Translations under genes and position numbers: made by a program | Notes under the pieces: generated by a model | Seen by the model: only the letters and a program-made list of their open reading frames with translations | Told to the model about the DNA's origin: nothing | Databases searched by the model: none | Part shown: piece after piece, positions 1 through 54,015 of the stretch | Position numbering within the stretch: position 1 is the first letter of the stretch | How the letters are laid out: every line of letters begins with the position of its first letter | Virus record (IMG/VR): IMGVR_UViG_3300037247_000257 | Location: 1 to 54,015 of that record | Direction: 5' to 3' (one strand) | Source: a virus | Taxonomy: Duplodnaviria > Caudoviricetes | Length of the DNA: 54,015 nt

Positions 1-1266
1 CCTGATGAAAAGATTATATCAGTAGTTCAAACTACTGCTGGATTGTTGCAGAATGTATTCTTTACTGGTCAAACTACCACTACTTCAGAAGGCACTTTTG
101 GAGAGACACTTATAAGTGATAAAGGTAGTGTTGCTCAGAACAATCAAACTGTTACTTTAGCTAGTAATGAAACTGAAGCTTTTGCTTTAGAGTTTCTTGG
201 TCAGCCTAGTCCTGCAGGAACAATTATAGAAGGAGACTATTTAGCTTTCCCTATTCTTCAAGTAAGCACTAATCAGAACAATCAAAGGTTCACTATAGAA
301 GCTTACTTATGCGACAATGATGGTGTTCCATTAGGGATAGGTGATGGTGCAGTAGGTACTTTAGGTGTTGCTACTATCTTGATTGCTGACTCAGGTATAG
401 TAGATTTACAAGCTAACAACCCTACCGGGGTTCCTTGTAGTGGCAACGTACCGTTTCCTTTACCTATCGCTGATGGTCAAAGGTTTAGGTATGTAATTGT
501 AGCAGAAAGAGTAGGTGCTGGAGCAAATAACAAAGTAGTAACTTTCTTCTGTGGTAATAACTATAACTCTTACTTTCAAATACCTGGAAGCACAATCATA
601 TCAGGATTCGATCCTAATGCTTTGCATGTTAATGTGGCTGAGGAAATAAACAATCTTACAGCTAAGGTTACTCCTATCGCTACTGACTTCTTAGTAATAG
701 AAGATAGTGCTGACGACTTTAAGAAAAAGAAAGTTGAAGCTAGTGCGTTCTTAGGAGGTGGGCCTGGTCCTAATCCTGGTCCTATATCAGGTATCTTAGG
801 TACTTTTGCTATATCAAATATTAGCCAAGGTTTTGGTTCTCCTGGTATAGTTTACGCTACAAAGTTTTTGTGTGCTACAAGTATCACTGTAAACAAGATG
901 GGTTTTTATGCGACATCGATTGGAGGGAATGATGAAATAACATTAGGTATCTATGAAAACGATACTCTTATTGCTACTACTGCTCCTACTTCTTATACTC
1001 TTGCAAATCTTAATAGCGGAGATCTTCCTGAAATAGATCTTATTGCTCCAGTAGTTCTTCAAGGAGGTAACACTTATCTTCTAGCTATTAAAGGAACCTC
1101 AGGATCTATACAAGTCGGTGCTTTATTAACTTTAAATCAGGGTGGTATTAGTGTTCAAAAACCATGGCTTCTTAATGGTCAAGGCCAACCTCTTTTAGGG
1201 TTGCCGCCTGATCTTTCTGGATCTTCTGGTTCAGCAACAGGCCCTTACATAAACGTAGTTACTTAA
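1..1266 (+). CDS. Tail fibre/virion structural protein, 5'-truncated by the window edge
   Basis: Frame is open from base 1; rich in G/S/T/N; has a fibre-type linker (TPIATDFLVIEDSADDFKKKKV) and a GPGPNPGP hinge; lies in the structural module. Confidence 0.55.
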   Translation, partial: PDEKIISVVQTTAGLLQNVFFTGQTTTTSEGTFGETLISDKGSVAQNNQTVTLASNETEAFALEFLGQPSPAGTIIEGDYLAFPILQVSTNQNNQRFTIEAYLCDNDGVPLGIGDGAVGTLGVATILIADSGIVDLQANNPTGVPCSGNVPFPLPIADGQRFRYVIVAERVGAGANNKVVTFFCGNNYNSYFQIPGSTIISGFDPNALHVNVAEEINNLTAKVTPIATDFLVIEDSADDFKKKKVEASAFLGGGPGPNPGPISGILGTFAISNISQGFGSPGIVYATKFLCATSITVNKMGFYATSIGGNDEITLGIYENDTLIATTAPTSYTLANLNSGDLPEIDLIAPVVLQGGNTYLLAIKGTSGSIQVGALLTLNQGGISVQKPWLLNGQGQPLLGLPPDLSGSSGSATGPYINVVT

Positions 1267-1267
1267 T

Positions 1268-1879
1268 ATGAAATACAGATTGAAAAACAAATCGACAGAG
1301 AACATAGCTATAGACGGCTTTGTTCTCGGTAACGAAGAGATACCATTGCTTACTTTAGACATCATAGGTAAAGGCAAACAGTTATCTATACTTATGAGGT
1401 ATGCTCTTGAGAAAAAAGTTGTTATAACAGAATCTGGAGTAGAGCTTAGTTTAGACGAAACTAACTCATTGCTTACTGACTTGTACATTCTAAGCGTAAA
1501 CAAGAAGCAACCTCTAAACAGCAAGATAGCTAAGTCATTCAATACTATGTATGGTAATGACTTGATTGATAAGATAGACAACCTTGATATGAAGCAAAAG
1601 ACTATTGCTGAGTATCGTTATCACACTGAGAATGGAGTGAAGTTTTATGAAGACTTCCGAGCAGACTTAGCTATAGGTATTGCTACTGGCCAAGCTAGTG
1701 CTGAAGCTTCTTTTCATATCGAAGCTAGGCTTTCTCCTATTAAGGGAATGTTATTAGCTGGAGATTGGAGGACTGCACAGTTCGCTTGTAGTCAGTTAGA
1801 GGCGGATGAGTTTCTTAGTCAGACACTTATAGATCAAGTTCAAAACGGTTTCGATAATTATGTTGCTCAAAACTTTTAA
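1268..1879 (+). CDS. Hypothetical protein, possibly tail-fibre associated
   Basis: 203 aa ORF starting 1 nt after the fibre gene stop. Confidence 0.5.
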   Translation: MKYRLKNKSTENIAIDGFVLGNEEIPLLTLDIIGKGKQLSILMRYALEKKVVITESGVELSLDETNSLLTDLYILSVNKKQPLNSKIAKSFNTMYGNDLIDKIDNLDMKQKTIAEYRYHTENGVKFYEDFRADLAIGIATGQASAEASFHIEARLSPIKGMLLAGDWRTAQFACSQLEADEFLSQTLIDQVQNGFDNYVAQNF

Positions 1880-1974
1880 TATAAGTATTTGATACTTAAC
1901 TTCATCTAAAGATTAGGTGTTTTAGCCTAATAATATAGCTTGTTAGACGTATTTTTCATAAGTATCTTTGTACT

Positions 1975-2412
1975 ATGGAGAATGTAATAACAAGGCATAA
2001 TATATCTAACAAAACTAATACTGAAAAGTGGATTGGAGTTATATCTAACACTGCTGAAAAACAGTCTAAGTATTTTGTTACACTTATGCCTTTAACTGTA
2101 AAACTATCTGATGATAAAATCGTTATTATACCAGAAGGTTTTCAGTTCGATGGAAGTTCAGTACCTCGTTTTTTAGAAGTTGTATTTAGAAGATATGGCC
2201 CTTTCTTATTTGCGGCACTAATACATGATTGGATGTATACCGTAGACTATAGAAGAAGAGAATTAGGTAGAAAAGAAGCACAAAGATTTGCTGATAAAGA
2301 AATGCTTCTTTGGAGTGATGCTACGAACTTTTATTCCAACTGGTCTTTAATAGACAACTGGTTACGTTATCAAGCTGTAAGATTATTTGGTAAAAAAGTT
2401 TATAAAAGATGA
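1975..2412 (+). CDS. DUF1353-family protein
   Basis: IPEGFQFDGSSVPR...AALIHDWMY...ADKEML...YQAVRLFG matches the family pattern. Confidence 0.8.
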   Translation: MENVITRHNISNKTNTEKWIGVISNTAEKQSKYFVTLMPLTVKLSDDKIVIIPEGFQFDGSSVPRFLEVVFRRYGPFLFAALIHDWMYTVDYRRRELGRKEAQRFADKEMLLWSDATNFYSNWSLIDNWLRYQAVRLFGKKVYKR

Positions 2413-3056
2413 AGTACTTTTGGATATTAGATGCGGGCCACGGAGGAGTGGACGAAAACGGAGACTATACAACATGCCCTAACTGGGAAAGAAACAACCC
2501 ACAAACTTGGCACAAGATGCATGTTCATCCTGCGGGTCCTATTTTTGAAGGAGAGTTTAACCGCTTAGTGGTCGAAGCTATTGTTATGATGCTTGATGAG
2601 AAAGGAATTGACTCACACGTTTTATGCCCAGGGAGTGAGGATATCTCACTTAAAGAAAGAGTCAAGGAAACAAATGACTTGTACAAAAACCATAAAAATG
2701 CTATCTTTGTTTCTGTACACGGAAATGCCTTTAACGGGAACGCAAAAGGTTTTGAAGTGTTCACTAGTAAGGGGTTGACTAGGTCAGATGCTATGGCAGA
2801 TGTATTCGCTATTCAGATGAGCAAAATGTTTCCTAAACGTGTAATGCGTTGGGATTTAACAGACAAAGACAAAGACAAAGAAGCAAACTTTTATGTGCTT
2901 AAACACACAGACTGTCCTGCAATCCTAACCGAAAACTTTTTCTTTGATAGTCCAGAAGACGCTAAGCTCATGATGTCTATAGAAGGTGTGCTCAACATAG
3001 CAAAGGCTCATGTCAACGCAATACTTAAAATCGAAAGTAGTGAAAAACAGTACTAA
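2409..3056 (+). CDS. Endolysin, N-acetylmuramoyl-L-alanine amidase (Amidase_3)
   Basis: ILDAGHGG, E (FEGEFN), FVSVHGNA and PAILTENFF zinc-amidase motifs. Confidence 0.92.
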   Translation: MKYFWILDAGHGGVDENGDYTTCPNWERNNPQTWHKMHVHPAGPIFEGEFNRLVVEAIVMMLDEKGIDSHVLCPGSEDISLKERVKETNDLYKNHKNAIFVSVHGNAFNGNAKGFEVFTSKGLTRSDAMADVFAIQMSKMFPKRVMRWDLTDKDKDKEANFYVLKHTDCPAILTENFFFDSPEDAKLMMSIEGVLNIAKAHVNAILKIESSEKQY

Positions 3057-3057
3057 G

Positions 3058-3321
3058 ATGGATAACGACCTTTTAAAAAGTATAGGAGTAGGTGCGACAG
3101 CACTGCTTACGATGATGATAGACCAATTTTCAACCCACCCAATGGCATCTATAGTATCGGTTATAGGACTTTTAGTAGTTTATGAGCGATGGAGACACTT
3201 AAGAATTTCTAAAAAGAATGCTGAGTTAGATACCCAAATAAAACAGGAACAACTAAAACAGTTACAAAATGAAGGAGATAGCAGACTTATTAAAAAACGT
3301 AAAGAAGGGACCAAAGACTAG
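3058..3321 (+). CDS. Putative holin/antiholin (two hydrophobic segments plus coiled-coil tail)
   Basis: ATG 1 nt after the endolysin stop; hydrophobic segments followed by a charged C-terminus. Confidence 0.5.
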   Translation: MDNDLLKSIGVGATALLTMMIDQFSTHPMASIVSVIGLLVVYERWRHLRISKKNAELDTQIKQEQLKQLQNEGDSRLIKKRKEGTKD

Positions 3322-3517
3322 TATAGTTGGTGCTTTAATGATGATATTTGGGGGCTATCTTATTTATAACAACGAGACTGATCTAGAATGGGCGAGTGTA
3401 CCTGTAGGATTATTTGCAATGGGTGCTTATCTTTGCCTTACTAGTGATAGTATATTTTCTAAGAAAGATGATAAAAGTAAAGTGGACAAAAGCGACAAGG
3501 GGGATAGCATATCTTAG
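3269..3517 (+). CDS. Putative holin (two TM helices)
   Basis: KTSIVGALMMIFGGYLIY and VPVGLFAMGAYLCL, basic C-terminus, lysis-cassette position. Confidence 0.5.
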   Translation: MKEIADLLKNVKKGPKTSIVGALMMIFGGYLIYNNETDLEWASVPVGLFAMGAYLCLTSDSIFSKKDDKSKVDKSDKGDSIS

Positions 3518-3836
3518 TGTTCTTTGTATACTAGGAGGTGTTTTTTTCTTAGGTTACAATCATGGTACTGTTGATTTAGAGTCAGCAAATACTGAGATGG
3601 AGCTTGCTAAAAAAGCTCATGCTAAAGCAGATAGTATACTTGATATACACAGAGTGGCGCTTGTAATTATGCAAGCTGAAATGGATAGTTTAGTTCAGCA
3701 ACAAGCAGTCAGTAGAGACAGTACTGACCAGACTATAGAAAGAGTTAGAAACCTTACTGAAGTGGTAGTTACCCCTGAAGTAATAAACGAAGCAATAACA
3801 TGGATAAAAGAACATCAAAAAGATACTGTTCTATAA
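3468..3836 (+). CDS. Membrane-anchored coiled-coil protein, spanin-like
   Basis: Single N-terminal TM segment followed by a helical domain; overlaps both neighbours. Confidence 0.45.
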   Translation: MIKVKWTKATRGIAYLSVLCILGGVFFLGYNHGTVDLESANTEMELAKKAHAKADSILDIHRVALVIMQAEMDSLVQQQAVSRDSTDQTIERVRNLTEVVVTPEVINEAITWIKEHQKDTVL

Positions 3837-4234
3837 TCTTCTTAATGTTGTCATCTGTAATATGCTCAGGCCAAAGTGTCTGGTTAGATTCTACAGGTAA
3901 TGTTGGCATGACAAAGAAGAAGTTTGGGTACTATTACCAGTGCGAAAAAAACTTAAAAGCTATCGAGGATTCTATTCCCGTATTAGCAAAGAACATTGAA
4001 CAAGAAAGAGTAATAGCTGACTCTACTAAAGCTAATCTTCAAAGCCAAGTAGATAATGTTAGTGCTCAGAATACTATTTTAATAAAGAGTAGGGAACAAT
4101 GGGCAAGTACAGCCACTACTCTAAGTATAAATAATGCTGTCTTAGAAGACAGGTTAAGAAAAGAAAAAAAGAAGAAGTGGGTTTTCGGTGGTATCGGAGC
4201 CTTTTTAGCAATACTAGGTGGAATATTGATATGA
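3800..4234 (+). CDS. Signal-peptide coiled-coil protein with C-terminal TM, spanin-like
   Basis: N-terminal signal-like segment, coiled coil, then KKKKWVFGGIGAFLAILGGILI anchor. Confidence 0.45.
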   Translation: MDKRTSKRYCSIIFLMLSSVICSGQSVWLDSTGNVGMTKKKFGYYYQCEKNLKAIEDSIPVLAKNIEQERVIADSTKANLQSQVDNVSAQNTILIKSREQWASTATTLSINNAVLEDRLRKEKKKKWVFGGIGAFLAILGGILI

Positions 4235-5784
4235 TTTTAACAGTAAACATAGTAAACAGCTCTCTTGCTCCTTTGAGTATATTAGCTAACGGCATAACTA
4301 TTAATGATATCAGTAATGCCACAGACAGTACTTCTTTGTCTCAAAGTATAGGTGACGGAGAGTGTGCTAAGATAAAAGTAGAAGAGAATGGGTACTATTC
4401 ATATAGTATGACTATCGATAACGTCTACAAAGCAGACAAAGTAATTACTGTAATGCTTGTTCCTATTCAAGTGGACATAAACAATCCAGACTATAATCGA
4501 CCGTATCCTTATTTCTTTACGTTACAAGATCCTTGTTCTTTTAAAGTAGACTACTACAGCGCATCATCTTTTCCAGGTGATGTTTCTTGGTATCTAAACA
4601 ACAACAAGTTTAATCAAGCTAACTTAAAAGGAACTTTTAGTTTATGTGCTCCAGGAGAGTACCAACTTAAGATGCGTGGCCTTAACTACATTAGTACTAT
4701 GGCTCACTGTCCTTCTAGAGAACTAGCTTGGGACAGACAGTATGCTACTATATTTACAGGTAATACTGTGATATCTGAACTAGATCCTATTGAGGATTAC
4801 TTAGCTTTAGATCCTATCACAAACATTACTGAAGAAGAATACAGACCTTCGTTTAGTTTGTCTGCGTCTAATCCTGTAGATCAACTAGATGATACTTGTT
4901 GTTATACAAAAGATGAACTAGTTAAAATTACTGCAGAAGTATCTATTACTAGACCTGGTTCTACAGTAGATGATTATAACCTCGAGTGGTCTGTAATTGA
5001 TCCACAAGGTATAGAAGTCTTTGAAGATGTTACACCAGTTACATTAAACGAGATTGAATTCAGCTTAGACAAACTAGGAGGTTATACAGTTAATGTAAAC
5101 CTTGTTGACATGGGTTGTGAAATAGTATACCCAGGTTCTCTATTAGTGGAAACTTGTAACTTTATCACGTTTGATTACAACGATTGTAACTCATATACTA
5201 TAAACAACAAGAGTTCTGCAAAAGATGTATTATTCTCTGTGGAATCTATCGAAGGAGAAAGTATTGTAAGCAACCAATCATTAGTGGCTGGAGAATCTGG
5301 TATCATAACTTTTGGTAAACCATCACTTTACTTTGTAGAAGTCACAAGAGTCGTAGATGACGTACCGGTTAAAGAAACTTATGTACTAAACAACTACTGT
5401 GTAATCGAAGAATGTTTTGCTGATTACATCTTAGACATCTTATGTGAAGATACTAGACGATGTGAAGCATGTCCTGACAGTGTAGAATTAAACCAGTTCA
5501 GTCTGCTTTTCTATACTTACTTTATGGAGCTCAACAAAGAGTATGGATTAAATAACTTTTACAGTGGTTTAGAAGATAGTCAGTTAGAAAGACTTGGTAA
5601 CATAGCACAAGTTATGGACCGCATATTAGAATTCTGTATGAGACGTAACTGCTCAAAAGGATCTAAAGCTTCGTTTGGTAAAGACGCTAGACCAGCTGGT
5701 TCAGAAACTTTAGACTGGGCAGGTAAAAGTAATTACTCTAGCATAGCTAAACCAGGACATTGTAGTACTTGTAATGGAAAATAA
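4231..5784 (+). CDS. Cys-rich beta-domain virion protein (Ig/PKD-like repeats)
   Basis: 518 aa from ATG 4231; W-x-L/V...G-x-Y-x-L/V beta patterns; acidic. Confidence 0.5.
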   Translation: MILTVNIVNSSLAPLSILANGITINDISNATDSTSLSQSIGDGECAKIKVEENGYYSYSMTIDNVYKADKVITVMLVPIQVDINNPDYNRPYPYFFTLQDPCSFKVDYYSASSFPGDVSWYLNNNKFNQANLKGTFSLCAPGEYQLKMRGLNYISTMAHCPSRELAWDRQYATIFTGNTVISELDPIEDYLALDPITNITEEEYRPSFSLSASNPVDQLDDTCCYTKDELVKITAEVSITRPGSTVDDYNLEWSVIDPQGIEVFEDVTPVTLNEIEFSLDKLGGYTVNVNLVDMGCEIVYPGSLLVETCNFITFDYNDCNSYTINNKSSAKDVLFSVESIEGESIVSNQSLVAGESGIITFGKPSLYFVEVTRVVDDVPVKETYVLNNYCVIEECFADYILDILCEDTRRCEACPDSVELNQFSLLFYTYFMELNKEYGLNNFYSGLEDSQLERLGNIAQVMDRILEFCMRRNCSKGSKASFGKDARPAGSETLDWAGKSNYSSIAKPGHCSTCNGK

Positions 5785-6389
5785 TGAGTTGTAAAAATCT
5801 AACAAACTTAGAAGGAATGAAATTTCCTTCACGCTACAAGGCAACACCTAATCTTGATGAAGAATTATTCATCAACGCTTGGGATATTGTTAGTGAAGAA
5901 GTACACCGTTTAAGAGAAGAAGGTTGGGCGTTAGATAAGAAAGGTAGAAGAGAGCAAGCTGGTAATAGATACCAAGCCGCTAACATCTACTTTTATCTAA
6001 TAAACTACGCGATGATTATTCGCAACTATCTAGAACGTACTAGCTTACTAGATCAGTGTGTAGATATAACAGCTTATAAAAAAGACTGTGTAGAAAAGAA
6101 CTTACCATGCCTTAGTAAAACTTACGGTACTGATTACGTAAATGCGTGGAAAAGTATCATGGAAGTATTCTCAATCGACCCTAAAGAAGATTGTGACGAA
6201 TGCTGCGTAGGTATATCTAAGATGATTATCAAAGGAGATAATGATTGTACTGCATTCATTATCGGGCCTTGTGAAGAAAATGAATTAAAAGTTGTCGCAG
6301 AATACGAAGATTGTAACTACGATAACGCACACACAACTGCTGATGATGACGCAAATTGTGATAAAGAAGAACCTTTTAAATGTAACTAA
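5784..6389 (+). CDS. Hypothetical Cys-rich structural protein
   Basis: 201 aa ORF translationally coupled to the upstream gene (TAATG). Confidence 0.5.
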   Translation: MSCKNLTNLEGMKFPSRYKATPNLDEELFINAWDIVSEEVHRLREEGWALDKKGRREQAGNRYQAANIYFYLINYAMIIRNYLERTSLLDQCVDITAYKKDCVEKNLPCLSKTYGTDYVNAWKSIMEVFSIDPKEDCDECCVGISKMIIKGDNDCTAFIIGPCEENELKVVAEYEDCNYDNAHTTADDDANCDKEEPFKCN

Positions 6390-6391
6390 CC

Positions 6392-7894
6392 ATGGCAACA
6401 GGAATAGTATATTCAACTCAAGCAGAGTTGGAAGAAAAAGTAAAAGAAAAAATATTTCCTAACCGAAGGAAAGGTATTAAAGGTGAAGCTCACCAACAAG
6501 CAGTTCTTGATATGATAGCTTCTCTTTGGAGAAGTCAAACATCAGGCGGTATAAACTCTGTAAATGGTCCTACAATAGACAACGCAGATCCTGCTAACCC
6601 TATTGTTGGTTTACCTACTGTAGCACAAATACAAGCTATTAGACCTTTAAAAACAGTCGGTGGTGTAACTATAGAAGGACCTGGAGATATTCCAATACCT
6701 GCACAAGGTGTACAATCAGTTACTGGAGATGGTGTAGACAATACGGATCCAGATAATCCAGTTTTAAGTTATGAGTCTGCAGCAGCTATTAAATCAAAGT
6801 ATGAAAGTAATGTTAATACTAACGGATATACTGATGCAGAAAAGTCTAAACTAGCTGGTTTAGAAAGCTCTAAGTTTGTTGGTCAGTTTTCTTCTTTGTC
6901 TGCTTTACAAACAGCTTTTCCTACTGCTTCAATCGGTTCATACGCTTATGTAGACCAAGGTGTTGGACAAAGCAATGTAAAATACATTTGGGATGATGAT
7001 GATACTTCTTGGGTTGAACAAGGTGGTGTTTCTGCTGAAGAAACTCCTTCCACAATCAAAGCTAAGTACGAGTCTAATCCTGACACTAATGCTTACACTG
7101 ACGCTGAAAAAGCAAATCTAGCTAATCAGTCTAACACTAACACTGGTGATGAGACTAACACCACAATCAAGAACAAAAGGCCTCTTAAAACTGTAGACGG
7201 AAGTCCTCTTGAAGGCCCTGGTAATGTTTCAGTAGGAGTTAAAACTGTTACTGGGTCTGGAGTAGATAATACTGACCCAGAAAACCCAGTCTTAAATCTT
7301 AATTTTAGTGAAACTACTTTTACTAATACTGTAGATATATCTACTCTTACAGTGACTAGAGAAGTGTATGGTTCTCAGGTAAGGTTAATAGGAAACATTA
7401 CTTTAGCCCCCGGTACACCATCCTTAATTAGAAACACTATAAGTGACGTTATACCTGCTAATTTTAACGGTAAAACTTGGTTCAGGTTAACAAAAGTATC
7501 TATGGTACATAACATAACAGCTCCAGTTGTTTCTTTCTTAGGCGCTAATGGTTACTTAGAGTTGAGTGAATTATCTACTTTTAATGTAGGTTCTTTATCT
7601 ACTTTAAATACAACCACACTACAGATTCCTGGTGTAAGTATAGGCTATCAAAGATCTTATAGCGTAGACGGTTTTAACCAAGCTTTAGGTGTTAATGCTG
7701 CCTCTACGTCAGACAGAATAGAGTCATCTGATAATGATAACTATATAACAGCTTCGCCTAAGTATTTAGTAAATGAAGGTTTTGATCTAGGTTGGATTTC
7801 ACCTGCACAATCCAACTTCGACTACGGTACATTTTTTCAAGGTAGTACAGAAGGAATAAACGTTAGTTTTGTTTTAGAAGGAATTTTAATATGA
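6392..7894 (+). CDS. Tail fibre protein with internal repeats
   Basis: Repeated VTGxGVDNTDPxNPVL, KYESNxxTNxYTDAEK and RPLKTVxGxxxEGPG blocks. Confidence 0.65.
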   Translation: MATGIVYSTQAELEEKVKEKIFPNRRKGIKGEAHQQAVLDMIASLWRSQTSGGINSVNGPTIDNADPANPIVGLPTVAQIQAIRPLKTVGGVTIEGPGDIPIPAQGVQSVTGDGVDNTDPDNPVLSYESAAAIKSKYESNVNTNGYTDAEKSKLAGLESSKFVGQFSSLSALQTAFPTASIGSYAYVDQGVGQSNVKYIWDDDDTSWVEQGGVSAEETPSTIKAKYESNPDTNAYTDAEKANLANQSNTNTGDETNTTIKNKRPLKTVDGSPLEGPGNVSVGVKTVTGSGVDNTDPENPVLNLNFSETTFTNTVDISTLTVTREVYGSQVRLIGNITLAPGTPSLIRNTISDVIPANFNGKTWFRLTKVSMVHNITAPVVSFLGANGYLELSELSTFNVGSLSTLNTTTLQIPGVSIGYQRSYSVDGFNQALGVNAASTSDRIESSDNDNYITASPKYLVNEGFDLGWISPAQSNFDYGTFFQGSTEGINVSFVLEGILI

Positions 7895-8469
7895 TAATAT
7901 ACTGCATACATAGAAAGCAAGATGAAGAAAGATATAATCAGTTGGTAAAAGAACTAGGCAAAGTAAACTTGTCTGTTTCTTTTATCGAACCAGAACCATT
8001 AGATGACAACTTTGAGGATAAGCCTAGGTTTAACAAAGCTATGGATTCCCTTAGAAGAACAACTATTAAGCTAGTTCAAGAGGCTAAAGATAAAAGTCTA
8101 CCGTACATAACTATTATGGAAGACGACTGTAAGTTTCATGTTGAAGCCTATAAAGCATATGAAGAAAAAGGATTGCCTGATGAGTTTGACTTTGTACACT
8201 TAAATGTTACTGGGCGTGATGTTTATGGTTATAGCTTAACAAAAGGTATTTATAGACCTTTCTTTGGAGTATGCTGTCAATATTACGTAATTAGCAGTGA
8301 TGTATACGATACCTATATTAACCTACTTAAAAACAGTATGGTGCCTATAGATGAAGTCACTCGTCACATACAAATGAAAAGAGGAAAAAGTTTTGCGGTA
8401 GAACCCTTACCTGTATACCACGAAAAAAACAGATATAGTACGTTAAGAGGTAAGGAAGTAAAATATTAA
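7891..8469 (+). CDS. Glycosyltransferase family 25-like
   Basis: IYCIH...ER N-terminus, ITIMEDDC (ED-D) motif, YYVIS and PIDE motifs. Confidence 0.7.
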   Translation: MIIYCIHRKQDEERYNQLVKELGKVNLSVSFIEPEPLDDNFEDKPRFNKAMDSLRRTTIKLVQEAKDKSLPYITIMEDDCKFHVEAYKAYEEKGLPDEFDFVHLNVTGRDVYGYSLTKGIYRPFFGVCCQYYVISSDVYDTYINLLKNSMVPIDEVTRHIQMKRGKSFAVEPLPVYHEKNRYSTLRGKEVKY

Positions 8470-8472
8470 GCT

Positions 8473-9735
8473 ATGGCAACATTTAGATTAAAAGAGTGGT
8501 TTCTTACAATAACTGCTACTAACTCAAGAAGAGGTACTCGTCTTAGAGATGGGGATAGACCTACACAATCAACTTTTGAAGATCTACTTAAATCAAGTGT
8601 CTTTAAAACAGAAGCTAATGATAAAGCAAAAGTAAACGATGCTACTAAACCACTACCTGAAGTAGTTGGTCATGTGGCTTTGGCTACGGATGAAGAAGCT
8701 AAATCTAACGCTACTCAACCTCAAGATAGAGCTCTTGCTGCACAACCTTCTCAAATAACTACAGCGAAAGGCGTTGAAGAGAGCGACTTAAATCTATCGT
8801 TAGACACTATTAGTAATGATAATCAAATAGACAACCCTATTGTCTTTGACGATACAGCTATAGAAGTTGAAGATGAAGGAACAACGAGAAACGATTATTT
8901 GATTAGATTCAAAGAATCTTTTAGAAACTTTCTTTCTAGTCTTGTAGAAACAATAAACGATATATCACTAAGGTTAGTTGCAGTTATAGAACAAACTGAA
9001 ACAAATAGACAAGACATTGAGACACTTGTTGACTTAGATGGAGACGTTAGTGCTGTTATAAACGGCATTGCTCCTAAGGGGACTATTATACAAAGTGTAT
9101 TAGGTACTGGAATGAATACTGATTATTGGTATAAGATGGATGGTGGAGCAAGACTCTCTAAATACAATAATGATAATGTTAATGACGGCCCTACTTCAGC
9201 ATGGGCTCTTTTCCAAAACTTAACAGATATAATAGTAGAAGACGGTCTTTTGTTTGGTTTCAAAAACATAGGAGCTCCGGTTTTTGATAGCGGGTTAGGA
9301 CTTGGTGAAAGGGTTACTTCAGGCAACGACTGGAAAGCTACTTTTAGGCAAACTGACATACCTAAGCATAATCATGGAAGTAATCTTTCCACTTCAATAG
9401 AAGGCGGACACAGGCATCAATACGGTACAATTCTTGGAGAAAACGACAAGAACTTTACTGATGCTTTTGCTGCAGGCGCTGATAGAGCTTTTGATTCTGA
9501 TAGAGTTCCTACTAGGTCTTGGTGGACTGATGAATTCAATACCCCTGATGAATCATCTCCTAGTGGTAATCCTGATAAGTTAGTTGCTATAAACGGTCAG
9601 TCTAAAGGAGGAAGAAGAGGTTTCCATAAACACAATATAACTGGAAGCATATCTAATTACGGATCGCAAACTACAACTTATCCAAGTGTAAACGTTCCTA
9701 GAGTAGGTGTAAACTATTACATTAAGATAAAGTAA
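8473..9735 (+). CDS. Tail fibre / tail-collar-like protein
   Basis: GDRPTQSTFEDL N-terminus, PKGTII collar-like motif, PKHNH/GGHRH/HKH His motifs, NYYIKIK C-terminus. Confidence 0.7.
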   Translation: MATFRLKEWFLTITATNSRRGTRLRDGDRPTQSTFEDLLKSSVFKTEANDKAKVNDATKPLPEVVGHVALATDEEAKSNATQPQDRALAAQPSQITTAKGVEESDLNLSLDTISNDNQIDNPIVFDDTAIEVEDEGTTRNDYLIRFKESFRNFLSSLVETINDISLRLVAVIEQTETNRQDIETLVDLDGDVSAVINGIAPKGTIIQSVLGTGMNTDYWYKMDGGARLSKYNNDNVNDGPTSAWALFQNLTDIIVEDGLLFGFKNIGAPVFDSGLGLGERVTSGNDWKATFRQTDIPKHNHGSNLSTSIEGGHRHQYGTILGENDKNFTDAFAAGADRAFDSDRVPTRSWWTDEFNTPDESSPSGNPDKLVAINGQSKGGRRGFHKHNITGSISNYGSQTTTYPSVNVPRVGVNYYIKIK

Positions 9736-9746
9736 CACGTAAGTGT

Positions 9747-9791
9747 AAAAAAAAAGGGGGAACTAACAAATTAATGCTAGCTCCCCCTTTT
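9747..9791. terminator. Intrinsic terminator between the convergent modules (strongest on the - strand)
   Basis: Minus strand GGGGGAGCTAGCA-loop-TGTTAGTTCCCCC followed by a T9 tract; a short T tract is also present on +. Confidence 0.8.
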
Positions 9792-9795
9792 AGTT

Positions 9796-9879
9796 TTAGT
9801 TTATCAAATGCATGAGAAACATGTATATGTTAAATCCTACACATACTCCGAATATAAAAGCCCAGTGTACTCTTTTCAT
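9796..9879 (-). CDS. 27-aa membrane peptide (MKRVHWAFIFGVCVGFNIYMFLMHLIN)
   Basis: Translated by hand; fills the gap between the last - strand gene and the terminator. Confidence 0.45.
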   Translation of the reverse strand: MKRVHWAFIFGVCVGFNIYMFLMHLIN

Positions 9880-9881
9880 AG

Positions 9882-10235
9882 TTACTGGTCTAAGAAATCC
9901 TGTGTTTCTTGGCTTACATAGTTTGGTACTTTAGGATCATCTAGATCTAATTGTACTGCTATGTGATTAGGTATTGTTACGGCTTTTAACGCCATTGACT
10001 TACTCCCTTTACGGTTCACTCGAGTTTCCCCTTCAAGTCTAATAACCTCACCTTTTTCTGTTCTTATCCACCCAATCCATGTTGCTGGATTGTCATCACT
10101 ACGATACTCATTTTTAATAAGATTCCCGTGTGCTGGGTAGATTTTTCTTACGTGATCTTTGTCATTCTGTTTTACCGCTTTTGGTAATGTTTCTAAGACT
10201 GTTGTCTTAGGTCTTAACTTTATTTCGTTACTCAT
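9882..10235 (-). CDS. Hypothetical protein
   Basis: 117 aa ORF in the - strand operon. Confidence 0.55.
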   Translation of the reverse strand: MSNEIKLRPKTTVLETLPKAVKQNDKDHVRKIYPAHGNLIKNEYRSDDNPATWIGWIRTEKGEVIRLEGETRVNRKGSKSMALKAVTIPNHIAVQLDLDDPKVPNYVSQETQDFLDQ

Positions 10236-10246
10236 TTTTGTTTGGT

Positions 10247-10573
10247 TTATACTTTTCTTAATCTAAACAAAGCTTCATTTAACTCTTTTTGAGTTTTATT
10301 TAGCTCTTCTTCTACGTATTCAAGCTTCCACTTATAACGCCCTACTTCTTTTAACGCTTCTTTTCGGCCTAACTCAGCCTCAGACTTTTTTCGTTTTTGA
10401 ATAGCATCGTTAATATAGTTTATCCGCTTACTAGAAACATCTATTATCTGAAACATTCCGATAAAGAAAACTGACGCAAAAGCTATGTTTCCTAAAATGA
10501 ATCCTGCTATTGCACCAGGGTGAACTTTTCCTATCTCATAGGTGTAGTCCATCCATTTTATCCACCACTCCAT
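10247..10573 (-). CDS. Membrane protein with coiled-coil tail
   Basis: One TM segment followed by a heptad-rich C-terminus. Confidence 0.55.
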   Translation of the reverse strand: MEWWIKWMDYTYEIGKVHPGAIAGFILGNIAFASVFFIGMFQIIDVSSKRINYINDAIQKRKKSEAELGRKEALKEVGRYKWKLEYVEEELNKTQKELNEALFRLRKV

Positions 10574-11481
10574 TAGAAATTACCTTCTTGTACTTGATAT
10601 ACTTTCAAACCTAGACGTCTTGCATGGTCTACAACCTGGTTACGATCATCGTAAAGAGCTTCTATGAAATACGACTTAGCGATATCTCTCCACATATCTT
10701 CTTTGACTTTCCAATCAGGTTCATACGATCCTTCAGGTCTGATATAGATATCATCATATACAATATCATTCTCCGCCAACCAAGCCATAGTCTCTTGGAT
10801 ACAAGAACCATCACGACCAGTACAGATAATAATAAACTTCCCGTTATTTTGGTGAGCCCAAAGAGCTTCTCTAACGTTTTCATCAACTATATCTTGACCT
10901 ACCTTTTTCCAATCATATGGTTTTCTGTCTACCATGTGAGCAAGAGTACCATCAATATCAAAGATAACTGCTCCTTGTTTAGAAGCATCTCTCGTTATTG
11001 GCTTAGTAATCTTATCTTGCTTGAAGTCATAAGTAGCAATGAGATTCCTGTATTGCTCGTACTGTCTATCGATGACTTCTTTACCGACTTTACGAGCACG
11101 GTCTTCATCATTCATTATACAGTCGATCTTTTCAGTTTTCATTACATGACACTCAACCGGAACACCATAATGACTTAACTGTCTGATATACTTTTCTTTA
11201 AGGTGAGTATTGTCAACTATTACTACTTGGTTACAAGACAAAGCGTATCTAATTAAAGTGTGTTGAAACTGACTTACGTCCCACTCTTTACTTTTTATAT
11301 CTTCCGCTTCGTACCACTGGTGTATATCTTTTTCAGATAAACCTCCCATCATTTCTCGAAGTTTATCTCTGCCGATAATAACACAGTTTTCTCCTTTTTT
11401 ACGAATAGCTTCTGCTAAATAGCGAGCTGTCGTTGTTTTGCCGGATCCACTTGGCCCGACCATTGCTATAATTCTACTCAT
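10573..11481 (-). CDS. pseT: Polynucleotide 5'-kinase / 3'-phosphatase (T4 PseT-like)
   Basis: P-loop GPSGSGKT, RDKLR, HAD motif DIDGTL, C-terminal DDRNQVV; start placed at MSRIIAMV. Confidence 0.92.
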   Translation of the reverse strand: MSRIIAMVGPSGSGKTTTARYLAEAIRKKGENCVIIGRDKLREMMGGLSEKDIHQWYEAEDIKSKEWDVSQFQHTLIRYALSCNQVVIVDNTHLKEKYIRQLSHYGVPVECHVMKTEKIDCIMNDEDRARKVGKEVIDRQYEQYRNLIATYDFKQDKITKPITRDASKQGAVIFDIDGTLAHMVDRKPYDWKKVGQDIVDENVREALWAHQNNGKFIIICTGRDGSCIQETMAWLAENDIVYDDIYIRPEGSYEPDWKVKEDMWRDIAKSYFIEALYDDRNQVVDHARRLGLKVYQVQEGNF

Positions 11482-11705
11482 TGTTTCTGATCTTCTAAAT
11501 ATGCTATAGTACCTATTACCCCTACTACTGTTGCTATCAAGAACAGTACAAATGCTACAAAGCACTGAGCTGATGTACCTTCTTTTGATACAATAGCCCC
11601 TAATAAGCTAATAAGCATAATTACGCAAGATGTGATTGTTGACCCGATTAAAATCCTATGTATAAGATTGTCGGGTTGTTTTTGTGAATATCTGGAATCT
11701 TCCAT
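11478..11705 (-). CDS. Small two-TM membrane protein
   Basis: Two hydrophobic helices; start codon uncertain. Confidence 0.45.
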   Translation of the reverse strand: MEDSRYSQKQPDNLIHRILIGSTITSCVIMLISLLGAIVSKEGTSAQCFVAFVLFLIATVVGVIGTIAYLEDQKQ

Positions 11706-12262
11706 TTTTCTTGTTGTTTATAATATTCTTTAAATTGCATTACGTTAAACGGTGATACTATCAAATGATAACCGTTTTTCGTAGGTAAAGTCATTAACAA
11801 CTTACTTTCTTCTAAAGGGTCGCATATATTAACAACGCTTGTTGCATACGATAACTCTCCTTCATCAAAAGAATCGATGTCAATAACCCACTTCTTAAAA
11901 GACTCATCCATATGAGCCCCACACACAGAGTTAAAAGCATTCTTAACAGACCGAAAGTCTTTGTTCATAATTTGATCAGCTACTTTACGTAAAGTTTGAA
12001 AGGCTGTTTTTTCATATGACCTTCTGTTCAAGTTAATACATGCTCTTGCATTGTGCTGTTTACATAGTAGTTTAATCTCTTCTTCATACTCTAACAACGC
12101 ATCTTTGCGATCTAAGTAATAAGTTTTGATCACTCTACTGTTACTCCCTATCTCAGGGTTCTCTTTCTTACGCTTTATAATCTGTAAATGATAAAACGTG
12201 TCACTATCATCCTTTCTAAAGTCTAGAATAGGGTATATACTTCTAAAGTTATTTACACTCAT
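11648..12262 (-). CDS. AEP (primase-polymerase) superfamily-like protein
   Basis: WVIDID (DxD) and TKNGYHLI (T/S-x-x-G-x-H) resemble AEP motifs I and II. Confidence 0.45.
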   Translation of the reverse strand: MSVNNFRSIYPILDFRKDDSDTFYHLQIIKRKKENPEIGSNSRVIKTYYLDRKDALLEYEEEIKLLCKQHNARACINLNRRSYEKTAFQTLRKVADQIMNKDFRSVKNAFNSVCGAHMDESFKKWVIDIDSFDEGELSYATSVVNICDPLEESKLLMTLPTKNGYHLIVSPFNVMQFKEYYKQQEKWKIPDIHKNNPTILYIGF

Positions 12263-12704
12263 AACCTATCATCTTTAGAACCTTTTTTAACTCTGACTTA
12301 TTTTTGACTGTACCTGAGAACCAGTTATGATTATCCTCATACTCTTCCCAATTGGTTATTGTAAGTCTCTCCGGGTTTCTTTGTTCTACTTCAATGTAGA
12401 CATCACTCCCGTTTATCTTACTATTTCCTTTAAGTGTTAACCAGTGTTCAGAGTCTTGAGCTACCTTGAAACCCAAACTCTCTATGTCTTCCCTGTCTAG
12501 GTATTTGACTCTAACACAGTCAGAATTAAGAAGGTTTTCAATCTCTTTAAAATAAGAAAGTTCTGCTGTTAACTTATCAAAAGGCATATCTTTTCCAGGA
12601 ACGTACACAGCCCTGTTTCCTGAGAGTTCAATTCCAAATTTAGCCTCAAACTCAAACCCAACATGAAACTCTTCAATTGTCGGTGTGTAATATTTGTTTT
12701 CCAT
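12249..12704 (-). CDS. Hypothetical phage protein
   Basis: ATG overlaps the upstream TGA; YYTPTIEEFHVGFEFE N-terminus. Confidence 0.6.
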   Translation of the reverse strand: MENKYYTPTIEEFHVGFEFEAKFGIELSGNRAVYVPGKDMPFDKLTAELSYFKEIENLLNSDCVRVKYLDREDIESLGFKVAQDSEHWLTLKGNSKINGSDVYIEVEQRNPERLTITNWEEYEDNHNWFSGTVKNKSELKKVLKMIGYECK

Positions 12705-13555
12705 CAGAATATGTATCTTATAGTGTTCCAAGGTATCACTTCTTTGTGTACCTTCCTAAATTGATTTATATACTGTGCTTTCTTTTCTCGCTTGTATCGT
12801 ATGTTAACTCCTCCGTATTGAGACACTTTGCTTTCTTGTATCTCAGGTTTCCACAATAACTCTTCTCCCGGTCTGTTTGCATTAGCTGAGTGCTTATCCT
12901 TATTATGGGTAAGGAATATACACTCAGATAATACCTCATCCTTGTTATCGACATAATCAGACACCATTTCAAACAAGAAACGATAATCTTCTAGCCAACC
13001 ATCATAGACTATAATAGGTGAAAAGTTTATATGAACTTCGTACCCAGCATCTATGAATGCGTCTATGGCTTTTATCCTGTCGATTATAGGTGGTGTATGA
13101 GGTTCAAGTACAGAGCTTAACTTTTGCGGCATAAGACTAAACCTAATACGTATCTTCTTTTCTGGATTATAGTCCAAGAAGTCTATAGGTATGATCTTAG
13201 TGGCAAAGCTAGCTTTTATGTTACTGTGGTTCTTAAAGTAGTTGAATATATGATTCCACTGGTGATATTTAGAGTGTAAAGCAAAGTCTTCGTTGCATGC
13301 AATGTCGTAGGTATAATACTTTGGATCCGTTTGGTTAGGCTCTTTAGGCGGCAACCATGCGGCATGAGTATTGATAGCTGTTAGTATTGCGTTTGTGTTC
13401 TTTGCTACACTTAAATCATTGTTACCAGTATGTCGTTTCATATAACAGTACGAACAATCGAGTAGACAGCCGAAGCCGAAAGACGGACTTATAAAATCCG
13501 TACTTCGGCCTGACTCTCTGATTTCAAAAGACTTTCTATTTACCGTCTTTATCAT
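12704..13555 (-). CDS. Spore photoproduct lyase-like radical SAM protein
   Basis: CxxxCxxC in GCLLDCSYCYM; FATK, RIRFSLMPQ and HINFSPII blocks typical of SplB-like proteins. Confidence 0.8.
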   Translation of the reverse strand: MIKTVNRKSFEIRESGRSTDFISPSFGFGCLLDCSYCYMKRHTGNNDLSVAKNTNAILTAINTHAAWLPPKEPNQTDPKYYTYDIACNEDFALHSKYHQWNHIFNYFKNHSNIKASFATKIIPIDFLDYNPEKKIRIRFSLMPQKLSSVLEPHTPPIIDRIKAIDAFIDAGYEVHINFSPIIVYDGWLEDYRFLFEMVSDYVDNKDEVLSECIFLTHNKDKHSANANRPGEELLWKPEIQESKVSQYGGVNIRYKREKKAQYINQFRKVHKEVIPWNTIRYIF

Positions 13556-14598
13556 TCTATCTCCTTTCTAAGTTGAACAAACCCTCTAAAGTTACCTGAC
13601 CAGCCTTCTTCAATCACTCTATCCGTAGAGCCAACCGCTTGAGTTGTTCTAGCATTGAACATCATTTCTGACCCACTCATAGCTCTAGCGCAGTGCTCGA
13701 AAGGACTCATGTGACCCATAGCTTTCAATCTATCATAAAGCTTAATATCAGCTTCATAATCATCTTTACCTTCAAAGTTTAGATAAGATACTCTAGCACA
13801 TCTAGCAGTAGCTATCTTAACTCTGCAATCTTGAATAAAACTAAAGGGTACAGATGTTTCTGCTCCTTTATATAACTCACAAATTCTAGCAGAATCAATA
13901 TTGTCTTCAAATGGTATATGCCACTCACCAGCTTTCAACTCTTTAGGTTTAGACTCATTCATAGCATCCCACATAGCTTCAGCTAGTAGAGAGATATGGA
14001 TTTCTCCTTGTCCTTTGTTGATTTTGAGCCAGTCTAAGTCACTAGTTTTACTTAGTGTTTCTTCGTTTCCTCCGTGATAGTGTTTCCAATAGTCTTTCCT
14101 CGACTTAAACTTAGAGTTCTCGTTATCTGGACTGCCATACTGAGGACATCTCAACTCAAAGAAGTTATCATACTCTGTAGCAGTTACAATACAAGTGTAC
14201 CATTGGAAAGGTTCTAAGATACGGTTTACTAGTTGTTTGGTTACTCCGTTAGAGTTCATTGTTCTAGCCATATCTAAAACACCTCTAAGACTACGTTCCC
14301 AATCACACACATGAGCCATTATTTCCGATTCTTTCTCAAAATACTCAGTGCCTTGCATACCACTATGGGTTTTTTGGAACGCTACAGGAATGAAAGGATC
14401 TTCTTCTATATCCTTAATCATTTTGCTCGCAGGTATAGCACGACTACTAGCAGCATTACGTGAGAATAAACGGTGTGTAAGTAACTCGGCATGGATAATT
14501 CTTGGATAAGAAAGGACATAGGTTGTAATCCTATTACCATGCTTGTTAACACTATCTGCAATAATCTCTGCATTAATATTCTTTTTATTCATACTCAT
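13552..14598 (-). CDS. thyX: Flavin-dependent thymidylate synthase-like protein (ThyX/Thy1)
   Basis: ELLTHRLFSRNAASSRAIP, KQLVNRILEPF, ARCARVSY, HMSPFEH. Confidence 0.8.
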   Translation of the reverse strand: MSMNKKNINAEIIADSVNKHGNRITTYVLSYPRIIHAELLTHRLFSRNAASSRAIPASKMIKDIEEDPFIPVAFQKTHSGMQGTEYFEKESEIMAHVCDWERSLRGVLDMARTMNSNGVTKQLVNRILEPFQWYTCIVTATEYDNFFELRCPQYGSPDNENSKFKSRKDYWKHYHGGNEETLSKTSDLDWLKINKGQGEIHISLLAEAMWDAMNESKPKELKAGEWHIPFEDNIDSARICELYKGAETSVPFSFIQDCRVKIATARCARVSYLNFEGKDDYEADIKLYDRLKAMGHMSPFEHCARAMSGSEMMFNARTTQAVGSTDRVIEEGWSGNFRGFVQLRKEIE

Positions 14599-15974
14599 GA
14601 CTCTGCCTCTTCTGTGTCTACTGTTCCAGAATCTTTAATGATACCTTCTAGTACTTTAAACAAGTAACCTTTCTGCTTCAAGAATTTAGGCGTTAATGAT
14701 TCACCATCGATACGAATACATACACCTTCTCTTAAGTGCATAGGAAATACAGTAGATGGATCTTCACCCATAGAAACTACACGGTTAGAAATAGCTTCTT
14801 GCTGAACATGAAAGTGTAGAGTTTCTTCTGCTTCTGACATAGCTTTAGCTTTGATTCTCTTAAGCTCAGGCACATGTTGTACTCCCATTTGCTCACATCT
14901 CATCTTAACTTGGTCCCAAGATAAGTCCATCGACACTCCGTCCATGTTAGTCATAGTCATACGATAAACAAAGACTTTACATTCTTTAGGTTGGCACCCA
15001 TAAGTAAATGATGTAGTATTACCGTAAGCTTCAACAAAGTCTTTATAAACATCTTTATCCATAAAAGACTTAAGCTTCTTGTTACCTTGAGAAGGCATGA
15101 TTAGTTTCCCATCAGGTAAATACCCAACGATCTCATAATACACAGTCTCACCTTTTTCAAGCTTATCTCTAAACAATTCTCCAGTCGTAGTCCAAATGTC
15201 GTGCTCATAATACGATTCACCTTCTTTAGCTACATCACCAATAGTCTTTGTTACTCTACGCGAACCTACTACATGCTTATAAACCATGTGTTGATTCTCG
15301 TCGTTGGTTTTAAAGAGAACTTTACTTAGTAACCAGCTAGAAAACTTCTTTAACAGATTATCAGTTTTATAAATAACTGGCAAGTTGCCCACTCTACAAC
15401 TTGTTCCATGGAGCTTTTCCGTTACGATAAGAATCGAGCCTGGCTTTACATGCTGTAAGTTTCTCATAAATTGATCAGTATCGACATGCTCTTTGAACGT
15501 AGGTACTAGGTTTTCCTTAGCTTTTCCCTGTTTGTTCCCTTGACACGGGGAATTACTTACAACTTGATACTTCTTGCAGATTTCGTAGCTTCCCCAATTC
15601 ATGAACTGTTGCCCAAGGTTACTTTTATCTGGTAATTGCTTGTCTTTGTGAGTATATTCTAGTGAACTAATTGGCATCCATAACCCAGAACATTTTACAC
15701 CTTTTAATCGAATTGGTCTAACACGTCTGCTATCTTCAAGATAACCTGTTTTTGATTCGTCTACGTTTAAGTTAGAATGTCTGTACAAGTTGTTTTTTGA
15801 ACAAAACTCGTGACTTAACTCAGTTTCACAGTCAAATAAAATACCTAGTTCACCAGCTTTGTGCTCTTTACTCACAATAACTGTTTCTCCGAATATCGTA
15901 CTACTTACGATGCGGTCGGCTCCTTCAATAGGCTGAAGGTCTTTTAGTTCCGCGATGATTGCTTCTCCTGTCAT
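14595..15974 (-). CDS. ATP-dependent RNA ligase (DRB0094/Rnl2-like)
   Basis: N-terminal PIEGADRI OB-like domain, motif I TEKLHGTS, motif IV REGVCIR, motif V LKQK. Confidence 0.85.
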   Translation of the reverse strand: MTGEAIIAELKDLQPIEGADRIVSSTIFGETVIVSKEHKAGELGILFDCETELSHEFCSKNNLYRHSNLNVDESKTGYLEDSRRVRPIRLKGVKCSGLWMPISSLEYTHKDKQLPDKSNLGQQFMNWGSYEICKKYQVVSNSPCQGNKQGKAKENLVPTFKEHVDTDQFMRNLQHVKPGSILIVTEKLHGTSCRVGNLPVIYKTDNLLKKFSSWLLSKVLFKTNDENQHMVYKHVVGSRRVTKTIGDVAKEGESYYEHDIWTTTGELFRDKLEKGETVYYEIVGYLPDGKLIMPSQGNKKLKSFMDKDVYKDFVEAYGNTTSFTYGCQPKECKVFVYRMTMTNMDGVSMDLSWDQVKMRCEQMGVQHVPELKRIKAKAMSEAEETLHFHVQQEAISNRVVSMGEDPSTVFPMHLREGVCIRIDGESLTPKFLKQKGYLFKVLEGIIKDSGTVDTEEAES

Positions 15975-15991
15975 GACTAGTTTTTAAGCAT

Positions 15992-16020
15992 AAAAAAAAG
16001 CCCAGGACCTTCCTGAGCTT
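15992..16020 (-). terminator. Intrinsic terminator ending tRNA operon 1
   Basis: Minus strand AAGCTCAGGA-AGG-TCCTGGGCTT running into a T8 tract. Confidence 0.8.
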
Positions 16021-16024
16021 GTCC

Positions 16025-16261
16025 CTACTTGCGTAGGCCTTTTTGATAATGTTTTACATCACGTTCGTTTCGAGCTATGTCATACGGATTTTGTAGAAAC
16101 TTCCAATCACATATATTCCATGGATTGTAAAGCTTTCTGTATTCTTTTCCGTTGCTTAGTTCTCCTTTATAACGTCTAACAGCTTTGGCTGCTTGTCTTT
16201 TAGCATACCCGCCACGGCTTGAATCAGTGTACACTGACACTTTCTTTCTTGATCTGCTCAT
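16025..16261 (-). CDS. Small highly basic protein (MSRSRKK...WNICDWKF)
   Basis: 78 aa from ATG 16261; last gene of tRNA operon 1. Confidence 0.65.
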   Translation of the reverse strand: MSRSRKKVSVYTDSSRGGYAKRQAAKAVRRYKGELSNGKEYRKLYNPWNICDWKFLQNPYDIARNERDVKHYQKGLRK

Positions 16262-16316
16262 ATTCTCTAGGTTTATACCTAAAAGACTGTTCCTTTTTTC
16301 ATAATACAAATTTAAG

Positions 16317-16387
16317 TTGTCCGGGGAGGGATCGAACCTCCATTCTCGGCTTCAAAGGCCGGCGTCCTGCCATTAGACGACCAGACA
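16317..16387 (-). tRNA. tRNA-Gln(TTG)
   Basis: TGTCTGG/CCGGACA acceptor, CT-TTG-AA loop, GGAGG-TTCGATC-CCTCC T arm. Confidence 0.92.
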
Positions 16388-16440
16388 ATAATACAGAGTG
16401 TTCTTTATACCGTTAAACTCTTACAAACATTCTCAATGCG

Positions 16441-16589
16441 TGGAAGTGAGCACGGTTTTCACTTACTAAGGCAAACCCGTTCGCTACCACACTCCTTCAC
16501 TATATACCGTCGCTTCATTCCATAGCAGCTTACCTTTATCACAGCGCTATAATAAAGACCACAGTATAATCCACTTAGCCGGCACTTCC
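16441..16589 (-). ncRNA. Unassigned ~149-nt structured RNA closed by an acceptor-like stem
   Basis: GGAAGTG/CACTTCC-A closing stem; internal helices TATACTGT/ACGGTATA and CTTTATTATAG/CTGTGATAAAG; G-U pairs favour the - strand. Confidence 0.55.
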
Positions 16590-16590
16590 G

Positions 16591-16662
16591 AGGTTCCACA
16601 CAGATTCGAACTGTGCTCTGCTGATTACAAGTCAGCTGCATCACCAACAATGCTTTGGAACC
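16591..16662 (-). tRNA. tRNA-Thr(TGT)
   Basis: GGTTCCA/TGGAACC acceptor, GCTGA-CTTGTAA-TCAGC anticodon arm, TTCGAAT T loop. Confidence 0.93.
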
Positions 16663-16665
16663 TTG

Positions 16666-16739
16666 TGGGTGTCTTCGGGATTCGAACCCTGCTATCCGGA
16701 AGCACAACCCGGCGTAGTCGCCCAGACTACTTAAGACAC
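16666..16739 (-). tRNA. tRNA-His(GTG)
   Basis: GTGTCTT/AAGACAC-CCA, CCGGG-TTGTGCT-TCCGG anticodon arm; T stem slightly irregular. Confidence 0.85.
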
Positions 16740-16741
16740 AG

Positions 16742-16813
16742 TGGAGAGAGAGGGATTTGAACCCCCGACTCCCAGATTTTCAGTCTGATACTCTACCCCT
16801 GAGTTACCTCTCC
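16742..16813 (-). tRNA. tRNA-Phe(GAA)
   Basis: GGAGAGG/TCTCTCC-A, TCAGA-CTGAAAA-TCTGG, TTCAAAT T loop. Confidence 0.93.
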
Positions 16814-16902
16814 ATGGCTCCAGAGATTTTAGATCTTTACTCCAGAACTGATCAGCTTTTACCCACACTCCTCGTGGGTCCTCACAACCAGCTAAGTCGT
16901 TG

Positions 16903-16978
16903 TCTAGGTGGCAAGATTCGAACTTGCGTGCTCGTCCTTCCAAGGGACGCGAGATAAACCGGACTCCTCTACACCTAG
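16903..16978 (-). tRNA. tRNA-Pro(TGG)
   Basis: CTAGGTG/CACCTAG-A, CGTCC-CTTGGAA-GGACG, GCAAG-TTCGAAT-CTTGC. Confidence 0.93.
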
Positions 16979-16982
16979 ATAT

Positions 16983-17019
16983 AAAAAAAACCCTAAGCTC
17001 TTGGTGGAACTTAGGGTTT
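16983..17019 (-). terminator. Attenuator terminator of tRNA operon 1
   Basis: AAACCCTAAGTTC-CACCAA-GAGCTTAGGG followed by T8, ending 4 nt before tRNA-Pro. Confidence 0.88.
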
Positions 17020-17040
17020 AGTTAGTCAAAACAGCAGAAA

Positions 17041-17115
17041 TCAATCACACACACCTAAGTTCCGTCCTATAAAGGTCGGTTGAAATGGCGTATTATGTTG
17101 TGCTATCTTGTTCAT
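17041..17115 (-). CDS. Leader peptide 1 (MNKIAQHNTPFQPTFIGRNLGVCD)
   Basis: 24-codon ORF; codons 6-15 CAA CAT AAT ACG CCA TTT CAA CCG ACC TTT; contains the antiterminator GGAACTTAGG (17054-17063). Confidence 0.8.
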   Translation of the reverse strand: MNKIAQHNTPFQPTFIGRNLGVCD

Positions 17116-17119
17116 ATGG

Positions 17120-17151
17120 TAAACTTAGTCAAAGCTTTTTACTTTTGCAAC
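17120..17151 (-). promoter_or_regulatory. Bacteroidota-type promoter for leader 1
   Basis: GTTG-N20-TAAGTTTA versus consensus TTTG-N19-21-TAnnTTTG; ends 4 nt before the leader ATG. Confidence 0.5.
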
Positions 17152-17349
17152 CATATACTTGATATTATTACAAGAAACTCTTCTTTTGTAACCATTTATC
17201 ACATCTGTTGTGTGTGTTCTTATCATTAAGGTACCACAATCTGTCTGGTGTATTATTACACCATACTGCAAATAACCTGTGTTACTTACAAAGACTTTAT
17301 CTCCTACAAACAAGTCTTTACCGTTTATATCTGTTTCTGTTATTTTCAT
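17125..17349 (-). CDS. Small YopX/KOW-like beta protein
   Basis: DINGKDLFVGDKV motif. Confidence 0.55.
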   Translation of the reverse strand: MKITETDINGKDLFVGDKVFVSNTGYLQYGVIIHQTDCGTLMIRTHTTDVINGYKRRVSCNNIKYMVAKVKSFD

Positions 17350-17570
17350 AATACCATGATCATTTTTTCAGAGTTACCGTTTTGAACCAGTCTCCATAAA
17401 CCTCTGTTACCATCAGGATCAATAAGAATATTACCGTTTTTGTATCTTCTTACAGTACCTGTCCAAATTCGATGTCCCCAATCACCGTAAGCAACTCTTG
17501 CTCCGACTTTAATTTTTTTTCCTTTTACGTCTAGATGTAATTCTGACTCCTCCATTTCTTGTAAGTGCAT
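17346..17570 (-). CDS. Small YopX/KOW-like beta protein
   Basis: DVKGKKIKVGARVAY motif. Confidence 0.55.
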   Translation of the reverse strand: MHLQEMEESELHLDVKGKKIKVGARVAYGDWGHRIWTGTVRRYKNGNILIDPDGNRGLWRLVQNGNSEKMIMVL

Positions 17571-17694
17571 ATTGTTCTTTTACGTGTTTATGAAAAGCGG
17601 AATTTAATTCTTCTACAAAAGCATCGCCTCCGTAAGCAACAAAGTCTCCACACTGAACTTTGTTTAATCCATTTTTATCTCTTGTAACTTTCAT
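17509..17694 (-). CDS. Small protein related to the two downstream ORFs
   Basis: DKNGLNKVQCGDFVAY motif; ATG directly after tRNA-Ser(GCT). Confidence 0.45.
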   Translation of the reverse strand: MKVTRDKNGLNKVQCGDFVAYGGDAFVEELNSAFHKHVKEQYALTRNGGVRITSRRKRKKN

Positions 17695-17695
17695 G

Positions 17696-17781
17696 TAGAG
17701 AGACCGAGATTCGAACTCGGGGGCCCCAGAAGGACCACTCCCTTAGCAGGGGAGCGCAATCGACCGCTCTGCCATCTCTCT
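17696..17781 (-). tRNA. tRNA-Ser(GCT)
   Basis: AGAGAGA/TCTCTCT acceptor, CTCCC-CTGCTAA-GGGAG, long variable arm; discriminator is A rather than the usual G. Confidence 0.92.
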
Positions 17782-17787
17782 AAGATA

Positions 17788-18030
17788 CCGGTTCTCGTAC
17801 CGGCAAACGCTCTTTGATATGCTTAAGGCTATTATGACGTGGTTCGCACACACGCGTGTCGCACCTAAGCAGCATACCCTCATCTTCCTCCGAGTAGAGG
17901 TAAGTATATATCGCGACACTCTAAAGTTTCAGGTGGAAAGATTGTTACACCTTCAATTATTGACCGGTGAGAGACAAACTCCCGGTCACTCTTTCCTAAA
18001 GACGCCTCCTTGTCTGGCTGGGTCACCCCT
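17788..18030 (-). ncRNA. Unassigned ~240-nt multibranch structured RNA between the two tRNA-Ser genes
   Basis: Helices TGACCGG/CCGGTCA, GTGTCGC/GCGACAC, AGGTG/CACCT, CCGGT/ACCGG and closing GGCGTCTTT/AAAGAGCGTT; no credible sense ORF. Confidence 0.5.
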
Positions 18031-18034
18031 ACTG

Positions 18035-18120
18035 CAGAGGGACAGAGATTCGAACTCTGAACAGTGTTACCTGCTACTGGTTTTCAAGACCAGCTCCTCG
18101 TCCAACCACGGACTCCCTCT
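18035..18120 (-). tRNA. tRNA-Ser(TGA)
   Basis: AGAGGGA/TCCCTCT-G, CTGGT-CTTGAAA-ACCAG, long variable arm, CAGAG-TTCGAAT-CTCTG. Confidence 0.92.
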
Positions 18121-18210
18121 ATATGAGCAACATTTTATTTTACATCAGACTTGCTCACCGATAACTGATTTGTGCGTCGCCTGGGGCCAACTACACCAAC
18201 GCAGCGTATG

Positions 18211-18293
18211 TCCAGCCTTGAGGACTCGAACCTCGCCCCCGAAAGGCCCGGATTTACAGTCCGGGTGCTAGATCCAACTAGCTTTAAGTCTGG
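18211..18293 (-). tRNA. tRNA-Tyr(GTA)
   Basis: CCGGA-CTGTAAA-TCCGG anticodon arm, variable arm with TTCG loop, GAGG-TTCGAGT-CCTC; one acceptor mismatch. Confidence 0.88.
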
Positions 18294-18298
18294 ATAAT

Positions 18299-18331
18299 AA
18301 AAAAACCCTCAACGTAAAACGAAGAGGGTTT
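18299..18331 (-). terminator. Attenuator terminator of tRNA operon 2
   Basis: AAACCCTC-TT-CGT-TTT-ACG-TT-GAGGG followed by T7, ending 5 nt before tRNA-Tyr. Confidence 0.8.
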
Positions 18332-18352
18332 CTGTAAGTTATTAGAAAAAGT

Positions 18353-18421
18353 TTATACAGTATCCTCTTGTCGGTGTTTCTCCGATTTCTTTGAATAACT
18401 ATATAGCTCTACTCTAATCAT
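18353..18421 (-). CDS. Leader peptide 2 (MIRVELYSYSKKSEKHRQEDTV)
   Basis: 22-codon ORF; codons 7-10 TAT AGT TAT TCA and codon 13 TCG; contains the antiterminator GACAAGAGGAT (18362-18372). Confidence 0.78.
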   Translation of the reverse strand: MIRVELYSYSKKSEKHRQEDTV

Positions 18422-18425
18422 GTTG

Positions 18426-18457
18426 CTAAACTACAACTTGTGTTTCTATATTCCAAA
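18426..18457 (-). promoter_or_regulatory. Bacteroidota-type promoter for leader 2
   Basis: TTTG-N20-TAGTTTAG; ends 4 nt before the leader ATG. Confidence 0.6.
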
Positions 18458-18686
18458 CTGTTTCTGACATTTTTCACATACCTCGGTTCTTACTTCTTCA
18501 TATATACCTTAACCCGAAAAAGATTCTAAATACTTTGAATTACTAGTTTATTAAACGTTCATAAAAGCTTTGTCATCAATACCCATGTCGGAAAAGGGGC
18601 TACTTCAATAATTAGGACTTATTACTAAGCGTCTTCACAGATAGCGAATATTATAGACAAGAAAATAACGCACAATACACCCAGTA

Positions 18687-18905
18687 TCATAACTCACAGT
18701 GGATAGATCTGTCACCAGACGTACGTTTATTATACTTGTCATCTAACTTTTTTCTTTCTTCTTTTTCAAGACCTCCAAATAAAGTTGCAAAAGCATCTGC
18801 TTTTTTTTGGGATATCCTTGTTTGATAAGGTCCTTCTGCATAGTCGACTAAAGCAAAACCAAGAATGATACCTCCTAGTAATCCTAGAATAATTACAAGT
18901 ATCAT
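18687..18905 (-). CDS. Small membrane-anchored protein
   Basis: N-terminal TM helix. Confidence 0.55.
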   Translation of the reverse strand: MILVIILGLLGGIILGFALVDYAEGPYQTRISQKKADAFATLFGGLEKEERKKLDDKYNKRTSGDRSIHCEL

Positions 18906-20293
18906 TTCTTGTTCTTAATAGCGTCTAAGATAAGAAGCTGCATAGGATCTCCGCTTTTGCTACCAGAACCACCACCAATGTAAGTAGTAGGTAACTTAAG
19001 TTTAGATAATGCTTCAGCTTTAGCTACTTCAGCATCTAACTGCATCTTAAGCTTAACTTCAGGAGTAATACCCGCGATAACTTTCTTCTTAATCTCATAA
19101 GCTTCAGCATCAGCTTTTACTCTTTTCTTCTCAGCATTAATTTTCTCAGTTTCTAAAGCTATCAAAGCTAACTCTTTATTAGACTTTTCTTCTTGAACTT
19201 TAGTCTCTTTAGCAATCAAGATAGATACAGCAGCTTTCTCTTGTTTAGATCTTTCTGCTTCCTTATCTCTCTCACCTTCAGCTCTGATACGTTGTTGCTC
19301 CATCTTAGCAGTCTCGATCTTTTGCTGTTGCATTTGACGCTTAGCAGATTCGTCTTTCTGTTTGTTAAGTCTTGCCTGGTAGCCAGGGTCCATTTTAACT
19401 TGATCAACGATAACACTAGTTACTATAATACCATTTTCAGTAATCTCATGTGGAATTCTGATAGGTACACCGTTTTTAGTGATTTTCTCTACTACATATC
19501 TTACAGAGATATCTTTAATCTTTCTTTTAACTTTAGTATCCGTGATATCTGAAGTATAAGTAGTATCTCTATATTCATTCTTACGAACTTTATAAGTACC
19601 GTCTGTAAGTTGTTCATCAAACGCTTGTCTAAAAGACTGAGCATCACCCGAGATGTAATCTTGAGCGGAGAACATATAACCAGTTTGGATAGCTTGCTCA
19701 CGTACAGTTGGTAATAAAGTTTGGTGAACTAAGTTTTCCATAGTTCTAAACTTCACAGCCATTTTAATGAACTTCTCAGGATCCTTTGGTAGTTCAAACT
19801 TCGATGTAAGCGACATGTCAGCAGTTACTTGGTCAACAAAACGAATAGGAATCGGCTTCATAGCCCCTTCTACTTCGTCACTGATTTCACCGTAAGATGC
19901 TTTAACATCGATGTATTTCTGCCATTCTTGCACTTTAACAAAAGGTCCTACGTAATGATAACCTTCGTCCATTATAGCACTTTTAGAACCACCTGGTTTG
20001 ATAATCAAATACTGGTACCCAGCTTCACCATACATTAAAGTGTTACTAATGAAGAATAGACCAAAACTAATCAACAACATAACAACTCCTTTTTTCCAAC
20101 CAGCTATCGCTAGTAAAATAGCAGGAGATGCTTCAACCGCTACTTTCTTAGTTATTTTCTGCTCCTTCCATCTGTCCCACTCTTCAACTTCCTTAACCTC
20201 TGTCTTTTCTTGCAGCGATAAGAAACTAGTACCAATAGCTACAGCACCTAGTATTAGCAAGATTATTCCTGCGAGTATAATTAAACCAATCAT
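18902..20293 (-). CDS. SPFH/Band 7 (prohibitin/flotillin-like) membrane protein
   Basis: N-terminal TM helices, Band-7-like domain (IPIRFVD, LLPTVRE), long A/E/K coiled coil. Confidence 0.8.
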   Translation of the reverse strand: MIGLIILAGIILLILGAVAIGTSFLSLQEKTEVKEVEEWDRWKEQKITKKVAVEASPAILLAIAGWKKGVVMLLISFGLFFISNTLMYGEAGYQYLIIKPGGSKSAIMDEGYHYVGPFVKVQEWQKYIDVKASYGEISDEVEGAMKPIPIRFVDQVTADMSLTSKFELPKDPEKFIKMAVKFRTMENLVHQTLLPTVREQAIQTGYMFSAQDYISGDAQSFRQAFDEQLTDGTYKVRKNEYRDTTYTSDITDTKVKRKIKDISVRYVVEKITKNGVPIRIPHEITENGIIVTSVIVDQVKMDPGYQARLNKQKDESAKRQMQQQKIETAKMEQQRIRAEGERDKEAERSKQEKAAVSILIAKETKVQEEKSNKELALIALETEKINAEKKRVKADAEAYEIKKKVIAGITPEVKLKMQLDAEVAKAEALSKLKLPTTYIGGGSGSKSGDPMQLLILDAIKNKK

Positions 20294-20715
20294 TTGTTCT
20301 TTTCTTTAAAGTAATTTAATAATTCAACCCAATCACGGTCTGGGTCAAAACCGGCTTTATCGTCTAGCAAGACGTTGAAATAAGGCTTTTTATCAAAGTT
20401 CTGAAACTCATTGTTCTCAAGGCCCATACTAATCTGTACAAGACGCCAAGGCGTCATAGCTATATCACAAGACATAAAGTATTCTAAGTAGAACGCTTTC
20501 GCTTCTTGTGGACTACAAGTATACATGTACATCATAATATTAGGATTCTTACTCATTAACTGTAAAGTTTCTTTTGCTTTCGCGTAAAAACCTGTAGACA
20601 GTTGAGTTGAGTAAGTGGGTTCGAAAACAGTGCCATGGAGATCCACGGCAACTGCTATCTTATCCCATCCTCGGTGTTTCATCAAATCAAAAGCTTTGTC
20701 AAACACTTGTATCAT
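20290..20715 (-). CDS. HAD-superfamily hydrolase-like protein
   Basis: VAVDLHGTV, YTCS and KKPYFNVLLDDKAGF motifs. Confidence 0.7.
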   Translation of the reverse strand: MIQVFDKAFDLMKHRGWDKIAVAVDLHGTVFEPTYSTQLSTGFYAKAKETLQLMSKNPNIMMYMYTCSPQEAKAFYLEYFMSCDIAMTPWRLVQISMGLENNEFQNFDKKPYFNVLLDDKAGFDPDRDWVELLNYFKEKNK

Positions 20716-22127
20716 AACTTTGCTCTGTTAATTATGTTAGGCCATACTGGCGCAGACATGATTTTACCATTTTCAAAGACTACTTCTAAGACAGATTCAG
20801 CACCAGGAGCACTATTCTGTACTGTTCTGAAACCTTCTTGAGAACGTTCTAACGCAAGGAAGCCAAGTTTACTCTTCTTAAAAGAAGCATGTTTGTCCCC
20901 ATTACCATCAATTTCTGTTGGAGCTTTGAATACATCTTTCCATTCACCGTTAACACAGATGGCAGAACACTTAAACGCGAACTTCTGTGTATCTCGATTG
21001 ACTTTCTGCAGTAAAGCGCCACCCATCCCAAAGGCTAGGTTCTCTGTACTGTATCCAATCATGTTTATGTACTCAAGAGTCTCTCTCAGACTATCATAGT
21101 TCATACCGTCTCCTTGGATAACTCTTATCTTAGGATTCAAGATCTTGTAACCATTAACAACTTCACCACCAAATACCTTCCATAATTCAGAAAGTACTAC
21201 TTGCAATGTCATCTTAATGTCACCAGAATCAGGTCTAACTACTAAAACACCGTCTCTCGAAATAATCTCAGTTTTCAATGACGCCCAGTGTGTTCTACAC
21301 GCTTCTTGTATATCATAAGAATCTGAAACACAAGCTACTAATCCTGTTGGGTATTTTTCGAGCATGTTGCGATAAGCATCCACCTCATTTTGTTTTCCCC
21401 ATGACGTAATAGTACTGTGTTCAGATGCCGGGATAGAATAAGAAGGCATCATTGATGTTTTGTAGTATTCGTGAATGAAAGGTATTGCTACCAATGTATC
21501 AGAACCTACAAAGTTGATTAAGTGAGCTGCCCCACCTAGTGCTGCAGTTTCTACACTACTTGCACCTCTAAAACCAAAGTCATGCATCTTAAAAGACAAA
21601 GCAGTCTCAAATTCAGCATGACTAGGATAGTCGGTTGTTTCTTTTAAACTTTTACTAATTAGCTTCTTGCACTCTCTACTTAATGTTGCCACTGTAGTAG
21701 GATACCATACTTGTAATAACAAAGTCTCTAAGAAGTTAGTTAACCAAAAACACTTAGGATCAGTGTTCATAACCGTCATTAAGACGTTACTTACACCTAC
21801 AACAGTACCTTCTGGCACAGCTTCTATACGAACTGGTAATCTTCCACCGTGGTTTTCTACAATATGCATCCAACCTTCAATGTTAAATGTCCCCTTGCCC
21901 ATATGCGAGTCTACTATAGTTGACGCATGTAATACATCAGCTTTAGTAATTCTGTAACCTTCTAAATACTGTTTAAGTATATAGTGCAAACCAAAGAATA
22001 CTGTTTCTTCAAACTTTCCTCCTCGGCTCTCTAAGTATGAATAAACATACTCTGTACCTTCAGGGTACTGTCTTGCATGTGACTGCTTATAAGAGTCAGT
22101 CAACAACATGATATTATTGTTCCACAT
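20712..22127 (-). CDS. nadV: Nicotinamide phosphoribosyltransferase
   Basis: TDSYKQSH, HDFGFRG, PASEHS, RPDSG, IQGDG and FGMGG motifs. Confidence 0.95.
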   Translation of the reverse strand: MWNNNIMLLTDSYKQSHARQYPEGTEYVYSYLESRGGKFEETVFFGLHYILKQYLEGYRITKADVLHASTIVDSHMGKGTFNIEGWMHIVENHGGRLPVRIEAVPEGTVVGVSNVLMTVMNTDPKCFWLTNFLETLLLQVWYPTTVATLSRECKKLISKSLKETTDYPSHAEFETALSFKMHDFGFRGASSVETAALGGAAHLINFVGSDTLVAIPFIHEYYKTSMMPSYSIPASEHSTITSWGKQNEVDAYRNMLEKYPTGLVACVSDSYDIQEACRTHWASLKTEIISRDGVLVVRPDSGDIKMTLQVVLSELWKVFGGEVVNGYKILNPKIRVIQGDGMNYDSLRETLEYINMIGYSTENLAFGMGGALLQKVNRDTQKFAFKCSAICVNGEWKDVFKAPTEIDGNGDKHASFKKSKLGFLALERSQEGFRTVQNSAPGAESVLEVVFENGKIMSAPVWPNIINRAKL

Positions 22128-23079
22128 AATTCTTGATTATTTGTTTGTGATCATCTAAAATCTCCAAAGTACCAGCACGTAATTTATGCAAGCTTATCCA
22201 AGCTACTTCTTCTAAATCATCTCCAGCTTTTATATTACCTTGACACCACTTTAAGATAAATACTGTTGTAAACACTGCGTCTTTAGAACCACGATACCTA
22301 CGATCATTTAACTTTCTTGTCTCAAAATACGTAGGGTACTCTAAGTGTTCAAAGTCTAGTCCTGTTTCTTCATATACTTCTCTAACAACAGCATCTTCAA
22401 AAGACTTGTCAGATAAATCAACATGGCCACCAGGTAATCTCCACTGCTTTTCACCATGTTTACGTCCCATAAGAATGTAACTTACACCATTTTTACGCTT
22501 AGTTACAATAGCATCTACTGTTGGGTAAATGTTACCGTAAGGCTTAAACGTTTGAGCAGCAACTTGTCCAGCACGAAACCATTTGGCTTGTTCAGTAGTA
22601 CTTGGTGTTGGAGGATACTTTCTAATTTTAGTCGCTGATACATTAGGTAATGATTCTATTTCAGAAAACTTAAACTTTCCTGAGTAATATTTATTAAAAG
22701 AATCTCTACCTCCCATCAACGTTATATCAGTTGTATCAGGCACAAGAGTCATTCTCTTATGCATGTCAACAGTATCATCTAAACTCTTAGACCAAAGTTC
22801 ATCTGAAAATGGTATATCTTTCAACTCACCTACTACTACAGTAATATCAGTTCTGTTATGCCATTGTTCATTAAACAACCATTGTTCTATCATAGCCTTG
22901 CGACTACGTAGTGGTAAAGGATGTACCGATGTTGGATTATCACTAGTATAACCTACAAGAATTACACACATCACTTGGGCACGCTCTATAGCTAATCTAA
23001 TTAACTTTTCGTGCCCTTCGTGTAAGTAAGGTGTCTGAAACCTACCTACAACTACCGTAATATCATTTACTTCCGACAT
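22114..23079 (-). CDS. Bifunctional NMN adenylyltransferase / Nudix hydrolase (NadM-Nudix, NatV-like)
   Basis: GRFQTPYLHEGH (HxGH), SATKIR, Nudix box GGHVDLSDKSFEDAVVREVYEETGL. Confidence 0.92.
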   Translation of the reverse strand: MSEVNDITVVVGRFQTPYLHEGHEKLIRLAIERAQVMCVILVGYTSDNPTSVHPLPLRSRKAMIEQWLFNEQWHNRTDITVVVGELKDIPFSDELWSKSLDDTVDMHKRMTLVPDTTDITLMGGRDSFNKYYSGKFKFSEIESLPNVSATKIRKYPPTPSTTEQAKWFRAGQVAAQTFKPYGNIYPTVDAIVTKRKNGVSYILMGRKHGEKQWRLPGGHVDLSDKSFEDAVVREVYEETGLDFEHLEYPTYFETRKLNDRRYRGSKDAVFTTVFILKWCQGNIKAGDDLEEVAWISLHKLRAGTLEILDDHKQIIKNYVEQ

Positions 23080-23447
23080 ATGTTAAGAACTGTAGCTGTG
23101 GTAATACCATATTTTGTAGCTAACTCTTTAGTAGTCATCTTTTTAGAATCTTTCCTTAAAGCTTCTTTAGTCGTAGCACTCAAGTGTATATGCTTTTTTC
23201 TGGTTTTTACAACAACTACTACCTTTTTCTTTTTCTTTTCTTTCTTTACCTTTTTGTAAACATCTATATCCCCTGATAATGATTTAAGAATACTTTTCAT
23301 GTCTACATCAACTTCTTGTAAAGCCTTTATCACCCCACTTCTTATCAGATGAAAATCTGATAATAACTTTATAGCTGGTGCTATTGTAGACGGATGGGTA
23401 GTCATTCCTCTAGGAATTCTAACTATAGGATTAATTCTCTTTTTCAT
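23067..23447 (-). CDS. Basic protein with C-terminal HTH
   Basis: TTKELATKYGITTATVLNI helix-turn-helix. Confidence 0.6.
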   Translation of the reverse strand: MKKRINPIVRIPRGMTTHPSTIAPAIKLLSDFHLIRSGVIKALQEVDVDMKSILKSLSGDIDVYKKVKKEKKKKKVVVVVKTRKKHIHLSATTKEALRKDSKKMTTKELATKYGITTATVLNICRK

Positions 23448-23779
23448 ATCTTGTTTTGTTTTGCTCGTTCTTTATAATACACCCACGCTTCTTCGAGCTT
23501 GTCTGCTAGGTGGTTGATCAAATCCATTCCTTGATCGATTTCTTCTGGGTTACAAGGTCCGTAAATCTCGTTTAACTTTTTGTCGATGGCTGTCTGGAAC
23601 ATGTTCCCTTTATTCTTAACGTCCTGGACGTAAGCCTTAGGTATTCCTGACAAAGCTTCTGTTCGATTTTGTAAAACTTGTAACAAACAAGTGTGAAAGG
23701 TGAGCTGTTGACCCACCTCTTCACTTACTAATTTGTCTGACATCCGCATTGCTCTTCTGGCAAAGAGCATTTTGGACAA
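23444..23779 (-). CDS. Hypothetical protein
   Basis: 111 aa ORF coupled to its neighbours. Confidence 0.5.
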   Translation of the reverse strand: MSKMLFARRAMRMSDKLVSEEVGQQLTFHTCLLQVLQNRTEALSGIPKAYVQDVKNKGNMFQTAIDKKLNEIYGPCNPEEIDQGMDLINHLADKLEEAWVYYKERAKQNKI

Positions 23780-24111
23780 GGGGTAAAGTTCATCGACACT
23801 TTATCTTCCCTGTTATCCCATTTTGGATCTTGTAACATTTTGGCCAAAAACATAGCATTGCACTGTATGTGCCCTACATGGTTTATACCACTTTCCGGGT
23901 CATTATCTTCACCTTTAAGAAGAGCGAAAGTATGCCTAAGCATACTCTCTATTATCTTAGTAGTTTCAAGACCCTTTTTCCAATTGTTTGGTGCGTACTT
24001 TTTAGCTCCAAATTCTAGAACTTTTACCATTGGCTCTAGAGATTCAAAGTCTACCAAACTCCATTGAAGTTTTCCATCGTTAAACCTCAATGCTTTATCC
24101 TCATTCTCCAT
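23728..24111 (-). CDS. dATP/dGTP diphosphohydrolase-domain protein (DUF5664)
   Basis: RFNDGKLQW, FGAKKYAPNNWKKG, SMLRH, DPESGINHVGH. Confidence 0.85.
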   Translation of the reverse strand: MENEDKALRFNDGKLQWSLVDFESLEPMVKVLEFGAKKYAPNNWKKGLETTKIIESMLRHTFALLKGEDNDPESGINHVGHIQCNAMFLAKMLQDPKWDNREDKVSMNFTPCPKCSLPEEQCGCQTN

Positions 24112-25126
24112 CTTCTACTTTTAATAGTAAAACACCATTATTTCCAACTTCTTCTAAAGTTTGAGTCCAATCATCAGTTATAGTAGCAAAAGCAATTCGA
24201 CCTAATAAATCTATAGATTCACTAGTACCTTTACTTGTCCATGAAGGATCTACATCGTAAACTTTACATTCATAAAGACCAGATGTTTCTACTACTACCA
24301 TAGTAACTGATATTTTCCACTCGAGCGTATTTTCATCTGGAAACTGTTCTTGTAACCAGACAGATACAGCTCTCATGTACCACGCCATTTGACGATAGTA
24401 TCTATAGTACTCAAACGATGAGTTAAACTTAGAAACTGCTTTTCCTGTAGTTTTCAAATCTATCAGGTGAACTAACTTTTTAGAAGGATAGACTTGTAAT
24501 CTATCGATCAAACCTTTACAAGGTATTTCGATATCTTCACCATCTATAGTTAACTTCTCTTTCCAATAAATAGCTAGTTCATTATAAGCTTTATCACCAA
24601 AGTCTTCACCTTGCTGAAACAACAACTCCTTTGCTTTCTTATTGATTTGTAAGCTGTATATACAGTTCTCTACAATAGTTCTTTGCGCAGGAGTAATGCA
24701 TAAATCATCACTACTAATATATCTATGCCTTAGATAATCAAGACACTCTTGGAACTTATTCCACAATTTAGTAGCATCAGTTGTATTACCATACTTTGGC
24801 ATTACTTCAACTACTAACTTTTCAAGTGTTTTGTTATCTTTGGTGATATATCCTTCATCCCAAGATTCTGGCAACTTTTCCCATACCATGTCTGCCCATT
24901 CACCTAACTTAGCCGTTGGTCTTGACACATCTGATATTATAAAGTCACTAGGTTTCTCGACATACAAGTGAATTAACTTACCATTTTCTAAAGAAGGTGT
25001 TGACTCTTCTTCTTTTTCTCTGTCGACGATAGCTTTTTTGTATCGCGCAGGAGTTCCTCCTTCTTCCGGGTTAATGAATTTCATTCCGGAATTAGAAACT
25101 GCGGGTTTATCGTAATACTCTTTCAT
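24101..25126 (-). CDS. PD-(D/E)XK exonuclease (RecE/DUF3799-like)
   Basis: GKLIH, KGLIDRL, IDLKTT, YYRQMAWY. Confidence 0.85.
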   Translation of the reverse strand: MKEYYDKPAVSNSGMKFINPEEGGTPARYKKAIVDREKEEESTPSLENGKLIHLYVEKPSDFIISDVSRPTAKLGEWADMVWEKLPESWDEGYITKDNKTLEKLVVEVMPKYGNTTDATKLWNKFQECLDYLRHRYISSDDLCITPAQRTIVENCIYSLQINKKAKELLFQQGEDFGDKAYNELAIYWKEKLTIDGEDIEIPCKGLIDRLQVYPSKKLVHLIDLKTTGKAVSKFNSSFEYYRYYRQMAWYMRAVSVWLQEQFPDENTLEWKISVTMVVVETSGLYECKVYDVDPSWTSKGTSESIDLLGRIAFATITDDWTQTLEEVGNNGVLLLKVEDGE

Positions 25127-25254
25127 TTTGGTATATATGAACGTTTCCAATACTTGCGATTTTGCTCCTTACAAAGTCTCATAAACTCTTGTTCTAACTC
25201 TAAATAAGCTAACACATAGATTTTATGCTGTCTTGGAGTTAAACCGCATTTCAT
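25123..25254 (-). CDS. 43-aa hypothetical protein (MKCGLTPRQHKIYVLAY...)
   Basis: Translated by hand; its TGA overlaps the nuclease ATG (ATGA). Confidence 0.5.
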   Translation of the reverse strand: MKCGLTPRQHKIYVLAYLELEQEFMRLCKEQNRKYWKRSYIPK

Positions 25255-25265
25255 AGGTAGTAACT

Positions 25266-26009
25266 TCATTTCCTTGTCTTTCGATTAGGATCATGTCTAC
25301 CTTTCTCTTCGGGATATAAATCTTGTACTGAATCAGACAGCCAAAACTTTTTAGTGTCGATATCCATAATACTTAATCTACCATTAAAGCCAGCACCAGT
25401 ATCCATATTAAACACGTTACATGCGTTCATTGGAATATCTTTATTCCAATTCATAGTAGATGTATGGCCAATATAGATTTCTTTATGAGGACGTAATCTT
25501 CTAGGTAAACGTTTGTCCTTAAACAAAGCTCTAAAACTACTCTGTCCTGACATAGCTATAGTCCAGAGTTCTCTATCCCACATGTATTTCGTCTTATCAT
25601 CATTTCCTACTCCGTCATGACTAATGTAACCACCATGCACAAATGCACGGTTTTCGTCATCTAAATAGTAGTAAACTTGTTTGTTGAAAAACTCACGTAA
25701 GTGCTTTATTTTTAAAGCTTCGTCTTGATAAGCATCAAAAGTAACTTGCCCTCCATGATTAAGCCAGACTTTTTGAGGAAAACCAAATACCATCCACTCA
25801 ACAGCCCAATGATCATGATTACCTCGTATTGCAATAAGGTTCTTAATACCTAATAGTGTCTCTACCACTTGAGGTACTTCAGACCAGCCATCACATATGT
25901 CTCCTAGTTGTATAAGCGTGTCATCTTCCTGGAAGTTACAACGCTCTAGACATTGTACAAGAGCTCTATTAGCTCCGTGAATGTCACCTACTACTAACGT
26001 CCTTGGCAT
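25266..26009 (-). CDS. Metallophosphoesterase (Ser/Thr phosphatase, NinI/ApaH-like)
   Basis: GDIHG, GDICD, GNHD, HGG, GHT and DTG motifs. Confidence 0.9.
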   Translation of the reverse strand: MPRTLVVGDIHGANRALVQCLERCNFQEDDTLIQLGDICDGWSEVPQVVETLLGIKNLIAIRGNHDHWAVEWMVFGFPQKVWLNHGGQVTFDAYQDEALKIKHLREFFNKQVYYYLDDENRAFVHGGYISHDGVGNDDKTKYMWDRELWTIAMSGQSSFRALFKDKRLPRRLRPHKEIYIGHTSTMNWNKDIPMNACNVFNMDTGAGFNGRLSIMDIDTKKFWLSDSVQDLYPEEKGRHDPNRKTRK

Positions 26010-26454
26010 TTTTCTGCAGTTTACCAAGCCCTGCATATTGCAACGCTTCTAAATCAAACCCGTTGTAACTCATTAAATAGATAATAAGATCTAAAGACTC
26101 AGACATAGCGCCTATTATTTCTTCGTTATGAGTAGAACTTCTTAGTATAACTAACGCTCTTTCTAAGATATCTCCTATAACAGCGTGTTGGTTAACACTT
26201 AAAACAACTGGTACGTCCCAGTTATCTTCAAATCTATTTTCTATAACGTCACTTAATTCAGCCATTTCGGCTAACTTCAATATAGCTACCAAAGCGTCTG
26301 CTAAGTCTTGTCTTAACTTATCAGGCAACTCTAAATGTAGAGCCATATTACCTACCGCCCCGACGATTTCTAGTCTGCACTGGTTTAGTTCTACTAGTCC
26401 GTCGCCCTTTTTCCAAGTCTTTTTCACCTCGGATAGATACGCGTTGTATTTCAT
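25984..26454 (-). CDS. Hypothetical all-alpha protein, weakly MazG-like
   Basis: Helical; the acidic MazG motif is degenerate. Confidence 0.35.
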   Translation of the reverse strand: MKYNAYLSEVKKTWKKGDGLVELNQCRLEIVGAVGNMALHLELPDKLRQDLADALVAILKLAEMAELSDVIENRFEDNWDVPVVLSVNQHAVIGDILERALVILRSSTHNEEIIGAMSESLDLIIYLMSYNGFDLEALQYAGLGKLQKNAKDVSSR

Positions 26455-27136
26455 ACTTAGCTTCTTTTAATTGTTCTTGAAAACCTTTATGGTTTATAAT
26501 CCTTTTGTCTGTATCCTTAACAATCGTGAATACCAGCTTTCTGTCTTCTTCTTTATCTACCGGTACAAACTTTGGTACGGGTGGTTGGGTTATCCATAAG
26601 ACATTATCATCTGGTATTACTTGTTTGTTTCTCTTCTTTCCGTTCTTATCCCTGTTACCTGTTAGACAGTCCTGAAAAGCCTTAATATAAGGCCAAGATC
26701 TGTTATCGACATCCCATAGTGAATGACTACTTGGTTCACGTATGATGTCGTGGAGCTCAAGTTCTAACTTCAGAGGAAAGTGTTCTAAATTAATCGGATC
26801 AAGTTTGTTAACGTACGGAGCCATTTGCTCTTTTATGGCTGACAGTATTTTGTTCCGGATATGCTTAGAAGCTTCTCCGTTGTAGATCTTTTGCCCGTTG
26901 ATTGTTATAAGACGAGGTGTTCCTGCTGCTCTTGGGTTAGCTATAACTCTTTCGCCGCTAGCGATTTCTGTTAAATAAGCTTTACCATTAGACCAACGTT
27001 TCCACGTATATTTAGTGTTGTCATTGTATTTCTGAGCTTTAGGGCCTTTCTTGCCTTTCTCATAATACTTTTTCATTCTAGCATCACTAAGTTTAACTTG
27101 TCTTATATATTCGGGTATTTCTACAGTAATTTTCAT
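26348..27136 (-). CDS. RusA-like Holliday junction resolvase
   Basis: DVDN...KAFQDCL...IPDD catalytic pattern. Confidence 0.65.
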   Translation of the reverse strand: MKITVEIPEYIRQVKLSDARMKKYYEKGKKGPKAQKYNDNTKYTWKRWSNGKAYLTEIASGERVIANPRAAGTPRLITINGQKIYNGEASKHIRNKILSAIKEQMAPYVNKLDPINLEHFPLKLELELHDIIREPSSHSLWDVDNRSWPYIKAFQDCLTGNRDKNGKKRNKQVIPDDNVLWITQPPVPKFVPVDKEEDRKLVFTIVKDTDKRIINHKGFQEQLKEAKYEIQRVSIRGEKDLEKGRRTSRTKPVQTRNRRGGR

Positions 27137-27156
27137 ACAAAAGGTTAGTAAAAAGT

Positions 27157-27181
27157 AAAAGGGGAGCATTACTCCCCTCTT
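27157..27181 (-). terminator. Intrinsic terminator after the rIIB-like gene
   Basis: AGGGGAGT-AAT-GCTCCCCT followed by TTTACTTTTT. Confidence 0.7.
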
Positions 27182-27183
27182 TC

Positions 27184-28362
27184 TTATAAGTTTTCGATCT
27201 GTTTCAAACCTTCCTCGAAGGTCTTGATCGATTGTCCTTGAGCTTCTATAAGCTCTTTAGTTATAGTTTCCCACTCTTCGTCAGTCTGCTTAGCATACGT
27301 TGAAGGATGGTAAATACTATGGTTGACAGCTACTAAAGAACCGTCTACGTAGTACTGAAGTACACGCATAGCTTTATCTCCACCATAATCTGGAATAGCA
27401 CCGATGTGCATAGGGTCTACTAAACATGTATGGATATCAGCACCACTCCAATGAGCAATGTAACTTAAGCCACCAATGTGAAGACCTTTTACACAAGAAC
27501 GACTATCGTCGCAGTTTACAAACGACCAATCTGGAAGTCTGTGAGTACAACCAATCTTGATGAAGTGACCAGGTTCTGAATATCCATTAGGACCTTCACA
27601 GTAAAAAGCATCTCCACTTTTACCCATAATGTATGGAGTAAAGATTCTATCTTCTGCTTTAGTTGTGTCTCTCTCATCAACTTCCTCGATGATTTTCCCA
27701 GTATCTGGACAGAACGTACGTTTCTTAGCGTATCTAGGAACTGAAACAATGTCACCATCTTCATTTTCCTCGAACTTTTCTAAGTGCTCGTTAGAAGTTT
27801 TGAAACAAGCTATTAAGCCTTCTTCTGTTGGTTTAACTTCGTAAGTAGTAGCTTTTTGCTCAGCTAACTCTTCGCTTAAACCTTCTTCCATGTACTCAAT
27901 TTTCTTAGCTGGATCTACCCACGTCATGTCGATATACTCAGCTAAACGTTTCATAAATACCTTGTTATCAGCTTTAGGGTTACGTAAAGCTCTTTTCCAA
28001 AGCTTGATAAGTGGATTTACATCTATCCCTTTTTCAATCGATTGTTCAAGTCTCCACACTAATTCCTCAGGTAAAGGTATTTTAGAGATAACGTCGTCAG
28101 ATAGTTTGATAAAGTATTCTTTAGTTACCGGTTGGTAATAAAGCTCTTTATGAAACGCTTCTACTTTCTCTTTGTAGTCATCTTTACAGATGTTGTCTAC
28201 ATCTAATAAAAGAGCTTCTAACTCTTCCATAGTTTTCACTTTTTGTGAATCTCCAGAGATTTTCATCAACTTGTTAAATTTCTCATGAGAGAACATAACA
28301 TTAAACGATTTTTCTCTGCATTGTACTGAGATGTTTTCTCCCAGTCTGTTAACTACTATCAT
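27184..28362 (-). CDS. rIIB: rIIB-like protein
   Basis: CVKGLHIGGLSYI and VDPMHIGAIPDY...KAMRV motifs; lies downstream of an rIIA-like gene. Confidence 0.75.
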   Translation of the reverse strand: MIVVNRLGENISVQCREKSFNVMFSHEKFNKLMKISGDSQKVKTMEELEALLLDVDNICKDDYKEKVEAFHKELYYQPVTKEYFIKLSDDVISKIPLPEELVWRLEQSIEKGIDVNPLIKLWKRALRNPKADNKVFMKRLAEYIDMTWVDPAKKIEYMEEGLSEELAEQKATTYEVKPTEEGLIACFKTSNEHLEKFEENEDGDIVSVPRYAKKRTFCPDTGKIIEEVDERDTTKAEDRIFTPYIMGKSGDAFYCEGPNGYSEPGHFIKIGCTHRLPDWSFVNCDDSRSCVKGLHIGGLSYIAHWSGADIHTCLVDPMHIGAIPDYGGDKAMRVLQYYVDGSLVAVNHSIYHPSTYAKQTDEEWETITKELIEAQGQSIKTFEEGLKQIENL

Positions 28363-28925
28363 AGTTCTACTTTTTGTTTGATTACTAAAGTGTTTCTGTT
28401 CCAAGCTTTTTTATCACAGAGTTCCTGTAATATTTGTAGTGCTTGTTCTACTTTTTTTTGTTCTTCTTCTGTCATTGCAGGATGCTCTCGGTAAGAGTCT
28501 TCCAGATTCCTACATCGTTTCCAAAGTTGAAACTTTAAATAGTTTCTTTTCTTAACAACGTACTCATCAAAAGGAGTAATTCTTTCCGTAAACACTTGAG
28601 AGTAAGTATCTGCTGAACGCCTCAAGGTACTAAAATAGCATGAAACAAACCAACCTGGTTTAGGTAAAGTTGTATCAACTGGCACAGCAAGATTCATACT
28701 TGCCCATTCTGCCATGTTATACTTAGTTGAGTATTTACAAAATATAGCTACTATATTGTTTATCACTCTGTTTTTAGCAGGACCTACTAGCGCATTTTTT
28801 TGCGTAGGCGTTTTAGCTCTTGCCCACGGTGAAATATTACTATCTTTCTCACCGCTTTCAGCTATTAATCTCTCCTGATTTGACAGAAATATCCTCGGTG
28901 TCTTGAATTGTCTCAGATTGTCCAT
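28359..28925 (-). CDS. Hypothetical protein inserted between rIIA and rIIB
   Basis: 188 aa ORF; start uncertain because it overlaps the rIIA 3' end. Confidence 0.5.
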   Translation of the reverse strand: MDNLRQFKTPRIFLSNQERLIAESGEKDSNISPWARAKTPTQKNALVGPAKNRVINNIVAIFCKYSTKYNMAEWASMNLAVPVDTTLPKPGWFVSCYFSTLRRSADTYSQVFTERITPFDEYVVKKRNYLKFQLWKRCRNLEDSYREHPAMTEEEQKKVEQALQILQELCDKKAWNRNTLVIKQKVEL

Positions 28926-31665
28926 ACTCTAACTTTTTCCAACTTATCATTTCCTGTATTAGTAAAGTTGTTTCCATATCAAGCTCTTTACGTTCACCAT
29001 CTGTTAGAATATCCATCTTGTTAAACACTGCCTTTAAAGGGCCAACATAAGCTATTAAAGCATTTGCCATGTTTATAAGATCACTATTAACAGCTAATCC
29101 ACCTGTTATACCTGTTGGCAAACTTGCTTGTTTTACGTACTCAGCTATAGTTTCTGGAGTTTCATCAGATTGAGCCATATCTTGAAGCTTTTCTATACTA
29201 TCAAGATACTTTAAGAAATCTTGGTGATGCTCGTTCATAGCAAAACGCTTACTATAATTAGAAAGATCTCTATGATATCTTGCTACATATTTCTTTAACT
29301 TAATATAATCTTCATGAGCTTCTTGATTGAAGTTCGCAAAGTTTTCTAAAAAAGCTAAAGATTTCATAGTAGAATCTATCTTTCTTGCTGTGTTCCAGTG
29401 TACTATCGCATTGTCCATAATTACATTGCAGCCCGTTACTTGACCTTTTTCATTTTTTACTAATACAGCTTCTCCGAAGAAATCGTCAATATGCTTATGC
29501 ATACTAAAGTGTTTCTTATTGCTCTTTGAAACTGCTACTACTTTATAAAACTCATTATCAAACCTATCATTACTTCCGTAAATTAAAGGCGTGTTTTCAC
29601 TACGCGCTTCGTTTACATCTTTACAAAGAACTCCGTTCATTCTGTCAAGAATGTGGCAAGCGTATTGTAACTTAGACTCATCGTGTTGAAAGCCATAGTA
29701 CAAAGTACCTTTATAATCTTTGATTTCTTGAAACTTAGGTTCACGCTTATTCATCTGATAAGTTTTACTGATCGTATCCTCCCTATCATAAGGTATATAA
29801 CGCTCAACAAAAGTGTTACAGACAACTCTCATCTCGAGTTCACGCTTTTCTTTAGCTGTGAGTTTTACTTCTTCTTCTATCGAATTACCATCTTCGTCTA
29901 CTTTACCTTGCTCAATCTTTGTTAAGTTTTTGATATACTCTTGTGGTACATCTAACTCATCATAGCTTTTGTAAGATTCTGATAACTTTAGAAGGTTAAT
30001 CACTTCATCCCTATCGGCTTTAGCTTTCTTAATCCAAGCCGCTTTGTTTTGAAGCTGGAGCTTGTTTTTAGTTATCATAGCCGAAGCAGCATGCTCGATA
30101 GTTTCATCGAGTTTAGGTGATATCGTTATGAAAGTGTTACCAGATGACTGATCAGCACAGTAAACATCTTTATAACGAGAAGCTTGAGAAGTCTTAAAAT
30201 AAACAGTATCAGTGTTTATCAAATTCCACCCAATATTCTTATCATCACGATTTACTTGATAAAGTCCTTCTTTGTCTTTAAACTTAGTACTTTTTACAAT
30301 ACTACAGTGCTTAAATACACTAGATGGAATACCAAAGCGTATTTTCGTACCTTTAAACTTAGGTTGAACATTCTGTAAATCGACTATTCGACTTAATCGC
30401 CCTATGGTATTGTTCACTCCTGAATAAGATACGATGTTTTTACACGCATTTAACCACTTTATAAAGTCAGTTTGTTGTAACTCTTTCTCTACAAGGCCAG
30501 TAGCCTCTTCTTGAGCTATTTCAAACTGCTTCTTTAAGAATACTCGTGTAGCAGCAGTCCATCGAACAGTTTCTCGAGAAGGAACAACGTCAACTCCGTC
30601 GCTTATCACAACTTCATTACCTTCGTCATCTTCAACAACCTGTCGGATAGGACATTTTACACCTATATCTCCATGTAAATCCTCTAACTCCATCTCTTTG
30701 AAGTCTATGTGTCCATAACACACACCAGTCTGACTCTCAACGTTATCACCACCTTTAATGATGACGATATGCGGTTTAGAATAAGGACTGTTCTTAGAGA
30801 TAATTAGATTCGCTGAGTTATACATAGTATCAGCTTTAAAAGATATTTCACTTTTATAGCCATCTACACTCTCTTCGTAAAACTTAACGTTTCTAAAATA
30901 AAGTAGCTGAGTTTTTACAGCCTCGATATAGTTTGTTTTGTGGTGCTTAAGAGCCGGCACCTCGACTTGTGTATAATTCTTCTCTTCAGTACGTTCACCA
31001 TGAATGACAAACCCATCAGAGAATGTGTAAGGGATATTTGCTTCTCCCTTATCTAAATCAAGCGCTCCGATCATAGAGTTAATCTTACGATTAAACACCT
31101 GAATCTTGTACTTGATACCGTTGTACACTGTAGTAAGGATATAAAATCCTGTACCATCAGATGTAGCTAGACCAACCTTGGCCCCTAGTCCGAATGCTCC
31201 TAAAGCATCCTTACGATTACGTTTAGTAGAGTAACCAATTTCTAATACACCCTCAAGACGACCTGAGCCAATACCTACTCCATAGTCACGAACTATGAAA
31301 CTATCACAACGTCCTCCTCCTTCTCCTGAACGGTAGATAATCTCTACATCATTCTTGTCTTGATTAAGGTGGTTACGATCGTAATAAGTTGGGTCCCACT
31401 TGGAGTCTGCATAAAGCGCCCCGTCTCGTTCGATAAAGTAATCACTTGCTTTAGCACTACCTGAGAGTATTTCGATAGCTCTCTCTTTCTCACTCTGCGC
31501 ATCAACTGCGTTCGCCGTGAGTTCACGTACCGTACTTTGAATCGGTTTCTGATATTGCTGCGCTTGGACAATGTCCATGACCATGCCTTCTGCCGCTGCA
31601 TTAATCTTTCTCCTCTTACCTGCTGTTCCTTGGACTTCACGTTTTTCTACTTCTTGTATAGCCAC
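28858..31665 (-). CDS. rIIA: rIIA-like protein with GHKL/Hsp90-like ATPase domain
   Basis: RELTANAVDA, DYGVG, STKR...GAFGLGAK, VVPSRE. Confidence 0.8.
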   Translation of the reverse strand: MAIQEVEKREVQGTAGKRRKINAAAEGMVMDIVQAQQYQKPIQSTVRELTANAVDAQSEKERAIEILSGSAKASDYFIERDGALYADSKWDPTYYDRNHLNQDKNDVEIIYRSGEGGGRCDSFIVRDYGVGIGSGRLEGVLEIGYSTKRNRKDALGAFGLGAKVGLATSDGTGFYILTTVYNGIKYKIQVFNRKINSMIGALDLDKGEANIPYTFSDGFVIHGERTEEKNYTQVEVPALKHHKTNYIEAVKTQLLYFRNVKFYEESVDGYKSEISFKADTMYNSANLIISKNSPYSKPHIVIIKGGDNVESQTGVCYGHIDFKEMELEDLHGDIGVKCPIRQVVEDDEGNEVVISDGVDVVPSRETVRWTAATRVFLKKQFEIAQEEATGLVEKELQQTDFIKWLNACKNIVSYSGVNNTIGRLSRIVDLQNVQPKFKGTKIRFGIPSSVFKHCSIVKSTKFKDKEGLYQVNRDDKNIGWNLINTDTVYFKTSQASRYKDVYCADQSSGNTFITISPKLDETIEHAASAMITKNKLQLQNKAAWIKKAKADRDEVINLLKLSESYKSYDELDVPQEYIKNLTKIEQGKVDEDGNSIEEEVKLTAKEKRELEMRVVCNTFVERYIPYDREDTISKTYQMNKREPKFQEIKDYKGTLYYGFQHDESKLQYACHILDRMNGVLCKDVNEARSENTPLIYGSNDRFDNEFYKVVAVSKSNKKHFSMHKHIDDFFGEAVLVKNEKGQVTGCNVIMDNAIVHWNTARKIDSTMKSLAFLENFANFNQEAHEDYIKLKKYVARYHRDLSNYSKRFAMNEHHQDFLKYLDSIEKLQDMAQSDETPETIAEYVKQASLPTGITGGLAVNSDLINMANALIAYVGPLKAVFNKMDILTDGERKELDMETTLLIQEMISWKKLEYGQSETIQDTEDISVKSGEINS

Positions 31666-32614
31666 TTGTTAAGATTTTAATAATTATCTCTGCGGCGGTT
31701 GAACATCGATTTTTAGCGATATCTGTGATGTCTTTTCCTCCATGTGATGAAAGATACAACTCAGGGATATCATAAAGCTCGGCCATTCTTCCAGCAGAGC
31801 GTCTTCCTGTAAGATCGTCGTCGTACAGGCTAACTAATGTGTCAAATCTTTGAGAAAATTCATAGTGTTCATCTTTGGATATTATGGTTGACTCGCTTGG
31901 TGGAGCAACCGCAGCTATACCACATTGATCTAGGAACATAACATCTTTCATGCTTTTGGTTATCACCAATAGTTTTCCTGAATCAGGGAGCTGTGAGTAA
32001 CCTTGTAATCCTACAAAGTTTCCTAAGAATCTCCATTCTTTTCTCAAAGGGAAATATAGCTTTATCTTACCATCAAAGTAATATCCGTAACACGGATCTT
32101 GTGCGTTATAAGTATACACAAGTCGATCTCCGACCCATGCGTACTGTACTGGCGCAACTTTATACTTTTGCATAGTTTTAGTAGAAATGCCGTAACTTCT
32201 CCAATAAGCAATGTCATGCTGTTTGAGTTTACGCCATTTAACTTTGATTTCAGCTAATTCCTTTTCTTGTATTTCGTGTACTTTTGGTTTGCGTTTTAAG
32301 TTCCCTATTTTGAGACCATCTACGAGACCAAAATCTCGCGCGATAATTTTACACGCATCCCAGAAATTAACACCGTAAAGACGCATTACTACGTCAAAAC
32401 AATTACCTAAAAAGTCACCCGACCAGTCGATGAAAGTCATCACACCGTTCGGGTTCCTTTTAAAGGTACATGTTGGGTTTTTGTCTTCTCTAAACGGAGA
32501 ACATATTTTCTCTGTAAAGTCGACAGTTACCCCAAGATATCTTTCGAATATCTCTTCTTGGGATAGTCGGCTCAGAATGAACTTCTTGTCTATATCTGGG
32601 ACTATCCTAAGCAT
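31637..32614 (-). CDS. dnaG: DNA primase (Zn-finger-like plus TOPRIM)
   Basis: CSPFREDKNPTC, ITKSMKDV, YDDDLTG, KDITD. Confidence 0.85.
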   Translation of the reverse strand: MLRIVPDIDKKFILSRLSQEEIFERYLGVTVDFTEKICSPFREDKNPTCTFKRNPNGVMTFIDWSGDFLGNCFDVVMRLYGVNFWDACKIIARDFGLVDGLKIGNLKRKPKVHEIQEKELAEIKVKWRKLKQHDIAYWRSYGISTKTMQKYKVAPVQYAWVGDRLVYTYNAQDPCYGYYFDGKIKLYFPLRKEWRFLGNFVGLQGYSQLPDSGKLLVITKSMKDVMFLDQCGIAAVAPPSESTIISKDEHYEFSQRFDTLVSLYDDDLTGRRSAGRMAELYDIPELYLSSHGGKDITDIAKNRCSTAAEIIIKILTSGYTRSRKT

Positions 32615-33228
32615 TACTTACCGAATGGTACTTCGTTATTAGTATTATCAGTACCAAATACAGCATTTAACGCGTCTTCATTGTTGTTTGTGTCTGAAGA
32701 AACTCCGTATTCTGACATAGGTAATACTCTATCGTAAGGTATTCCATTTTGATCTTTGTTATCACGTAACTTAAGACCTCTTGGTCTGAATTCAGTTGAG
32801 ATAAATGCACCGTACTTTGGAATCACACACATTTTATCATCATTATACTTGTAGACAATTTTCATGCTAGCTTCTGCTCCAACATGCGCGGTCAATGCTG
32901 CAGCGATGTTTCTGTAGAATTCACCAATAGAAGCACCACCTACTTTAGCAACAGCATCGTTATCTAAGAAAGCTTCTAACAACTGCTTAATATGCTTTTG
33001 CTTATCTTCTGCAGTATTAGCGTTGTATCTTTCAGAATTAGTATCAAAGTCAGATGCCCAGAATCTTGGCTTGAAATTACCTGCATTGTCAACATTAGTA
33101 CCTTTAAATGTGATATCTAAATGCCCATCTTCTGTGATTTCTACTTTATCAAGTTTTACCGGAACTGCTTCTCCTGGATTGATTGGTGAAAATGATTTTT
33201 CTGATTCTACGTTACCTAAGTTAAACAT
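32614..33228 (-). CDS. Putative ssDNA-binding protein
   Basis: Sits in the replication cluster; acidic tail ending EVPFGK. Confidence 0.45.
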   Translation of the reverse strand: MFNLGNVESEKSFSPINPGEAVPVKLDKVEITEDGHLDITFKGTNVDNAGNFKPRFWASDFDTNSERYNANTAEDKQKHIKQLLEAFLDNDAVAKVGGASIGEFYRNIAAALTAHVGAEASMKIVYKYNDDKMCVIPKYGAFISTEFRPRGLKLRDNKDQNGIPYDRVLPMSEYGVSSDTNNNEDALNAVFGTDNTNNEVPFGK

Positions 33229-33259
33229 AACTTTTTTTTTATTAATTGTTTTAGACTAA

Positions 33260-33282
33260 AATGCCCCTCTAACGTGAGGGGC
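33260..33282 (-). terminator. Probable terminator hairpin
   Basis: GCCCCTC-ACGTTA-GAGGGGC-ATTTT. Confidence 0.55.
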
Positions 33283-33384
33283 GATACGGCCATTCAACAG
33301 GTGACATCCCGATACCTTGTTTTCGCACAAGGTTAAGCGGCACGGCGAGGTAGCGAATCTGCGCGAGGGTGCAACGATACTTTT

Positions 33385-33924
33385 TTACGCTTCGTGAGAA
33401 TCGTTTGCGTCGTCCATGTCAGCTACAGCTTCCATTTGTGGCTCTTCTTCAGAGTCTTCAGCTAAGATCTCCGCTCTAACTTGTGCAGCTGCTTCAGCTT
33501 CAGAAACAACTTCTGTGTCGTCATGTGCTTCGCCAGCTTCCTCAGCTTTGATTCTAAACTCTTCTCTTTTTTCTGCACCATTAACAGTTTCTTCTAAAGC
33601 GTAATAAACATCTCCAGTAGCAGGATGTTCTTGCCCATCACCTACGATAGCAAGCTCAGTGTACTTTCCACCTAACAAGTGTGCTATTGTTTGGTGAGAA
33701 AATTCACCATTTTTAGCAGGTCTTCCAACACCACTTTCAGCATCAGTTGATGCAATAATAAACACTTCACCAGTTCTTTGAACGATGATATTTCTATCAG
33801 CAGTAAGGTTTAAACGCTTCTTAGCATCTTCTCCTAATCTGATCTTGTTACCTGCAAATACTTTTACATCTGCCACTTGAATTGTCTTATTTGTTACGTT
33901 CTCTATGTTATCGAAGTTAAACAT
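33385..33924 (-). CDS. Hypothetical protein with acidic C-terminus
   Basis: 179 aa from MFNFDNIE; strongly biased codon usage. Confidence 0.6.
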   Translation of the reverse strand: MFNFDNIENVTNKTIQVADVKVFAGNKIRLGEDAKKRLNLTADRNIIVQRTGEVFIIASTDAESGVGRPAKNGEFSHQTIAHLLGGKYTELAIVGDGQEHPATGDVYYALEETVNGAEKREEFRIKAEEAGEAHDDTEVVSEAEAAAQVRAEILAEDSEEEPQMEAVADMDDANDSHEA

Positions 33925-33963
33925 CTTCTTGATTTTTATAAAATTATACACTGATTTTTTTTG

Positions 33964-33989
33964 AAGAAAAGAGGGGAAAGTCCCCTCTT
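33964..33989 (-). terminator. Intrinsic terminator
   Basis: AAGAGGGGA-CTT-TCCCCTCTT followed by TTCTT. Confidence 0.7.
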
Positions 33990-33990
33990 A

Positions 33991-34683
33991 CTATTCTCCG
34001 TAGTACTTATCGATAGCAGCTACTACCTTTCCAAGATCATTCTCAACGAAATCGTCTTTGAACATCCCTTCTGGACTCTTAGCTGTTGTTGTGCCGTCTG
34101 AGTGTGTTATAAACCCGTATTCTGGGCGGTCATCCTTATCTTTACGGATGTCTGTGAATAACACAACAGTAAACAAACCTTCCATGGTCAATTTCTCATC
34201 AACCATCTTACCGATCGTCTTCATCTTACGAAGAGGTTTGAAGTTTTCACTTGTTTCCTCTTCATGAGTGAGTACAAAGACTTTAATGTCTTCTCTTTCT
34301 AGCTGCGAAGCTTTCATGAGAGGACGAGCTCCATTCTTACCGATTGAAGCAAACTTTTCGAAACCTTTCTCGTCAGCTCTATCAAAGAACTCAAAACCCA
34401 TGATGTACTGATAATCATCAATCACGACATTTTTAATGTCCGGGCGTTTCTTATCAACCAGACTAAGTATCTGGATAATAGTATCTGCGCTTTTTGATTT
34501 GAAATAGTTACCAGTTGCACCACCGCTTGCCACATCAAGAGGAGTATACAGTTTATTAAACCCCTTCATAGGAATCTTTTTACCTGATACACTGATGATC
34601 AACGTTTCTTTAGGGTCTAACCCTTGGATCGATCGAGTCTTACCCGATCCTGAACGACCCACTACACCTACACATTCTGCCAT
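33991..34683 (-). CDS. AAA_24 / Sak4-like P-loop ATPase
   Basis: GRSGSGKT, VVIDD, LTHEE, KTIGKMVD, TTAKSPEGMF. Confidence 0.85.
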   Translation of the reverse strand: MAECVGVVGRSGSGKTRSIQGLDPKETLIISVSGKKIPMKGFNKLYTPLDVASGGATGNYFKSKSADTIIQILSLVDKKRPDIKNVVIDDYQYIMGFEFFDRADEKGFEKFASIGKNGARPLMKASQLEREDIKVFVLTHEEETSENFKPLRKMKTIGKMVDEKLTMEGLFTVVLFTDIRKDKDDRPEYGFITHSDGTTTAKSPEGMFKDDFVENDLGKVVAAIDKYYGE

Positions 34684-34745
34684 AGCCCTGATCCCTCCGA
34701 AGAGGGACGGGAGCCTGCTGAGATTTCAAGTCTCGACAAAACGTG

Positions 34746-35810
34746 TTAGATGAGTTTTTTTTGGCTACTTATTAAAGGCACCCCGCCTTCTTTTTGCGCA
34801 TCGTCTAACATCTGGCTAAACACATCTCTTTCCATCTCATCAAAGTCAAATAATGCTAACTTGTTATAGCATGGTATCGTTAAATCTGAGGCACCTGACC
34901 TCTGTTTTACTAATTCGAAGTATACCATCTGATAAGTAACATCATCTAATCTGTAACGAGTTGGTAATCCATGTGGTGTGTACAAATCTAAGCCTAGTTT
35001 TGCCGGTATGTGTGAGAACATAATGTAGTCAGAGCACTGCTCGATACTAGAAGCACCGAATAGACAGCCAGTGTCCGGTCTATGCATGTCTGAATTTCGT
35101 ACTCTGTCCACCGATCGGATCTCTCGGTTCATTTGACTTAGAACAATACCCACTGAATGACCACCATTATCAGCTATGTATTTCTTGACGTCAACTAGAA
35201 GATACATAAGCTCATCGACTCTTTGCTTTTCGCTTTGACCTTCTCTACCTTTTACAAGCAGAGCGTGATCAATTTCGTAAACCATCGTTTTGTTAGTTGG
35301 TTTACATTCATTCTCCCAGTAATATATTATAGAGTCAGCAATGGCTTTAGGCGTGTTTGGAACATCGATAAAATCGACATCACGCTTAGCTAACTCATCA
35401 TAATACTCTTTAAGTGCTTCGAACTGCTTATCAGTAAGCGGCTCATCTACACTATAAAGATCTCTCAACTTCATTTTACTATCTGTAACTACAGATCTTG
35501 CAATCTGTTGGTGAGCTAGCATCTCGAAGTTGAAAATATACTGTTTGAAGTTTTGATCTGTGTTGAGAGTCGTAATAGAATCTCTTACACATTTCGATAG
35601 TGTACTCTTACCTGCGCCAGACAAGGCAGAAATACACATAATAGTATCTAACTCGATACCACCCATTAAACTCGCGTCTAACTTAGGGAATTTAGTTTTG
35701 AGTGAAGTAATATCACCGTTCATACGCTTTTGAACGTAATCTAGGTTTTCTGCCGCAGCTTGTTTGGCAGACTTCTTTCTCATGACGATTTGTTTAGACG
35801 ATTGTGACAT
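34746..35810 (-). CDS. dnaB: DnaB-like SF4 replicative helicase
   Basis: ALSGAGKS, FNFEM, IDH, LSQMNR, SSIEQ. Confidence 0.88.
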   Translation of the reverse strand: MSQSSKQIVMRKKSAKQAAAENLDYVQKRMNGDITSLKTKFPKLDASLMGGIELDTIMCISALSGAGKSTLSKCVRDSITTLNTDQNFKQYIFNFEMLAHQQIARSVVTDSKMKLRDLYSVDEPLTDKQFEALKEYYDELAKRDVDFIDVPNTPKAIADSIIYYWENECKPTNKTMVYEIDHALLVKGREGQSEKQRVDELMYLLVDVKKYIADNGGHSVGIVLSQMNREIRSVDRVRNSDMHRPDTGCLFGASSIEQCSDYIMFSHIPAKLGLDLYTPHGLPTRYRLDDVTYQMVYFELVKQRSGASDLTIPCYNKLALFDFDEMERDVFSQMLDDAQKEGGVPLISSQKKLI

Positions 35811-36384
35811 CAGATGCTTTGTTAGATTGAGTGTTACGAGATTTACGGATTACTTCCCAAAAGCGAGTAAGAACAAACTTCTGTAATCCTAAGATTATTC
35901 CGTTGTTCTTTTTCGCCCATTCGAGGTCTTCAATGACTCTCTTATGTTCTTTAGGATCTTTGTTAATAGCCCTTAGGTATTCTAATGCTATTTCCTCAGC
36001 AGAACAAGTACGACCTATAAAGTCACGCCCGTTCGTACCTCGGAACATACCTGGATATCTGTCAAACAGTTCCATTGGCATTGGATACACTTTAAGCTCA
36101 AAGTTTCCCGCAAACTTAGGGTTAATCTCGTAGTAATCATAAAGAGTTTTACCGAAATCATTTAAATCTTCGATTATCTCTCTAGCTACTAAATCTGCTA
36201 ACTCTTCAGGAGCAAGACCTCCTAAAACTGCCTTATACTCTAAGGACATTTTATAGGATTTCTTTTTCCAATCTGGATCATCATATGCTGGGTCTTTCAC
36301 CAACATTTTGACGAACATCAACTGAGCAGGGCTCAGCTTGAACTCTTTACAAAGCTCTAAGTCTTCTTCGACTGTGTGTAACAT
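35794..36384 (-). CDS. Hypothetical replication-associated protein
   Basis: 196 aa ORF overlapping the helicase start. Confidence 0.5.
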   Translation of the reverse strand: MLHTVEEDLELCKEFKLSPAQLMFVKMLVKDPAYDDPDWKKKSYKMSLEYKAVLGGLAPEELADLVAREIIEDLNDFGKTLYDYYEINPKFAGNFELKVYPMPMELFDRYPGMFRGTNGRDFIGRTCSAEEIALEYLRAINKDPKEHKRVIEDLEWAKKNNGIILGLQKFVLTRFWEVIRKSRNTQSNKASDVTIV

Positions 36385-36404
36385 AGGACTTCCTTTATGG
36401 GAGC

Positions 36405-36674
36405 CTACTCATCATTTTCTTGGATTAATACATACTTATTAGCCTGAGCTTCTTCGTAAACCATATTAACCATCTCGTCCATGATGTCTGTAAGCTCATA
36501 TTCAACATCATACCTCTCCCGGAGGAGTTGTTGAATCTCATTAACGTCAGTCTGGTGTGTTACCAACCGTTTTGTCTTAAGCACAATCATATGTGCTTTT
36601 AGCATGCCGCTACGTACATGCGATTTCGCAACGTCTTTTACAACGTAAGCATCGAATTCTTCCCACTGTTTCAT
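36405..36674 (-). CDS. Hypothetical protein
   Basis: 89 aa ORF coupled to the SF2 helicase gene. Confidence 0.55.
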   Translation of the reverse strand: MKQWEEFDAYVVKDVAKSHVRSGMLKAHMIVLKTKRLVTHQTDVNEIQQLLRERYDVEYELTDIMDEMVNMVYEEAQANKYVLIQENDE

Positions 36675-38092
36675 AGTACTTTCTTTAATAAGTTAATACA
36701 CTCATCCATGTCTTGTAACCATGCTACATTTTGAGAATTCTTTTGGCATTTACGTAACCACTTCTCATCCTGTGAGTTAGGAATGAAAAGGTTTACATAT
36801 ACACCTTGTTTCTCGGTACCATCAGCATATGTATGCTTACGAGCGATACGCCCAGTACGCTGTGTATGCTGAGTTGGATTAGTAGTTCGACTTGCATCAA
36901 CTCCTAATACTACATCTGGTACATCGAACCCTTGGTCGAGAGCTTTTGCGGTACATACTACATCTACGCCATGACTAGAATTAGTGAATCGCTCTAGAGC
37001 ATCTTTCTTTCTAGCTGTTGGCCCTTGCTTTTTTGTCGTTTTATACTTGACTTTGTATATTCCGTTAACGTACTGAGATTTACCATTCACTGTTTCCGCA
37101 AAGCGATCAGCTGATTCTTGTCTCTTGTACTCCTTAGTCTTAGTAATTTGAACGTGTTTAGTTTCAAGGTTAGAGTGATATGCTACTGCTCTCCTGCCTA
37201 CTGCGTTTTTAACTTCGTCTGCGAACTGTGTTGATTGAGAAAACGTGATGGTTTTATAACCAAACTCGTTGATAAGATCAACGGTAGCGTTAACTTTATG
37301 CTCTGTTTTGTATAGAAACGATTGTCTCTCTTGCACACAACGCTGTCCTTGAACAGCATCCCGTACAATTTCTTTACTCTTTTCCTTAGGGTCTTGAGTA
37401 GGATAATACTGTAGAGCATAAGCATACGCGTTATCCGAATTCATACAGCTACGCATTATGTCGAAGTCTCCGAACTTTGCAGCAAAGTGTCGAATTTGTT
37501 TTGATAAGTTAGTTAGCTTATCTTTTTCATGTCGAGTTAAGAATACTGGAACATTCAACTCTATGAAATCATTAATCCACCCTTTCTCTATTGCTAGAGA
37601 TTGGCTTATCGTGTAAATAACAGGTGCGTACTTCTTTAAAAGCGCTTCTTTACCATCTAAACGATCGATAGTTGCTGTTAAACCTAGTATCCACTTGTAA
37701 TCTACTAAAGAAAACAAGCGACTAAACTTATCGGCAGCCATCATATGGATCTCATCTACAATGAGTAGATCAACTTTATATTTCTGGTTTTTCAGAGCTA
37801 TAGAGTTGATCACCATCACTGTAGTGTTGGTTGATAGCCCGAAGGCTTTCAATATACCCTCCCACTGAGCCTTCAACTGAGTTGTCGGCACAATGATAAG
37901 AGCGTGTCGGTTGGAATTAAGTTTTACCATCTTAGCTATTGCTAGACAGCCAATAATAGACTTACCAAAACCTGTTGCAGCTTCGATAGTACCACGTGCT
38001 CCGGACCTAGTCCAAGTTATGATACAACGAAGTTGCATGATGTACTTTAGTGCATCAATTTTATCAACGGGTATTCCTAGTAAAGTCTTCAT
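36671..38092 (-). CDS. SF2 DExH helicase (ResIII/UvsW-like)
   Basis: ATGFGKS, DEIH, LTAT, GFDVPD, QRTGR. Confidence 0.92.
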   Translation of the reverse strand: MKTLLGIPVDKIDALKYIMQLRCIITWTRSGARGTIEAATGFGKSIIGCLAIAKMVKLNSNRHALIIVPTTQLKAQWEGILKAFGLSTNTTVMVINSIALKNQKYKVDLLIVDEIHMMAADKFSRLFSLVDYKWILGLTATIDRLDGKEALLKKYAPVIYTISQSLAIEKGWINDFIELNVPVFLTRHEKDKLTNLSKQIRHFAAKFGDFDIMRSCMNSDNAYAYALQYYPTQDPKEKSKEIVRDAVQGQRCVQERQSFLYKTEHKVNATVDLINEFGYKTITFSQSTQFADEVKNAVGRRAVAYHSNLETKHVQITKTKEYKRQESADRFAETVNGKSQYVNGIYKVKYKTTKKQGPTARKKDALERFTNSSHGVDVVCTAKALDQGFDVPDVVLGVDASRTTNPTQHTQRTGRIARKHTYADGTEKQGVYVNLFIPNSQDEKWLRKCQKNSQNVAWLQDMDECINLLKKVL

Positions 38093-38385
38093 CGTTTTAA
38101 AACTTCTAAAACTGGACCTGGAGCATCTCCTAACTTAGCTGCTTCAAGTATACCTTTTTTGTCCATATTTGAACTTAGTTTATCAATACCTGCTTCAGAC
38201 ATATCAATAATCCAAGATGATACTGTTACTATATCAATTTCAGTTGTATTCTTAGTTATAAGAATTAATCTGACTTCTCGTACCAGCTTAGCTCTTTTAA
38301 TATACTGAGAAACAACTTGTTTTTGTTCCTGTGGTACATGTACCCTAACAGTATGTGACCAAGGCCTTGCGTTTTCATTTTCCAT
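38089..38385 (-). CDS. Hypothetical protein
   Basis: 98 aa from MENENARP. Confidence 0.5.
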   Translation of the reverse strand: MENENARPWSHTVRVHVPQEQKQVVSQYIKRAKLVREVRLILITKNTTEIDIVTVSSWIIDMSEAGIDKLSSNMDKKGILEAAKLGDAPGPVLEVLKR

Positions 38386-38395
38386 CTTTGTGTTT

Positions 38396-40222
38396 TTAGA
38401 AGAGAGACAGTTGAGCTGGCTCAATGAGCCTTCTGAGTTTTTCTGCTTCTCTGATGTAATAACTATAGTTTATACGCTCACCTTCAGCATAATCATTTAA
38501 GATAGTAACGCCGCTGTCTTTGAGTACATGACCCATTGACCCGTCTGGTTTTTTCTTAAATAAGTACGCTCCATTAAGAGACGCATAGAACCTATTTGTT
38601 TTTTGTAGTTCCTTTTGATTGTGTACCGCTTTGAACTGCTTACCCATTTTCTGCATCATACAGAAGTCATAGATGTTAGTACAGCTTTCTACAGTATCTA
38701 TGATATGTTTACCGTTGATAAAGTACTCATAAAGAGCCTTCTTAACTATCGGTTTATCATATCCTTTACCTAGCGGCGTATCACGCAGAAAGAAACCTTT
38801 CTCTTTTACTCCACCTCCTTTATAAACAGCGAGGTAACTGTTAACGTCACGTCTGATAACCTTCTCGTATTCAGCATATTCTAACTGTAACCTAGTTACA
38901 GCTTCCCAATTCTTACATATTTCATAATACGTGTCGATTTGATCTTCTGGGATCATGCATGTTATACCATCGGTATTCAGTGAGTCAACTTTAAAGCCCG
39001 CGTCAGTCAATGATTCTGATAACATACTAAGGAGTAATTGTCCGTTTAATGTTATCTTCATCGCAACCATTGGGTCATATAACCAAGAAAACTCGTTGAT
39101 TAAATTACCGTACGAACCATTTAGCATCAACTTATAAGTATCTGCCATCAATTGTGCTTGAGGATCTGTCTTAGCTGCAGGTTTATAGATATTCAGTCTA
39201 TCATCTCTAATCTGTTTGTACAGAGGAATGAATATATCTTTATCCAAATGTTCTGGACACCATCCATATTCTATCCATAAAGACGGATATAGTGAACCTA
39301 CATCAGCATCCATGTATATCCAGCCTGGTTCCGGAGCAATAATACCCGGACGATCTTTGCTGTGTATACCACCTGTACCATAATCATGTTTAACACCACC
39401 GTATATAACTGAGTAATTCAAAGCACCACGTGTTTCCGTGATAGTTTTCCCTTTCAAAGTCACAAGTAAATCGCTAAACTCTTTGCTTTTAAAGGATACT
39501 TCAGGTAATATACAATCAGATAGCTTGATTTCAGGTCTGAATGTCCTACGGTCTCTAAAACCTTCATCACCAGACTCTTCCTCGTACATGTTAGCAAATA
39601 AGTTTACACCTACACGCACTGGGTCATCGCTCAGGCAATCTAGCCCAAACTTCTCTTTAACACCTATGCGTAAAGCTATATCCTTATCTTTAAGCTCACA
39701 AAGTCGTTTAGTAGCGCCGATATCATTCCAGTTATACTCTTTAACTTTTTCCCATTCAGTAAGTGTCAACTCCTTATCAAAAGGATAAGGTAAATCTTGC
39801 ACTTTAGCCCAACACATACTTACTTCCATCTCTTTGAGACTCACACGCAACGCTTTAGATGCATGTAGTGTCATCAAGTCAACAGATTGATAATGAGTAT
39901 TACAGTACACATACTTCTTTTTAAAGAGCTTGTATGTAAAGTCAAAATCACCGTGTTGAGATGTTATAATCTTTTGTGAAACGCCATATAGCTCAGGAGC
40001 TGAAACAGCAGGGTGAGCTAAGATATAGTTGATAATAGGATCATCATAACCTGAGTTATTATAACCTACCAACCATTTTACCGAAATAAGAAACTCTCTA
40101 AGCCTATTACTATCATCACGCCAAGGAGATATCTCAAACATGTGACGCTCGTTGCTTTTATAGTTCTCAAAACCTACACAGAATGCATTAGGAAAGATCT
40201 CTATATCGTATATCCATACCAT
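38396..40222 (-). CDS. polB: Family B DNA polymerase with 3'-5' exonuclease domain
   Basis: Exo I YDIE, Exo II GYNNSGYD, pol motifs DVGSLYPS, KLMLNGSYG and NTDG. Confidence 0.93.
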   Translation of the reverse strand: MVWIYDIEIFPNAFCVGFENYKSNERHMFEISPWRDDSNRLREFLISVKWLVGYNNSGYDDPIINYILAHPAVSAPELYGVSQKIITSQHGDFDFTYKLFKKKYVYCNTHYQSVDLMTLHASKALRVSLKEMEVSMCWAKVQDLPYPFDKELTLTEWEKVKEYNWNDIGATKRLCELKDKDIALRIGVKEKFGLDCLSDDPVRVGVNLFANMYEEESGDEGFRDRRTFRPEIKLSDCILPEVSFKSKEFSDLLVTLKGKTITETRGALNYSVIYGGVKHDYGTGGIHSKDRPGIIAPEPGWIYMDADVGSLYPSLWIEYGWCPEHLDKDIFIPLYKQIRDDRLNIYKPAAKTDPQAQLMADTYKLMLNGSYGNLINEFSWLYDPMVAMKITLNGQLLLSMLSESLTDAGFKVDSLNTDGITCMIPEDQIDTYYEICKNWEAVTRLQLEYAEYEKVIRRDVNSYLAVYKGGGVKEKGFFLRDTPLGKGYDKPIVKKALYEYFINGKHIIDTVESCTNIYDFCMMQKMGKQFKAVHNQKELQKTNRFYASLNGAYLFKKKPDGSMGHVLKDSGVTILNDYAEGERINYSYYIREAEKLRRLIEPAQLSLF

Positions 40223-40236
40223 AAATAACGAGTTTA

Positions 40237-40269
40237 AGAAAAGAAAAGGAACACACGAATGCGCTCCTT
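40237..40269 (-). terminator. Intrinsic terminator
   Basis: AAGGAGCGCA-TTCG-TGTGTTCCTT followed by TTCTTTTCT. Confidence 0.7.
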
Positions 40270-40277
40270 AACTAGTT

Positions 40278-40793
40278 TTACTTCATAAACGCAGGAACTT
40301 CCTGGTCTTGTTTGTCATGAACAGCCGGAGCTATTGCATCAACACTGGTGTTACTAGCCATACGAGCTGCTTTACGCTCAGCTGCTGTCTTACGAACACC
40401 TTCCTTTTTAGGTGCAGGACACCAAGACTTCACAAACAAACCGGTAATACCTTTGCTTGTTGTCTTTTCAATGACAGTAATCTCTACTGCCTGGCCATGT
40501 TCAGGGAATTTGGCATTACCCTCAGTGTCTAAGAAAACACTCAAGCTAAGAGCTTGATTTGCTGCCTCGTCATAATCACCTTGAGCCATCAAGGTATCTG
40601 CTGCTAAATCGTGATACTCAGACATTGCTGCGAAATTCACTATACCTACTTGATGAGCACCACTTGGGTGTATCTTTCTGTAATTCTTGTTGACGTTAGT
40701 CACGACAGTGTCGTATGTACCAGGACTACCAATGATAAGTCTTGATGCGATGATTCTGTCTGCTGCGTCTTCTGTTAATCTTTGCGTTTGCAT
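40278..40793 (-). CDS. Hypothetical protein, possibly OB-fold/SSB-like
   Basis: 171 aa; flexible tail ending EVPAFMK; lies upstream of the polymerase. Confidence 0.45.
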   Translation of the reverse strand: MQTQRLTEDAADRIIASRLIIGSPGTYDTVVTNVNKNYRKIHPSGAHQVGIVNFAAMSEYHDLAADTLMAQGDYDEAANQALSLSVFLDTEGNAKFPEHGQAVEITVIEKTTSKGITGLFVKSWCPAPKKEGVRKTAAERKAARMASNTSVDAIAPAVHDKQDQEVPAFMK

Positions 40794-40816
40794 AACTTTC
40801 TGTTTATAATTTACGT

Positions 40817-41158
40817 TTAATTTAACCCGAACTTTTTAGACATAATATACATCTTATGGCGTTCGGAATTTACCATTTCAGCGTGTACACACACGCCTAT
40901 GAAGAATGAGATTTCTGGTGTCAGCTCTTCCACTTTTTCAGCTGCTGCTTGAGCTAGCTCTCCTACGGAACATGGAGCAGATACTGATATACCTTTACCT
41001 CTTTCATCATCGATTTTACTTTGAATTGCTAAATCAAGGTTTTCATTCATCACAGTTTCAACTACTGAGTGTATTTCAAAAGCTTTTTCTTCAGATAAAT
41101 CACAAGAAGCAAACAAGTTATTGTCTGCTTCTGCTACGTTAAAGTTAAACCTCTTCAT
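40817..41158 (-). CDS. Hypothetical protein
   Basis: 113 aa acidic ORF. Confidence 0.55.
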   Translation of the reverse strand: MKRFNFNVAEADNNLFASCDLSEEKAFEIHSVVETVMNENLDLAIQSKIDDERGKGISVSAPCSVGELAQAAAEKVEELTPEISFFIGVCVHAEMVNSERHKMYIMSKKFGLN

Positions 41159-41493
41159 AAACCACTCTTTTCTAAACCTTTCATTAAATTCTTGATTTGT
41201 GTAACTGTTAACTCACCTTTCACAAACTGGTTAAACCCCCTAGAACAAGCTACAACATTACCTTTCACATACCCCTTGTCGTTGTCAATACGATCTAGGC
41301 TGTGTTGGTTGTAATCTTCGTTTATATGATTTAGTTGTTCACCAGTAAAGTGACAAGTGTCAGTCTTCATTACTCTTTTTAACTCAGCAAAGCTGATTGA
41401 GACTTCAATGTCTCTCTTACTAGCGTTTAATGCTAGTGCCACATACTTCTTCGCTACGACTAAGTCTGTGATCTGTTTTTTTGCGTTTTTCAT
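41155..41493 (-). CDS. HNH-like (beta-beta-alpha-Me) protein
   Basis: CHFTG...SLDRIDNDKGYVKGNVVAC. Confidence 0.7.
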   Translation of the reverse strand: MKNAKKQITDLVVAKKYVALALNASKRDIEVSISFAELKRVMKTDTCHFTGEQLNHINEDYNQHSLDRIDNDKGYVKGNVVACSRGFNQFVKGELTVTQIKNLMKGLEKSGL

Positions 41494-41516
41494 TATTATC
41501 TATAGTGTTTTCATAG

Positions 41517-41597
41517 TAGAGAGTACAGGATTCGAACCTGCAAATTGCTTACGATCAAGCGAGTCATTCCTTGGTATACCAATTCCGCCAACTCTCT
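41517..41597 (-). tRNA. tRNA-like RNA with Leu-type D loop and no canonical anticodon arm
   Basis: AGAGAGT/ACTCTCT-A acceptor, GGCGGAATTGGTATAC D region, GCAGG-TTCGAAT-CCTGT T arm; no 5-bp stem with a 7-nt anticodon loop can be drawn. Confidence 0.6.
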
Positions 41598-41646
41598 ATT
41601 AGGTAAGGACATTGATGTCCCTACCATGCTAGTACTTTCCTAGCAG

Positions 41647-42336
41647 TCATACTTTCTTATTCTTCCAATCAGAGAATTTCTCACCCTCAGTACGCATACC
41701 ATGCAACCATGCTGATTTGCATAACCTCTCAACCTCTTCACGAGTGTATAGTTTTTCTCCTACTATTTGTGATGGAGTAGCTCCTTTATATAAGACTTCA
41801 TCTAACTCTTTAAAACCAGTAGTCATTTTAGGCTCAACCCACACAACCTCGTTGTTTTGGAGTTTGAGATTAACTATCTGCGTATTATCGTCAGGATTAG
41901 CATAATATGTTACATTATACTCCAACTCAACCTCTTCAGGTTGATTTTTAGCATAGTGTTCTACTAAGCTTTGAGGGATTTGTGGTAAACTTCTAGACAC
42001 TTCTGTTATTGTGCCGTCCATTGAGTGTAAACCTACCTTCACTTTAAGCTTAGGATCAGTTGTAGCTATGATTTTCTTGAACTCATCACTATAAGGTGAC
42101 TTAAACTCTTCTTTATAATCATCACACCTCCAAACCTCATCCCCATCAAATACCCAATCACCCTCTTTTATATCATCATCTGAGAGTATGTAGAGGTGTT
42201 GCATCTCTCCTCTAGGTATATCAGTTTTGTCGTTATACACTAAATCACCAGTGTCTTTATATTTACCTATATAGGAAAATTTATCCTCAGTAGGCAACAT
42301 GATTATTTTCTCAAATGATATTAGTTCGTCTTTCAT
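41647..42336 (-). CDS. Hypothetical phage protein
   Basis: QHLYILSDDDIKEGDW...KKIIATTD...LPQIPQS pattern, which recurs in Bacteroidota phage proteins. Confidence 0.6.
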   Translation of the reverse strand: MKDELISFEKIIMLPTEDKFSYIGKYKDTGDLVYNDKTDIPRGEMQHLYILSDDDIKEGDWVFDGDEVWRCDDYKEEFKSPYSDEFKKIIATTDPKLKVKVGLHSMDGTITEVSRSLPQIPQSLVEHYAKNQPEEVELEYNVTYYANPDDNTQIVNLKLQNNEVVWVEPKMTTGFKELDEVLYKGATPSQIVGEKLYTREEVERLCKSAWLHGMRTEGEKFSDWKNKKV

Positions 42337-42353
42337 AATTAGATTTTTTAAAG

Positions 42354-42727
42354 TGGAGACGCAGGGAGTCGAACCCTGGTCCAGCGAAGCACTATGTCCA
42401 CACGATATACGAACGTAAAGGTTTTAAAGCTCCACAGCTACATCTTATTTACTGTAGGTGCCAAACAGAGCAGCGTTTTACATCTCTACCCGATGGATTC
42501 TAGTGTGACTAGTAACTTGTGCAACTTTCTGTTCCTCCGTAGTTACAACGGGCGCGATCCTATGCTGCTACAGCTACAGGTGCCACAAGGGCTCTCGCTT
42601 CGGTAAGTAAACTTACCATGATTGTCTCGTCGTTTCCGATTAAACAGTTGGAACGTTTTTACAGTGTCTCATTCCATCACTGGCCGCGTGTGTACATAGT
42701 TACAACCTGTCAATTCCGGTCGTCCCC
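42354..42727 (-). ncRNA. ssrA: tmRNA
   Basis: GGGGACG/CGTCTCC-A acceptor with G3-U70, GGAATTGAC D-loop analogue, CAGGG-TTCGACT-CCCTG T arm; internal tag frame 42637-42560 GNDETIMVSLLTEARALVAPVAVAA*. Confidence 0.93.
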
Positions 42728-42731
42728 ATGT

Positions 42732-42771
42732 AAAAAGAACTCGGTACATGAATTAACTTTACCGAGTTCTT
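42732..42771 (-). terminator. Terminator-like hairpin directly upstream of the tmRNA
   Basis: AAGAACTCGGTA-13 nt-TACCGAGTTCTT followed by TTT. Confidence 0.65.
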
Positions 42772-43005
42772 ATAATTATTATTCTTTCTTTGCTTTTTAG
42801 TTACTTCGTTTTGTTTTATGAGTAAAAAACGAATAGTATAGTAGCAGACAGAAACCCAAATTCTGCGCCACCTCCTTGCTGTTACTCGCTTGTAACTTGC
42901 CTCCTAGTCAAGTATCGATCGCTACTGAACTGGTTTGACAAGTAATCAAGTATAACACTACCATGCTCATGACAAGTAGTATCAATGGTATAAGTATCAA
43001 CTTTA

Positions 43006-43233
43006 TCATGAGTGTCTTGTTACGCAATACTGACCTTGAACTGTTAACCCAGCATCCATTGCTTCTACTCTTTCTTCAGTAGACATTGGCTCAGGTTTAT
43101 TAATTCTGTAACTGAGTGTTTTATCTGCTTGTGAAGGCAAAGGATGATTTTTACCATGGTTTAATTTATTCCATAAACCTTTGGCTTTTCTATTTGATGC
43201 GTTAAGTGCATCCCACTGCTTTCTGTCTAGCAT
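43006..43233 (-). CDS. Hypothetical protein
   Basis: 75 aa ORF. Confidence 0.5.
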   Translation of the reverse strand: MLDRKQWDALNASNRKAKGLWNKLNHGKNHPLPSQADKTLSYRINKPEPMSTEERVEAMDAGLTVQGQYCVTRHS

Positions 43234-43350
43234 TGCTTTAATATTAACGTTGTAAAAACTTTGATTCCTGTTATTTTAATTCTTGCTCTTTTACCTTGAG
43301 CGGAGGTGTACTGTTGCCCAACCTGGTTAGGCAACGTACTTGTATTAGTT

Positions 43351-43734
43351 TTATTCATAAGATCTTATGTCATAAGTATTACCTGCTGACATAAATATGT
43401 AATCTTCGACCCATGTTCTAGAGCCTGAGTAATCATAAGTATAAGCGACAAATATATCTCTCGATCCGTTGTCAAAGTCTCTTAATACATACTCTTTTGT
43501 AACTTGACCCGAAGGTATTGTGTCCCACGTCCACTGACGTATACCATCAACAGGCACAGATGTTTGCATTATAGCACCATCTACATTGTCTGCTTTATAC
43601 CACGTTACTGTAATCAAATCATCAGTTTCACTAGATGATGTAGTTGGAGCAACTGTGTCGTCGTTGTCCTTATTGCACGATATCATACAAGCACCTAGTG
43701 ACAGTATGATAAGATTAGTAATAATAGTTTTCAT
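43351..43734 (-). CDS. Lipoprotein
   Basis: Signal peptide with lipobox-like MISC followed by an acidic NKDNDD segment. Confidence 0.7.
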   Translation of the reverse strand: MKTIITNLIILSLGACMISCNKDNDDTVAPTTSSSETDDLITVTWYKADNVDGAIMQTSVPVDGIRQWTWDTIPSGQVTKEYVLRDFDNGSRDIFVAYTYDYSGSRTWVEDYIFMSAGNTYDIRSYE

Positions 43735-44254
43735 TATTGTTTTCTAAGCTAGAATTAGCTTTTTTGTGGTAAAACGGTTTATCGTTAAATGACGTACTAG
43801 ATCTAATTTCACCAAACTCTTTATGAATTACATAAGTAAGTGTTCCGTAGCATTCTTGATCATTTATCCACCATCTAAGAAAGTCTTTTTCAGTTTTAAT
43901 TATTACTTCTTCGTCAAACTTTAAGAAATCACCTGACTGATCACAAAGCCATACAGGTCTACCACAAGCTAAACTGTGTTCTATTTCTTTTGCTGAACCT
44001 CTACCAATACTTCCATTACAGTCTGCTTCTACTACAATGTGTAAGCTTGTATCACCCATTACTGTCTGACAGTTTGGATAATCAGCTTTACTGTATCTCT
44101 TATTACCTGTAATATTTACTTGATGTGAGTATGCGCGAGATACTTTTGGATTTTTGCGTAAATCAGCTAACGCCTTGCGTTGTTCACCCCAAGGCATGGA
44201 ATTAGGAAAGGACACATAAACTGATATGCCCTTTCCGTTTTGATTCTTTAACAC
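43715..44254 (-). CDS. Nucleoside deoxyribosyltransferase-like fold protein
   Basis: VYVSFP...IGRGSAKEIEHSLACGRPVWL. Confidence 0.4.
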   Translation of the reverse strand: MLKNQNGKGISVYVSFPNSMPWGEQRKALADLRKNPKVSRAYSHQVNITGNKRYSKADYPNCQTVMGDTSLHIVVEADCNGSIGRGSAKEIEHSLACGRPVWLCDQSGDFLKFDEEVIIKTEKDFLRWWINDQECYGTLTYVIHKEFGEIRSSTSFNDKPFYHKKANSSLENNNENYYY

Positions 44255-44649
44255 TAACCTGGTAAGTTGTCGTTAAATGATAAACCTTCTTTCTCTAAGT
44301 AAGAGTAACCAAACAGTTTGTTTAAGTTAGCATCACTAACTCTTACTTTCTGCTTAGCTATGAAAAGCTTGTGAGTTAAGTCGTCATACTTCTTAGCCCA
44401 AGTCTTACCATCAAATGATGACTCATCAGTACGCTTAGCGTCCATTAAGTTGTTTGATACATTGATGTTCTCCATCTTTTGGAGTTCGATCGTAAATTCA
44501 TCAATCTTTTCTACTTGATCACTTACAATAGATTCATATGCTTTCTTTGTAGAACGCGCAATGATTGAACCTGTCTCTTTGTTGATGTCTTTTCCATCTC
44601 TACCTAGTAAAGTATCGAAAAGCGCTTTTGTTGTTTTAGCTGCTGCCAT
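44254..44649 (-). CDS. Hypothetical coiled-coil protein
   Basis: 131 aa ORF. Confidence 0.55.
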   Translation of the reverse strand: MAAAKTTKALFDTLLGRDGKDINKETGSIIARSTKKAYESIVSDQVEKIDEFTIELQKMENINVSNNLMDAKRTDESSFDGKTWAKKYDDLTHKLFIAKQKVRVSDANLNKLFGYSYLEKEGLSFNDNLPG

Positions 44650-44656
44650 TATCTTA

Positions 44657-44929
44657 TTATCTTCCCTTTGCTTGTCTTAGTTGTGCGTCAGACAAATCAC
44701 GCTTTGCTTGTGTTCTGATATAGTTGAATATTAACCAAAAGGTAATACCACCAAGAGTAAACAACCATCCGAGGATTTGTGTTATATCTTTTGTACCAGG
44801 TACATTAGCAAATGTACAAAGAAGTACCACTAATCCAAACACAATTTGGACTAATGATACTTTTTTTCCTAATGACAAAGTTTTTACTCTGTCATGTGCT
44901 TTCCTAGTCTCTTGACTATCGCACATCAT
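44657..44929 (-). CDS. Two-TM membrane protein
   Basis: Two hydrophobic helices. Confidence 0.55.
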   Translation of the reverse strand: MMCDSQETRKAHDRVKTLSLGKKVSLVQIVFGLVVLLCTFANVPGTKDITQILGWLFTLGGITFWLIFNYIRTQAKRDLSDAQLRQAKGR

Positions 44930-45091
44930 GCCGCTTCTTTTAAAGATTCAGCTTTAGTTACTTCTGCTTCTTGGCTAACTAACACCAAGTCAGTGTATTG
45001 TACACACACTGCATCATTCATCGTATCTGATACGACGAGAAGCCCTAATGGTCCTTTTATCATTTTGTTTAAATTTGGTTACTCTTTGATA

Positions 45092-45346
45092 CTAGTTACT
45101 TGATAGGATGAGGACTTGAGCTTTGTTCATAAACTCAACCACATCTTTTTGTGAGAATAGTTCTTCTTCTACACTGTCCCGATGCATTAAAGCTAGGACT
45201 CTGTCATCTCCAGATGAAGTAAGACGAGCTATTCTAGTTAGCTCGCCTATTAGATGACGTTTGGCCATCAAGAATTCAATGTACATTACTTGTGGCATTT
45301 TCCAGGGCTGTGAAACCCGTTGACTTGACAATAACCACTTTTGCAT
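45092..45346 (-). CDS. Hypothetical protein
   Basis: 84 aa ORF. Confidence 0.45.
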   Translation of the reverse strand: MQKWLLSSQRVSQPWKMPQVMYIEFLMAKRHLIGELTRIARLTSSGDDRVLALMHRDSVEEELFSQKDVVEFMNKAQVLILSSN

Positions 45347-45636
45347 TTTGAAGATGCCTCTTTTTTGTCTCCGCTACCTAGTAGAAGAGACAACGCTAAT
45401 AAAAGTTTCATGATGAGAATGTTATAAGGTGTAAATCCTTATCGAGTTGTGTATGATATTCCACAGCATTTAAAGGAGGATATATTTTCTTTAGCTCTGT
45501 GTTAATTGCACGTAGTTGACCATCTTGATCAACCACGTACCTAATGAATGACATGTGTTTTACTTTCATAAGTAAAGGTATAATACAGTTGCTGTGTACG
45601 CTACGCACTTAACAACGATTGCTATAATAAACAACC

Positions 45637-45912
45637 TCATATTACGATGGTTATTATAGTTGGAAGACAGCAAACAAATACTATTATTCCGAATAATATT
45701 CCTTTCTCCGACTCATCTAAGTCTGCTTCTTGTGCTATTATTGTTGAACCTCCAGCGCAACACATCATAGCAACTGTTATCATCATTAAAACTATCAGTT
45801 TTGTGAACTGATCATCTCCTGCGACATTCATCGCACCGTAAACCCCAATCATCCCGATTAAGATTAACGTCAAGGCACTAAGACCTTTAAATATTGTAAG
45901 CATTGATTTCAT
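45637..45912 (-). CDS. Three-TM membrane protein
   Basis: Three hydrophobic helices; ATG at 45912-45910 lies inside hammerhead stem I. Confidence 0.6.
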   Translation of the reverse strand: MKSMLTIFKGLSALTLILIGMIGVYGAMNVAGDDQFTKLIVLMMITVAMMCCAGGSTIIAQEADLDESEKGILFGIIVFVCCLPTIITIVI

Positions 45913-45972
45913 AGACACATAGTGTTTCGTCTTGCCTCATCAGTATGATAGTTTATAGTCCGCAAGAGGACT
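45909..45972 (-). ncRNA. Type I hammerhead ribozyme with loop-loop pseudoknot
   Basis: TCATA-CTGATGA-G(GCAAGA)C-GAAA-CAC(TAT)GTG-TC^TATGA; upstream hairpin AGTCC-TCTTGC-GGACT has a loop complementary to loop II. Confidence 0.85.
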
Positions 45973-46037
45973 TTAAAAATGAGCAGTTTAAGACATGCTC
46001 AGGTCACAACCAAATCAACGTTTGGTTTAATGTTCTC

Positions 46038-46241
46038 CTAGGATAATCTAGGATTAACTTTTAACTGGTTTAAAGAGTAGTCTGCCAACTCTTCATCATC
46101 AGAATAGACATACATAGTGAAGTTGTCTCCATCTTTTGACTCTTCTCTCATAGAGATGACTTCATCTCTAAGTAAGTCATGCCACTCTTCTATCCCGTGA
46201 CTCCATGTTTGGACTAAGTATTCTTTTATTTCTTTTCTCAT
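46038..46241 (-). CDS. Small acidic early protein
   Basis: From MRKEIKEY; A-rich upstream sequence. Confidence 0.5.
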   Translation of the reverse strand: MRKEIKEYLVQTWSHGIEEWHDLLRDEVISMREESKDGDNFTMYVYSDDEELADYSLNQLKVNPRLS

Positions 46242-46441
46242 AATAGTTTGTTTTAGCTTGTAAATTAGGAATATTAAACACACTGGACGTTGCTTACTTA
46301 GTGGCAACTACTATAGTTTCATGACTCAGTGTGATTGTTTACGAGTTAATATTAAATCTTGTTAGTTTGTTTCGCTTGAATAGTCAGAATGCTACAAACA
46401 GCTATAGTTGTTATGACGCCTTGTGTATCAAGCACGAGCTT

Positions 46442-46460
46442 AAAAGCCCCCGAAGGGGCT
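46442..46460 (-). terminator. Terminator hairpin
   Basis: AGCCCC-TTCG-GGGGCT followed by TTT. Confidence 0.65.
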
Positions 46461-46466
46461 CATTGA

Positions 46467-46742
46467 CTAGTACTGTAACTGCTTCAACGGACTACCGTCT
46501 TTAGCTGTGCGTACTTCACCTGTTTCCAGGTCTACGATATCCACTAACTTGAATCCGGTTTGGATTTCAAATTCATATCCTTGTTCTAGAGTCGAGACAT
46601 CTTGACCCGTCATCATTGCTAGACCTGAGATAGGTACATAAGCAGGTTTAGAAGAGAACTCTAAAGGATTACCTTTGACTAAGATTAACGCTGATTTTTC
46701 CGAACGGACAGAGTGAAACTTTGCTGTTGTTGTAGTTTGCAT
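46467..46742 (-). CDS. Hypothetical protein, first gene of the leftward arm
   Basis: 91 aa from MQTTTTAK. Confidence 0.6.
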   Translation of the reverse strand: MQTTTTAKFHSVRSEKSALILVKGNPLEFSSKPAYVPISGLAMMTGQDVSTLEQGYEFEIQTGFKLVDIVDLETGEVRTAKDGSPLKQLQY

Positions 46743-47071
46743 GACGAATATATTTAAGGTGAAACAAACAGACGCCCCCACCCGAGGACGTCGAAGCTTA
46801 AGGGGTGTTGACTTTAAAGTACCCATCAAACTAACACTCTCTGAAAATATACCGGAAGGGGGGGGGTGTTTTTATATACCCAGAAAAAATATAACCATGA
46901 TATAGTAACTAGTGTTCACCATGACTTATCATCTTGCGGGCAAAGCAAGTACAATAAGAAGAATAACTAATAGAACAGATAAGAAGAGGGTAAATGAAAG
47001 AAACTGTAAAAATCATGCTCTATGATCTGGAAACGTACAAAATCATCACTTCTTAAGAAAGCCGACTTACT

Positions 47072-47108
47072 CGGTGTGTTATATTCATTATAACGGTGTG
47101 TTATATTC
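47072..47108 (+). repeat. 15-bp direct repeat CGGTGTGTTATATTC x2 (22-bp period)
   Basis: Exact copies at 47072-47086 and 47094-47108 in the divergent non-coding gap. Confidence 0.85.
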
Positions 47109-47166
47109 TTTACATCATACAGCCAACTTTTTACACCGCAATGTTTTACTTTTATAAAAAAAGTCC

Positions 47167-47174
47167 TACATTTG
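47167..47174 (+). promoter_or_regulatory. Bacteroidota -7 promoter element TACATTTG
   Basis: Exact TAnnTTTG match ending 4 nt before ATG 47179. Confidence 0.55.
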
Positions 47175-47178
47175 AGAT

Positions 47179-47394
47179 ATGGTACAGAACATTATATCAC
47201 ATTTAACAAAAAAGGGGAACAAGCCGGGAGAGGTTGTAGTTATCCTAGACAATTCTGAGTACACTATTACTAATGTTACCAGAGTATTGGACAAGGTTCA
47301 ATTAACTGTCGAAAAAGTTATTCCTACTGATTCTGAAGAAGTTGAAGGAGTAGATCAAGAAGTAGAAACTCAAGAAGAAGAAGATCATGAGTAA
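47179..47394 (+). CDS. Hypothetical protein with acidic tail
   Basis: 71 aa; first gene of the rightward arm. Confidence 0.6.
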   Translation: MVQNIISHLTKKGNKPGEVVVILDNSEYTITNVTRVLDKVQLTVEKVIPTDSEEVEGVDQEVETQEEEDHE

Positions 47395-47701
47395 AGTTCC
47401 ATTTAAACCAAATGGTATGCAGTTACTGGTCCAAGTACCAGCGCATGTATACAAACCTAAAGTAAACGACAAAGGCGTTGCTATGGTTATGACTGACGCA
47501 ACAGTTAAATCGCTTAGAACTGACTACCTTACTAAAGGTGACAAGTTAGAAGTAATGGCTGTAGGTGACGAATGTAAGTTCGTTAAAGTAGGAGACTTTG
47601 TTTCTGTAAATACAAGAGGTATGGTAGAGCTTAACCTAGATGGTATTGACGAGCCTTTTACATTAGTGCGTGAAGCAGAAGTTCTTGGAAAATTCTTATA
47701 G
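47387..47701 (+). CDS. groES: GroES/Cpn10-like co-chaperonin
   Basis: FKPNGMQLLV, VMAVG...VKVGDFV, LVREAEVLG. Confidence 0.75.
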   Translation: MSKVPFKPNGMQLLVQVPAHVYKPKVNDKGVAMVMTDATVKSLRTDYLTKGDKLEVMAVGDECKFVKVGDFVSVNTRGMVELNLDGIDEPFTLVREAEVLGKFL

Positions 47702-47720
47702 CATAGTGTTCTTATACGGT

Positions 47721-47754
47721 AGCGTCCTCTTTAAACTGGAAGGGGACGCTTTAT
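47721..47754 (+). terminator. Stable hairpin, probable terminator
   Basis: AGCGTCCTCTTT-AAACTG-GAAGGGGACGCT-TTAT. Confidence 0.55.
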
Positions 47755-47805
47755 ACGGCCGTCACGAAGACCGCTGGTTAGAAGTTCAATCTTTAAACAC
47801 AGGTA

Positions 47806-48144
47806 ATGACTAAATTAGATAATCCACTCTGGAGAATTAAAACCTCCCTACTTATATACTTTACACGTGACTTCATGAATGTAATAGTGTATATAATAGC
47901 TGCTTTTGTTACAATAGCTCCTTACTTTTCAAATACACACTGGGTAGTAAGTTTTATGTTTACATGTCTTTTTTTAGGGTATAATGCTAGATGCTATACT
48001 TTAGGTAGGTTGTATTTAGCTAACGTAATACTAGGTGGTGTTGCAAACGATGTAGCCCCATGGGCTGTTGTTAGACTTCTTAAGAAGCCTGTAGAATTTG
48101 CTTACGAATTAAAACTGTTACATGACAAAGGAAGAAGCTTATAA
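47806..48144 (+). CDS. Membrane protein
   Basis: Two hydrophobic helices. Confidence 0.55.
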   Translation: MTKLDNPLWRIKTSLLIYFTRDFMNVIVYIIAAFVTIAPYFSNTHWVVSFMFTCLFLGYNARCYTLGRLYLANVILGGVANDVAPWAVVRLLKKPVEFAYELKLLHDKGRSL

Positions 48145-48358
48145 TATCGTAACTCAAAAAGAAGTCTCAGAACAAGAAGCAACAAAGATTGTAGAGTTCT
48201 ACATAAAAGAGAAAAAGAATGTCAACGTTAAGATCATTCCACCTTTTACTGAATTCCAACCTGGTAACGCTCACTTAGAACTGAGATACAGACATATGCT
48301 ACAGTTACTTAACTTAGCTTATCAAAAAGCATCTGATTACGTACTAGAAAATGCCTAA
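48122..48358 (+). CDS. Hypothetical protein
   Basis: 78 aa ORF. Confidence 0.55.
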   Translation: MTKEEAYNIVTQKEVSEQEATKIVEFYIKEKKNVNVKIIPPFTEFQPGNAHLELRYRHMLQLLNLAYQKASDYVLENA

Positions 48359-48797
48359 GAAATTAGCACATATAGAAGAAACAACTGACCGTACAACGGG
48401 AGAGTTAGTTACAGTTAAAAAGACTTTTGCTGTAAAGAGTAAGACTACTGAAGAGTTCTTTATGATCTTCCTTAGTGGGCTTAATGCGCTATGTGCTCTT
48501 TCTAGACCTAGTGATATTAAGATACTAGCATGCTTATGCGAAAAAGCTGAATATAATACTGGTGTAGTTAGATTAACATCGCTTGACAGAGCTTCGATAA
48601 TGGAGAAACTAAAGATTAAACCTCAAGCGTTTTCTAACTCAATAGCAAGGCTCAAAGCAGCCAATTTAGTAACGGGCAATAGAGGAGCCTACGAAGTAAA
48701 TCCACAACACTTTTGGAAGGGGGAGACTAACGAAAGACAGCGTCTGTTAAAGGCAAAAAGCATGGATATCCTTTTACAATACAGACACGAACCTTAA
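48351..48797 (+). CDS. RepL-like winged-HTH protein
   Basis: DRTTGEL, FFMIF, HTH region, YEVNPQHFWKG C-terminal motif. Confidence 0.7.
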   Translation: MPKKLAHIEETTDRTTGELVTVKKTFAVKSKTTEEFFMIFLSGLNALCALSRPSDIKILACLCEKAEYNTGVVRLTSLDRASIMEKLKIKPQAFSNSIARLKAANLVTGNRGAYEVNPQHFWKGETNERQRLLKAKSMDILLQYRHEP

Positions 48798-48806
48798 GAA
48801 CAAACT

Positions 48807-49508
48807 ATGAAAAACGAAGTTATACTATTTATTAGCGACTTACACGTCCCTTATCAACATAAAGACGCACTTGCTTTTCTTGCTGAAATAAAGAAAACAT
48901 TTAAGCCAACTAGAGTTGTTAATGTAGGAGATGAAGTAGATTATCACGCATTATCCTTTCACAATAGTGATCCGGATCTAGATTCAGCAGGGGTTGAACT
49001 AGAAAGAGCAAGACGTACTATACATCAGTTAGAAAAACTGTTTCCTAAAATGGAGCTGGTAAATTCTAACCATGGTAGTATGGTATATAGAAAAGCAAAG
49101 TACGCAGGTATGCCAAGACACGTTGTTAAACCATACAACGAAGTTTTAGGTGTAGGAGAAGGTTGGGTTTGGCAGAATAGTATTACAATAACTCGTAAAG
49201 GTTTACCATCGATTTATGTTACACACGGTTCTAGAAAGAACTCTGAAACATACGCTAAGCAAATGGGTTGTTGTGTTGTTCAAGGTCATTACCACGAAGA
49301 CTTTAGATTAGGATTTCACCAGACACCAAACGGACAGATCTGGGGAATGAACGTAGGGTGTTTAATAGATGACAAAGAGTTAGCTTTTGAGTATAACAAA
49401 GTCAATCCTTTTAGACCTCAATTGGGAGTAGGTTTATTAGTAGACAATCTACCGGTACTTATCCCAATGACACTTGATGCTAAAGGTAACTGGCATGGAA
49501 GAATATAA
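48807..49508 (+). CDS. Calcineurin-like metallophosphoesterase
   Basis: SDLHVP, GDEVD, SNH, THG, QGHYH. Confidence 0.88.
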   Translation: MKNEVILFISDLHVPYQHKDALAFLAEIKKTFKPTRVVNVGDEVDYHALSFHNSDPDLDSAGVELERARRTIHQLEKLFPKMELVNSNHGSMVYRKAKYAGMPRHVVKPYNEVLGVGEGWVWQNSITITRKGLPSIYVTHGSRKNSETYAKQMGCCVVQGHYHEDFRLGFHQTPNGQIWGMNVGCLIDDKELAFEYNKVNPFRPQLGVGLLVDNLPVLIPMTLDAKGNWHGRI

Positions 49509-49667
49509 GCTTATGAGATATGTGTACGAAAATATAGAACTAGCTCTCAAGATGAGCAGCAGTATAATGGAGTTATTCTTAGCTGAAAAGATCTATTACA
49601 GTCACACGATCACTAGTTTAAATTCTGGAAAGTATATGGTAACCTTTAAAATCACAGCAGATTAATT

Positions 49668-50033
49668 ATGAAACTTGTAACACACGTAAACAAACATACT
49701 CACGTCCTAAACTGGATTAGGTTATGGAACGGTGGGTTTAATCTCACTGAAAAAGAACAAGCATTCTTTGGTGCTATTCTAGAAAAGTATTTAACACTTA
49801 TGGAAGATGGTGTTAAAGAACCTTACATAGGCGAGCTTGTATTCTCGACCAAGAACATGAATGAGATTAAAGATAGCCTCAATCTCACTAAACAAGGTTT
49901 GACTAACTATAAAGTAGCTCTTAAAGACAAAGGAGTTATTCGAAAGAATGATGCTGGAGTATGGACTGTGCTACCTATGTTAGTACCGAAAACAGAAGTA
50001 ACATTTAGCTTTGTATACGATGAACAACGATAG
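49668..50033 (+). CDS. Winged-HTH protein
   Basis: LTEKEQ...IKDSLNLTKQGLTNYKVALKDKGVI. Confidence 0.6.
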   Translation: MKLVTHVNKHTHVLNWIRLWNGGFNLTEKEQAFFGAILEKYLTLMEDGVKEPYIGELVFSTKNMNEIKDSLNLTKQGLTNYKVALKDKGVIRKNDAGVWTVLPMLVPKTEVTFSFVYDEQR

Positions 50034-50406
50034 ATTACAAGCAGCTCTTGCTGCAAAAGAAAAAGCTGCTATGGAAAAGATGCAGGATCCTGAAGCATTA
50101 AGTAAAATGGCTGAGGAAGAATTGGAACATTTTAAGCCGATTCCTGTTGATACTATGAACCATAGCGAACGCAAAAGGCGCTTGAAGTACTTTAAGAAGA
50201 TGATGAAGGACCACGAAAAACGTAAGCCTTCTATCAATATTCATGAAGAAAACGAAGAGAAGCAAGCTGCTGCTATAATGCGTATGCAAAGATGGGCAAC
50301 TAGGTACGGAATATTAATGAAGAAAGTATATGAGCTTGGAATTAAACAAAATCATAAAGGGTTACACCAACCACGCACTGAAGAAAGTGAACCTACTACC
50401 GAATGA
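50020..50406 (+). CDS. Hypothetical charged helical protein
   Basis: 128 aa from MNNDRL. Confidence 0.55.
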   Translation: MNNDRLQAALAAKEKAAMEKMQDPEALSKMAEEELEHFKPIPVDTMNHSERKRRLKYFKKMMKDHEKRKPSINIHEENEEKQAAAIMRMQRWATRYGILMKKVYELGIKQNHKGLHQPRTEESEPTTE

Positions 50407-50566
50407 GGTAGAAAAAATGGGTAACCAAAGGATGCTAATATGTAATAAGTGTCCTATATTTGATAAAAACACTAAAGTTTGTGTTAAAGTTAAGGGGGGA
50501 TGTGGTTGTTCGATGGATAAAAAAGTTTTGGTCCAAGAAGCAACCTGTCCAAAAGACAAGTGGTAA
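50330..50566 (+). CDS. Small Zn-binding protein
   Basis: RMLICNKCP...C....GCGC....K......CPKDKW. Confidence 0.7.
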   Translation: MSLELNKIIKGYTNHALKKVNLLPNEVEKMGNQRMLICNKCPIFDKNTKVCVKVKGGCGCSMDKKVLVQEATCPKDKW

Positions 50567-50567
50567 T

Positions 50568-51053
50568 ATGTACAACATGAATTTAACTCAGTTAGAGAGG
50601 GTACTGACAGAAAACAAACCTCTGTATATAGACGTCCAATTAAACGACAAAGAGTTTTATAATAGAATCGCTATTCAATGTGACGAACTTGGTAATAAAG
50701 CTATAGTATTACTTACCAAAGATCAAATACTCATGGTAGCTGATAATATCCAACTCGTTAATAAGTCACAAGGGGTTAGTACAATGCGTTGGGATGGAAC
50801 TGGTATTATGTTAGAAAATAATAAGTACATTCATATCTTCGAAAGAGATCTTATCTATGATATGCTGTCAGGATATAAAAACGCAGTTCAATCTAAACAA
50901 GCTTTAAAAGGCAAAGATAAACCTCTTACAAAACCTTGGGTAGCTGATATAAAGAAAAAGAAACTAGCTTTAGCACCAACTGGTAAAGAAAAAGTGGCTA
51001 TGATTGAATACGATCCAGATTGGAATGAAGGGTATTACTATAACTTGATATGA
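50568..51053 (+). CDS. Hypothetical protein
   Basis: 161 aa from ATG 50568. Confidence 0.55.
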   Translation: MYNMNLTQLERVLTENKPLYIDVQLNDKEFYNRIAIQCDELGNKAIVLLTKDQILMVADNIQLVNKSQGVSTMRWDGTGIMLENNKYIHIFERDLIYDMLSGYKNAVQSKQALKGKDKPLTKPWVADIKKKKLALAPTGKEKVAMIEYDPDWNEGYYYNLI

Positions 51054-51637
51054 TGGAAAGCTTTAACTTTAATGATAACTTCTGGGAAGTACACCCTGGT
51101 CTAGCAGCAGCTGGGCCTTTTAAAAAGTTACACGCTTCAGATAAAAGTCGTAACAAGGTTAACTCAAGTAAGTTAGCTTGGTGTGTTAAGTTAATATGGG
51201 ACCGTAAGTCTGATTATTACTCACTTCCAGAAACAGGAGAGAATAATAAGATCGAACTTATCTTTGGTGATCACTATGGCGATGCTGGGTATTACACTAA
51301 AAACAAAGAAAAGGTAGAAGCGTTACGCGACTTTTATATTACAAGTAAAGATACAGTTGCAATACGTACTTTACGTGGTATTGAAGAGAAGCTTACAGAA
51401 AGAGCTGCCTTTCTTCGTAATACACCATATGATAACGGTGATGAACTAGGTTTAGAAGACGTTGGTTTCAGTGTAGCAGACTGGGCGAAAAGAATAGATA
51501 CTATCGATAAAATGATGGCTAACACTGACAAGTTGTACACGCTATATGATAAAGCTCGTAAAGCTGTAGAACAAGAAGAGCAAATTACAGCTATAGGTGG
51601 TGCTCAAGAATCTTTATCAGACAGTGAGATGATATGA
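51050..51637 (+). CDS. Conserved-looking phage protein upstream of TerL (TerS candidate)
   Basis: NFWEVHP...DKSRNKVNSSKLAW N-terminus, helical C-terminus; position before the terminase. Confidence 0.4.
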   Translation: MMESFNFNDNFWEVHPGLAAAGPFKKLHASDKSRNKVNSSKLAWCVKLIWDRKSDYYSLPETGENNKIELIFGDHYGDAGYYTKNKEKVEALRDFYITSKDTVAIRTLRGIEEKLTERAAFLRNTPYDNGDELGLEDVGFSVADWAKRIDTIDKMMANTDKLYTLYDKARKAVEQEEQITAIGGAQESLSDSEMI

Positions 51638-51963
51638 TGAAAGCTAAGTACAAAGGGCCTCAAATGGCGCATCTAGTTCTTTCAATGATGAAGCAAGCTA
51701 TAAACAACGGTTTATCTGTAGTTATTGAAGATAATAAGTACTATCAGTATTTACCACCAGTTGGTGAAATAGCTGATATACCAGAGAGAAAAGAATGGTT
51801 AACGTTTTTAAGTTTTATAAGAAAACATGAATGGTACAGCGACATCGAACAAAAAGATTTACCAAAATCTGGCAGAAGAGTTTCAGATACCTTACGAACA
51901 AGTTCGGAAGATATGCGAAAGTCAATTCGAGTTCACAAAGAATATTATCCAGTCAGGCGATGA
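51634..51963 (+). CDS. Hypothetical protein; 3' part overlaps the IHF-like gene
   Basis: ATG overlaps the upstream stop. Confidence 0.4.
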   Translation: MMKAKYKGPQMAHLVLSMMKQAINNGLSVVIEDNKYYQYLPPVGEIADIPERKEWLTFLSFIRKHEWYSDIEQKDLPKSGRRVSDTLRTSSEDMRKSIRVHKEYYPVRR

Positions 51964-52066
51964 CGAGCCGGTTAGGCTCCAGTTTCTCGGGCTGTTCCAA
52001 GTTAAACCTGGAAGACGGGATACCGTGCGCAAAAGACGCGAACATATCAAAAAGTATAGGAAATGA
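51827..52066 (+). CDS. IHF/HU-like DNA-binding protein
   Basis: IYQNLAEEFQIPYEQVRKI...VRLQFLGLFQVK; stop overlaps the TerL ATG. Confidence 0.75.
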   Translation: MNGTATSNKKIYQNLAEEFQIPYEQVRKICESQFEFTKNIIQSGDDEPVRLQFLGLFQVKPGRRDTVRKRREHIKKYRK

Positions 52067-54015
52067 AACTTGACAAGCGTAACAACGAGTTAACATATAA
52101 AGATGAACACTTTCATGAGCGTTGGGTAAAAAACGAACACTTTATCCATAATATAGAAAGCCCTTACCCACTTTCAGTAAAGTATCAGCCATTTTGGTCT
52201 GAGATCAAGCGTAGGTGTATGGAAGGCTATTGGTACGAAGGAAAATGGATGCCAGGGCCTTTATACTTTTATATCAACTTATGTAAAATCAGAGTTGGTA
52301 AAAAAGGTGGTTCTACTACAAAGATTGTAGGTAGACCATGGCTGCGAGATCTTGAATGGGAAAAAGGTTATGTGTTAATGGAAGCTAGAGGATTCTCTGG
52401 TTTTGAAGGAGACCCTGTATATACTTGTTACGATTTATTTAAAGATTATGATTTACTCACCACAGAGGAACAAGAAGACATCCTTAAAGCAGCTCCGACA
52501 ACAGCTATTGTGGTCGACAGAGAAGGAAATATCAAACCTAAACAGTATGTTAGACCAAGAGAATACTTGCGAAAACAACACCTCACAAACATGGGAAAAC
52601 CATGTTTCAAGTCAGCCGCATCAAACGTCATCGACATCGAATGTAGAGGAGGGGGAAAATCTTACTGGGGAGCATGCGGAATTATACTACATGCCTATTT
52701 AATGGACGGAGTCTATGATTACGATGATTTCTTACTTCAAAGAAGAACGGGGGAAGCGTATTCAGTAGATGTTTTAGTAGGTGCTATTGACGGAAAGTAT
52801 ACTAAAGATTTACTTGAAAAAGTGACTTTAGGTATTGATACGTTAACAGGTATGTATGAAACACAAGGTAAAGTGTTTCCATCACCGCTTAATAAGAAGC
52901 ACGAAGGTTCTTGGTATTCTGGTAAGCAGTTTATTCAAAACAAATACAAGGTTAAGAAAGGTAACGACTGGATTACAAAAGGATCTGGTTCTAAGATTTA
53001 TCACCGTACTTTTAAAGATGATGAGCACGCGGGTAACGGTATTCGTATTTCGATAGGAGTACTAGAAGAAGTGGGCTTTATGTACAACTTGAAAGAGGCG
53101 TACGGGCACATGAAAGATACCATGTATGAAGGTTCTCGTAAGTTTGGTTCCTTGTATATGTTTGGTACAGGAGGAGATATGGAAGGAGGGTCTTCAGAAG
53201 CCGCTAGAGACGTCTTTTACGAGCCGGAGACATATGACTGCCTAAGCTTTGAAAACGTCTGGGAGGACAACGGTATAGACACAGGATTCTTTGTACCGTA
53301 CCATATGGGTATAAATGACTTTAAAGACGACGAAGGTCGTACTGATGTAGCTCGTTCTAAAAGGTTTGTAAACGCAAAAAGAGATAAGTTACGTAAAGCT
53401 AAGAATAAACAACCGTTATATCATGAAGAACAAAACAACCCAGAAACACCAGCAGAAGCTTTCTCTGTCCCAGATGGTAACATCTTTCCAGTCGGAGAAT
53501 TACGTGAACAACAAGGATGGTTACGAAGTGCAATGGAAACAGATGGGTTTGTTAGAGGAGATTGTGGAACTCTTGTTTGGGAAATGGGTGAAGACGAAAA
53601 GCCTGAAATCTCATGGAAGCCTGATTTGGACAATGTTCTTAAGCCTTGTACTTTTCCTGTAAAACAGAAAGATGATAAGACTGGGTGTATACAGATATGG
53701 GAACACCCACAAAGAACAAACGGCCAAATACCTTATGGTATGTACATAGCTGGTACCGATCCATATGATCAAGACCAGGCAGCAAACTCTGCTTCTTTAG
53801 GTTCTACTTTTATCTACAAAACGTTTCATACCGATGAAGGTATCTATGAATGGCCGGTAGCAGAATACACCGCTAGACCAGCTACGGCAGCAGAACACCA
53901 CGAGAACATACGAAAGTTACTTACGTATTATAACGCACGTGATCTATACGAGAATGAAAAGAACACGTTAAAAATGCACTTCGAACATAAAAATTCACTA
54001 TATTTGCTAAGTAAA
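52063..54015 (+). CDS. terL: Terminase large subunit, 3'-truncated by the window edge (absent from the ORF track)
   Basis: Open frame from ATG 52063 to the end: FWSEIKRRCMEGY...YFYIN, Walker A RGGGKS, Walker B VLEEVG, FGTGGD, nuclease AGTDPYD. Confidence 0.92.
   Translation, partial: MKLDKRNNELTYKDEHFHERWVKNEHFIHNIESPYPLSVKYQPFWSEIKRRCMEGYWYEGKWMPGPLYFYINLCKIRVGKKGGSTTKIVGRPWLRDLEWEKGYVLMEARGFSGFEGDPVYTCYDLFKDYDLLTTEEQEDILKAAPTTAIVVDREGNIKPKQYVRPREYLRKQHLTNMGKPCFKSAASNVIDIECRGGGKSYWGACGIILHAYLMDGVYDYDDFLLQRRTGEAYSVDVLVGAIDGKYTKDLLEKVTLGIDTLTGMYETQGKVFPSPLNKKHEGSWYSGKQFIQNKYKVKKGNDWITKGSGSKIYHRTFKDDEHAGNGIRISIGVLEEVGFMYNLKEAYGHMKDTMYEGSRKFGSLYMFGTGGDMEGGSSEAARDVFYEPETYDCLSFENVWEDNGIDTGFFVPYHMGINDFKDDEGRTDVARSKRFVNAKRDKLRKAKNKQPLYHEEQNNPETPAEAFSVPDGNIFPVGELREQQGWLRSAMETDGFVRGDCGTLVWEMGEDEKPEISWKPDLDNVLKPCTFPVKQKDDKTGCIQIWEHPQRTNGQIPYGMYIAGTDPYDQDQAANSASLGSTFIYKTFHTDEGIYEWPVAEYTARPATAAEHHENIRKLLTYYNARDLYENEKNTLKMHFEHKNSLYLLSK

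What the first reader, a model, noticed from the sequence alone, without database searches (positions are those of the whole stretch)
16317..18457. Codon-sensing transcription attenuators gating phage tRNA operons (an on-demand tRNA backup system)
Seen in sequence: both tRNA clusters have the same order on the - strand: Bacteroidota-type promoter, 4 nt, a 22-24 codon ORF, an intrinsic terminator, 4-5 nt, first tRNA. Each ORF has a central block of codons for the amino acids of its own downstream tRNAs. Each 3' half holds a segment that can pair either with the terminator 5' arm or in an upstream 1:2 hairpin. The two leaders show no obvious sequence similarity, and their sensing blocks are reciprocally specific: leader 1 has no Ser/Tyr, and codons 1-15 of leader 2 have no Pro/Phe/His/Thr/Gln. 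Established knowledge: this is the architecture of trp/his/ilv-type ribosome-mediated attenuators, where stalling on hungry codons causes read-through. Inference: the phage transcribes replacement tRNAs only when the matching host tRNAs are uncharged or destroyed, for example by anticodon nucleases, and the new tRNAs then restore termination (negative feedback). I know of no description of leader-peptide attenuation controlling phage tRNA genes, but could not search the literature.
Basis: partly seen in the sequence, partly recalled or inferred. Interest (0 to 1): 0.97.

Follow-up and report, generated by a model that had tools for sequence, protein, structure and literature searches.

The report
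Leader-peptide attenuators gating phage tRNA clusters
This marine phage puts a tiny translated test gene and a switchable transcription stop in front of each of its two tRNA gene blocks, each test gene written in the amino acids whose tRNAs follow, so it probably makes a block of tRNAs only when ribosomes read those codons slowly.

Summary
On the minus strand, two units have the same order: Bacteroidota-type promoter, 4 nt, ATG, a 22- or 24-codon ORF, a strong intrinsic terminator, 4-6 nt, first tRNA. Leader 1 carries QH-TPFQPTF before tRNAs Pro, Phe, His, Thr and Gln. Leader 2 carries YSYS--S before Tyr, Ser and Ser.

Comparative evidence supports it:
- Cellulophaga phage phi4:1 has three such units with different, matching leaders.
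- In 25 non-redundant units from 81 loci, leader composition tracks the unit's own tRNA set (0 of 20,000 permutations reach the observed match).
- Leaders also pair with their own terminator's 5' arm better than with others' (0 of 20,000).

Folding with a ribosome footprint forms the antiterminator when the A site sits in the sensing block. It does not form with the ribosome at the stop codon or with no ribosome.

The promoter geometry predicts leaderless mRNAs. A PNKP and an RNA ligase (a tRNA-repair pair) lie nearby.

Not shown: translation, read-through, or what triggers it. Leader 2 is weak on its own.

Eight literature searches found no paper describing this. This scan has noted the same kind of unit on other phage DNA. 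I class it as a new variant of leader-peptide attenuation, of high interest.

The parts
18426..18457 (-). Promoter of unit 2. It has -33 TTTG (18457-18454), a 20-nt spacer and the -7 box TAGTTTAG (18433-18426). The 4 nt after the box put the predicted start at the A of the ATG.
   Evidence: The box position of -12 to -5 comes from passages of PMC9723704.
18353..18421 (-). Leader ORF 2: 22 codons plus stop, MIRVELYSYSKKSEKHRQEDTV.
18383..18403 (-). Sensing block 2, codons 7-13: TAT AGT TAT TCA AAG AAA TCG. All 5 Tyr/Ser codons can be read by the block's anticodons GTA, GCT and TGA under standard wobble.
18364..18385 (-). The small 1:2 hairpin pairs TCGG (18385-18382) with CCGA (18374-18371). 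It overlaps the antiterminator strand at 18372-18364.
18299..18331 (-). Intrinsic terminator 2: stem 18331-18303 (dG -13.9) and T7. The 5' arm (about 18327-18318) pairs alternatively with 18372-18364.
18210..18292 (-). tRNA-Tyr(GTA), below default thresholds.
   Evidence: Missed.
18034..18120 (-). tRNA-Ser(TGA).
17695..17781 (-). tRNA-Ser(GCT).
17120..17150 (-). Promoter of unit 1. It has -33 TTG (17150-17148), a 20-nt spacer and the -7 box TAAGTTTA (17127-17120). The 4 nt after the box put the predicted start at the A of the ATG. The box overlaps the stop codon of the upstream 74-aa ORF.
17041..17115 (-). Leader ORF 1: 24 codons plus stop, MNKIAQHNTPFQPTFIGRNLGVCD.
17071..17100 (-). Sensing block 1, codons 6-15: CAA CAT AAT ACG CCA TTT CAA CCG ACC TTT. 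Nine of the 10 codons stand for the amino acids of the five downstream tRNAs.
17054..17063 (-). Antiterminator strand GGAACTTAGG (codons 18-21), complementary to 17015-17006 in the terminator's 5' arm and loop.
16983..17019 (-). Intrinsic terminator 1: 13-pair stem 17019-16988 (dG -17.6) and T8. tRNA-Pro begins 4 nt later.
16316..16978 (-). tRNA block 1: Pro(TGG) 16978-16902, Phe(GAA) 16813-16741, His(GTG) 16740-16667, Thr(TGT) 16662-16590, Gln(TTG) 16387-16316.
14595..15974 (-). Context: RNA ligase (PF09414 plus the PHA02142 OB domain), downstream of tRNA-Gln.
10573..11565 (-). Context: polynucleotide kinase-phosphatase (AAA_33 kinase plus HAD_PNKP). With the ligase it makes a T4-like RNA repair pair.

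Best explanation
Each tRNA block is a separate operon under ribosome-mediated (trp/thr/ilv-type) transcription attenuation.

Proposed mechanism:
1. Host RNA polymerase starts at a Bacteroidota sigma-A promoter whose geometry puts +1 on the A of the ATG, so the leader mRNA is leaderless.
2. A ribosome loads at once and follows the polymerase.
3. If it reads the central block quickly, it reaches the 3' part of the ORF and the stop codon. There it covers the strand that could pair with the terminator's 5' arm. The terminator forms 21 nt past the stop, and no tRNA is made.
4. If decoding of the block is slow, because usable aminoacyl-tRNAs of exactly those kinds are scarce, the ribosome stalls in the block. 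The block is Gln, His, Thr, Pro and Phe in unit 1, and Tyr and Ser in unit 2.
5. The stall breaks the 5' hairpin that otherwise locks up the leader and leaves the antiterminator strand free. That strand takes the terminator's 5' arm, and the polymerase runs into the tRNA genes.
6. The new tRNAs speed up decoding and shut the unit off again, giving negative feedback for each block.

Shown here: the anatomy, its statistical excess, covariation across phages, and the alternative pairings. Inferred: translation of the leaders, coupling to transcription, the direction of the switch, and the feedback.
For: - Anatomy at the stated coordinates.
- Window null: 2 of 521 short ORFs reach leader 1's 9 of 10, and 8 of 521 reach leader 2's 5 of 7.
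- Phi4:1, unit A: leader ..QRLHLQELEQP.. precedes Pro Glu Gln His Leu Leu Arg.
- Phi4:1, unit B: a frame reading ..TKTGITVIDKTKGARA..GDTVIG precedes Ala Lys Ile Gly Met Asp Thr Val Arg Met.
- Phi4:1, unit C: leader ..NYCTYNNSNWSFSY.. precedes Tyr Ser Asn Trp Phe and a GCA-loop tRNA.
- Unbiased pipeline over 81 loci gave 35 terminator-then-tRNA units. Of these, 32 have an ATG ORF ending within 70 nt upstream, and 25 are non-redundant.
- Mean match to the own tRNA set is 0.497 against a null of 0.364 +/- 0.019 (0 of 20,000 permutations).
- The best 10-residue window scores 7.55 against 4.51 +/- 0.37 (0 of 20,000). Leader 1 ranks above all 19 other sets.
- Sibling test within phages: 10 of 12 favour the own set.
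- Duplex energy of a leader with its own terminator's 5' arm is -12.1 against a null of -7.6 +/- 0.45 kcal/mol (0 of 20,000). Window leader 1 gives -13.4, better than all 24 others.
- Footprint folding of transcripts cut before the 3' arm. In leader 1 the antiterminator takes 10-11 of 13 arm bases with the A site at codons 5-13, and 4 of 13 with the A site at codon 15 through the stop or with no ribosome. In leader 2 it takes 8 of 13 at codons 5-13, and 0 at codons 15-17, at the stop, or with no ribosome.
- Across the units, modelled 'on' positions are enriched in sensing codons (odds ratio 2.1). Positions are not independent, so this is rough.
- Stop-to-terminator spacing is tight: 21-29 nt in 23 of 32 units.
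- The -7 box ends 4-5 nt before the ATG in 10 of 25 units, both window units included. The box lies at -12 to -5 in a flavobacterium (passages of PMC9723704).
- No other such promoter motif lies between the terminators and the tRNAs.
Against: - No expression, ribosome or termination data exist for this phage.
- Leader 2 alone is weak. It scores 5 of 10, ranks only 10 of 19 against other sets, and its antiterminator is -9.3 kcal/mol, with 7 of 24 foreign leaders as good.
- In the footprint model, leader 2 also pairs the arm spuriously at codons 17-21.
- tRNA-Tyr is sub-threshold.
- Asn (leader 1) and Lys-Lys (leader 2) codons inside the blocks have no tRNA downstream.
- The Thr ACC codon is not read by anticodon UGU under standard wobble.
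- The isoacceptor-level test was null: 57 of 88 Ser/Leu/Arg codons were readable against a null of 55.0 +/- 3.2, and 6,486 of 20,000 shuffles reached the observed value. Specificity is therefore shown for amino acids, not for codons.
- 3 of 35 units have no ATG ORF (phi4:1 unit B and two in L022).
- 56 of 81 loci gave no unit under my criteria. Many are fragments.
- At equilibrium the full leaders always fold with the terminator, so the switch has to be kinetic.
- Transcription-translation coupling in the unknown host is assumed.
- Amino-acid starvation would also trip the switch, although extra tRNA would not help in that case.
Confidence: 0.8

Rival explanations
1. The units are attenuators read by ribosomes, but they report general translation capacity or infection timing (ribosome availability, global amino-acid starvation), not the supply of the particular tRNAs behind them.
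For: Some phages have one long leader holding nearly all 20 amino acids in front of a whole array, which would act as a general sensor. Examples are L026, L080 and the L009-like family. The isoacceptor-level test is null.
Against: Where arrays are split, each leader follows its own block. 10 of 12 sibling comparisons favour the own set. Window leader 1 has 9 own-only residues and 0 sibling-only residues. A general sensor needs no such partition.
Confidence: 0.1
2. The polarity is the reverse. Smooth translation of the leader promotes read-through, for example because the ribosome pushes the polymerase through or melts the terminator. Stalling then causes termination, so tRNAs are made only while translation works.
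For: The geometry was modelled, not measured. The leaderless design guarantees close coupling.
Against: The stop codon lies 21 nt (21-29 nt in 23 of 32 units) before the terminator stem, too far for a terminating ribosome to melt it. Footprint folding gives the antiterminator only for ribosomes held in the sensing block. Reverse polarity would give positive feedback with no way to start it.
Confidence: 0.05
3. The short ORFs are chance frames, or encode micropeptides with their own function, next to plain terminators that merely insulate the tRNA genes from upstream transcription.
For: Terminators without any ORF do occur before tRNAs (two in L022). Leader 2 alone is only about a 1-in-65 event (8 of 521).
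Against: No permutation reached the observed match (0 of 20,000). The leaders differ in sequence yet track the tRNA sets. The leaders are complementary to their own terminators. A terminator 4 nt before a tRNA with no promoter after it would silence the tRNA genes altogether unless it is conditional.
Confidence: 0.03

Closest known systems
Multivalent leader-peptide attenuators of enterobacterial amino-acid operons (thrL for Thr and Ile; ilvL/ivbL for Leu, Val and Ile; also trpL, hisL, pheL, leuL). Established knowledge, recalled.
   Same: Short ORF with regulatory codons, an intrinsic terminator, a mutually exclusive antiterminator chosen by ribosome position, and several amino acids sensed by one leader.
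   Different: The regulated genes here are tRNA genes, not biosynthetic enzymes, so the product feeds back directly on the sensor. Up to 5 amino acids are sensed per leader here, and up to about 20 in other phages. The mRNA is predicted to be leaderless. The element is in a phage. There is no match to the Rfam leader families.
pheM leader of the pheST (phenylalanyl-tRNA synthetase) operon of E. coli. Recalled.
   Same: Leader-peptide attenuation that controls a component of the decoding apparatus in response to the level of a charged tRNA.
   Different: It controls a synthetase for one amino acid in a cellular genome. Here the tRNAs themselves are controlled.
T-box riboswitches.
   Same: Conditional antitermination that reads the state of a specific tRNA and controls genes of tRNA charging.
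   Different: T-boxes bind uncharged tRNA directly through a specifier codon and need no ribosome. No T-box match was found in the window. Here a translated ORF does the reading.
Leaderless polycysteine short ORFs acting as cysteine-responsive attenuators in mycobacteria (bioRxiv 10.1101/834739; I saw only the search listing and the start of the abstract).
   Same: A leaderless short ORF, starting at the 5' AUG, whose codon content makes downstream operon expression respond to the supply of that amino acid.
   Different: One amino acid, cellular biosynthetic genes, a different phylum, and not tRNA genes.
Leader-peptide attenuation clues upstream of amino-acid operons in Flavobacterium psychrophilum (PMC9723704; passages read).
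   Same: It suggests that the likely host group uses ribosome-mediated attenuation, and it gives the sigma-A box position used here.
   Different: Cellular amino-acid operons. That paper reports only 5.5% leaderless mRNAs.
Phage T4 tRNA cluster with Pnk and Rnl1 repair of tRNA cut by the PrrC anticodon nuclease. Recalled.
   Same: A phage that carries tRNA genes together with a kinase-phosphatase and an RNA ligase.
   Different: I recall no leader-peptide control of the T4 tRNA genes. The link between repair genes and attenuators here rests on proximity only.

Membership tests
Ribosome-mediated leader-peptide transcription attenuators | A short ORF lies between the promoter and the regulated genes. 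| tested here: met
   ORFs of 24 and 22 codons start 4 nt after the -7 boxes.
Ribosome-mediated leader-peptide transcription attenuators | The ORF has a cluster of regulatory codons cognate to the regulated pathway's amino acid(s). | tested here: met
   Leader 1 scores 9 of 10 and leader 2 scores 5 of 7. Covariation across 25 units: 0 of 20,000 permutations reach the observed match. Sibling test: 10 of 12.
Ribosome-mediated leader-peptide transcription attenuators | An intrinsic terminator lies between the ORF and the first regulated gene. | tested here: met
   dG -17.6 with T8 and dG -13.9 with T7, 4-6 nt before the first tRNA.
Ribosome-mediated leader-peptide transcription attenuators | An antiterminator excludes the terminator, and its formation depends on where the ribosome sits. 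| tested here: met
   In silico only. Own-arm complementarity: 0 of 20,000. Footprint folds switch at the sensing block. The result is clear for leader 1 and weaker for leader 2.
Ribosome-mediated leader-peptide transcription attenuators | The leader is translated, and read-through rises when the cognate aminoacyl-tRNA is scarce. | not testable with these tools
   This needs Ribo-seq, Term-seq or reporters.
Known attenuator families of amino-acid operons (Rfam Trp, His, Leu, Thr and Phe leaders) | The regulated genes are amino-acid biosynthesis genes, and the sequence and structure match the family model. | tested here: not met
   The regulated genes are tRNAs. No Rfam leader family matches. 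The only hit nearby is the 'trpB motif' at 25.3 bits against a cut-off of 59, E 1.5.
T-box riboswitch | Specifier loop and T-box motif matching the Rfam model. | tested here: not met
   No match at gathering score, or at E up to 5 in 15900-18800.
Bacteroidota sigma-A promoter | TTTG at about -33 and TAnnTTTG at -12 to -5. | tested here: inconclusive
   Both units have (T)TTG, a 20-nt spacer and a box with 1 mismatch. The position rule comes from PMC9723704. No start site has been mapped.

The most novel reading that the evidence does not exclude
Phages of several lineages run their tRNA genes as feedback-controlled supply circuits. Leaderless, multivalent leader peptides measure, block by block, how fast the infected cell decodes given codons. 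They open only the tRNA operon that can relieve that shortage.

In this phage the circuit would sit beside a PNKP and RNA-ligase repair pair, as part of one response to loss of host tRNA through anticodon nucleases or host shut-off. That would make tRNA genes a new class of attenuator-controlled genes. It would also give a direct read-out of which tRNAs a host defence removes.
Probability: 0.35. Interest if true: 0.95.

Novelty: new variant of a known kind. Interest (0 to 1): 0.88.

Why it matters
- As far as I recall, tRNA genes are thought to be controlled at promoters (growth rate, stringent response). I found no paper in which a translated leader gates tRNA genes.
- If these units work as read, phages meter tRNA production against real decoding speed, block by block. 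That would help explain why phage tRNA arrays are split into particular groups.
- The leader sequences would predict the identity of odd or degenerate tRNAs. Two GCA-loop tRNAs were foreseen by Cys codons in their leaders.
- The units would be small, portable sensors of individual tRNA pools.
- The work gives a testable link between phage tRNAs and host tRNA-targeting defences.
- Phi4:1 with Cellulophaga baltica is a cultured system that carries three such units, so the idea can be tested directly.

Tried and rejected
- Blastn of the region against GenBank phages hit only tRNA genes.
- A search for relatives with the RNA ligase in viral contigs found none.
- Three relatives found through the DNA polymerase (53-62% identity) have no tRNA in their fragments. 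I therefore have no close relative of the window's own leaders, and no compensatory-change test for them.
- My first terminator finder was too strict. It missed two phi4:1 units and window unit 2, so I replaced it with a fold-based finder.
- Equilibrium folds of the complete leaders keep the terminator at every ribosome position. They are uninformative about a kinetic switch, so I used transcripts cut before the 3' arm.
- The isoacceptor (codon-level) test was null.
- The Rfam 'trpB motif' hit over leader 2 is chance level (25.3 bits, E 1.5).
- Sequencing runs: no RNA holder is listed, so nothing can be said on expression.
- Laying contigs of four DNA runs gave one 693-nt contig of a relative across unit 2.
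  - The differences listed for it fall at codons 4, 5 and 12, the 4-nt spacer and the terminator loop.
  - None is listed in the five Tyr/Ser codons or the stems.
  - The table is cut ('21 more are not shown') and depth is about 7, so I give this no weight.
  - Parts of the stretch without cover say nothing.
- L022 has two strong terminators directly before tRNAs with no ORF, so not every such hairpin is an attenuator.
- Supplementary files of papers were closed. Promoter and 5'-UTR tables of PMC9723704 that might bear on leaderless starts were not seen.
I corrected the field and sent the same report again.

Full report
**What is there**

The window is a 54-kb fragment of an uncultured virus, estimated 42% complete. 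It carries a DNA polymerase, rIIA/rIIB-like genes, NAD-salvage genes and a thymidylate synthase.

ARAGORN finds seven tRNA genes on the minus strand between 16316 and 18120. An eighth, tRNA-Tyr(GTA) at 18292-18210, appears only at 95% of the default threshold and has a weak acceptor stem. Rfam misses it.

The tRNAs form two blocks:
- Tyr, Ser(TGA), Ser(GCT).
- After three small ORFs: Pro, Phe, His, Thr, Gln.

**Check of the observation**

Reading the minus strand confirms the same order in front of both blocks:
- (T)TTG, then a 20-nt spacer.
- A -7 box with one mismatch to TAnnTTTG, then 4 nt.
- ATG and an ORF of 22 or 24 codons.
- 21 nt after the stop codon, a G+C-rich hairpin with a T7 or T8 run (dG -13.9 and -17.6).
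- The first tRNA 4-6 nt after that.

Leader 1 is MNKIAQHNTPFQPTFIGRNLGVCD. Nine of its ten central codons stand for exactly the five amino acids of the tRNAs that follow. Leader 2 is MIRVELYSYSKKSEKHRQEDTV. It has Tyr-Ser-Tyr-Ser and a third Ser before Tyr, Ser, Ser. Its three Ser codons are AGT, TCA and TCG, which cover both Ser anticodons.

As a null I took all 521 ATG ORFs of 10-60 codons in the window:
- Two reach 9 of 10 for {P,F,H,T,Q}: leader 1 and a T/F low-complexity run.
- Eight reach 5 of 7 for {S,Y}.

Leader 1 is therefore striking on its own. Leader 2 is only suggestive on its own.

**Related sequences**

A weak tRNA-Pro match led to Cellulophaga phage phi4:1. Its array has three units of the same build:
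- MKIQRLHLQELEQPIISGGTGV, then a terminator, then Pro Glu Gln His Leu Leu Arg.
- A frame reading ..TKTGITVIDKTKGARAYLGDTVIG, then a terminator, then Ala Lys Ile Gly Met Asp Thr Val Arg Met. There is no ATG, and the GenBank gene call starts at TTG.
- MKTNYCTYNNSNWSFSYDTG.., then a terminator, then Tyr Ser Asn Trp Phe and one more tRNA.

GenBank marks two of these tRNAs as pseudo. One is Asn(GTT) by ARAGORN. The other has GCA in its anticodon loop, matching the Cys codons in the leader. The same holds for an undetermined tRNA in L048, whose leader has a Cys codon in the block.

**A wider, blind test**

A 22-base pattern from the phage tRNA-Pro fetched 27 viral and 53 metagenome stretches. I ran one pipeline on 81 loci (1,060 tRNA calls):
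- ARAGORN at 95% of the default threshold.
- Hairpin-plus-T-run terminators of dG -11 or lower that end within 30 nt of a tRNA.
- As leader, the longest ATG ORF of 8-70 codons whose stop lies within 70 nt upstream of the terminator. The leader is chosen without looking at its content.

Results:
- 35 units in 25 loci.
- 32 units have such an ORF and 3 do not (phi4:1 unit B and two in L022).
- 25 units are non-redundant.
- 56 loci gave no unit. Many are fragments. One large family keeps its terminator 94-223 nt before the first called tRNA.

Match to the own tRNA set:
- The mean share of leader residues that belong to the own downstream tRNA set is 0.497. After permuting the sets among leaders it is 0.364 +/- 0.019 (0 of 20,000 permutations reach it).
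- For the 20 units with sets of at most ten amino acids, the best 10-residue window holds 7.55 own residues against 4.51 +/- 0.37 (0 of 20,000).
- Window leader 1 beats all 19 foreign sets. Leader 2 beats only 10 of 19, because its set has just two amino acids.
- Within phages that have two leaders, 10 of 12 comparisons favour the own block over the sibling's. The two failures are L042 unit 1 and a wrongly picked longest ORF in L046.

At the level of isoacceptors the test is null. 57 of 88 Ser/Leu/Arg codons are readable by a block anticodon, against 55.0 +/- 3.2 after shuffling. The specificity shown is for amino acids.

**The switch**

The last 75 nt of each leader pair with the 5' arm of their own terminator at -12.1 kcal/mol on average. 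With other units' arms the value is -7.6 +/- 0.45 (0 of 20,000). In 12 of 25 units the own leader is the best of all.
- Window leader 1: GGAACTTAGG at 17063-17054 is the exact complement of 17015-17006. It gives -13.4, the best of 25.
- Window leader 2: -9.3, and 7 of 24 foreign leaders do as well.

Complete leaders always fold with the terminator, so I folded transcripts cut just before the 3' arm, with a 28-nt footprint.

| Ribosome position | Leader 1 | Leader 2 |
|---|---|---|
| None | A long hairpin joins the 5' half of the ORF to the region around the stop, and the terminator arm is left free | Same |
| A site at codons 5-13 | Antiterminator takes 10-11 of 13 arm bases | Antiterminator takes 8 of 13 arm bases |
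| A site at codon 15, or at the stop | Antiterminator is lost | Antiterminator is lost |

The permissive positions coincide with the sensing blocks (codons 6-15 and 7-13).

Across all units, permissive positions are enriched in sensing codons (odds ratio 2.1). This is rough, because positions are autocorrelated and several units do not switch cleanly.

The stop-to-terminator distance is 21-29 nt in 23 of 32 units. That is too far for a terminating ribosome to melt the hairpin.

**The start**

In Flavobacterium psychrophilum the sigma-A box TAnnTTTG lies at -12 to -5 (passages of PMC9723704). A box followed by 4 nt and ATG therefore predicts a transcript that begins with AUG.

Ten of 25 units, including both in the window, have the box 4-5 nt from the ATG. 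In the window, only these two such motifs lie in the tRNA region of the minus strand, and none lies after the terminators.

The same paper reports clues for leader-peptide attenuation upstream of flavobacterial amino-acid operons, and 5.5% leaderless mRNAs.

**Context**

An RNA ligase lies just downstream of tRNA-Gln, and a polynucleotide kinase-phosphatase lies 4 kb further on. In T4 this pair repairs tRNA cut by an anticodon nuclease (recalled).

**Reading**

The best explanation is ribosome-mediated attenuation of each tRNA operon, with the operon's own products closing the loop. I put it at 0.8.

The rivals, and why each fits less well:
- A general translation sensor is contradicted by the partition of leaders between sibling blocks.
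- Reverse polarity is contradicted by the spacing of stop codon and terminator.
- Chance or micropeptides are contradicted by the permutations.

The trigger is open. It could be a codon-usage mismatch, host shut-off or defence nucleases.

**Novelty**

Eight full-text searches found no paper on leader-peptide control of tRNA genes, in phages or elsewhere. One search was aimed at the promoter motif. The library lacks most subscription journals.

The nearest items are the classical multivalent attenuators and a preprint on leaderless polycysteine attenuator ORFs in mycobacteria (listing and start of the abstract only).

This scan's own notes describe the same kind of unit in at least seven other phage windows and one archaeon. 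Those are unchecked AI notes on other DNA. They agree with my reading, which I had reached before I saw them (my reading is on record).

The mechanism class is known. The regulated genes, the direct feedback, the breadth of amino acids sensed and the leaderless start are new. I therefore class it as a new variant of a known kind.

Noticed in passing
window 42351-42727 (-) and 41517-41597 (-): The phage carries a tmRNA gene (Rfam RF00023, 76 bits; ARAGORN gives a tag peptide). About 750 nt downstream of it on the minus strand lies a weak tRNA-like gene (31.9 bits, with an odd anticodon loop by ARAGORN).
   Followed up: no
window 10573-11565 (-) and 14595-15974 (-): A polynucleotide kinase-phosphatase (AAA_33 plus HAD_PNKP) and an RNA ligase (PF09414) sit on the same strand as the tRNA blocks and downstream of them. 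Together they look like a T4-like RNA repair pair.
   Followed up: partly
window 17125-17694 (-): Three small ORFs (61, 74 and 74 aa, no Pfam match) fill the gap between the two tRNA blocks. The first starts right after tRNA-Ser(GCT). The last ends inside the -7 box of leader 1, so read-through from unit 2 would run into unit 1.
   Followed up: no
L009, L011, L012, L015, L017-L020, L024, L028, L030, L031, L034 (for example L009 3641-3784): A conserved 46-48-codon ORF of the type MKAIQNIHQQLSTATRALNTWSDSLCGDVILGFAGYNNEPKQGGTGV uses nearly all 20 amino acids. It sits before a terminator at the head of a near-complete tRNA array. Its C-terminal GGTGV/GGTEV resembles the end of phi4:1 leader A. 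The terminator lies 94-223 nt before the first called tRNA.
   Followed up: partly
L007 9198-9279 and 9651-9725 (phi4:1); L048 1070-1143: These tRNAs are annotated as pseudo or are left undetermined by ARAGORN. They carry GTT or GCA in the anticodon loop, and the leaders of their units contain Asn and Cys codons. The leader content therefore predicts their identity.
   Followed up: partly
L022 2120-2157 and 2468-2500: Strong terminator-like hairpins lie 6-8 nt before tRNA-Pro and tRNA-Asp with no ORF upstream. Some hairpins inside arrays are thus not leader-peptide attenuators.
   Followed up: partly
window 1963-1977 (+): A perfect -7 box (TATCTTTG), with a -33 TTG, ends 4 nt before the ATG of a 145-codon ORF. 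This is another candidate leaderless mRNA in the phage.
   Followed up: no
window 17910-18034 and 18121-18209: In a relative's contig from a marine metagenome run (X4), 123 nt of the spacer between the two Ser tRNAs are missing. The Tyr-Ser spacer in that contig is full of small gaps. The inter-tRNA spacers look dispensable.
   Followed up: no
window 20712-23079 (-) and 12704-13555 (-): The first stretch holds a nicotinamide phosphoribosyltransferase and a NUDIX/cytidylyltransferase-like protein (NAD salvage). The second holds a spore-photoproduct-lyase-like protein.
   Followed up: no

What the first reader, a model, noticed from the sequence alone, without database searches (positions are those of the whole stretch)
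16983..17151. Attenuator 1: leader MNKIAQHNTPFQPTFIGRNLGVCD before tRNA-Pro, Phe, His, Thr, Gln
Nine of codons 6-15 (CAA CAT aat ACG CCA TTT CAA CCG ACC TTT) encode the five amino acids of the five downstream tRNAs. All five are represented, and none of the other 14 codons encodes any of them. GGAACTTAGG (17063-17054) is a perfect 10-nt complement of the terminator 5' arm CCTAAGTTCC (17015-17006). A competing hairpin, CCG-A-CCT-TTAT-AGG-A-CGG (17079-17062), overlaps both the sensing codons and the start of the antiterminator, giving the classical 1:2 / 2:3 / 3:4 set. Functionally this would be a five-input OR gate. The single Asn codon has no matching tRNA in the window, and ACC decoding by tRNA-Thr(UGU) would depend on wobble modification.
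Basis: partly seen in the sequence, partly recalled or inferred. Interest (0 to 1): 0.93.

Follow-up and report, generated by a model that had tools for sequence, protein, structure and literature searches.

The report
Leader-peptide attenuator gating phage tRNA genes
An uncultured marine phage puts a tiny translated test gene and a switchable transcription stop in front of five tRNA genes, written in the amino acids those tRNAs carry, so it probably makes them only when ribosomes read those codons slowly.

Summary
A 24-codon ORF (17115-17041, minus strand) has 9 of 10 consecutive codons for Pro, Phe, His, Thr and Gln. A strong intrinsic terminator follows it and ends 4 nt before tRNA-Pro-Phe-His-Thr-Gln. 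A perfect 10-nt antiterminator strand lies inside the ORF.

Comparative data support the attenuator reading. Two metagenome relatives carry homologous leaders before different tRNA sets, and the leader codons change with the set: 16 of 16 tRNA amino acids are present in their own leader. Each relative has its own terminator and a matching antiterminator.

In 181 unselected phage loci plus the window I found 24 distinct leader-terminator-tRNA units. In these, 174 of 181 tRNA amino acids are represented in their own leader, a value reached by 0 of 20,000 permutations. Matching codons peak 16-30 nt upstream of the antiterminator strand.

The cultured Cellulophaga phage phi4:1 has two such units. 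Matching at isoacceptor level is not supported, and nothing is shown experimentally.

Eight literature searches found no description of this control for tRNA genes. This scan has noted the same design before on other genomes. I call it a new variant of classical leader-peptide attenuation.

The parts
17148..17151 (-). -33-like GTTG of a Bacteroidota-type promoter, 20 nt upstream of the -7-like box
   Evidence: TTG-N20-TAnGTTT-N5-ATG is invariant in the alignment of window, L065 and L067. The motif is not enriched across the contig (7 found against 5.5 in shuffles), so promoter function is inferred.
17120..17127 (-). -7-like box TAAGTTTA, ending 4 nt before the ATG (a leaderless or near-leaderless start); overlaps the stop codon of the upstream 74-aa ORF
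   Evidence: The same box with the same 4-nt spacing occurs in L065 (TATGTTTG), L067 (TAGGTTTA), L121 (TACCTTTG) and phi4:1 (TATGTTTG).
17041..17115 (-). Leader ORF of 24 codons plus stop: MNKIAQHNTPFQPTFIGRNLGVCD
   Evidence: Homologous 22-24-codon ORFs occur in L065, L067 and phi4:1, with CAA-CCG at codons 12-13 in the window, L065 and L067.
17071..17100 (-). Sensing codons 6-15 (Q H N T P F Q P T F); 9 of 10 match the five downstream tRNAs
   Evidence: Modelled stalls with the A site at codons 6-13 give the antiterminator; a stall at codon 15 loses it.
17087..17110 (-). 5' arm of the long-range helix (region 1); holds codons 2-10
   Evidence: MFE folds. It forms when no ribosome is modelled.
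17062..17079 (-). Small hairpin CCGACCT-TTAT-AGGACGG (the 1:2 or pause-type hairpin); overlaps codons 13-18 and the first bases of the antiterminator strand
   Evidence: A hairpin directly after CAACCG is also present in L065 and L067, with other sequences.
17050..17064 (-). Antiterminator strand (region 2); the core GGAACTTAGG at 17063-17054 is a near-copy of the terminator 3' arm
   Evidence: Duplex with the terminator 5' arm: E -18.2, z -5.2, 0 of 200 shuffles.
17027..17055 (-). 3' arm of the long-range helix; holds the last codons, the stop codon and the spacer
16983..17019 (-). Intrinsic terminator: 13-pair stem 17019-16988 (5' arm target CCTAAGTTCC at 17015-17006), loop of 6, T8 run 16990-16983
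   Evidence: hairpin dG -17.8.
16902..16978 (-). tRNA-Pro(TGG), first gene behind the terminator, 4 nt after the T run
16741..16813 (-). tRNA-Phe(GAA)
16667..16740 (-). tRNA-His(GTG)
   Evidence: ARAGORN only; not in the Rfam list.
16590..16662 (-). tRNA-Thr(TGT)
16316..16387 (-). tRNA-Gln(TTG), last tRNA of the unit
15998..16020 (-). Next intrinsic terminator, the likely end of the transcription unit (after the 94-aa ORF 16309-16025)
   Evidence: Co-transcription is inferred.

Best explanation
This is a ribosome-mediated (leader-peptide) transcription attenuator that gates a phage tRNA operon.

Transcription probably starts at or next to the ATG at 17115, from a conserved nTTG-N20-TAnnTTTR-N4 element. 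This start is inferred.

The proposed mechanism has three states.

- Smooth translation: a ribosome reads the 24-codon leader without delay, runs over the antiterminator strand (17064-17050) to the stop codon, and the terminator (17019-16983) forms. Few transcripts reach the tRNAs.
- Stalling: the ribosome is slow at codons 6-13 (Gln, His, Asn, Thr, Pro, Phe, Gln, Pro). It then covers the upstream competitor sequences but leaves the antiterminator strand free. That strand pairs with the terminator 5' arm (17015-17006), and RNA polymerase reads on into tRNA-Pro, Phe, His, Thr and Gln.
- No translation: the long helix 17110-17087 / 17055-17027 forms, and the terminator forms as well.

The result is demand-driven feedback. 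A shortage of any one of these charged tRNAs raises synthesis of the phage's own copies.

Shown by computation: the parts, their geometry, their conservation and co-variation, and the match between leader codons and tRNA set. Inferred: the promoter, translation of the leader, and the response itself.
For: (1) Anatomy is as described and beyond chance.

(2) Direct homologues with different cargo.
- L065 has leader MKRIEQHNNTWQPVVKRARIVIF before Pro, Glu, His, Gln, Asn, Trp.
- L067 has leader MRLTNTIQNFWQPCFISRGNRYIV before Pro, Phe, Trp, Gln and a fifth tRNA. Only Rfam found the fifth tRNA (46 bits), and I read it as Cys(GCA) by eye.
- His, Glu, Trp, Phe and Cys codons are present in codons 2-16 exactly where the matching tRNA is present.
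- Own-set recall is 16 of 16, against 22 of 32 for cross pairs.

(3) Each homologue has a different terminator and its own matching antiterminator strand in the last third of the ORF.
- Window: -18.2, 0 of 200 shuffles.
- L065: -14.2, 3 of 200.
- L067: -15.5, 0 of 200.

(4) Constrained folds of the transcript cut before the terminator 3' arm.
- No ribosome gives the long helix.
- A-site at codons 6-13 gives the antiterminator (-16.3 to -18.1).
- A-site at codon 15 gives -4.4.
- A ribosome at the stop codon gives no antiterminator.

(5) Generality, in 181 loci plus the window, chosen by an RNA ligase or a tRNA-Pro D-arm pattern and not by leader features.
- 48 tRNAs lie just behind a hairpin plus T run. 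Of these, 38 have an ATG ORF of 10-50 codons that stops 35-75 nt before the T run, giving 24 distinct leaders.
- Such an ORF is present in 28 of 37 distinct upstream regions, against 10 of 37 on the reverse complement and 9.7 +/- 2.7 in shuffles.
- 174 of 181 tRNA amino acids occur in their own leader. Permuted sets give a mean of 147.7 and a maximum of 168, and 0 of 20,000 reach 174. Frames +1 and +2 give 127 and 130 of 181.
- Within genomes that hold two or three units, own-set recall is 35 of 35 against 22 of 49 for cross pairs, p = 7e-9.

(6) Matching codons peak where a stalled ribosome should sit. The fraction in the set is 51 of 90 for codons starting 16-30 nt upstream of the antiterminator strand, 17 of 80 within it, and 1 of 20 at -105 to -91.

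(7) Cultured Cellulophaga phage phi4:1.
- The upstream gene has its own terminator. The promoter-like box follows it, then a 22-codon leader MKIQRLHLQELEQPIISGGTGV.
- Codons 4-14 of that leader all lie in the set of its seven tRNAs (Pro, Glu, Gln, His, Leu, Leu, Arg).
- A terminator sits 9 nt before tRNA-Pro.
- A second unit has 16 consecutive matching codons.

(8) Only 7 of 27 long ORFs have a Shine-Dalgarno-like tetramer. The lack of one before the leader is therefore normal for this phage.
Against: - There are no experimental or expression data.
- With the full transcript, the minimum-energy fold always keeps the terminator. The switch therefore rests on co-transcriptional kinetics, as it does in trp.
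- Some codons are unmatched. The window has an Asn codon but no tRNA-Asn in the 54 kb. Thr and Asn codons in L065 and L067 have no partner. ACC is not read by anticodon UGU under standard wobble.
- Six-fold families show no match at codon-box level: 33 of 64 overall and 14 of 31 in the sensing zone. This argues against sensing of individual tRNA species as a general rule.
- Background recall is already high (82% in permutations), and precision is modest (381 of 829 codons against an expected 307).
- Units are phylogenetically related, which inflates permutation tests.
- 10 of 48 terminator-preceded tRNAs have no such ORF, and L142 matches poorly (2 of 3 amino acids).
- The promoter motif is not enriched in the contig.
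- In L065 a ribosome modelled at the stop codon still allows the antiterminator. In L067 it forms even without a ribosome.
Confidence: 0.8

Rival explanations
1. The attenuator hardware is the same, but the physiological signal is amino-acid starvation or a general slowing of translation, not a shortage of particular tRNA species. The codon match would then reflect amino-acid identity only.
For: The match holds at amino-acid level but not at codon-box level for Ser, Leu and Arg: 33 of 64 overall and 14 of 31 in the sensing zone. Classical attenuators sense charged tRNA and so cannot tell low tRNA from low amino acid.
Against: - Making more tRNA does not relieve amino-acid starvation, so that signal gives no reason to match each leader to its own operon's cargo within one genome (35 of 35 own against 22 of 49 cross).
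- In phi4:1 the Arg codon is CGT before tRNA-Arg(ACG) and AGA before tRNA-Arg(TCT). The Leu codons TTA and CTA match Leu(TAA) and Leu(TAG).
Confidence: 0.2
2. This is an ordinary terminator that ends the upstream gene block or insulates the tRNAs, plus a chance or unrelated small ORF. The tRNAs would be made by constitutive leak-through or from a promoter I did not recognise.
For: - A terminator after the 74-aa ORF is expected anyway.
- Small ORFs are common in AT-rich DNA: 10 of 37 reverse-complement controls have one.
- There is no room for a promoter between the T run and tRNA-Pro.
Against: - The ORF, its length and its CAA-CCG core are conserved in L065 and L067, while its codons follow the tRNA set.
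- Antiterminator complementarity is beyond chance.
- In phi4:1 the upstream gene has its own separate terminator before the promoter-like box.
- Matching codons are placed at the expected positions.
Confidence: 0.06
3. A translation-independent RNA switch: an uncharged tRNA or a protein binds the leader RNA, as in T-box or protein-mediated antitermination, and decides between terminator and antiterminator.
For: The leader is strongly structured (z -5.8). Terminator and antiterminator alternatives exist whatever the trigger.
Against: - No Rfam family other than tRNA-type models reaches its gathering score in 15900-19000, and no T-box match is listed up to E = 1.
- The reading frame, and not merely the RNA, carries the signal: frames +1 and +2 lose it.
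- Up to six amino acids are represented, which a single specifier codon cannot do.
Confidence: 0.04
4. The small ORF encodes a functional micropeptide, and its composition is unrelated to regulation.
For: One such ORF (phi4:1 gp075) is annotated as a protein.
Against: The peptide sequence is poorly conserved among homologues except where the tRNA sets agree. No Pfam search is possible at this size. The match of composition to cargo is left unexplained.
Confidence: 0.03

Closest known systems
Multivalent leader-peptide attenuators of enterobacterial amino-acid operons (thrL for Thr and Ile; ilvL/ivbL for Ile, Leu, Val; also trpL, hisL, pheL, leuL). Recalled from established knowledge, not from a call.
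   Same: A short translated leader rich in regulatory codons. Alternative 1:2, 2:3 and 3:4 pairings. An intrinsic terminator just before the regulated genes. The stop codon and antiterminator are placed so that a ribosome that finishes the leader favours termination.
   Different: The regulated genes are tRNA genes, not biosynthetic enzymes. Five or six different amino acids are mixed as a checklist of the operon's cargo, instead of runs of one to three. The element is in a phage of a probable Bacteroidota host, with a promoter-like box 4 nt from the ATG and no Shine-Dalgarno sequence. An extra long-range helix is present.
pheM leader-peptide attenuator of pheST (phenylalanyl-tRNA synthetase). 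Recalled from established knowledge.
   Same: A leader-peptide attenuator that controls a component of the translation apparatus, and not a biosynthetic pathway, with feedback through the charged-tRNA level.
   Different: It controls a synthetase, has a single amino-acid input, and is cellular. Here the product is the tRNA itself.
T-box riboswitches (tRNA-sensing transcription antitermination in Firmicutes). Recalled; Rfam search negative here.
   Same: The output is a choice between terminator and antiterminator, set by tRNA status, upstream of genes of the translation apparatus.
   Different: No ribosome is involved in T-boxes. No Stem I, specifier loop or T-box sequence is present here (no Rfam match). 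Here the reading frame carries the signal.
Units upstream of the tRNA clusters of Cellulophaga phage phi4:1 (NC_021788). Sequence relatives; not described as attenuators in any paper that I found.
   Same: The same promoter-like box with 4-nt spacing to the ATG. A 22-codon leader with Gln-Pro at codons 13-14. A terminator a few nt before tRNA-Pro. Leader codons match the cargo.
   Different: A different tRNA set (Pro, Glu, Gln, His, Leu, Leu, Arg) and correspondingly different codons. The upstream gene has its own terminator. The second unit starts with GTG after a short A-rich 5' UTR.
Earlier notes of this scan on other genomes (for example e1-3411523, e1-6169757, e1-5368892): leader-peptide attenuators gating phage tRNA clusters
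   Same: The same design and the same reading.
   Different: Other phages. These are AI notes, not publications. I did not re-test their loci and tested loci of my own.

Membership tests
Leader-peptide (ribosome-mediated) transcription attenuators | A short ORF lies on the same strand between the transcription start and the regulated genes | tested here: met
   The ORF is at 17115-17041. Homologues occur in L065 and L067. Such an ORF is present in 28 of 37 units against 10 of 37 controls.
Leader-peptide (ribosome-mediated) transcription attenuators | Regulatory codons are enriched for the amino acids tied to the regulated genes | tested here: met
   9 of 10 codons match. Own-leader recall is 174 of 181, reached by 0 of 20,000 permutations. 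Own 35 of 35 against cross 22 of 49.
Leader-peptide (ribosome-mediated) transcription attenuators | An intrinsic terminator lies between the leader ORF and the regulated genes | tested here: met
   13-pair stem plus T8 at 17019-16983, 4 nt before tRNA-Pro.
Leader-peptide (ribosome-mediated) transcription attenuators | A mutually exclusive antiterminator pairing uses the terminator 5' arm | tested here: met
   A 10-nt perfect complement, E -18.2, z -5.2. Counterparts co-vary in L065, L067 and phi4:1. 13 of 24 units have z below -2.
Leader-peptide (ribosome-mediated) transcription attenuators | Regulatory codons are placed so that a stalled ribosome frees the antiterminator and a finishing ribosome blocks it | tested here: met
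   Constrained folds. The positional peak lies 16-30 nt upstream of the antiterminator strand. This is in silico only. L065 and L067 are less clean.
Leader-peptide (ribosome-mediated) transcription attenuators | The leader is translated and read-through responds to the supply of charged tRNA | not testable with these tools
   This needs ribosome profiling, Term-seq or in vitro coupled assays.
T-box riboswitch | Stem I with a specifier loop, and a conserved T-box sequence in the antiterminator bulge | tested here: not met
   No T-box match in the cmscan of 15900-19000 at E up to 1.
Bacteroidota-type promoter (TTTG at -33, TAnnTTTG at -7; consensus recalled) | The two boxes lie about 19-21 nt apart, upstream of the start | tested here: inconclusive
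   nTTG-N20-TAnGTTT-N5-ATG is conserved in 3 of 3 homologues and in L121 and phi4:1. The last base is A, not G, in the window, and the motif is not enriched in the contig.

The most novel reading that the evidence does not exclude
Phages of Bacteroidota, including the cultured Cellulophaga phage phi4:1, carry a modular demand sensor for tRNA. Each tRNA operon sits behind its own checklist leader, which works as a multi-input OR gate. The operon is switched on only when the host pool of one of those tRNAs fails. That could happen after cleavage by anticodon nucleases or other tRNA-targeting defences, after host shut-off, or through a codon-usage mismatch. In this phage the sensor sits in one block with an RNA ligase, a tmRNA and a second such unit. 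Together these would form an integrated translation-rescue and counter-defence island.
Probability: 0.35. Interest if true: 0.92.

Novelty: new variant of a known kind. Interest (0 to 1): 0.86.

Why it matters
How phage tRNA genes are regulated is essentially unknown. They are usually treated as constitutive add-ons for codon usage, or as decoys against tRNA-cleaving defences.

A translated checklist leader that couples tRNA transcription to the ribosome's own experience of those codons would be the first feedback control of tRNA genes by leader-peptide attenuation. It would extend a textbook mechanism from metabolism to the translation apparatus, and to viruses.

It also has practical uses.
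- It predicts which tRNAs belong to one transcription unit.
- It can reveal tRNA genes that finders miss. The Cys codon in the L067 leader was explained only when Rfam found a fifth tRNA.
- It offers a compact, programmable multi-input sensor.

Because Cellulophaga phage phi4:1 is in culture, the idea can be tested directly.

Tried and rejected
- Close relatives in IMG/VR. Searches with the 74-aa neighbour, the ligase and a 26-nt piece of the leader found none.
- A conserved promoter-ATG-CAACC pattern gave 4 matches in viral contigs, all by chance. In genome contigs it gave 33 matches, and 0 of 33 have a tRNA within 450 nt.
- Named phage records. blastn of 16200-18300 found only tRNA-sized matches in 29 records. 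tblastn of the ligase found distant ligases only, all below 60% identity.
- RNA evidence. No RNA holder is listed.
- Laying contigs of four DNA runs gave only short fragments. One 189-nt contig covers 17008-17196 with 9 differences, but those differences were not among the rows shown. No use could be made of it.
- Isoacceptor-level matching was tested and not found.
- Contig-wide enrichment of the Bacteroidota promoter motif was not found.
- Thermodynamic folds of the full transcripts never show the antiterminator. Only truncated, ribosome-constrained folds do.
- The first truncation routine failed for L067 and was redone by hand.
- Literature. Eight searches found no paper on leader-peptide attenuation of tRNA genes. 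I saw search listings and abstract starts only. The one exception is PMC5335546, where I read the five passages holding 'attenuat' or 'tRNA', and they were irrelevant. Supplements were not consulted. Subscription journals are not covered by the library.
- Loci L066 and L068 (ligase relatives) hold no tRNA and say nothing either way.
Full report
**What the window is**

The window is an IMG/VR virus record of 54,015 bases, estimated 42% complete. No close relative exists among named phages.

Genes in the 10-45 kb block run leftward. Only 7 of 27 long ORFs have a Shine-Dalgarno-like tetramer, and their upstream regions are A-rich. This fits a Bacteroidota-type host; that link comes from established knowledge. 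The nearest named tRNA-Pro matches are in Cellulophaga phages.

ARAGORN finds tRNA-Pro, Phe, His, Thr and Gln at 16978-16316, two tRNA-Ser further upstream, and a tmRNA. An RNA ligase gene (Pfam RNA_ligase) lies just downstream.

**The observation**

- The ORF 17115-17041 reads MNKIAQHNTPFQPTFIGRNLGVCD.
- Codons 6-15 hold nine codons for the five amino acids of the five downstream tRNAs. The other 14 codons hold none.
- The terminator is strong: 13 pairs, then T8. It ends 4 nt before tRNA-Pro, so there is no room for a promoter between them.
- GGAACTTAGG (17063-17054) is a perfect complement of the terminator 5' arm.

Against chance:
- 10 of 107,972 ten-codon windows in the six frames of the contig reach 9 of 10 codons from this set. 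Eight of them belong to one low-complexity run, and only the leader window holds all five amino acids.
- The duplex of the terminator 5' arm with the leader has E -18.2, z -5.2, and 0 of 200 shuffles reach it.
- The leader as a whole folds with z -5.8.

It encloses the small hairpin 17079-17062. No Rfam family other than tRNA-type models matches.

**Direct homologues**

An alignment of ligase relatives was used to scan JGI metagenome contigs and gave four loci. Two of them have tRNAs upstream of the ligase.

| Locus | Leader peptide | Downstream tRNAs |
|---|---|---|
| Window | MNKIAQHNTPFQPTFIGRNLGVCD | Pro, Phe, His, Thr, Gln |
| L065 | MKRIEQHNNTWQPVVKRARIVIF | Pro, Glu, His, Gln, Asn, Trp |
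| L067 | MRLTNTIQNFWQPCFISRGNRYIV | Pro, Phe, Trp, Gln, plus a fifth tRNA |

ARAGORN missed the fifth tRNA in L067. Rfam found it at 46 bits, and I read it as Cys(GCA) by eye. It explains the otherwise odd Cys codon in that leader.

The three leaders align, with CAA-CCG at codons 12-13. The variable codons follow the cargo:
- His only where tRNA-His is present.
- Glu only in L065.
- Trp only in L065 and L067.
- Phe in codons 2-16 only in the window and L067.
- Cys in codons 2-16 only in L067.

Own-set recall is 16 of 16, against 22 of 32 for cross pairs. All discordances are codons without a tRNA: Asn in the window and L067, Thr in L065 and L067. There is never a tRNA without a codon.

Each locus has a different terminator sequence and its own matching antiterminator strand in the last third of the ORF. 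That amounts to co-variation of the switch.

A box nTTG-N20-TAnGTTT-N5-ATG is invariant in all three. It recurs in L121 and in phi4:1. The motif is not enriched in the contig as a whole, so I treat the promoter as inferred.

**Mechanism in silico**

I folded the transcript cut just before the terminator 3' arm.

| Modelled state | Predicted result |
|---|---|
| No ribosome | Long helix forms; terminator 5' arm is free |
| A-site at codons 6-13 (12 nt downstream covered) | Antiterminator forms (-16.3 to -18.1) |
| A-site at codon 15 | Antiterminator lost (-4.4) |
| Ribosome at the stop codon | Antiterminator blocked |

L065 behaves alike for stalls, but there the antiterminator still forms with a ribosome at the stop codon. 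In L067 it forms even without a ribosome.

Full-length folds always keep the terminator. The switch must therefore be kinetic, as it is in trp (established knowledge).

**Generality**

I pooled 181 loci plus the window. The loci had been fetched by ligase homology or by a tRNA-Pro D-arm pattern, and none was chosen for leader features.

- 48 tRNAs lie within 40 nt behind a hairpin (dG at most -10) plus a T run. Of these, 38 have an ATG ORF of 10-50 codons that stops 35-75 nt before the T run, and 24 leaders are distinct.
- ORF presence is 28 of 37 distinct upstream regions, against 10 of 37 on the reverse complement and 9.7 +/- 2.7 in shuffles.
- Of 181 tRNA amino acids, 174 occur in their own leader. 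With sets permuted among units the mean is 147.7 and the maximum 168 (0 of 20,000 reach 174). The other two frames give 127 and 130.
- Trp is the clearest single case: 10 of 12 leaders have it where tRNA-Trp is present, against 3 of 12 where it is absent.
- Within genomes with several units (L005, L007 and the window with its second unit), own recall is 35 of 35 and cross recall 22 of 49. This removes genome-wide composition as an explanation.
- Matching codons peak at 51 of 90 for codons starting 16-30 nt upstream of the antiterminator strand. They fall to 17 of 80 inside it and to 1 of 20 near the 5' end (18 units with sets of at most ten amino acids).
- The best partner of the terminator 5' arm lies in the last third of the ORF in most units. 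Mean z is -2.1, and 13 of 24 are below -2.

**A cultured example**

Cellulophaga phage phi4:1 (NC_021788) shows the design in full.

First unit:
- The upstream gene ends with its own terminator.
- The box TATGTTTG follows, 4 nt before the ATG.
- The 22-codon leader is MKIQRLHLQELEQPIISGGTGV. Codons 4-14 all lie in the set of the seven tRNAs behind it (Pro, Glu, Gln, His, Leu-TAG, Leu-TAA, Arg-ACG).
- The Arg codon is CGT, and the Leu codons are TTA, TTA and CTA.
- The terminator ends 9 nt before tRNA-Pro.

Second unit, before tRNA-Ala:
- Its leader is annotated as hypothetical protein gp075.
- It has 16 consecutive matching codons and uses AGA before tRNA-Arg(TCT).

**Results against the reading**

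- Six-fold families show no match at codon-box level in the pooled units: 33 of 64 overall, and 14 of 31 in the sensing zone against 19 of 33 outside it. The isoacceptor-level claim is therefore anecdotal (phi4:1; the window's second leader).
- Some codons have no tRNA partner.
- 10 of 48 terminator-preceded tRNAs have no such ORF.
- Units are related, so the permutation p-values are optimistic.
- There are no expression data.

**Comparison with what is known**

The element works like the multivalent enterobacterial attenuators. It meets every sequence-level defining feature of that class that I could test. The functional feature, a response to charged tRNA, cannot be tested here.

It is not a T-box.

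What is new is the target (tRNA genes), the checklist composition of up to six amino acids matched to the cargo, and the viral, Shine-Dalgarno-free, probably leaderless setting.

Eight literature searches found no description (listings and abstract starts only).

The scan's own index holds many earlier AI notes of the same design on other genomes. Those notes are not independent evidence, and I did not use them as such.

**Verdict**

Confidence in a ribosome-mediated attenuator gating this tRNA operon is 0.8. Whether it senses tRNA shortage specifically, and whether it serves as a counter-defence, remains open.

Noticed in passing
window 18421-18300 (minus strand): A second unit of the same kind. 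The leader is MIRVELYSYSKKSEKHRQEDTV, with codons TAT AGT TAT TCA and later TCG. A terminator AACCCTC...GAGGGTT plus T7 follows it. Behind that lie a tRNA-Tyr-like sequence, tRNA-Ser(TGA) and tRNA-Ser(GCT). The antiterminator partner is weaker (E -10.1, 14 of 200 shuffles reach it).
   Followed up: partly
window about 18295-18210 (minus strand): A tRNA-Tyr(GTA)-like sequence sits directly behind the second terminator. Neither ARAGORN nor Rfam calls it. By eye it has one A-G mismatch in the acceptor stem and a 5-pair D stem.
   Followed up: no
window 16850-16814; L067 about 903-938; L065 528-568: A conserved element of about 36 nt lies just before the second tRNA of the operon in all three relatives. 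In L065 it fills the whole spacer after tRNA-Pro. It ends in GCCA(T). The repeats CTGGAG...CTGGAG in the window and L067 are replaced by CTTGGG...CTTGGG in L065. Its function is unknown.
   Followed up: partly
window 16589-16388; L065 797-1203: Long non-coding stretches lie inside the tRNA operons, about 200 nt between Thr and Gln in the window and about 400 nt between Gln and Asn in L065. They have no tRNA or Rfam match.
   Followed up: no
L067 1173-1244: ARAGORN misses a tRNA here that Rfam finds at 46 bits. The anticodon loop reads Cys(GCA) by eye. A terminator follows it at about 1250-1275.
   Followed up: yes
L219 (Cellulophaga phage phi4:1, NC_021788) 2330-2493 and 3265-3467: There are two attenuator units with a duplicated promoter-like stretch of about 40 nt. 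The annotated hypothetical protein gp075 is the leader ORF of the second unit.
   Followed up: yes
window 16667-16740: ARAGORN calls tRNA-His(GTG) here, but it is absent from the Rfam list at E up to 1. By eye its anticodon loop has C at position 37, which is unusual.
   Followed up: no
window 17910-18034: A contig of run X4 joins 17910 to 18034 with 14 other letters in between. A relative therefore lacks most of the spacer between the two tRNA-Ser genes.
   Followed up: no
window 42353-42875 and 14595-15974: A phage tmRNA with a 25-residue tag and an RNA ligase (Pfam RNA_ligase plus an OB domain) lie in the same leftward block as the tRNA units.
   Followed up: no

What the first reader, a model, noticed from the sequence alone, without database searches (positions are those of the whole stretch)
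18299..18457. Attenuator 2: leader MIRVELYSYSKKSEKHRQEDTV before tRNA-Tyr(GTA), Ser(TGA), Ser(GCT)
Codons 7-10 are TAT AGT TAT TCA and codon 13 is TCG. The match reaches isoacceptor level: AGT needs Ser(GCT), TCA/TCG need Ser(TGA) and TAT needs Tyr(GTA), which are the three tRNAs encoded downstream. Sampling both serine codon boxes suggests sensing of individual tRNA species rather than only amino-acid supply (inference). GACAAGAGGAT (18372-18362) can pair with terminator arm ACCCTCTTCGTT (6-bp core plus flanking pairs), and TCGG-AGAAACA-CCGA (18385-18371) is the competing 1:2 hairpin. The antiterminator is weaker than in attenuator 1.
Basis: partly seen in the sequence, partly recalled or inferred. 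Interest (0 to 1): 0.9.

Follow-up and report, generated by a model that had tools for sequence, protein, structure and literature searches.

The report
Codon-matched attenuator before phage Tyr/Ser tRNAs
A phage places a tiny translated test gene, containing tyrosine and serine codons, and a switchable transcription stop directly in front of its tyrosine and serine tRNA genes, so it probably makes these tRNAs only when ribosomes read those codons slowly.

Summary
On the minus strand a 22-codon ORF (18421-18353) has Tyr/Ser codons at positions 7-10 and 13. An intrinsic terminator (18333-18301) follows. Its U tract ends a few bases before a tRNA-Tyr(GTA)-like gene, followed by tRNA-Ser(TGA) and tRNA-Ser(GCT).

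The Tyr/Ser run is unlikely by chance (scan statistic P=0.0022). Of 43 tRNA sets tested, the leader's own set fits it best.

Folding gives a four-region attenuator. A significant 1:2 hairpin contains the regulatory codons. A ribosome placed at codons 7-13 frees AAGAGG..CUGUA to pair with UACAG..CCUCUU, which covers part of the terminator's 5' arm. This antiterminator is weak, and its statistical support is marginal.

Comparison is the main support. The same design stands before Tyr-first tRNA blocks in five other phages. These include cultured Cellulophaga phages phi10:1 (same promoter box and same AGAGG/CCUCU pairing) and phi4:1. In a blind pipeline, none of 5000 permutations of tRNA sets reached the observed match.

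The isoacceptor-level claim is not significant for this leader alone (chance 0.26) and only modestly supported across units (P=0.004). The tRNA-Tyr is non-canonical but unchanged in one relative and without listed differences in a second.

This scan has already found this class in at least 8 other genomes. I found no paper describing it. Verdict: a real, weaker member of an apparently unpublished variant of leader-peptide attenuation.

The parts
18454..18457 (-). -33-like TTTG
   Evidence: Read from the sequence. It lies 20 nt upstream of the -7-like box. The Bacteroidota promoter consensus (TTTG / TAnnTTTG) is recalled, not tested.
18426..18433 (-). -7-like box TAGTTTAG, ending 4 nt before the ATG (suggests a leaderless or near-leaderless transcript)
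   Evidence: The same 12-mer TTGTAGTTTAGC followed by 3 nt and ATG precedes tRNA leaders in Cellulophaga phages phi10:1 (L074) and phi19:1 (L278). Only 2 of 118 matches to this pattern in IMG/VR are followed by a tRNA.
18353..18421 (-). Leader ORF, 22 codons plus TAA
   Evidence: It is the only ATG ORF ending within -80..+12 nt of the terminator stem in the automatic pipeline.
18392..18403 (-). Regulatory codons 7-10: TAT AGT TAT TCA (Tyr Ser Tyr Ser)
   Evidence: Scan statistic P=0.0022. No difference is listed here in the X6 relative.
18383..18385 (-). Codon 13: TCG (Ser)
18341..18418 (-). 1:2 hairpin (anti-antiterminator). The 5' arm 18418-18393 holds codons 2-10; the 3' arm 18365-18341 holds the end of the ORF and the sequence behind it.
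   Evidence: -17.9 kcal/mol, z -3.42, 2 of 200 shuffles fold as well.
18371..18385 (-).
18356..18369 (-). Antiterminator 5' strand: AAGAGG (18369-18364) and CUGUA (18360-18356), inside codons 18-22
   Evidence: it forms when the A site is at codons 7-13 and the transcript ends before the terminator's 3' arm.
18322..18336 (-). Antiterminator 3' strand: UACAG (18336-18332) and CCUCUU (18327-18322). It overlaps the terminator's 5' arm.
18299..18333 (-). Intrinsic terminator: hairpin 18333-18301 and U tract to 18299
   Evidence: -16.4 kcal/mol, z -5.21. My script found it. The simple scan missed it, most likely because its loop limit is 8.
18210..18292 (-). tRNA-Tyr(GTA)-like gene, non-canonical
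   Evidence: Found only with relaxed ARAGORN and missed. Relative to the phi4:1 and phi10:1 tRNA-Tyr it has extra bases after position 8. The MFE fold is cloverleaf-like. It is identical in the X4 relative, while the spacer next to it is replaced.
18034..18120 (-). tRNA-Ser(TGA)
17695..17781 (-). tRNA-Ser(GCT)
   Evidence: RF00005, 53.9 bits.

Best explanation
This is a ribosome-mediated (leader-peptide) transcription attenuator that gates a phage tRNA block: a Tyr-like tRNA, Ser-UGA and Ser-GCU.

Proposed mechanism:
- Transcription probably starts at or next to the AUG. This is inferred from a conserved promoter-like box 4 nt upstream.
- A ribosome translates the 22-codon leader.
- If it passes quickly, or if no ribosome loads, the large 1:2 hairpin or a ribosome at the stop codon keeps AAGAGG..CUGUA unavailable. 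The terminator then forms, and RNA polymerase stops a few bases before the first tRNA.
- If the ribosome lingers at codons 7-13 (Tyr, Ser, Tyr, Ser, ..., Ser), it melts the 5' arm of the 1:2 hairpin. The freed 3' arm pairs with UACAG..CCUCUU and so covers part of the terminator's 5' arm before the 3' arm is made. Polymerase then reads through into the tRNA genes.
- The result is feedback: the tRNAs are made when decoding of their own codons is slow.

What is shown: the sequence anatomy, the statistics, and the same design in other phages. What is inferred: translation of the ORF, the kinetic choice between folds, and the response to tRNA supply.
For: Anatomy: the ORF; the terminator, whose U tract ends 3-6 nt before the tRNA-like gene and so leaves no room for a separate promoter; and a 1:2 hairpin with z -3.42.

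Switch model: on transcripts cut before the terminator's 3' arm, the antiterminator is the MFE fold with the A site at codons 7, 8, 9, 10 or 13. It is not the MFE fold with no ribosome, or with the A site at codon 16, 19 or the stop codon. The masked fold is more stable than shuffles (-11.4 against -4.9 +/- 2.1; 4 of 400 reach it).

Codon match: scan P=0.0022. The leader's own set {S,Y} scores best of the 43 tRNA sets (0 of 42 others reach it). The neighbouring block's set scores 1.05 against 3.95.

Class evidence from a blind pipeline: 150 terminator-plus-tRNA units in 137 locus strands gave 43 unique leaders with the terminator <=60 nt from the first tRNA. Of these, 12 have P<0.01 and 19 have P<0.05. 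None of 5000 permutations of tRNA sets reaches the observed mean score.

Homologous Tyr-first units show the same switch in the same model: phi4:1 (L001), phi10:1 (L074), L033, L097 and L133. Four of these 5 have antiterminator complementarity that <=4 of 300 shuffles reach. phi10:1 shares the promoter box, the (G/A)AGAGG segment and the CCTCTT arm.

Natural relatives: the X6 contig's listed differences in the ORF are three amino-acid changes at non-cognate codons (4, 5 and 12). The other two listed differences are one terminator-loop base and one U-tract base. None is listed in the Tyr/Ser codons, the antiterminator strands or the terminator arms, and the folds are kept.
Against: - The antiterminator is weak. 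Simple duplex energy is -9.3 against -7.0 in shuffles (z -0.97; 50 of 300 shuffles reach it). The probability that the arm is paired is 0.61 against 0.33 (39 of 400 shuffles reach it).
- At equilibrium on the full transcript the terminator wins at every ribosome position, so the model rests on an untested kinetic assumption.
- Only 5 of the 13 codons in the switch window are Tyr or Ser. The whole-leader binomial gives P=0.059.
- The tRNA-Tyr fails default ARAGORN and Rfam.
- In the class, 24 of 43 units are not significant. Two homologues (L074, L133) keep Ser codons without a Ser tRNA behind them.
- Five substitutions and 16 gap letters of the X6 contig were not shown.
- No sequence of the closest relatives (57-80% identical SPFH neighbour gene) could be fetched.
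Confidence: 0.72

Rival explanations
1. It is a real translated attenuator, but it reports general translation status rather than specifically Tyr/Ser tRNA supply. It could report ribosome availability, any slow codon in codons 1-14, or amino-acid supply. On this view the Tyr/Ser codons are partly inherited from a larger ancestral Tyr-Ser-Asn-Trp-Phe-Cys unit.
For: The model gives the antiterminator for any stall from codon 5 to about codon 14, and 8 of those 13 codons are not Tyr or Ser. The isoacceptor match of this leader is not significant (0.26 and 0.70). Homologues L074 and L133 keep Ser codons without Ser tRNAs.
Against: The leader lacks Asn, Trp, Phe and Cys codons, as does its tRNA block, whereas relatives that have those tRNAs have those codons. 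Own-set specificity is seen across units. Pooled codon-level decodability is 33 of 45 against 24.2 expected (P=0.0037). The listed natural changes fall on the non-cognate codons.
Confidence: 0.13
2. It is an ordinary, constitutive terminator of the upstream genes, leaky enough to let the tRNAs be made, and the short ORF and its Tyr/Ser run are chance.
For: The antiterminator is not above chance in two of three tests. No terminator is seen between the upstream genes and the leader, so this hairpin would also end their transcripts.
Against: Scan P=0.0022 and best of 43 sets. The 1:2 hairpin has z -3.42. The promoter box lies 4 nt from the ATG, as in phi10:1, phi19:1 and phi4:1. The same ORF-terminator-tRNA layout with matching codons recurs in other phages. 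The second unit of the window gives P<=0.0002 and has a 10-nt perfect antiterminator.
Confidence: 0.09
3. The hairpins are untranslated RNA elements, such as a processing or stability signal for the tRNA precursor or a protein-binding site. On this view the reading frame is a by-product of AU-rich pairing (UAUAUAGU with ACUGUAUA).
For: The Tyr/Ser codons lie inside a stem whose sequence is constrained by pairing. Searches included no RNA or ribosome data, so nothing checked here shows that the ORF is translated.
Against: Analogous leaders in five other phages have quite different stems but again carry Tyr, Ser and related codons in frame after an ATG. The X6 relative keeps the frame open with the listed changes. 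No Rfam family fits (best trpB motif 25.3 bits against a gathering score of 59).
Confidence: 0.06

Closest known systems
Leader-peptide transcription attenuators of amino-acid operons (trpL, hisL, pheL, leuL; the multivalent thrL and ilvL)
   Same: All have a short ORF with regulatory codons, a 1:2 / 2:3 / 3:4 set of alternative hairpins, and an intrinsic terminator. A stalled ribosome selects the antiterminator. (The mechanism is as described in the passages of PMC3082878 read and in the abstract of PMC1183508 seen. The family list is recalled.)
   Different: Here the genes behind the terminator are tRNAs, not biosynthetic enzymes, so the product feeds back on decoding itself. The leader mixes codons of two amino acids, and both Ser codon boxes, to match a tRNA set. 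The transcript is probably leaderless and from a Bacteroidota-type promoter. The element lies in a phage.
pheM leader of the pheST (phenylalanyl-tRNA synthetase) operon of E. coli (recalled, not checked here)
   Same: It is a leader-peptide attenuator whose output belongs to the translation apparatus and which senses charged tRNA.
   Different: It controls a synthetase, not tRNA genes, and uses a single amino acid. I checked E. coli K-12 pheV (a tRNA-Phe gene) and found a plain promoter and no leader ORF.
T-box riboswitches
   Same: They sense tRNA status and choose between a terminator and an antiterminator.
   Different: A T-box binds uncharged tRNA directly, needs no translation, and controls synthetase and amino-acid genes. 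No T-box or other Rfam match is present here.
Codon-matched leaders before tRNA blocks of Cellulophaga phages phi4:1, phi10:1 and phi19:1 and of uncultured IMG/VR phages
   Same: Same layout: a promoter box, a short ORF in the amino acids of the block behind it, a terminator ending 0-9 nt before the first tRNA, and an antiterminator near the end of the ORF. phi10:1 shares the box TTGTAGTTTAGC, the AGAGG/CCUCU pair and a Tyr-first block.
   Different: The window's unit is the smallest of these (Tyr, Ser, Ser only), has the weakest antiterminator of the six Tyr-first units, and has a non-canonical tRNA-Tyr. In the records I looked at, the phi10:1 leader has no annotation. In phi4:1 two of three are unannotated or listed as hypothetical proteins.

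Membership tests
Ribosome-mediated (leader-peptide) transcription attenuators | Short ORF with a start codon just upstream of a terminator | tested here: met
   The 22-codon ATG ORF 18421-18353 has its stop 20 nt before the terminator stem.
Ribosome-mediated (leader-peptide) transcription attenuators | Regulatory codons cognate to the regulated product, enriched beyond chance | tested here: met
   Tyr/Ser at codons 7-10 and 13. Scan P=0.0022. Own set is best of 43. The whole-leader binomial gives only 0.059.
Ribosome-mediated (leader-peptide) transcription attenuators | Intrinsic terminator between the leader and the regulated genes | tested here: met
   -16.4 kcal/mol, z -5.21, followed by a 7-U tract. 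The first tRNA-like gene starts 3-6 nt after it.
Ribosome-mediated (leader-peptide) transcription attenuators | Antiterminator (2:3) that competes for the terminator's 5' arm | tested here: inconclusive
   It forms in the ribosome-masked, truncated folds, and that fold's energy is reached by 4 of 400 shuffles. However, duplex complementarity is reached by 50 of 300 shuffles, and the arm-pairing probability by 39 of 400.
Ribosome-mediated (leader-peptide) transcription attenuators | Anti-antiterminator (1:2) whose 5' arm contains the regulatory codons | tested here: met
   Hairpin 18418-18341, -17.9 kcal/mol, z -3.42. Codons 7-9 lie in its 5' arm.
Ribosome-mediated (leader-peptide) transcription attenuators | Stop codon placed so that a terminating ribosome covers region 2 | tested here: met
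   The stop is at leader nt 67-69, and the antiterminator strand is at nt 53-66. With the A site at the stop codon, no antiterminator forms.
Ribosome-mediated (leader-peptide) transcription attenuators | The leader is translated, and read-through rises when the cognate charged tRNA is scarce | not testable with these tools
   This needs reporter, Term-seq or Ribo-seq data.
Ribosome-mediated (leader-peptide) transcription attenuators | The design is conserved in homologous leaders | tested here: met
   Five other Tyr-first units switch in the same model. Four of these 5 have complementarity that <=4 of 300 shuffles reach. phi10:1 keeps AGAGG/CCUCU. The listed differences in the X4 and X6 relatives spare the functional parts (some differences were not shown).
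T-box riboswitch | Specifier loop plus the conserved T-box sequence, matching Rfam RF00230 | tested here: not met
   No T-box match at E<=10 in 15900-18800.
Canonical tRNA (for the Tyr gene) | Cloverleaf that passes ARAGORN default or Rfam RF00005 | tested here: not met
   Missed and called only with -ps. It has extra bases after position 8 and acceptor mismatches. It is still unchanged in the X4 relative.

The most novel reading that the evidence does not exclude
The codon-matched leaders are on-demand sensors of host tRNA-targeting defences. When an anticodon nuclease or a similar defence depletes Tyr or Ser tRNAs, ribosomes stall on the leader and the terminator is bypassed. The phage then makes replacement tRNAs, possibly cleavage-resistant ones such as the odd tRNA-Tyr. 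Read-through also feeds the downstream attenuated block and the RNA repair genes (ligase and kinase-phosphatase) in the same leftward unit. Each block would then be an independently triggered counter-defence module.
Probability: 0.2. Interest if true: 0.9.

Novelty: new variant of a known kind. Interest (0 to 1): 0.78.

Why it matters
Leader-peptide attenuation is textbook for amino-acid operons. I found no description of it controlling tRNA genes (full-text searches).

If the reading is right, phages measure the decoding speed of chosen codons and adjust their own tRNA supply block by block. That would explain why phage tRNA arrays are split into blocks that start right after terminators. It would also give a direct readout of which tRNAs a phage finds limiting in its host, and it bears on the arms race around tRNA-cleaving defence systems.

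A close homologue stands in the cultured Cellulophaga phage phi10:1, and further units stand in phi4:1 and phi19:1, so the idea can be tested directly.

Tried and rejected
Searches for close relatives of the window failed:
- Single-protein scans of IMG/VR with the SPFH gene and the RNA ligase found none. An alignment-based scan also found none.
- The one metagenome scan gave three loci without tRNAs.
- blastn of the region against GenBank phages found only tRNA-sized matches.

RNA families: Rfam gave no family for the leader. The best matches, the trpB motif at 25.3 bits and Yfr10 at 21.6 bits, are both far below gathering score.

Equilibrium folds: full-length folds with ribosome masks always kept the terminator. 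I therefore used transcripts cut before the terminator's 3' arm.

Expression: no RNA holder was listed for the stretch, so nothing can be said about expression.

Cellular precedent: I recalled that E. coli tRNA-Phe genes might carry a Phe-rich leader. K-12 pheV has none, and I did not check pheU. A search for pheU/pheV with attenuation found nothing relevant.

Wasted scan: the pattern had one N too many. All 60 hits were taken as chance matches and were not examined.

Supplementary files of papers were not consulted. None of the papers seen bears on the claim.
Full report
WHAT IS THERE

The window is the whole 54-kb contig held for this genome. It looks like a phage of Bacteroidota. It has no close relative among GenBank phages. 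Its SPFH gene next to the finding has its nearest cellular relatives in Bacteroidota genera. Its tRNA-Pro resembles those of Cellulophaga phages.

On the minus strand, the ORF 18421-18353 reads MIRVELYSYSKKSEKHRQEDTV. Codons 7-10 are TAT AGT TAT TCA and codon 13 is TCG. A hairpin with a 7-U tract (18333-18299) follows 20 nt after the stop codon. The tRNA block starts 3-6 nt behind the U tract:
- a tRNA-Tyr(GTA)-like gene (18292-18210);
- tRNA-Ser(TGA) (18120-18034);
- a 243-nt non-coding stretch;
- tRNA-Ser(GCT) (17781-17695).

THE tRNA-Tyr CAVEAT

Default ARAGORN and the Rfam tRNA model at E<=10 do not find the Tyr gene. Relaxed ARAGORN calls it with a poor acceptor stem. Alignment with the tRNA-Tyr of phi4:1 and phi10:1 shows extra bases after position 8. 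The MFE fold is cloverleaf-like, with a perfect anticodon arm and loop CUGUAAA.

It is nonetheless conserved. A contig of run X4 covers 18184-18335 with only one loop substitution (18318) and a one-base U-tract deletion, while the spacer just downstream (18127-18183) is replaced by 96 other letters. So the gene is unusual but under constraint.

IS THE CODON MATCH MORE THAN CHANCE?

With background amino-acid frequencies from long ORFs of all loci, the whole-leader count (5 of 21 residues Tyr or Ser; expected 0.10 per residue) gives only P=0.059. A scan statistic for the best window gives P=0.0022 from 4000 simulations.

Scored against all 43 tRNA sets of the survey, the leader's own set {S,Y} is the best: 0 of 42 others reach it. 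The set of the window's other block scores 1.05 against 3.95. Leader 1 scores 0.00 on {S,Y} and 5.53 on its own set.

STRUCTURE

The leader folds into a 78-nt hairpin (18418-18341; -17.9 kcal/mol; z -3.42; 2 of 200 shuffles fold as well). Its 5' arm contains codons 2-10. The terminator folds at -16.4 kcal/mol (z -5.21).

On the full transcript the terminator is always the equilibrium fold, whatever the ribosome position. This is usual for attenuators, but it means the choice must be kinetic.

On transcripts cut before the terminator's 3' arm, results depend on the ribosome:
- With the A site at codon 7, 8, 9, 10 or 13, the MFE fold is a two-part antiterminator: AAGAGG (18369-18364) with CCUCUU (18327-18322), plus CUGUA (18360-18356) with UACAG (18336-18332).
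- With no ribosome, or with the A site at codon 16, 19 or the stop codon, that fold does not form.

Statistical support for the antiterminator is mixed:
- Duplex energy is -9.3 against -7.0 in shuffles (z -0.97; 50 of 300 shuffles reach it).
- Probability that the arm is paired is 0.61 against 0.33 (39 of 400 shuffles reach it).
- Energy of the masked fold is -11.4 against -4.9 +/- 2.1 (4 of 400 shuffles reach it).

Attenuator 1 of the window is much clearer. It has a 10-nt perfect complement (z -4.26; 0 of 300 shuffles reach it).

COMPARISON WITH OTHER PHAGES

Cellulophaga phage phi4:1 (L001) has three such units in its tRNA array:
- ..MKIQRLHLQELEQP.. before Pro Glu Gln His Leu Leu Arg.
- A leader rich in K, I, V, T, G, D, A and R before Ala Lys Ile Gly Met Asp Thr Val Arg Met.
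- MKTNYCTYNNSNWSFSY.. before Tyr Ser Ser Asn Trp Phe. The second Ser tRNA is found only at the relaxed threshold.

Each has a terminator ending 5-6 nt before the first tRNA.

I fetched IMG/VR loci through two tRNA patterns and ran a fixed pipeline. Its rules were:
- relaxed ARAGORN for tRNAs;
- hairpin-plus-U-tract terminators of <=-8 kcal/mol lying <=260 nt upstream of a tRNA;
- leader defined as the longest ATG ORF ending -80..+12 nt from the stem;
- tRNA set defined as the tRNAs up to the next terminator.

Yield of 150 units in 137 locus strands:
| Category | Units |
|---|---|
| No ATG ORF | 42 |
| Terminator >60 nt from the first tRNA | 31 |
| Remaining | 77 |
| Unique leaders among the 77 | 43 |

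Of the 43 unique leaders, 12 have scan P<0.01 and 19 have P<0.05; 24 are not significant. Ten leaders fit their own set best of all 43. None of 5000 permutations of tRNA sets reaches the observed mean score (2.51 against 1.19 +/- 0.12). Codon-matched units also have stronger antiterminator complementarity (mean z -2.66, n=19) than the rest (-1.16, n=24).

HOMOLOGUES OF ATTENUATOR 2

Five other units begin with tRNA-Tyr and carry Tyr, Ser, Asn, Trp, Phe and Cys codons:
| Locus | tRNA block |
|---|---|
| L001 | Y S S N W F |
| L033 | Y S S N |
| L074 | Y W F C |
| L097 | Y S S N F C |
| L133 | Y N W F C |

In the same ribosome-mask model, all five form an antiterminator when the ribosome sits in the regulatory codons. 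In L033 and L074 the fold is absent with the ribosome at the stop codon, as in the window. In L001, L097 and L133 the outer pairs to the terminator arm persist in that fold, so the switch is less clean there. Complementarity is reached by 4, 0, 2, 1 and 30 of 300 shuffles respectively.

L074 is Cellulophaga phage phi10:1 (100% identity to NC_021802). It shares three features with the window: the box TTGTAGTTTAGC followed by 3 nt and ATG, a (G/A)AGAGG segment near the end of the ORF, and the CCTCTT terminator arm. The same box precedes a Pro-Gln-His-Leu-Arg leader in phi19:1 (L278). Only 2 of 118 pattern matches are followed by a tRNA, so the box alone is not specific.

The window's leader has no Asn, Trp, Phe or Cys codon, in line with its reduced block. 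L074 and L133, however, keep Ser codons without a Ser tRNA behind them, so the match is not perfect across the class.

NATURAL VARIANTS

A contig of run X6 covers 18034-18472. Its listed differences in the attenuator are:
- three amino-acid changes at codons 4, 5 and 12 (none of them Tyr or Ser);
- one base at -2 from the AUG;
- one terminator-loop base;
- one U-tract base.

None is listed in the Tyr/Ser codons, the antiterminator strands, the terminator arms or the tRNA-Tyr-like gene. With these changes the frame stays open and the folds are kept. The caveats are that this is a single contig at depth about 7, and that 5 substitutions and 16 gap letters of it were not displayed.

THE ISOACCEPTOR CLAIM

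AGT, TCA and TCG are read by the two Ser tRNAs under strict wobble, and TAT by GTA. With the window's codon usage, 3 of 3 decodable has chance 0.26, and sampling both boxes has chance 0.70. This leader alone therefore proves nothing.

Pooled over the codon-matched units:
- 33 of 45 Ser, Leu and Arg leader codons are strictly decodable by their own block, against 24.2 expected (P=0.0037). Without the window the figures are 30 of 42 (P=0.0085).
- Where only one codon box is represented in the block, 11 of 14 codons lie in that box, against 7.5 expected.
- All 6 units with both Ser tRNAs sample both boxes (chance 0.11-0.22).

That is modest support for sensing at the level of tRNA species.

KNOWN SYSTEMS

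The mechanism is that of the classical leader-peptide attenuators. The passages of PMC3082878 read describe the 1:2 / 2:3 / 3:4 logic. The abstract of PMC1183508 was seen. What differs is the target (tRNA genes), the mixed checklist leader, the probably leaderless transcript, and the phage setting.

No T-box or other Rfam family matches. E. coli pheV has no such leader.

Eight full-text searches found no paper on attenuators in front of tRNA genes. The library lacks most subscription journals, so this is not proof of absence.

This scan has reported the same class in at least eight other genomes. My survey is independent of those notes and agrees with them.

VERDICT

Three corrections apply: to the 1:2 hairpin, to the antiterminator, and to the strength of the isoacceptor argument. 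It is the weaker of the two units in the window. Its value lies in belonging to an apparently unpublished class, and in having a close homologue in a cultured phage.

Noticed in passing
window 18121-18209 and 17782-18033: The spacers inside the tRNA block vary greatly between relatives. The X4 contig replaces 18127-18183 with 96 other letters. The X6 contig has many substitutions and indels in 18129-18196 and lacks 123 nt (17911-18033) of the 243-nt non-coding stretch. The flanking tRNAs are kept.
   Followed up: partly
window 17509-17694 (-): A 61-aa ORF starts with its ATG directly at the 3' end of tRNA-Ser(GCT), and two 74-aa ORFs follow it. No terminator was seen before leader 1, so read-through of attenuator 2 would run into attenuator 1 and the two would act in series.
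   Followed up: no
window 17115-16988 (-): Attenuator 1: the leader MNKIAQHNTPFQPTFIGRNLGVCD stands before Pro Phe His Thr Gln tRNAs. Scan P<=0.0002. It has a perfect 10-nt antiterminator, GGAACTTAGG against CCTAAGTTCC (z -4.26). The switch model works for codons 6-14.
   Followed up: partly
L003, L005, L006, L012-L015 and others (IMG/VR): A 46-48-aa 'all amino acids' leader family (MKAIQNIHQQLSTATRALNTWSDSLCGDV..GGTGV) stands 88-217 nt upstream of arrays of more than 20 tRNAs. The leader segment CCG(G/A)G tends to vary together with the terminator arm C(C/T)CGG: 5 loci are consistent, 1 has a wobble pair and 1 a mismatch, out of 7 inspected by eye.
   Followed up: partly
L001 4787-4906 (Cellulophaga phage phi4:1): The second phi4:1 leader repeats the promoter box of the first but has no ATG 4 nt behind it. 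A GTG further in would start a leader that matches the Ala-Lys-Ile-Gly-Met-Asp-Thr-Val-Arg block. The record annotates a TTG-started hypothetical protein (gp075) there.
   Followed up: no
window 18902-20293 (-): The phage carries a 463-aa SPFH/band-7 protein (PF01145). Its nearest cellular relatives, at about 55% identity, are in Bacteroidota (Carboxylicivirga, Persicobacter, Marinoscillum and others). This points to the host group.
   Followed up: no
Surveys that rely on that scan would undercount such units.
   Followed up: yes

Follow-up and report, generated by a model that had tools for sequence, protein, structure and literature searches.

A putative RAGATH-1 hammerhead ribozyme bordering the start of a small membrane-protein gene in a phage genome

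The locus and its setting in the phage genome

The analysed stretch of DNA, referred to as the window in the following, is a virus record of 54,015 nt that is estimated to be 42% complete. Its genes lie on the minus strand from 10573 to 46829 and on the plus strand from about 47179. About 1 kb into the leftward gene block, the minus strand carries a 65-nt intergenic element (45973-45909) between two small ORFs of 67 and 91 aa, co-oriented with both of them, which has the layout of a hammerhead ribozyme (Table 1).

Table 1. Coordinates of the putative ribozyme, its neighbouring genes and the PNKP and RNA ligase genes
Feature	Position	Strand	Evidence or remark
67-aa ORF (from its ATG)	46038..46241	-	upstream, co-oriented
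Terminator-like hairpin	45975..46000	-	GAGCA-N10-UGCUC, then A-UUUUU; sequence and fold
5′ hairpin (P0)	45957..45973	-	sequence; RF03152 and model R1 alignment to first hairpin
Linker AUAAACUA	45949..45956	-	matches the conserved UAUAAA(A) linker of the RAGATH-1 family
Stem I, 5′ strand UCAUA	45944..45948	-	pairs with UAUGA 45913-45909, 5 bp
Core CUGAUGA (C3-A9)	45937..45943	-	sequence, RF03152 alignment, pattern search
Stem II and loop II	45929..45936	-	single pair G10.1-C11.1 (G45936-C45929)
Core GAAA (45928-45925), stem III, C17	45914..45928	-	sequence and RF03152 alignment
Stem I, 3′ strand UAUGA	45909..45913	-	contains AUG 45912-45910
91-aa ORF	45637..45912	-	three hydrophobic segments, residues ~4-32, 35-60 and 70-91 (Kyte-Doolittle)
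RNA ligase	14595-15974	-	encoded in the window
PNKP	10573-11565	-	PF25109, 132 bits

Read from 5′ to 3′, the element has the sequence AAGUC[CUCUUGCG]GACU-AUAAACUA-UCAUA-CUGAUGA-G[GCAAGA]C-GAAA-CAC-UAU-GUG-U-C/UAUGA, in which the slash marks the predicted cut. All nucleotides that make up a hammerhead core are in place, namely C3-U4-G5-A6-N7-G8-A9, G12-A13-A14, the A15.1-U16.1 pair and H17, and the topology is that of type I with an open-ended stem I and a closed stem III. In detail, the stem of P0 is AGUC/GACU (45972-45969 with 45960-45957) with C45968-G45961 as an optional added pair, and this hairpin is also present in the minimum-free-energy fold. Its loop, CUCUUGCG, contains UCUUGC (45967-45962), which forms the first strand of a predicted pseudoknot; the second strand is loop II, GCAAGA (45935-45930), the exact complement. 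Stem III (A-CAC/GUG-U) comprises 4 bp if A15.1-U16.1 (A45925-U45915) is counted and is closed by the triloop UAU. The cleavage triplet is GUC (45916-45914) with C45914 as the cleavage-site nucleotide C17, which places the predicted scissile bond between C45914 and U45913. An earlier note on this DNA had claimed a complete core (CUGAUGA, GAAA and GUC), stems I and II of 5 and 1 bp, a short stem III and a loop II complementary to the loop of an upstream hairpin, and had placed the cut between 45914 and 45913 in front of the first AUG. Our reading bears out this description: core and stems are present on the minus strand, the loops are exact complements over 6 nt, and the positions of the cut and the AUG are correct.

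The predicted cut lies 1 nt before the AUG that opens the 91-codon frame and 10 nt before the second AUG. The gene call of the record gives the same 91 aa, starting at AUG 45912. Alternative in-frame starts are AUG 45903 (9 nt further on), GTG 45918 inside stem III and Met21 at 45852, and AUG 45903 is an equally possible start of the frame. The 91-aa ORF has no Pfam match and no relatives in viral contigs, and a search of a 5.8-billion-protein collection returned the window's own copy only. On the other side of the ribozyme, the 67-aa ORF has four weak relatives in viral contigs (41% identity over 37 aa), and no ribozyme was found near these four loci. The terminator-like hairpin ends 1 nt upstream of the ribozyme and was passed over by a consensus terminator scan because its loop has 10 nt. 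If this hairpin terminates transcription, the ribozyme may reach RNA by read-through only. A consensus promoter scan stayed at background (10 found, 12.6 expected).

Searches for relatives of the locus itself gave the following picture. A blastn search of 45300-46700 against 50,697 phage records yielded no match, and viral contigs contained no exact copy of the 20 nt formed by core and loop II. The gene at 44254-44649 is likewise without a relative in viral contigs and has one relative on a 1041-nt metagenome contig, which ends short of the ribozyme. Among sequencing runs, no RNA run with the locus was found; run X1 (labelled marine metagenome, probably DNA, searched as contigs) contained a relative that is 85-93% alike and covers 43567-45051 and 46412-47694, with nothing between 45170 and 46338.

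By its large terminase, the nearest cultured phage is Cellulophaga phage phi14:2 (Crassvirales; 32.5% identity), in which no RF03152 match was found. Among the organisms and hosts of the 145 records with a matching terminase, Bacteroides, Flavobacterium, Cellulophaga and crAss-like phages predominate, and the DNA polymerase is ~35% identical to crAss-like polymerases. The virus is a marine phage with a distant relationship to the crAss-like phages of Bacteroidota, and a Bacteroidota host is likely. As judged by eye, only few of 32 gene starts in the window are preceded by a Shine-Dalgarno-like motif, and therefore start selection need not use such a motif. The earlier note had also mentioned a phage PNK and a ligase, and both genes are indeed encoded in the window (Table 1), near a tRNA cluster at 16316-18120. 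The textbook substrates of PNKP and RNA ligase are 5′-OH and 2′,3′-cyclic phosphate ends, and their textbook role is tRNA repair, which fits the placement of both genes near the tRNA cluster. Both enzymes could also act chemically on the products of a hammerhead. A search for PF25109, positive on the window itself, found no match in five other RAGATH-1-bearing virus records, two of which are complete.

Homology to the RAGATH-1 family and covariation of the pseudoknot

The earlier note had proposed a search with Rfam hammerhead models as a check. In this search, one model matched over its full length with a score below its gathering threshold, and the classic models did not match. A default Rfam scan of the whole window at gathering thresholds reported tmRNA and tRNAs only; the ribozyme is missing from it because its score lies below the cut-off. 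In a permissive scan of 45700-46150, RF03152 aligned over its entire length (77 of 77 positions) with 39 bits and an E-value of 4.3e-5 (451 nt); AGUC..GACU-AUAAAC takes up model positions 1-25. The E-value of this match is 1.2e-6 if RF03152 is searched as a single family and rises to 0.0052 if the whole window is scanned with all 4227 Rfam families, and the score is 17 bits below the gathering threshold of 56.3 bits. The low score is partly due to the changed loop letters and the 3-nt loop of stem III (consensus 14 nt), which cost points; covariance models, moreover, give pseudoknots no score. RF03152 was the sole hammerhead match, with no other hammerhead family listed at E ≤ 10 in the scan of 45700-46150. 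For the classic models (types I, II, III, HH9 and HH10), this is as expected because stem II consists of 1 bp.

In addition, RF03152 matched at E ≤ 1 in two of 14 control genomes, each time with a score under the cut-off. These matches and the sub-threshold score prompted a search for independent support. To this end we used R1, a covariance model from seven viral members with the window left out. With filters off, R1 returned the ribozyme as the only hit in the whole window (37.6 bits, E 3.3e-6), and the next score was 12.9 bits (E 0.85). The pattern of the core, CTGATGAG-N5-8-CGAAA, has a single match in the window and is missing from all 100 shuffles that preserve dinucleotides. For a random 8-mer and 6-mer with the composition of the window, the probability of a Watson-Crick match over 6 bp is ~0.0011.

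A collection of related elements was obtained by pattern and model searches. The strict pattern CTATAAA-N6-10-CTGATGAG-N5-8-CGAAAC found 16 stretches on viral contigs, all with the same layout, and seven of these had served to build R1; R1 recovered all 16 of these loci and detected extra copies in three loci (L006, L012 and L017). A looser pattern gave at least 113 stretches on viral contigs, and R1 identified at E ≤ 0.01 at least 34 elements in 100 new loci, with L123-L125 left out. On five source records RF03152 produced eight matches, of which five, spread over four of the records, exceed the cut-off. This result identifies the collected loci as genuine RAGATH-1 members. The element of L041, the most window-like member among the matches listed, reaches 42.1 bits with RF03152 and thus also stays below the cut-off. 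Three contigs from 185,579 species genomes carried the strict family pattern as well; there was no R1 hit among them, and they look like chance matches.

For the pseudoknot we determined, in cognate and non-cognate combinations, the longest helix of Watson-Crick pairs that loop II can form with the 5′ hairpin region. This test replaced a column-wise counting of pairs, as pseudoknots of the 4-bp and the 5-bp class have their gaps in different places. The test set started from 54 aligned rows among the matches listed; two rows without the TATAA linker were dropped and duplicates were collapsed, which left 43 distinct sequences. Among these matches, a helix of at least 4 bp was found in 38 of 43 cognate and 538 of 1806 non-cognate combinations, and one of at least 5 bp in 29 of 43 and 156 of 1806, respectively. 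The family uses more than 20 different pairing sequences, for example CCAG:CUGG, CCUAG:CUAGG, CCCAA:UUGGG, CUAGG:CCUAG and GCUUG:CAAGC. At the corresponding columns of the model-fitted alignment the window has CUUG:CAAG in place of CCAG:CUGG, and one more pair on each side extends this helix to 6 bp. Pairings of the CUUG:CAAG kind also occur in L041 and L006. Other traits of the window element recur in the family, too: L009, L041, L076, L081 and L106 likewise have a stem III of only 3-4 bp with 3-4 nt in its loop, and L078, L089 and L109 show the 14-nt spacing between hairpin and CUGAUGA, which is 1 nt longer than in the commonest family form.

From the collected family data, we read the pseudoknot between hairpin loop and loop II as the defining feature of RAGATH-1. 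Judged by the alignment, the putative UCUUGC:GCAAGA contact is the covarying tertiary contact of the family, maintained in the window by compensatory changes. The idea of the earlier note that a kissing contact compensates for the tiny stem II thus gains support as a structural reading, both from the homology to RF03152 and R1 and from the covariation in the family. By the same comparison, the sequence at 45973-45909 is assigned to the known RAGATH-1 class as a divergent member, and its architecture is not new.

The nested hammerhead fold of the 65-nt element has a calculated energy of -6.6 kcal/mol and a competing fold one of -11.2 kcal/mol. As free duplexes, the pseudoknot would contribute ~-6.3 kcal/mol and stem I -1.8 kcal/mol, and the hammerhead and the competing fold are comparable only because the energy of the pseudoknot is added. 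Stems I and III are weak, and the fold of a 116-nt segment is no more stable than that of shuffled sequences (z = -0.85). Folding thermodynamics neither supports nor contradicts the ribozyme.

Position of the cut in the family and possible roles of cleavage

To compare the window with the family, the cleavage site was parsed in 47 distinct elements among the matches listed; four rows were unparsable and three were duplicates. The triplet is GUC in 30 of these 47 elements. Any frame that starts with ATG within 300 nt and has 40 codons or more (15 or more if it leaves the locus) was counted as a downstream ORF, and 38 of the 47 possess one. Among these matches, 22 of 38 cases have the start 19-31 nt downstream of the cut, preceded by an A-rich leader, ten have it at 44-88 nt and five further away, a count that is descriptive and no test, as L046 and L048 among the 22 are near-identical and elements were counted regardless of lineage. 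The window is the only one of the 47 elements among the matches listed in which the cut abuts the AUG of a long ORF. Other members, namely L033, L057, L062 and L094, carry UAUGA in stem I as well, and there its AUG opens a short frame only. In L033, L057 and L094 the ATG of the gene follows 24-48 nt after the cut, and no downstream ORF was found in L062. As the UAUGA strand recurs in members in which the AUG is not the gene start, the AUG at the cut site of the window may be inherited ribozyme sequence that has since come to be used by the ORF or is merely in frame with 45903. The downstream genes of the family are small (median 76 aa in 30 complete ORFs among the matches listed) and mutually unrelated. 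A hydrophobic segment is found in only six of them among these matches, and therefore a membrane protein is no theme of the family. The leader spacing in the family, the shared UAUGA and the absence of PNKP from other records all weigh against regarding the functional ideas of the earlier note (a leaderless mRNA, a setting of translation or stability of an early gene, and PNK and ligase acting on the ends) as built-in design.

The explanation that we regard as the best one, and consider fairly probable, is that a RAGATH-1 ribozyme cuts the leftward RNA between the 67-aa and the 91-aa ORFs. Its most likely role would be to sever the polycistronic RNA directly in front of the membrane-protein cistron. 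The ribozyme would be transcribed within the leftward gene block of the minus strand, and in the emerging RNA the UCUUGC hairpin loop would pair with loop II. This pseudoknot would replace a real stem II and keep stems I and II side by side, and the core would catalyse the attack of the 2′-OH of C45914 on the next phosphate. The upstream product would retain the ribozyme as well as the 67-aa ORF and end in a 2′,3′-cyclic phosphate, while the downstream product would start with 5′-OH-U-AUG-AAA. After cleavage the AU-rich stem I with its 5 bp would melt, and the membrane-protein cistron would be freed from the upstream RNA and given a defined 5′ end. The basis of this explanation is formed by sequence and structure homology, the covariation of the pseudoknot, the gene context and the spacing pattern of the family; we infer that the RNA is made and that it cleaves, as well as every consequence for stability and translation. 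Points against the explanation are the sub-threshold score with matches in control genomes, the competing fold and weak stems, the terminator-like hairpin just upstream, the failure of our searches to find a close relative of the locus, and a cut position unlike that of the family, so that the family rule may not be valid here.

Conceivably, the sequence resembles a ribozyme by chance or is the inactive remnant of a decayed one without present function, as the Rfam score is below threshold with sub-threshold matches in control genomes, stems I and III are weak and face a competing fold, and no conserved relative of the locus was found in our searches. Every nucleotide of the core is intact, however, and the pseudoknot is even lengthened to 6 bp (p ~0.001 by chance); the core pattern is absent from all 100 shuffles, the independent model R1 assigns an E-value of 3.3e-6, and the context of a phage, an intergenic position and co-oriented genes is typical. 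A chance match or relic therefore appears hardly credible, and we assume with considerable confidence that the element is a real ribozyme which is recently or still active. A real ribozyme could still have a negative or neutral effect, either because removal of the leader keeps expression of a potentially harmful membrane protein low or because translation begins at a later start and the cut is ordinary inter-cistronic processing. The leader of 19-31 nt in the family suggests that start regions need space, and the window has none; there are alternative in-frame starts (AUG 45903 and Met21 at 45852), the 91-aa ORF is without relatives that would fix its N-terminus, and the terminator-like hairpin upstream would already limit transcription into the gene. 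We nevertheless consider a negative or neutral effect rather unlikely, since the hydrophobic segment of residues 4-32 spans Met21, which favours an early start, and the frame is free of stop codons from the cut site onward.

A different possibility is that the cut creates a leaderless 5′-OH mRNA (U-AUG) that is translated only once this end has been made, and perhaps only after PNKP has phosphorylated it. The cut 1 nt before the AUG of the 91-codon frame, which the gene call of the record uses, would be in line with it, as would the pairing of this AUG in the predicted stem I until cleavage, the closeness of the phage to phages of Bacteroidota together with the few Shine-Dalgarno-like motifs at the 32 starts, and the PNKP and RNA ligase genes in the window. 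In eukaryotic RNA viruses, moreover, cleavage by hammerheads in the 5′ UTR has been described as essential for the initiation of translation (PMC13725137). Such a design is at odds with the family, in which the window stands alone as one of 47 elements and other members leave a leader of 19-31 nt among the matches listed, and the UAUGA strand is shared with members whose AUG opens a short frame, so that the AUG is perhaps inherited and not a designed start. In addition, there is the in-frame AUG 45903, and PNKP is absent from all five other RAGATH-1-bearing records and lies beside the tRNA cluster in the window. Leaderless mRNAs with a 5′-OH end are reportedly translated poorly in E. coli. All in all, a translation that depends on the leaderless end seems improbable to us. 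More doubtful still is the idea that the ribozyme has been shifted onto the start codon and that PNKP decides when the leaderless 5′-OH end becomes translatable or stable; if true, a ribozyme and an end-healing enzyme would together form a timing switch for a phage gene.

If the element does no more than trim transcripts, it counts as an ordinary representative of a known class. It is a sub-threshold member that is overlooked by routine Rfam annotation, and it indicates that the pseudoknot of RAGATH-1 can accommodate an entirely different sequence. The family usually cuts 19-31 nt before the starts of small phage genes, and the window would add one natural variant with the cut at the start codon. 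In a wider reading of the family, which is as speculative as the timing switch, the ribozymes of phages whose hosts make little use of Shine-Dalgarno motifs would serve to make defined, unstructured 5′ ends at a fixed 19-31 nt before the starts. According to a 2019 review, the roles of self-cleaving ribozymes of bacteria and phages are still largely unknown.

Comparison with known systems

In the literature searched, RAGATH-1 was named nowhere; pseudoknot and gene context may have been treated in the original description of the family. The same literature nowhere linked crAss-like phages with hammerheads.

A functional parallel comes from RNA viruses of fungi and plants, for which self-cleavage by type I hammerheads in the 5′ UTR has been described as essential for the initiation of translation (PMC13725137). 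These hammerheads resemble the window element in that their cleavage site lies just upstream of the coding region; they differ from it by their eukaryotic hosts and by serving the cap-independent translation of RNA-virus genomes. To our knowledge, nothing similar has been evidenced for translation in bacteria or DNA phages. Closer in setting are the hammerheads that flank genes in prophages and those of the haloarchaeal phages HF1 and HF2, where the 5′ end of a transcript lies at most 3 nt from the hammerhead site, upstream of the start codon of a helicase (PMC3088659). As in the window, the ribozyme is situated there in a polycistronic phage transcript just upstream of a gene. The architectures and hosts of these examples are different, and for none of them has a cut at the start codon itself been reported (PMC3088659).

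With regard to the tiny stem II, the hammerhead studied by Perreault et al. (2011) is instructive. This ribozyme with a stem II of one pair cleaves fast at 0.5 mM Mg2+, mutants of its pseudoknot are inactive, and compensatory mutants are active again (PMC3088659). The likeness to the window lies in a single-pair stem II that is compensated by a Watson-Crick pseudoknot aligning stems I and II. As described there, however, that hammerhead is of type II with an open stem II and a pseudoknot from loop I to the 3′ tail, whereas in the window stem I is open and the predicted pseudoknot connects an additional 5′ hairpin with loop II.

The most extensive agreement is with RAGATH-1 (RF03152) itself, with which the window element shares the type I topology, the 5′ hairpin, the UAUAAA linker and the CUGAUGA-G-loop-C-GAAA core. 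The class was reportedly described by Weinberg and colleagues in Nature Chemical Biology in 2015. Furthermore, a stem II of one G-C pair closing a loop of 6-7 nt, a pseudoknot between hairpin loop and loop II at the same positions and a phage setting between co-oriented small genes are common to both. The window element departs from the norm of the class by its 6-bp pairing UCUUGC:GCAAGA, where CC(N)AG:CU(N)GG with 4-5 bp is usual, by a minimal stem III (4 bp and a triloop) and a linker that is 1 nt longer, and by a predicted cut that abuts the first AUG of the ORF, whereas other members usually cut 19-31 nt upstream.

Spacing between predicted cut and downstream gene

For the RAGATH-1 elements of viral contigs, the distance between predicted cut and downstream gene was counted over 47 parsed hammerheads among the matches listed (loci L002-L122), with kinship between lineages ignored. 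This count revealed that the next ATG-initiated ORF starts 19-31 nt past the cut in 22 of the 38 elements that have an ORF at most 300 nt downstream. The leader between predicted cut and ORF start is A-rich in these 22 elements and a Shine-Dalgarno motif was found in none of them. Among the matches listed, the genes downstream of the parsed elements are small, with a median of 76 aa, and show no mutual relationship.

Surroundings of the ribozyme

A terminator-like hairpin and a palindrome lie close to the ribozyme of the window (see table). Around the ribozymes of two viral contigs, L006 and L012, we observed short hairpins with the conserved loop UUCGUGAGAA followed by U-runs, which are repeated between small genes and may represent a phage-specific terminator or processing signal.

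In the only public run with a relative that is 85-93% alike, contigs lie on both sides of window positions 45170-46338 and none across. This uncovered stretch takes in the ribozyme together with both neighbouring ORFs (the 67-aa one and that of the membrane protein). It may be a variable island, or it may simply be an assembly gap.

Features of the window and of crAss-like phage cr131_1 (NC_055902.1)
Feature	Record	Position	Strand	Remark
Terminator-like hairpin and U-run	window	45975-46000	-	3' end 1 nt before ribozyme
Palindrome UCCUAGGAUAAUCUAGGA	window	46036-46053		overlaps stop codon of upstream (67-aa) ORF
tmRNA, phage-encoded	window	42351-42875	-	Rfam, 76 bits
tRNA-like match, weak, extra	window	41517-41597	-	31.9 bits
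Seven tRNA genes (Gln, Thr, His, Phe, Pro, two Ser)	window	16316-18120	-	cluster
RNA ligase gene	window	14595-15974	-
PNKP gene	window	10573-11565	-
RIIA-like protein gene (accessory)	window	28858-31665	-
Nicotinamide phosphoribosyltransferase gene (accessory)	window	20712-22127	-
Spore-photoproduct-lyase-like radical SAM protein gene (accessory)	window	12704-13555	-
R1 match	NC_055902.1	95860-95933	-	covariance model R1
R1 match	NC_055902.1	96569-96638	-	covariance model R1
R1 match	NC_055902.1	1-62	-	covariance model R1
R1 match	NC_055902.1	413-504	-	covariance model R1

tRNA genes, ribozymes and a possible RNA repair pair

The four minus-strand matches of cr131_1 (loci L126 and L127) to R1, a covariance model of seven viral RAGATH-1 members with the window left out, cluster at both ends of the linear record. 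tRNA-Gln, tRNA-Met and small hypothetical genes are located in the same region. This arrangement suggests that the transcript of these tRNAs and small genes is processed by ribozymes.

In the window, ARAGORN gave GNDETIMVSLLTEARALVAPVAVAA as the tag peptide of the tmRNA, and the region of the tRNA cluster is flanked by genes for polynucleotide kinase-phosphatase (PNKP) and RNA ligase. PNKP was found in none of the five other RAGATH-1-bearing virus records searched; together with the ligase, the PNKP of the window looks like an RNA repair pair of the T4 style.
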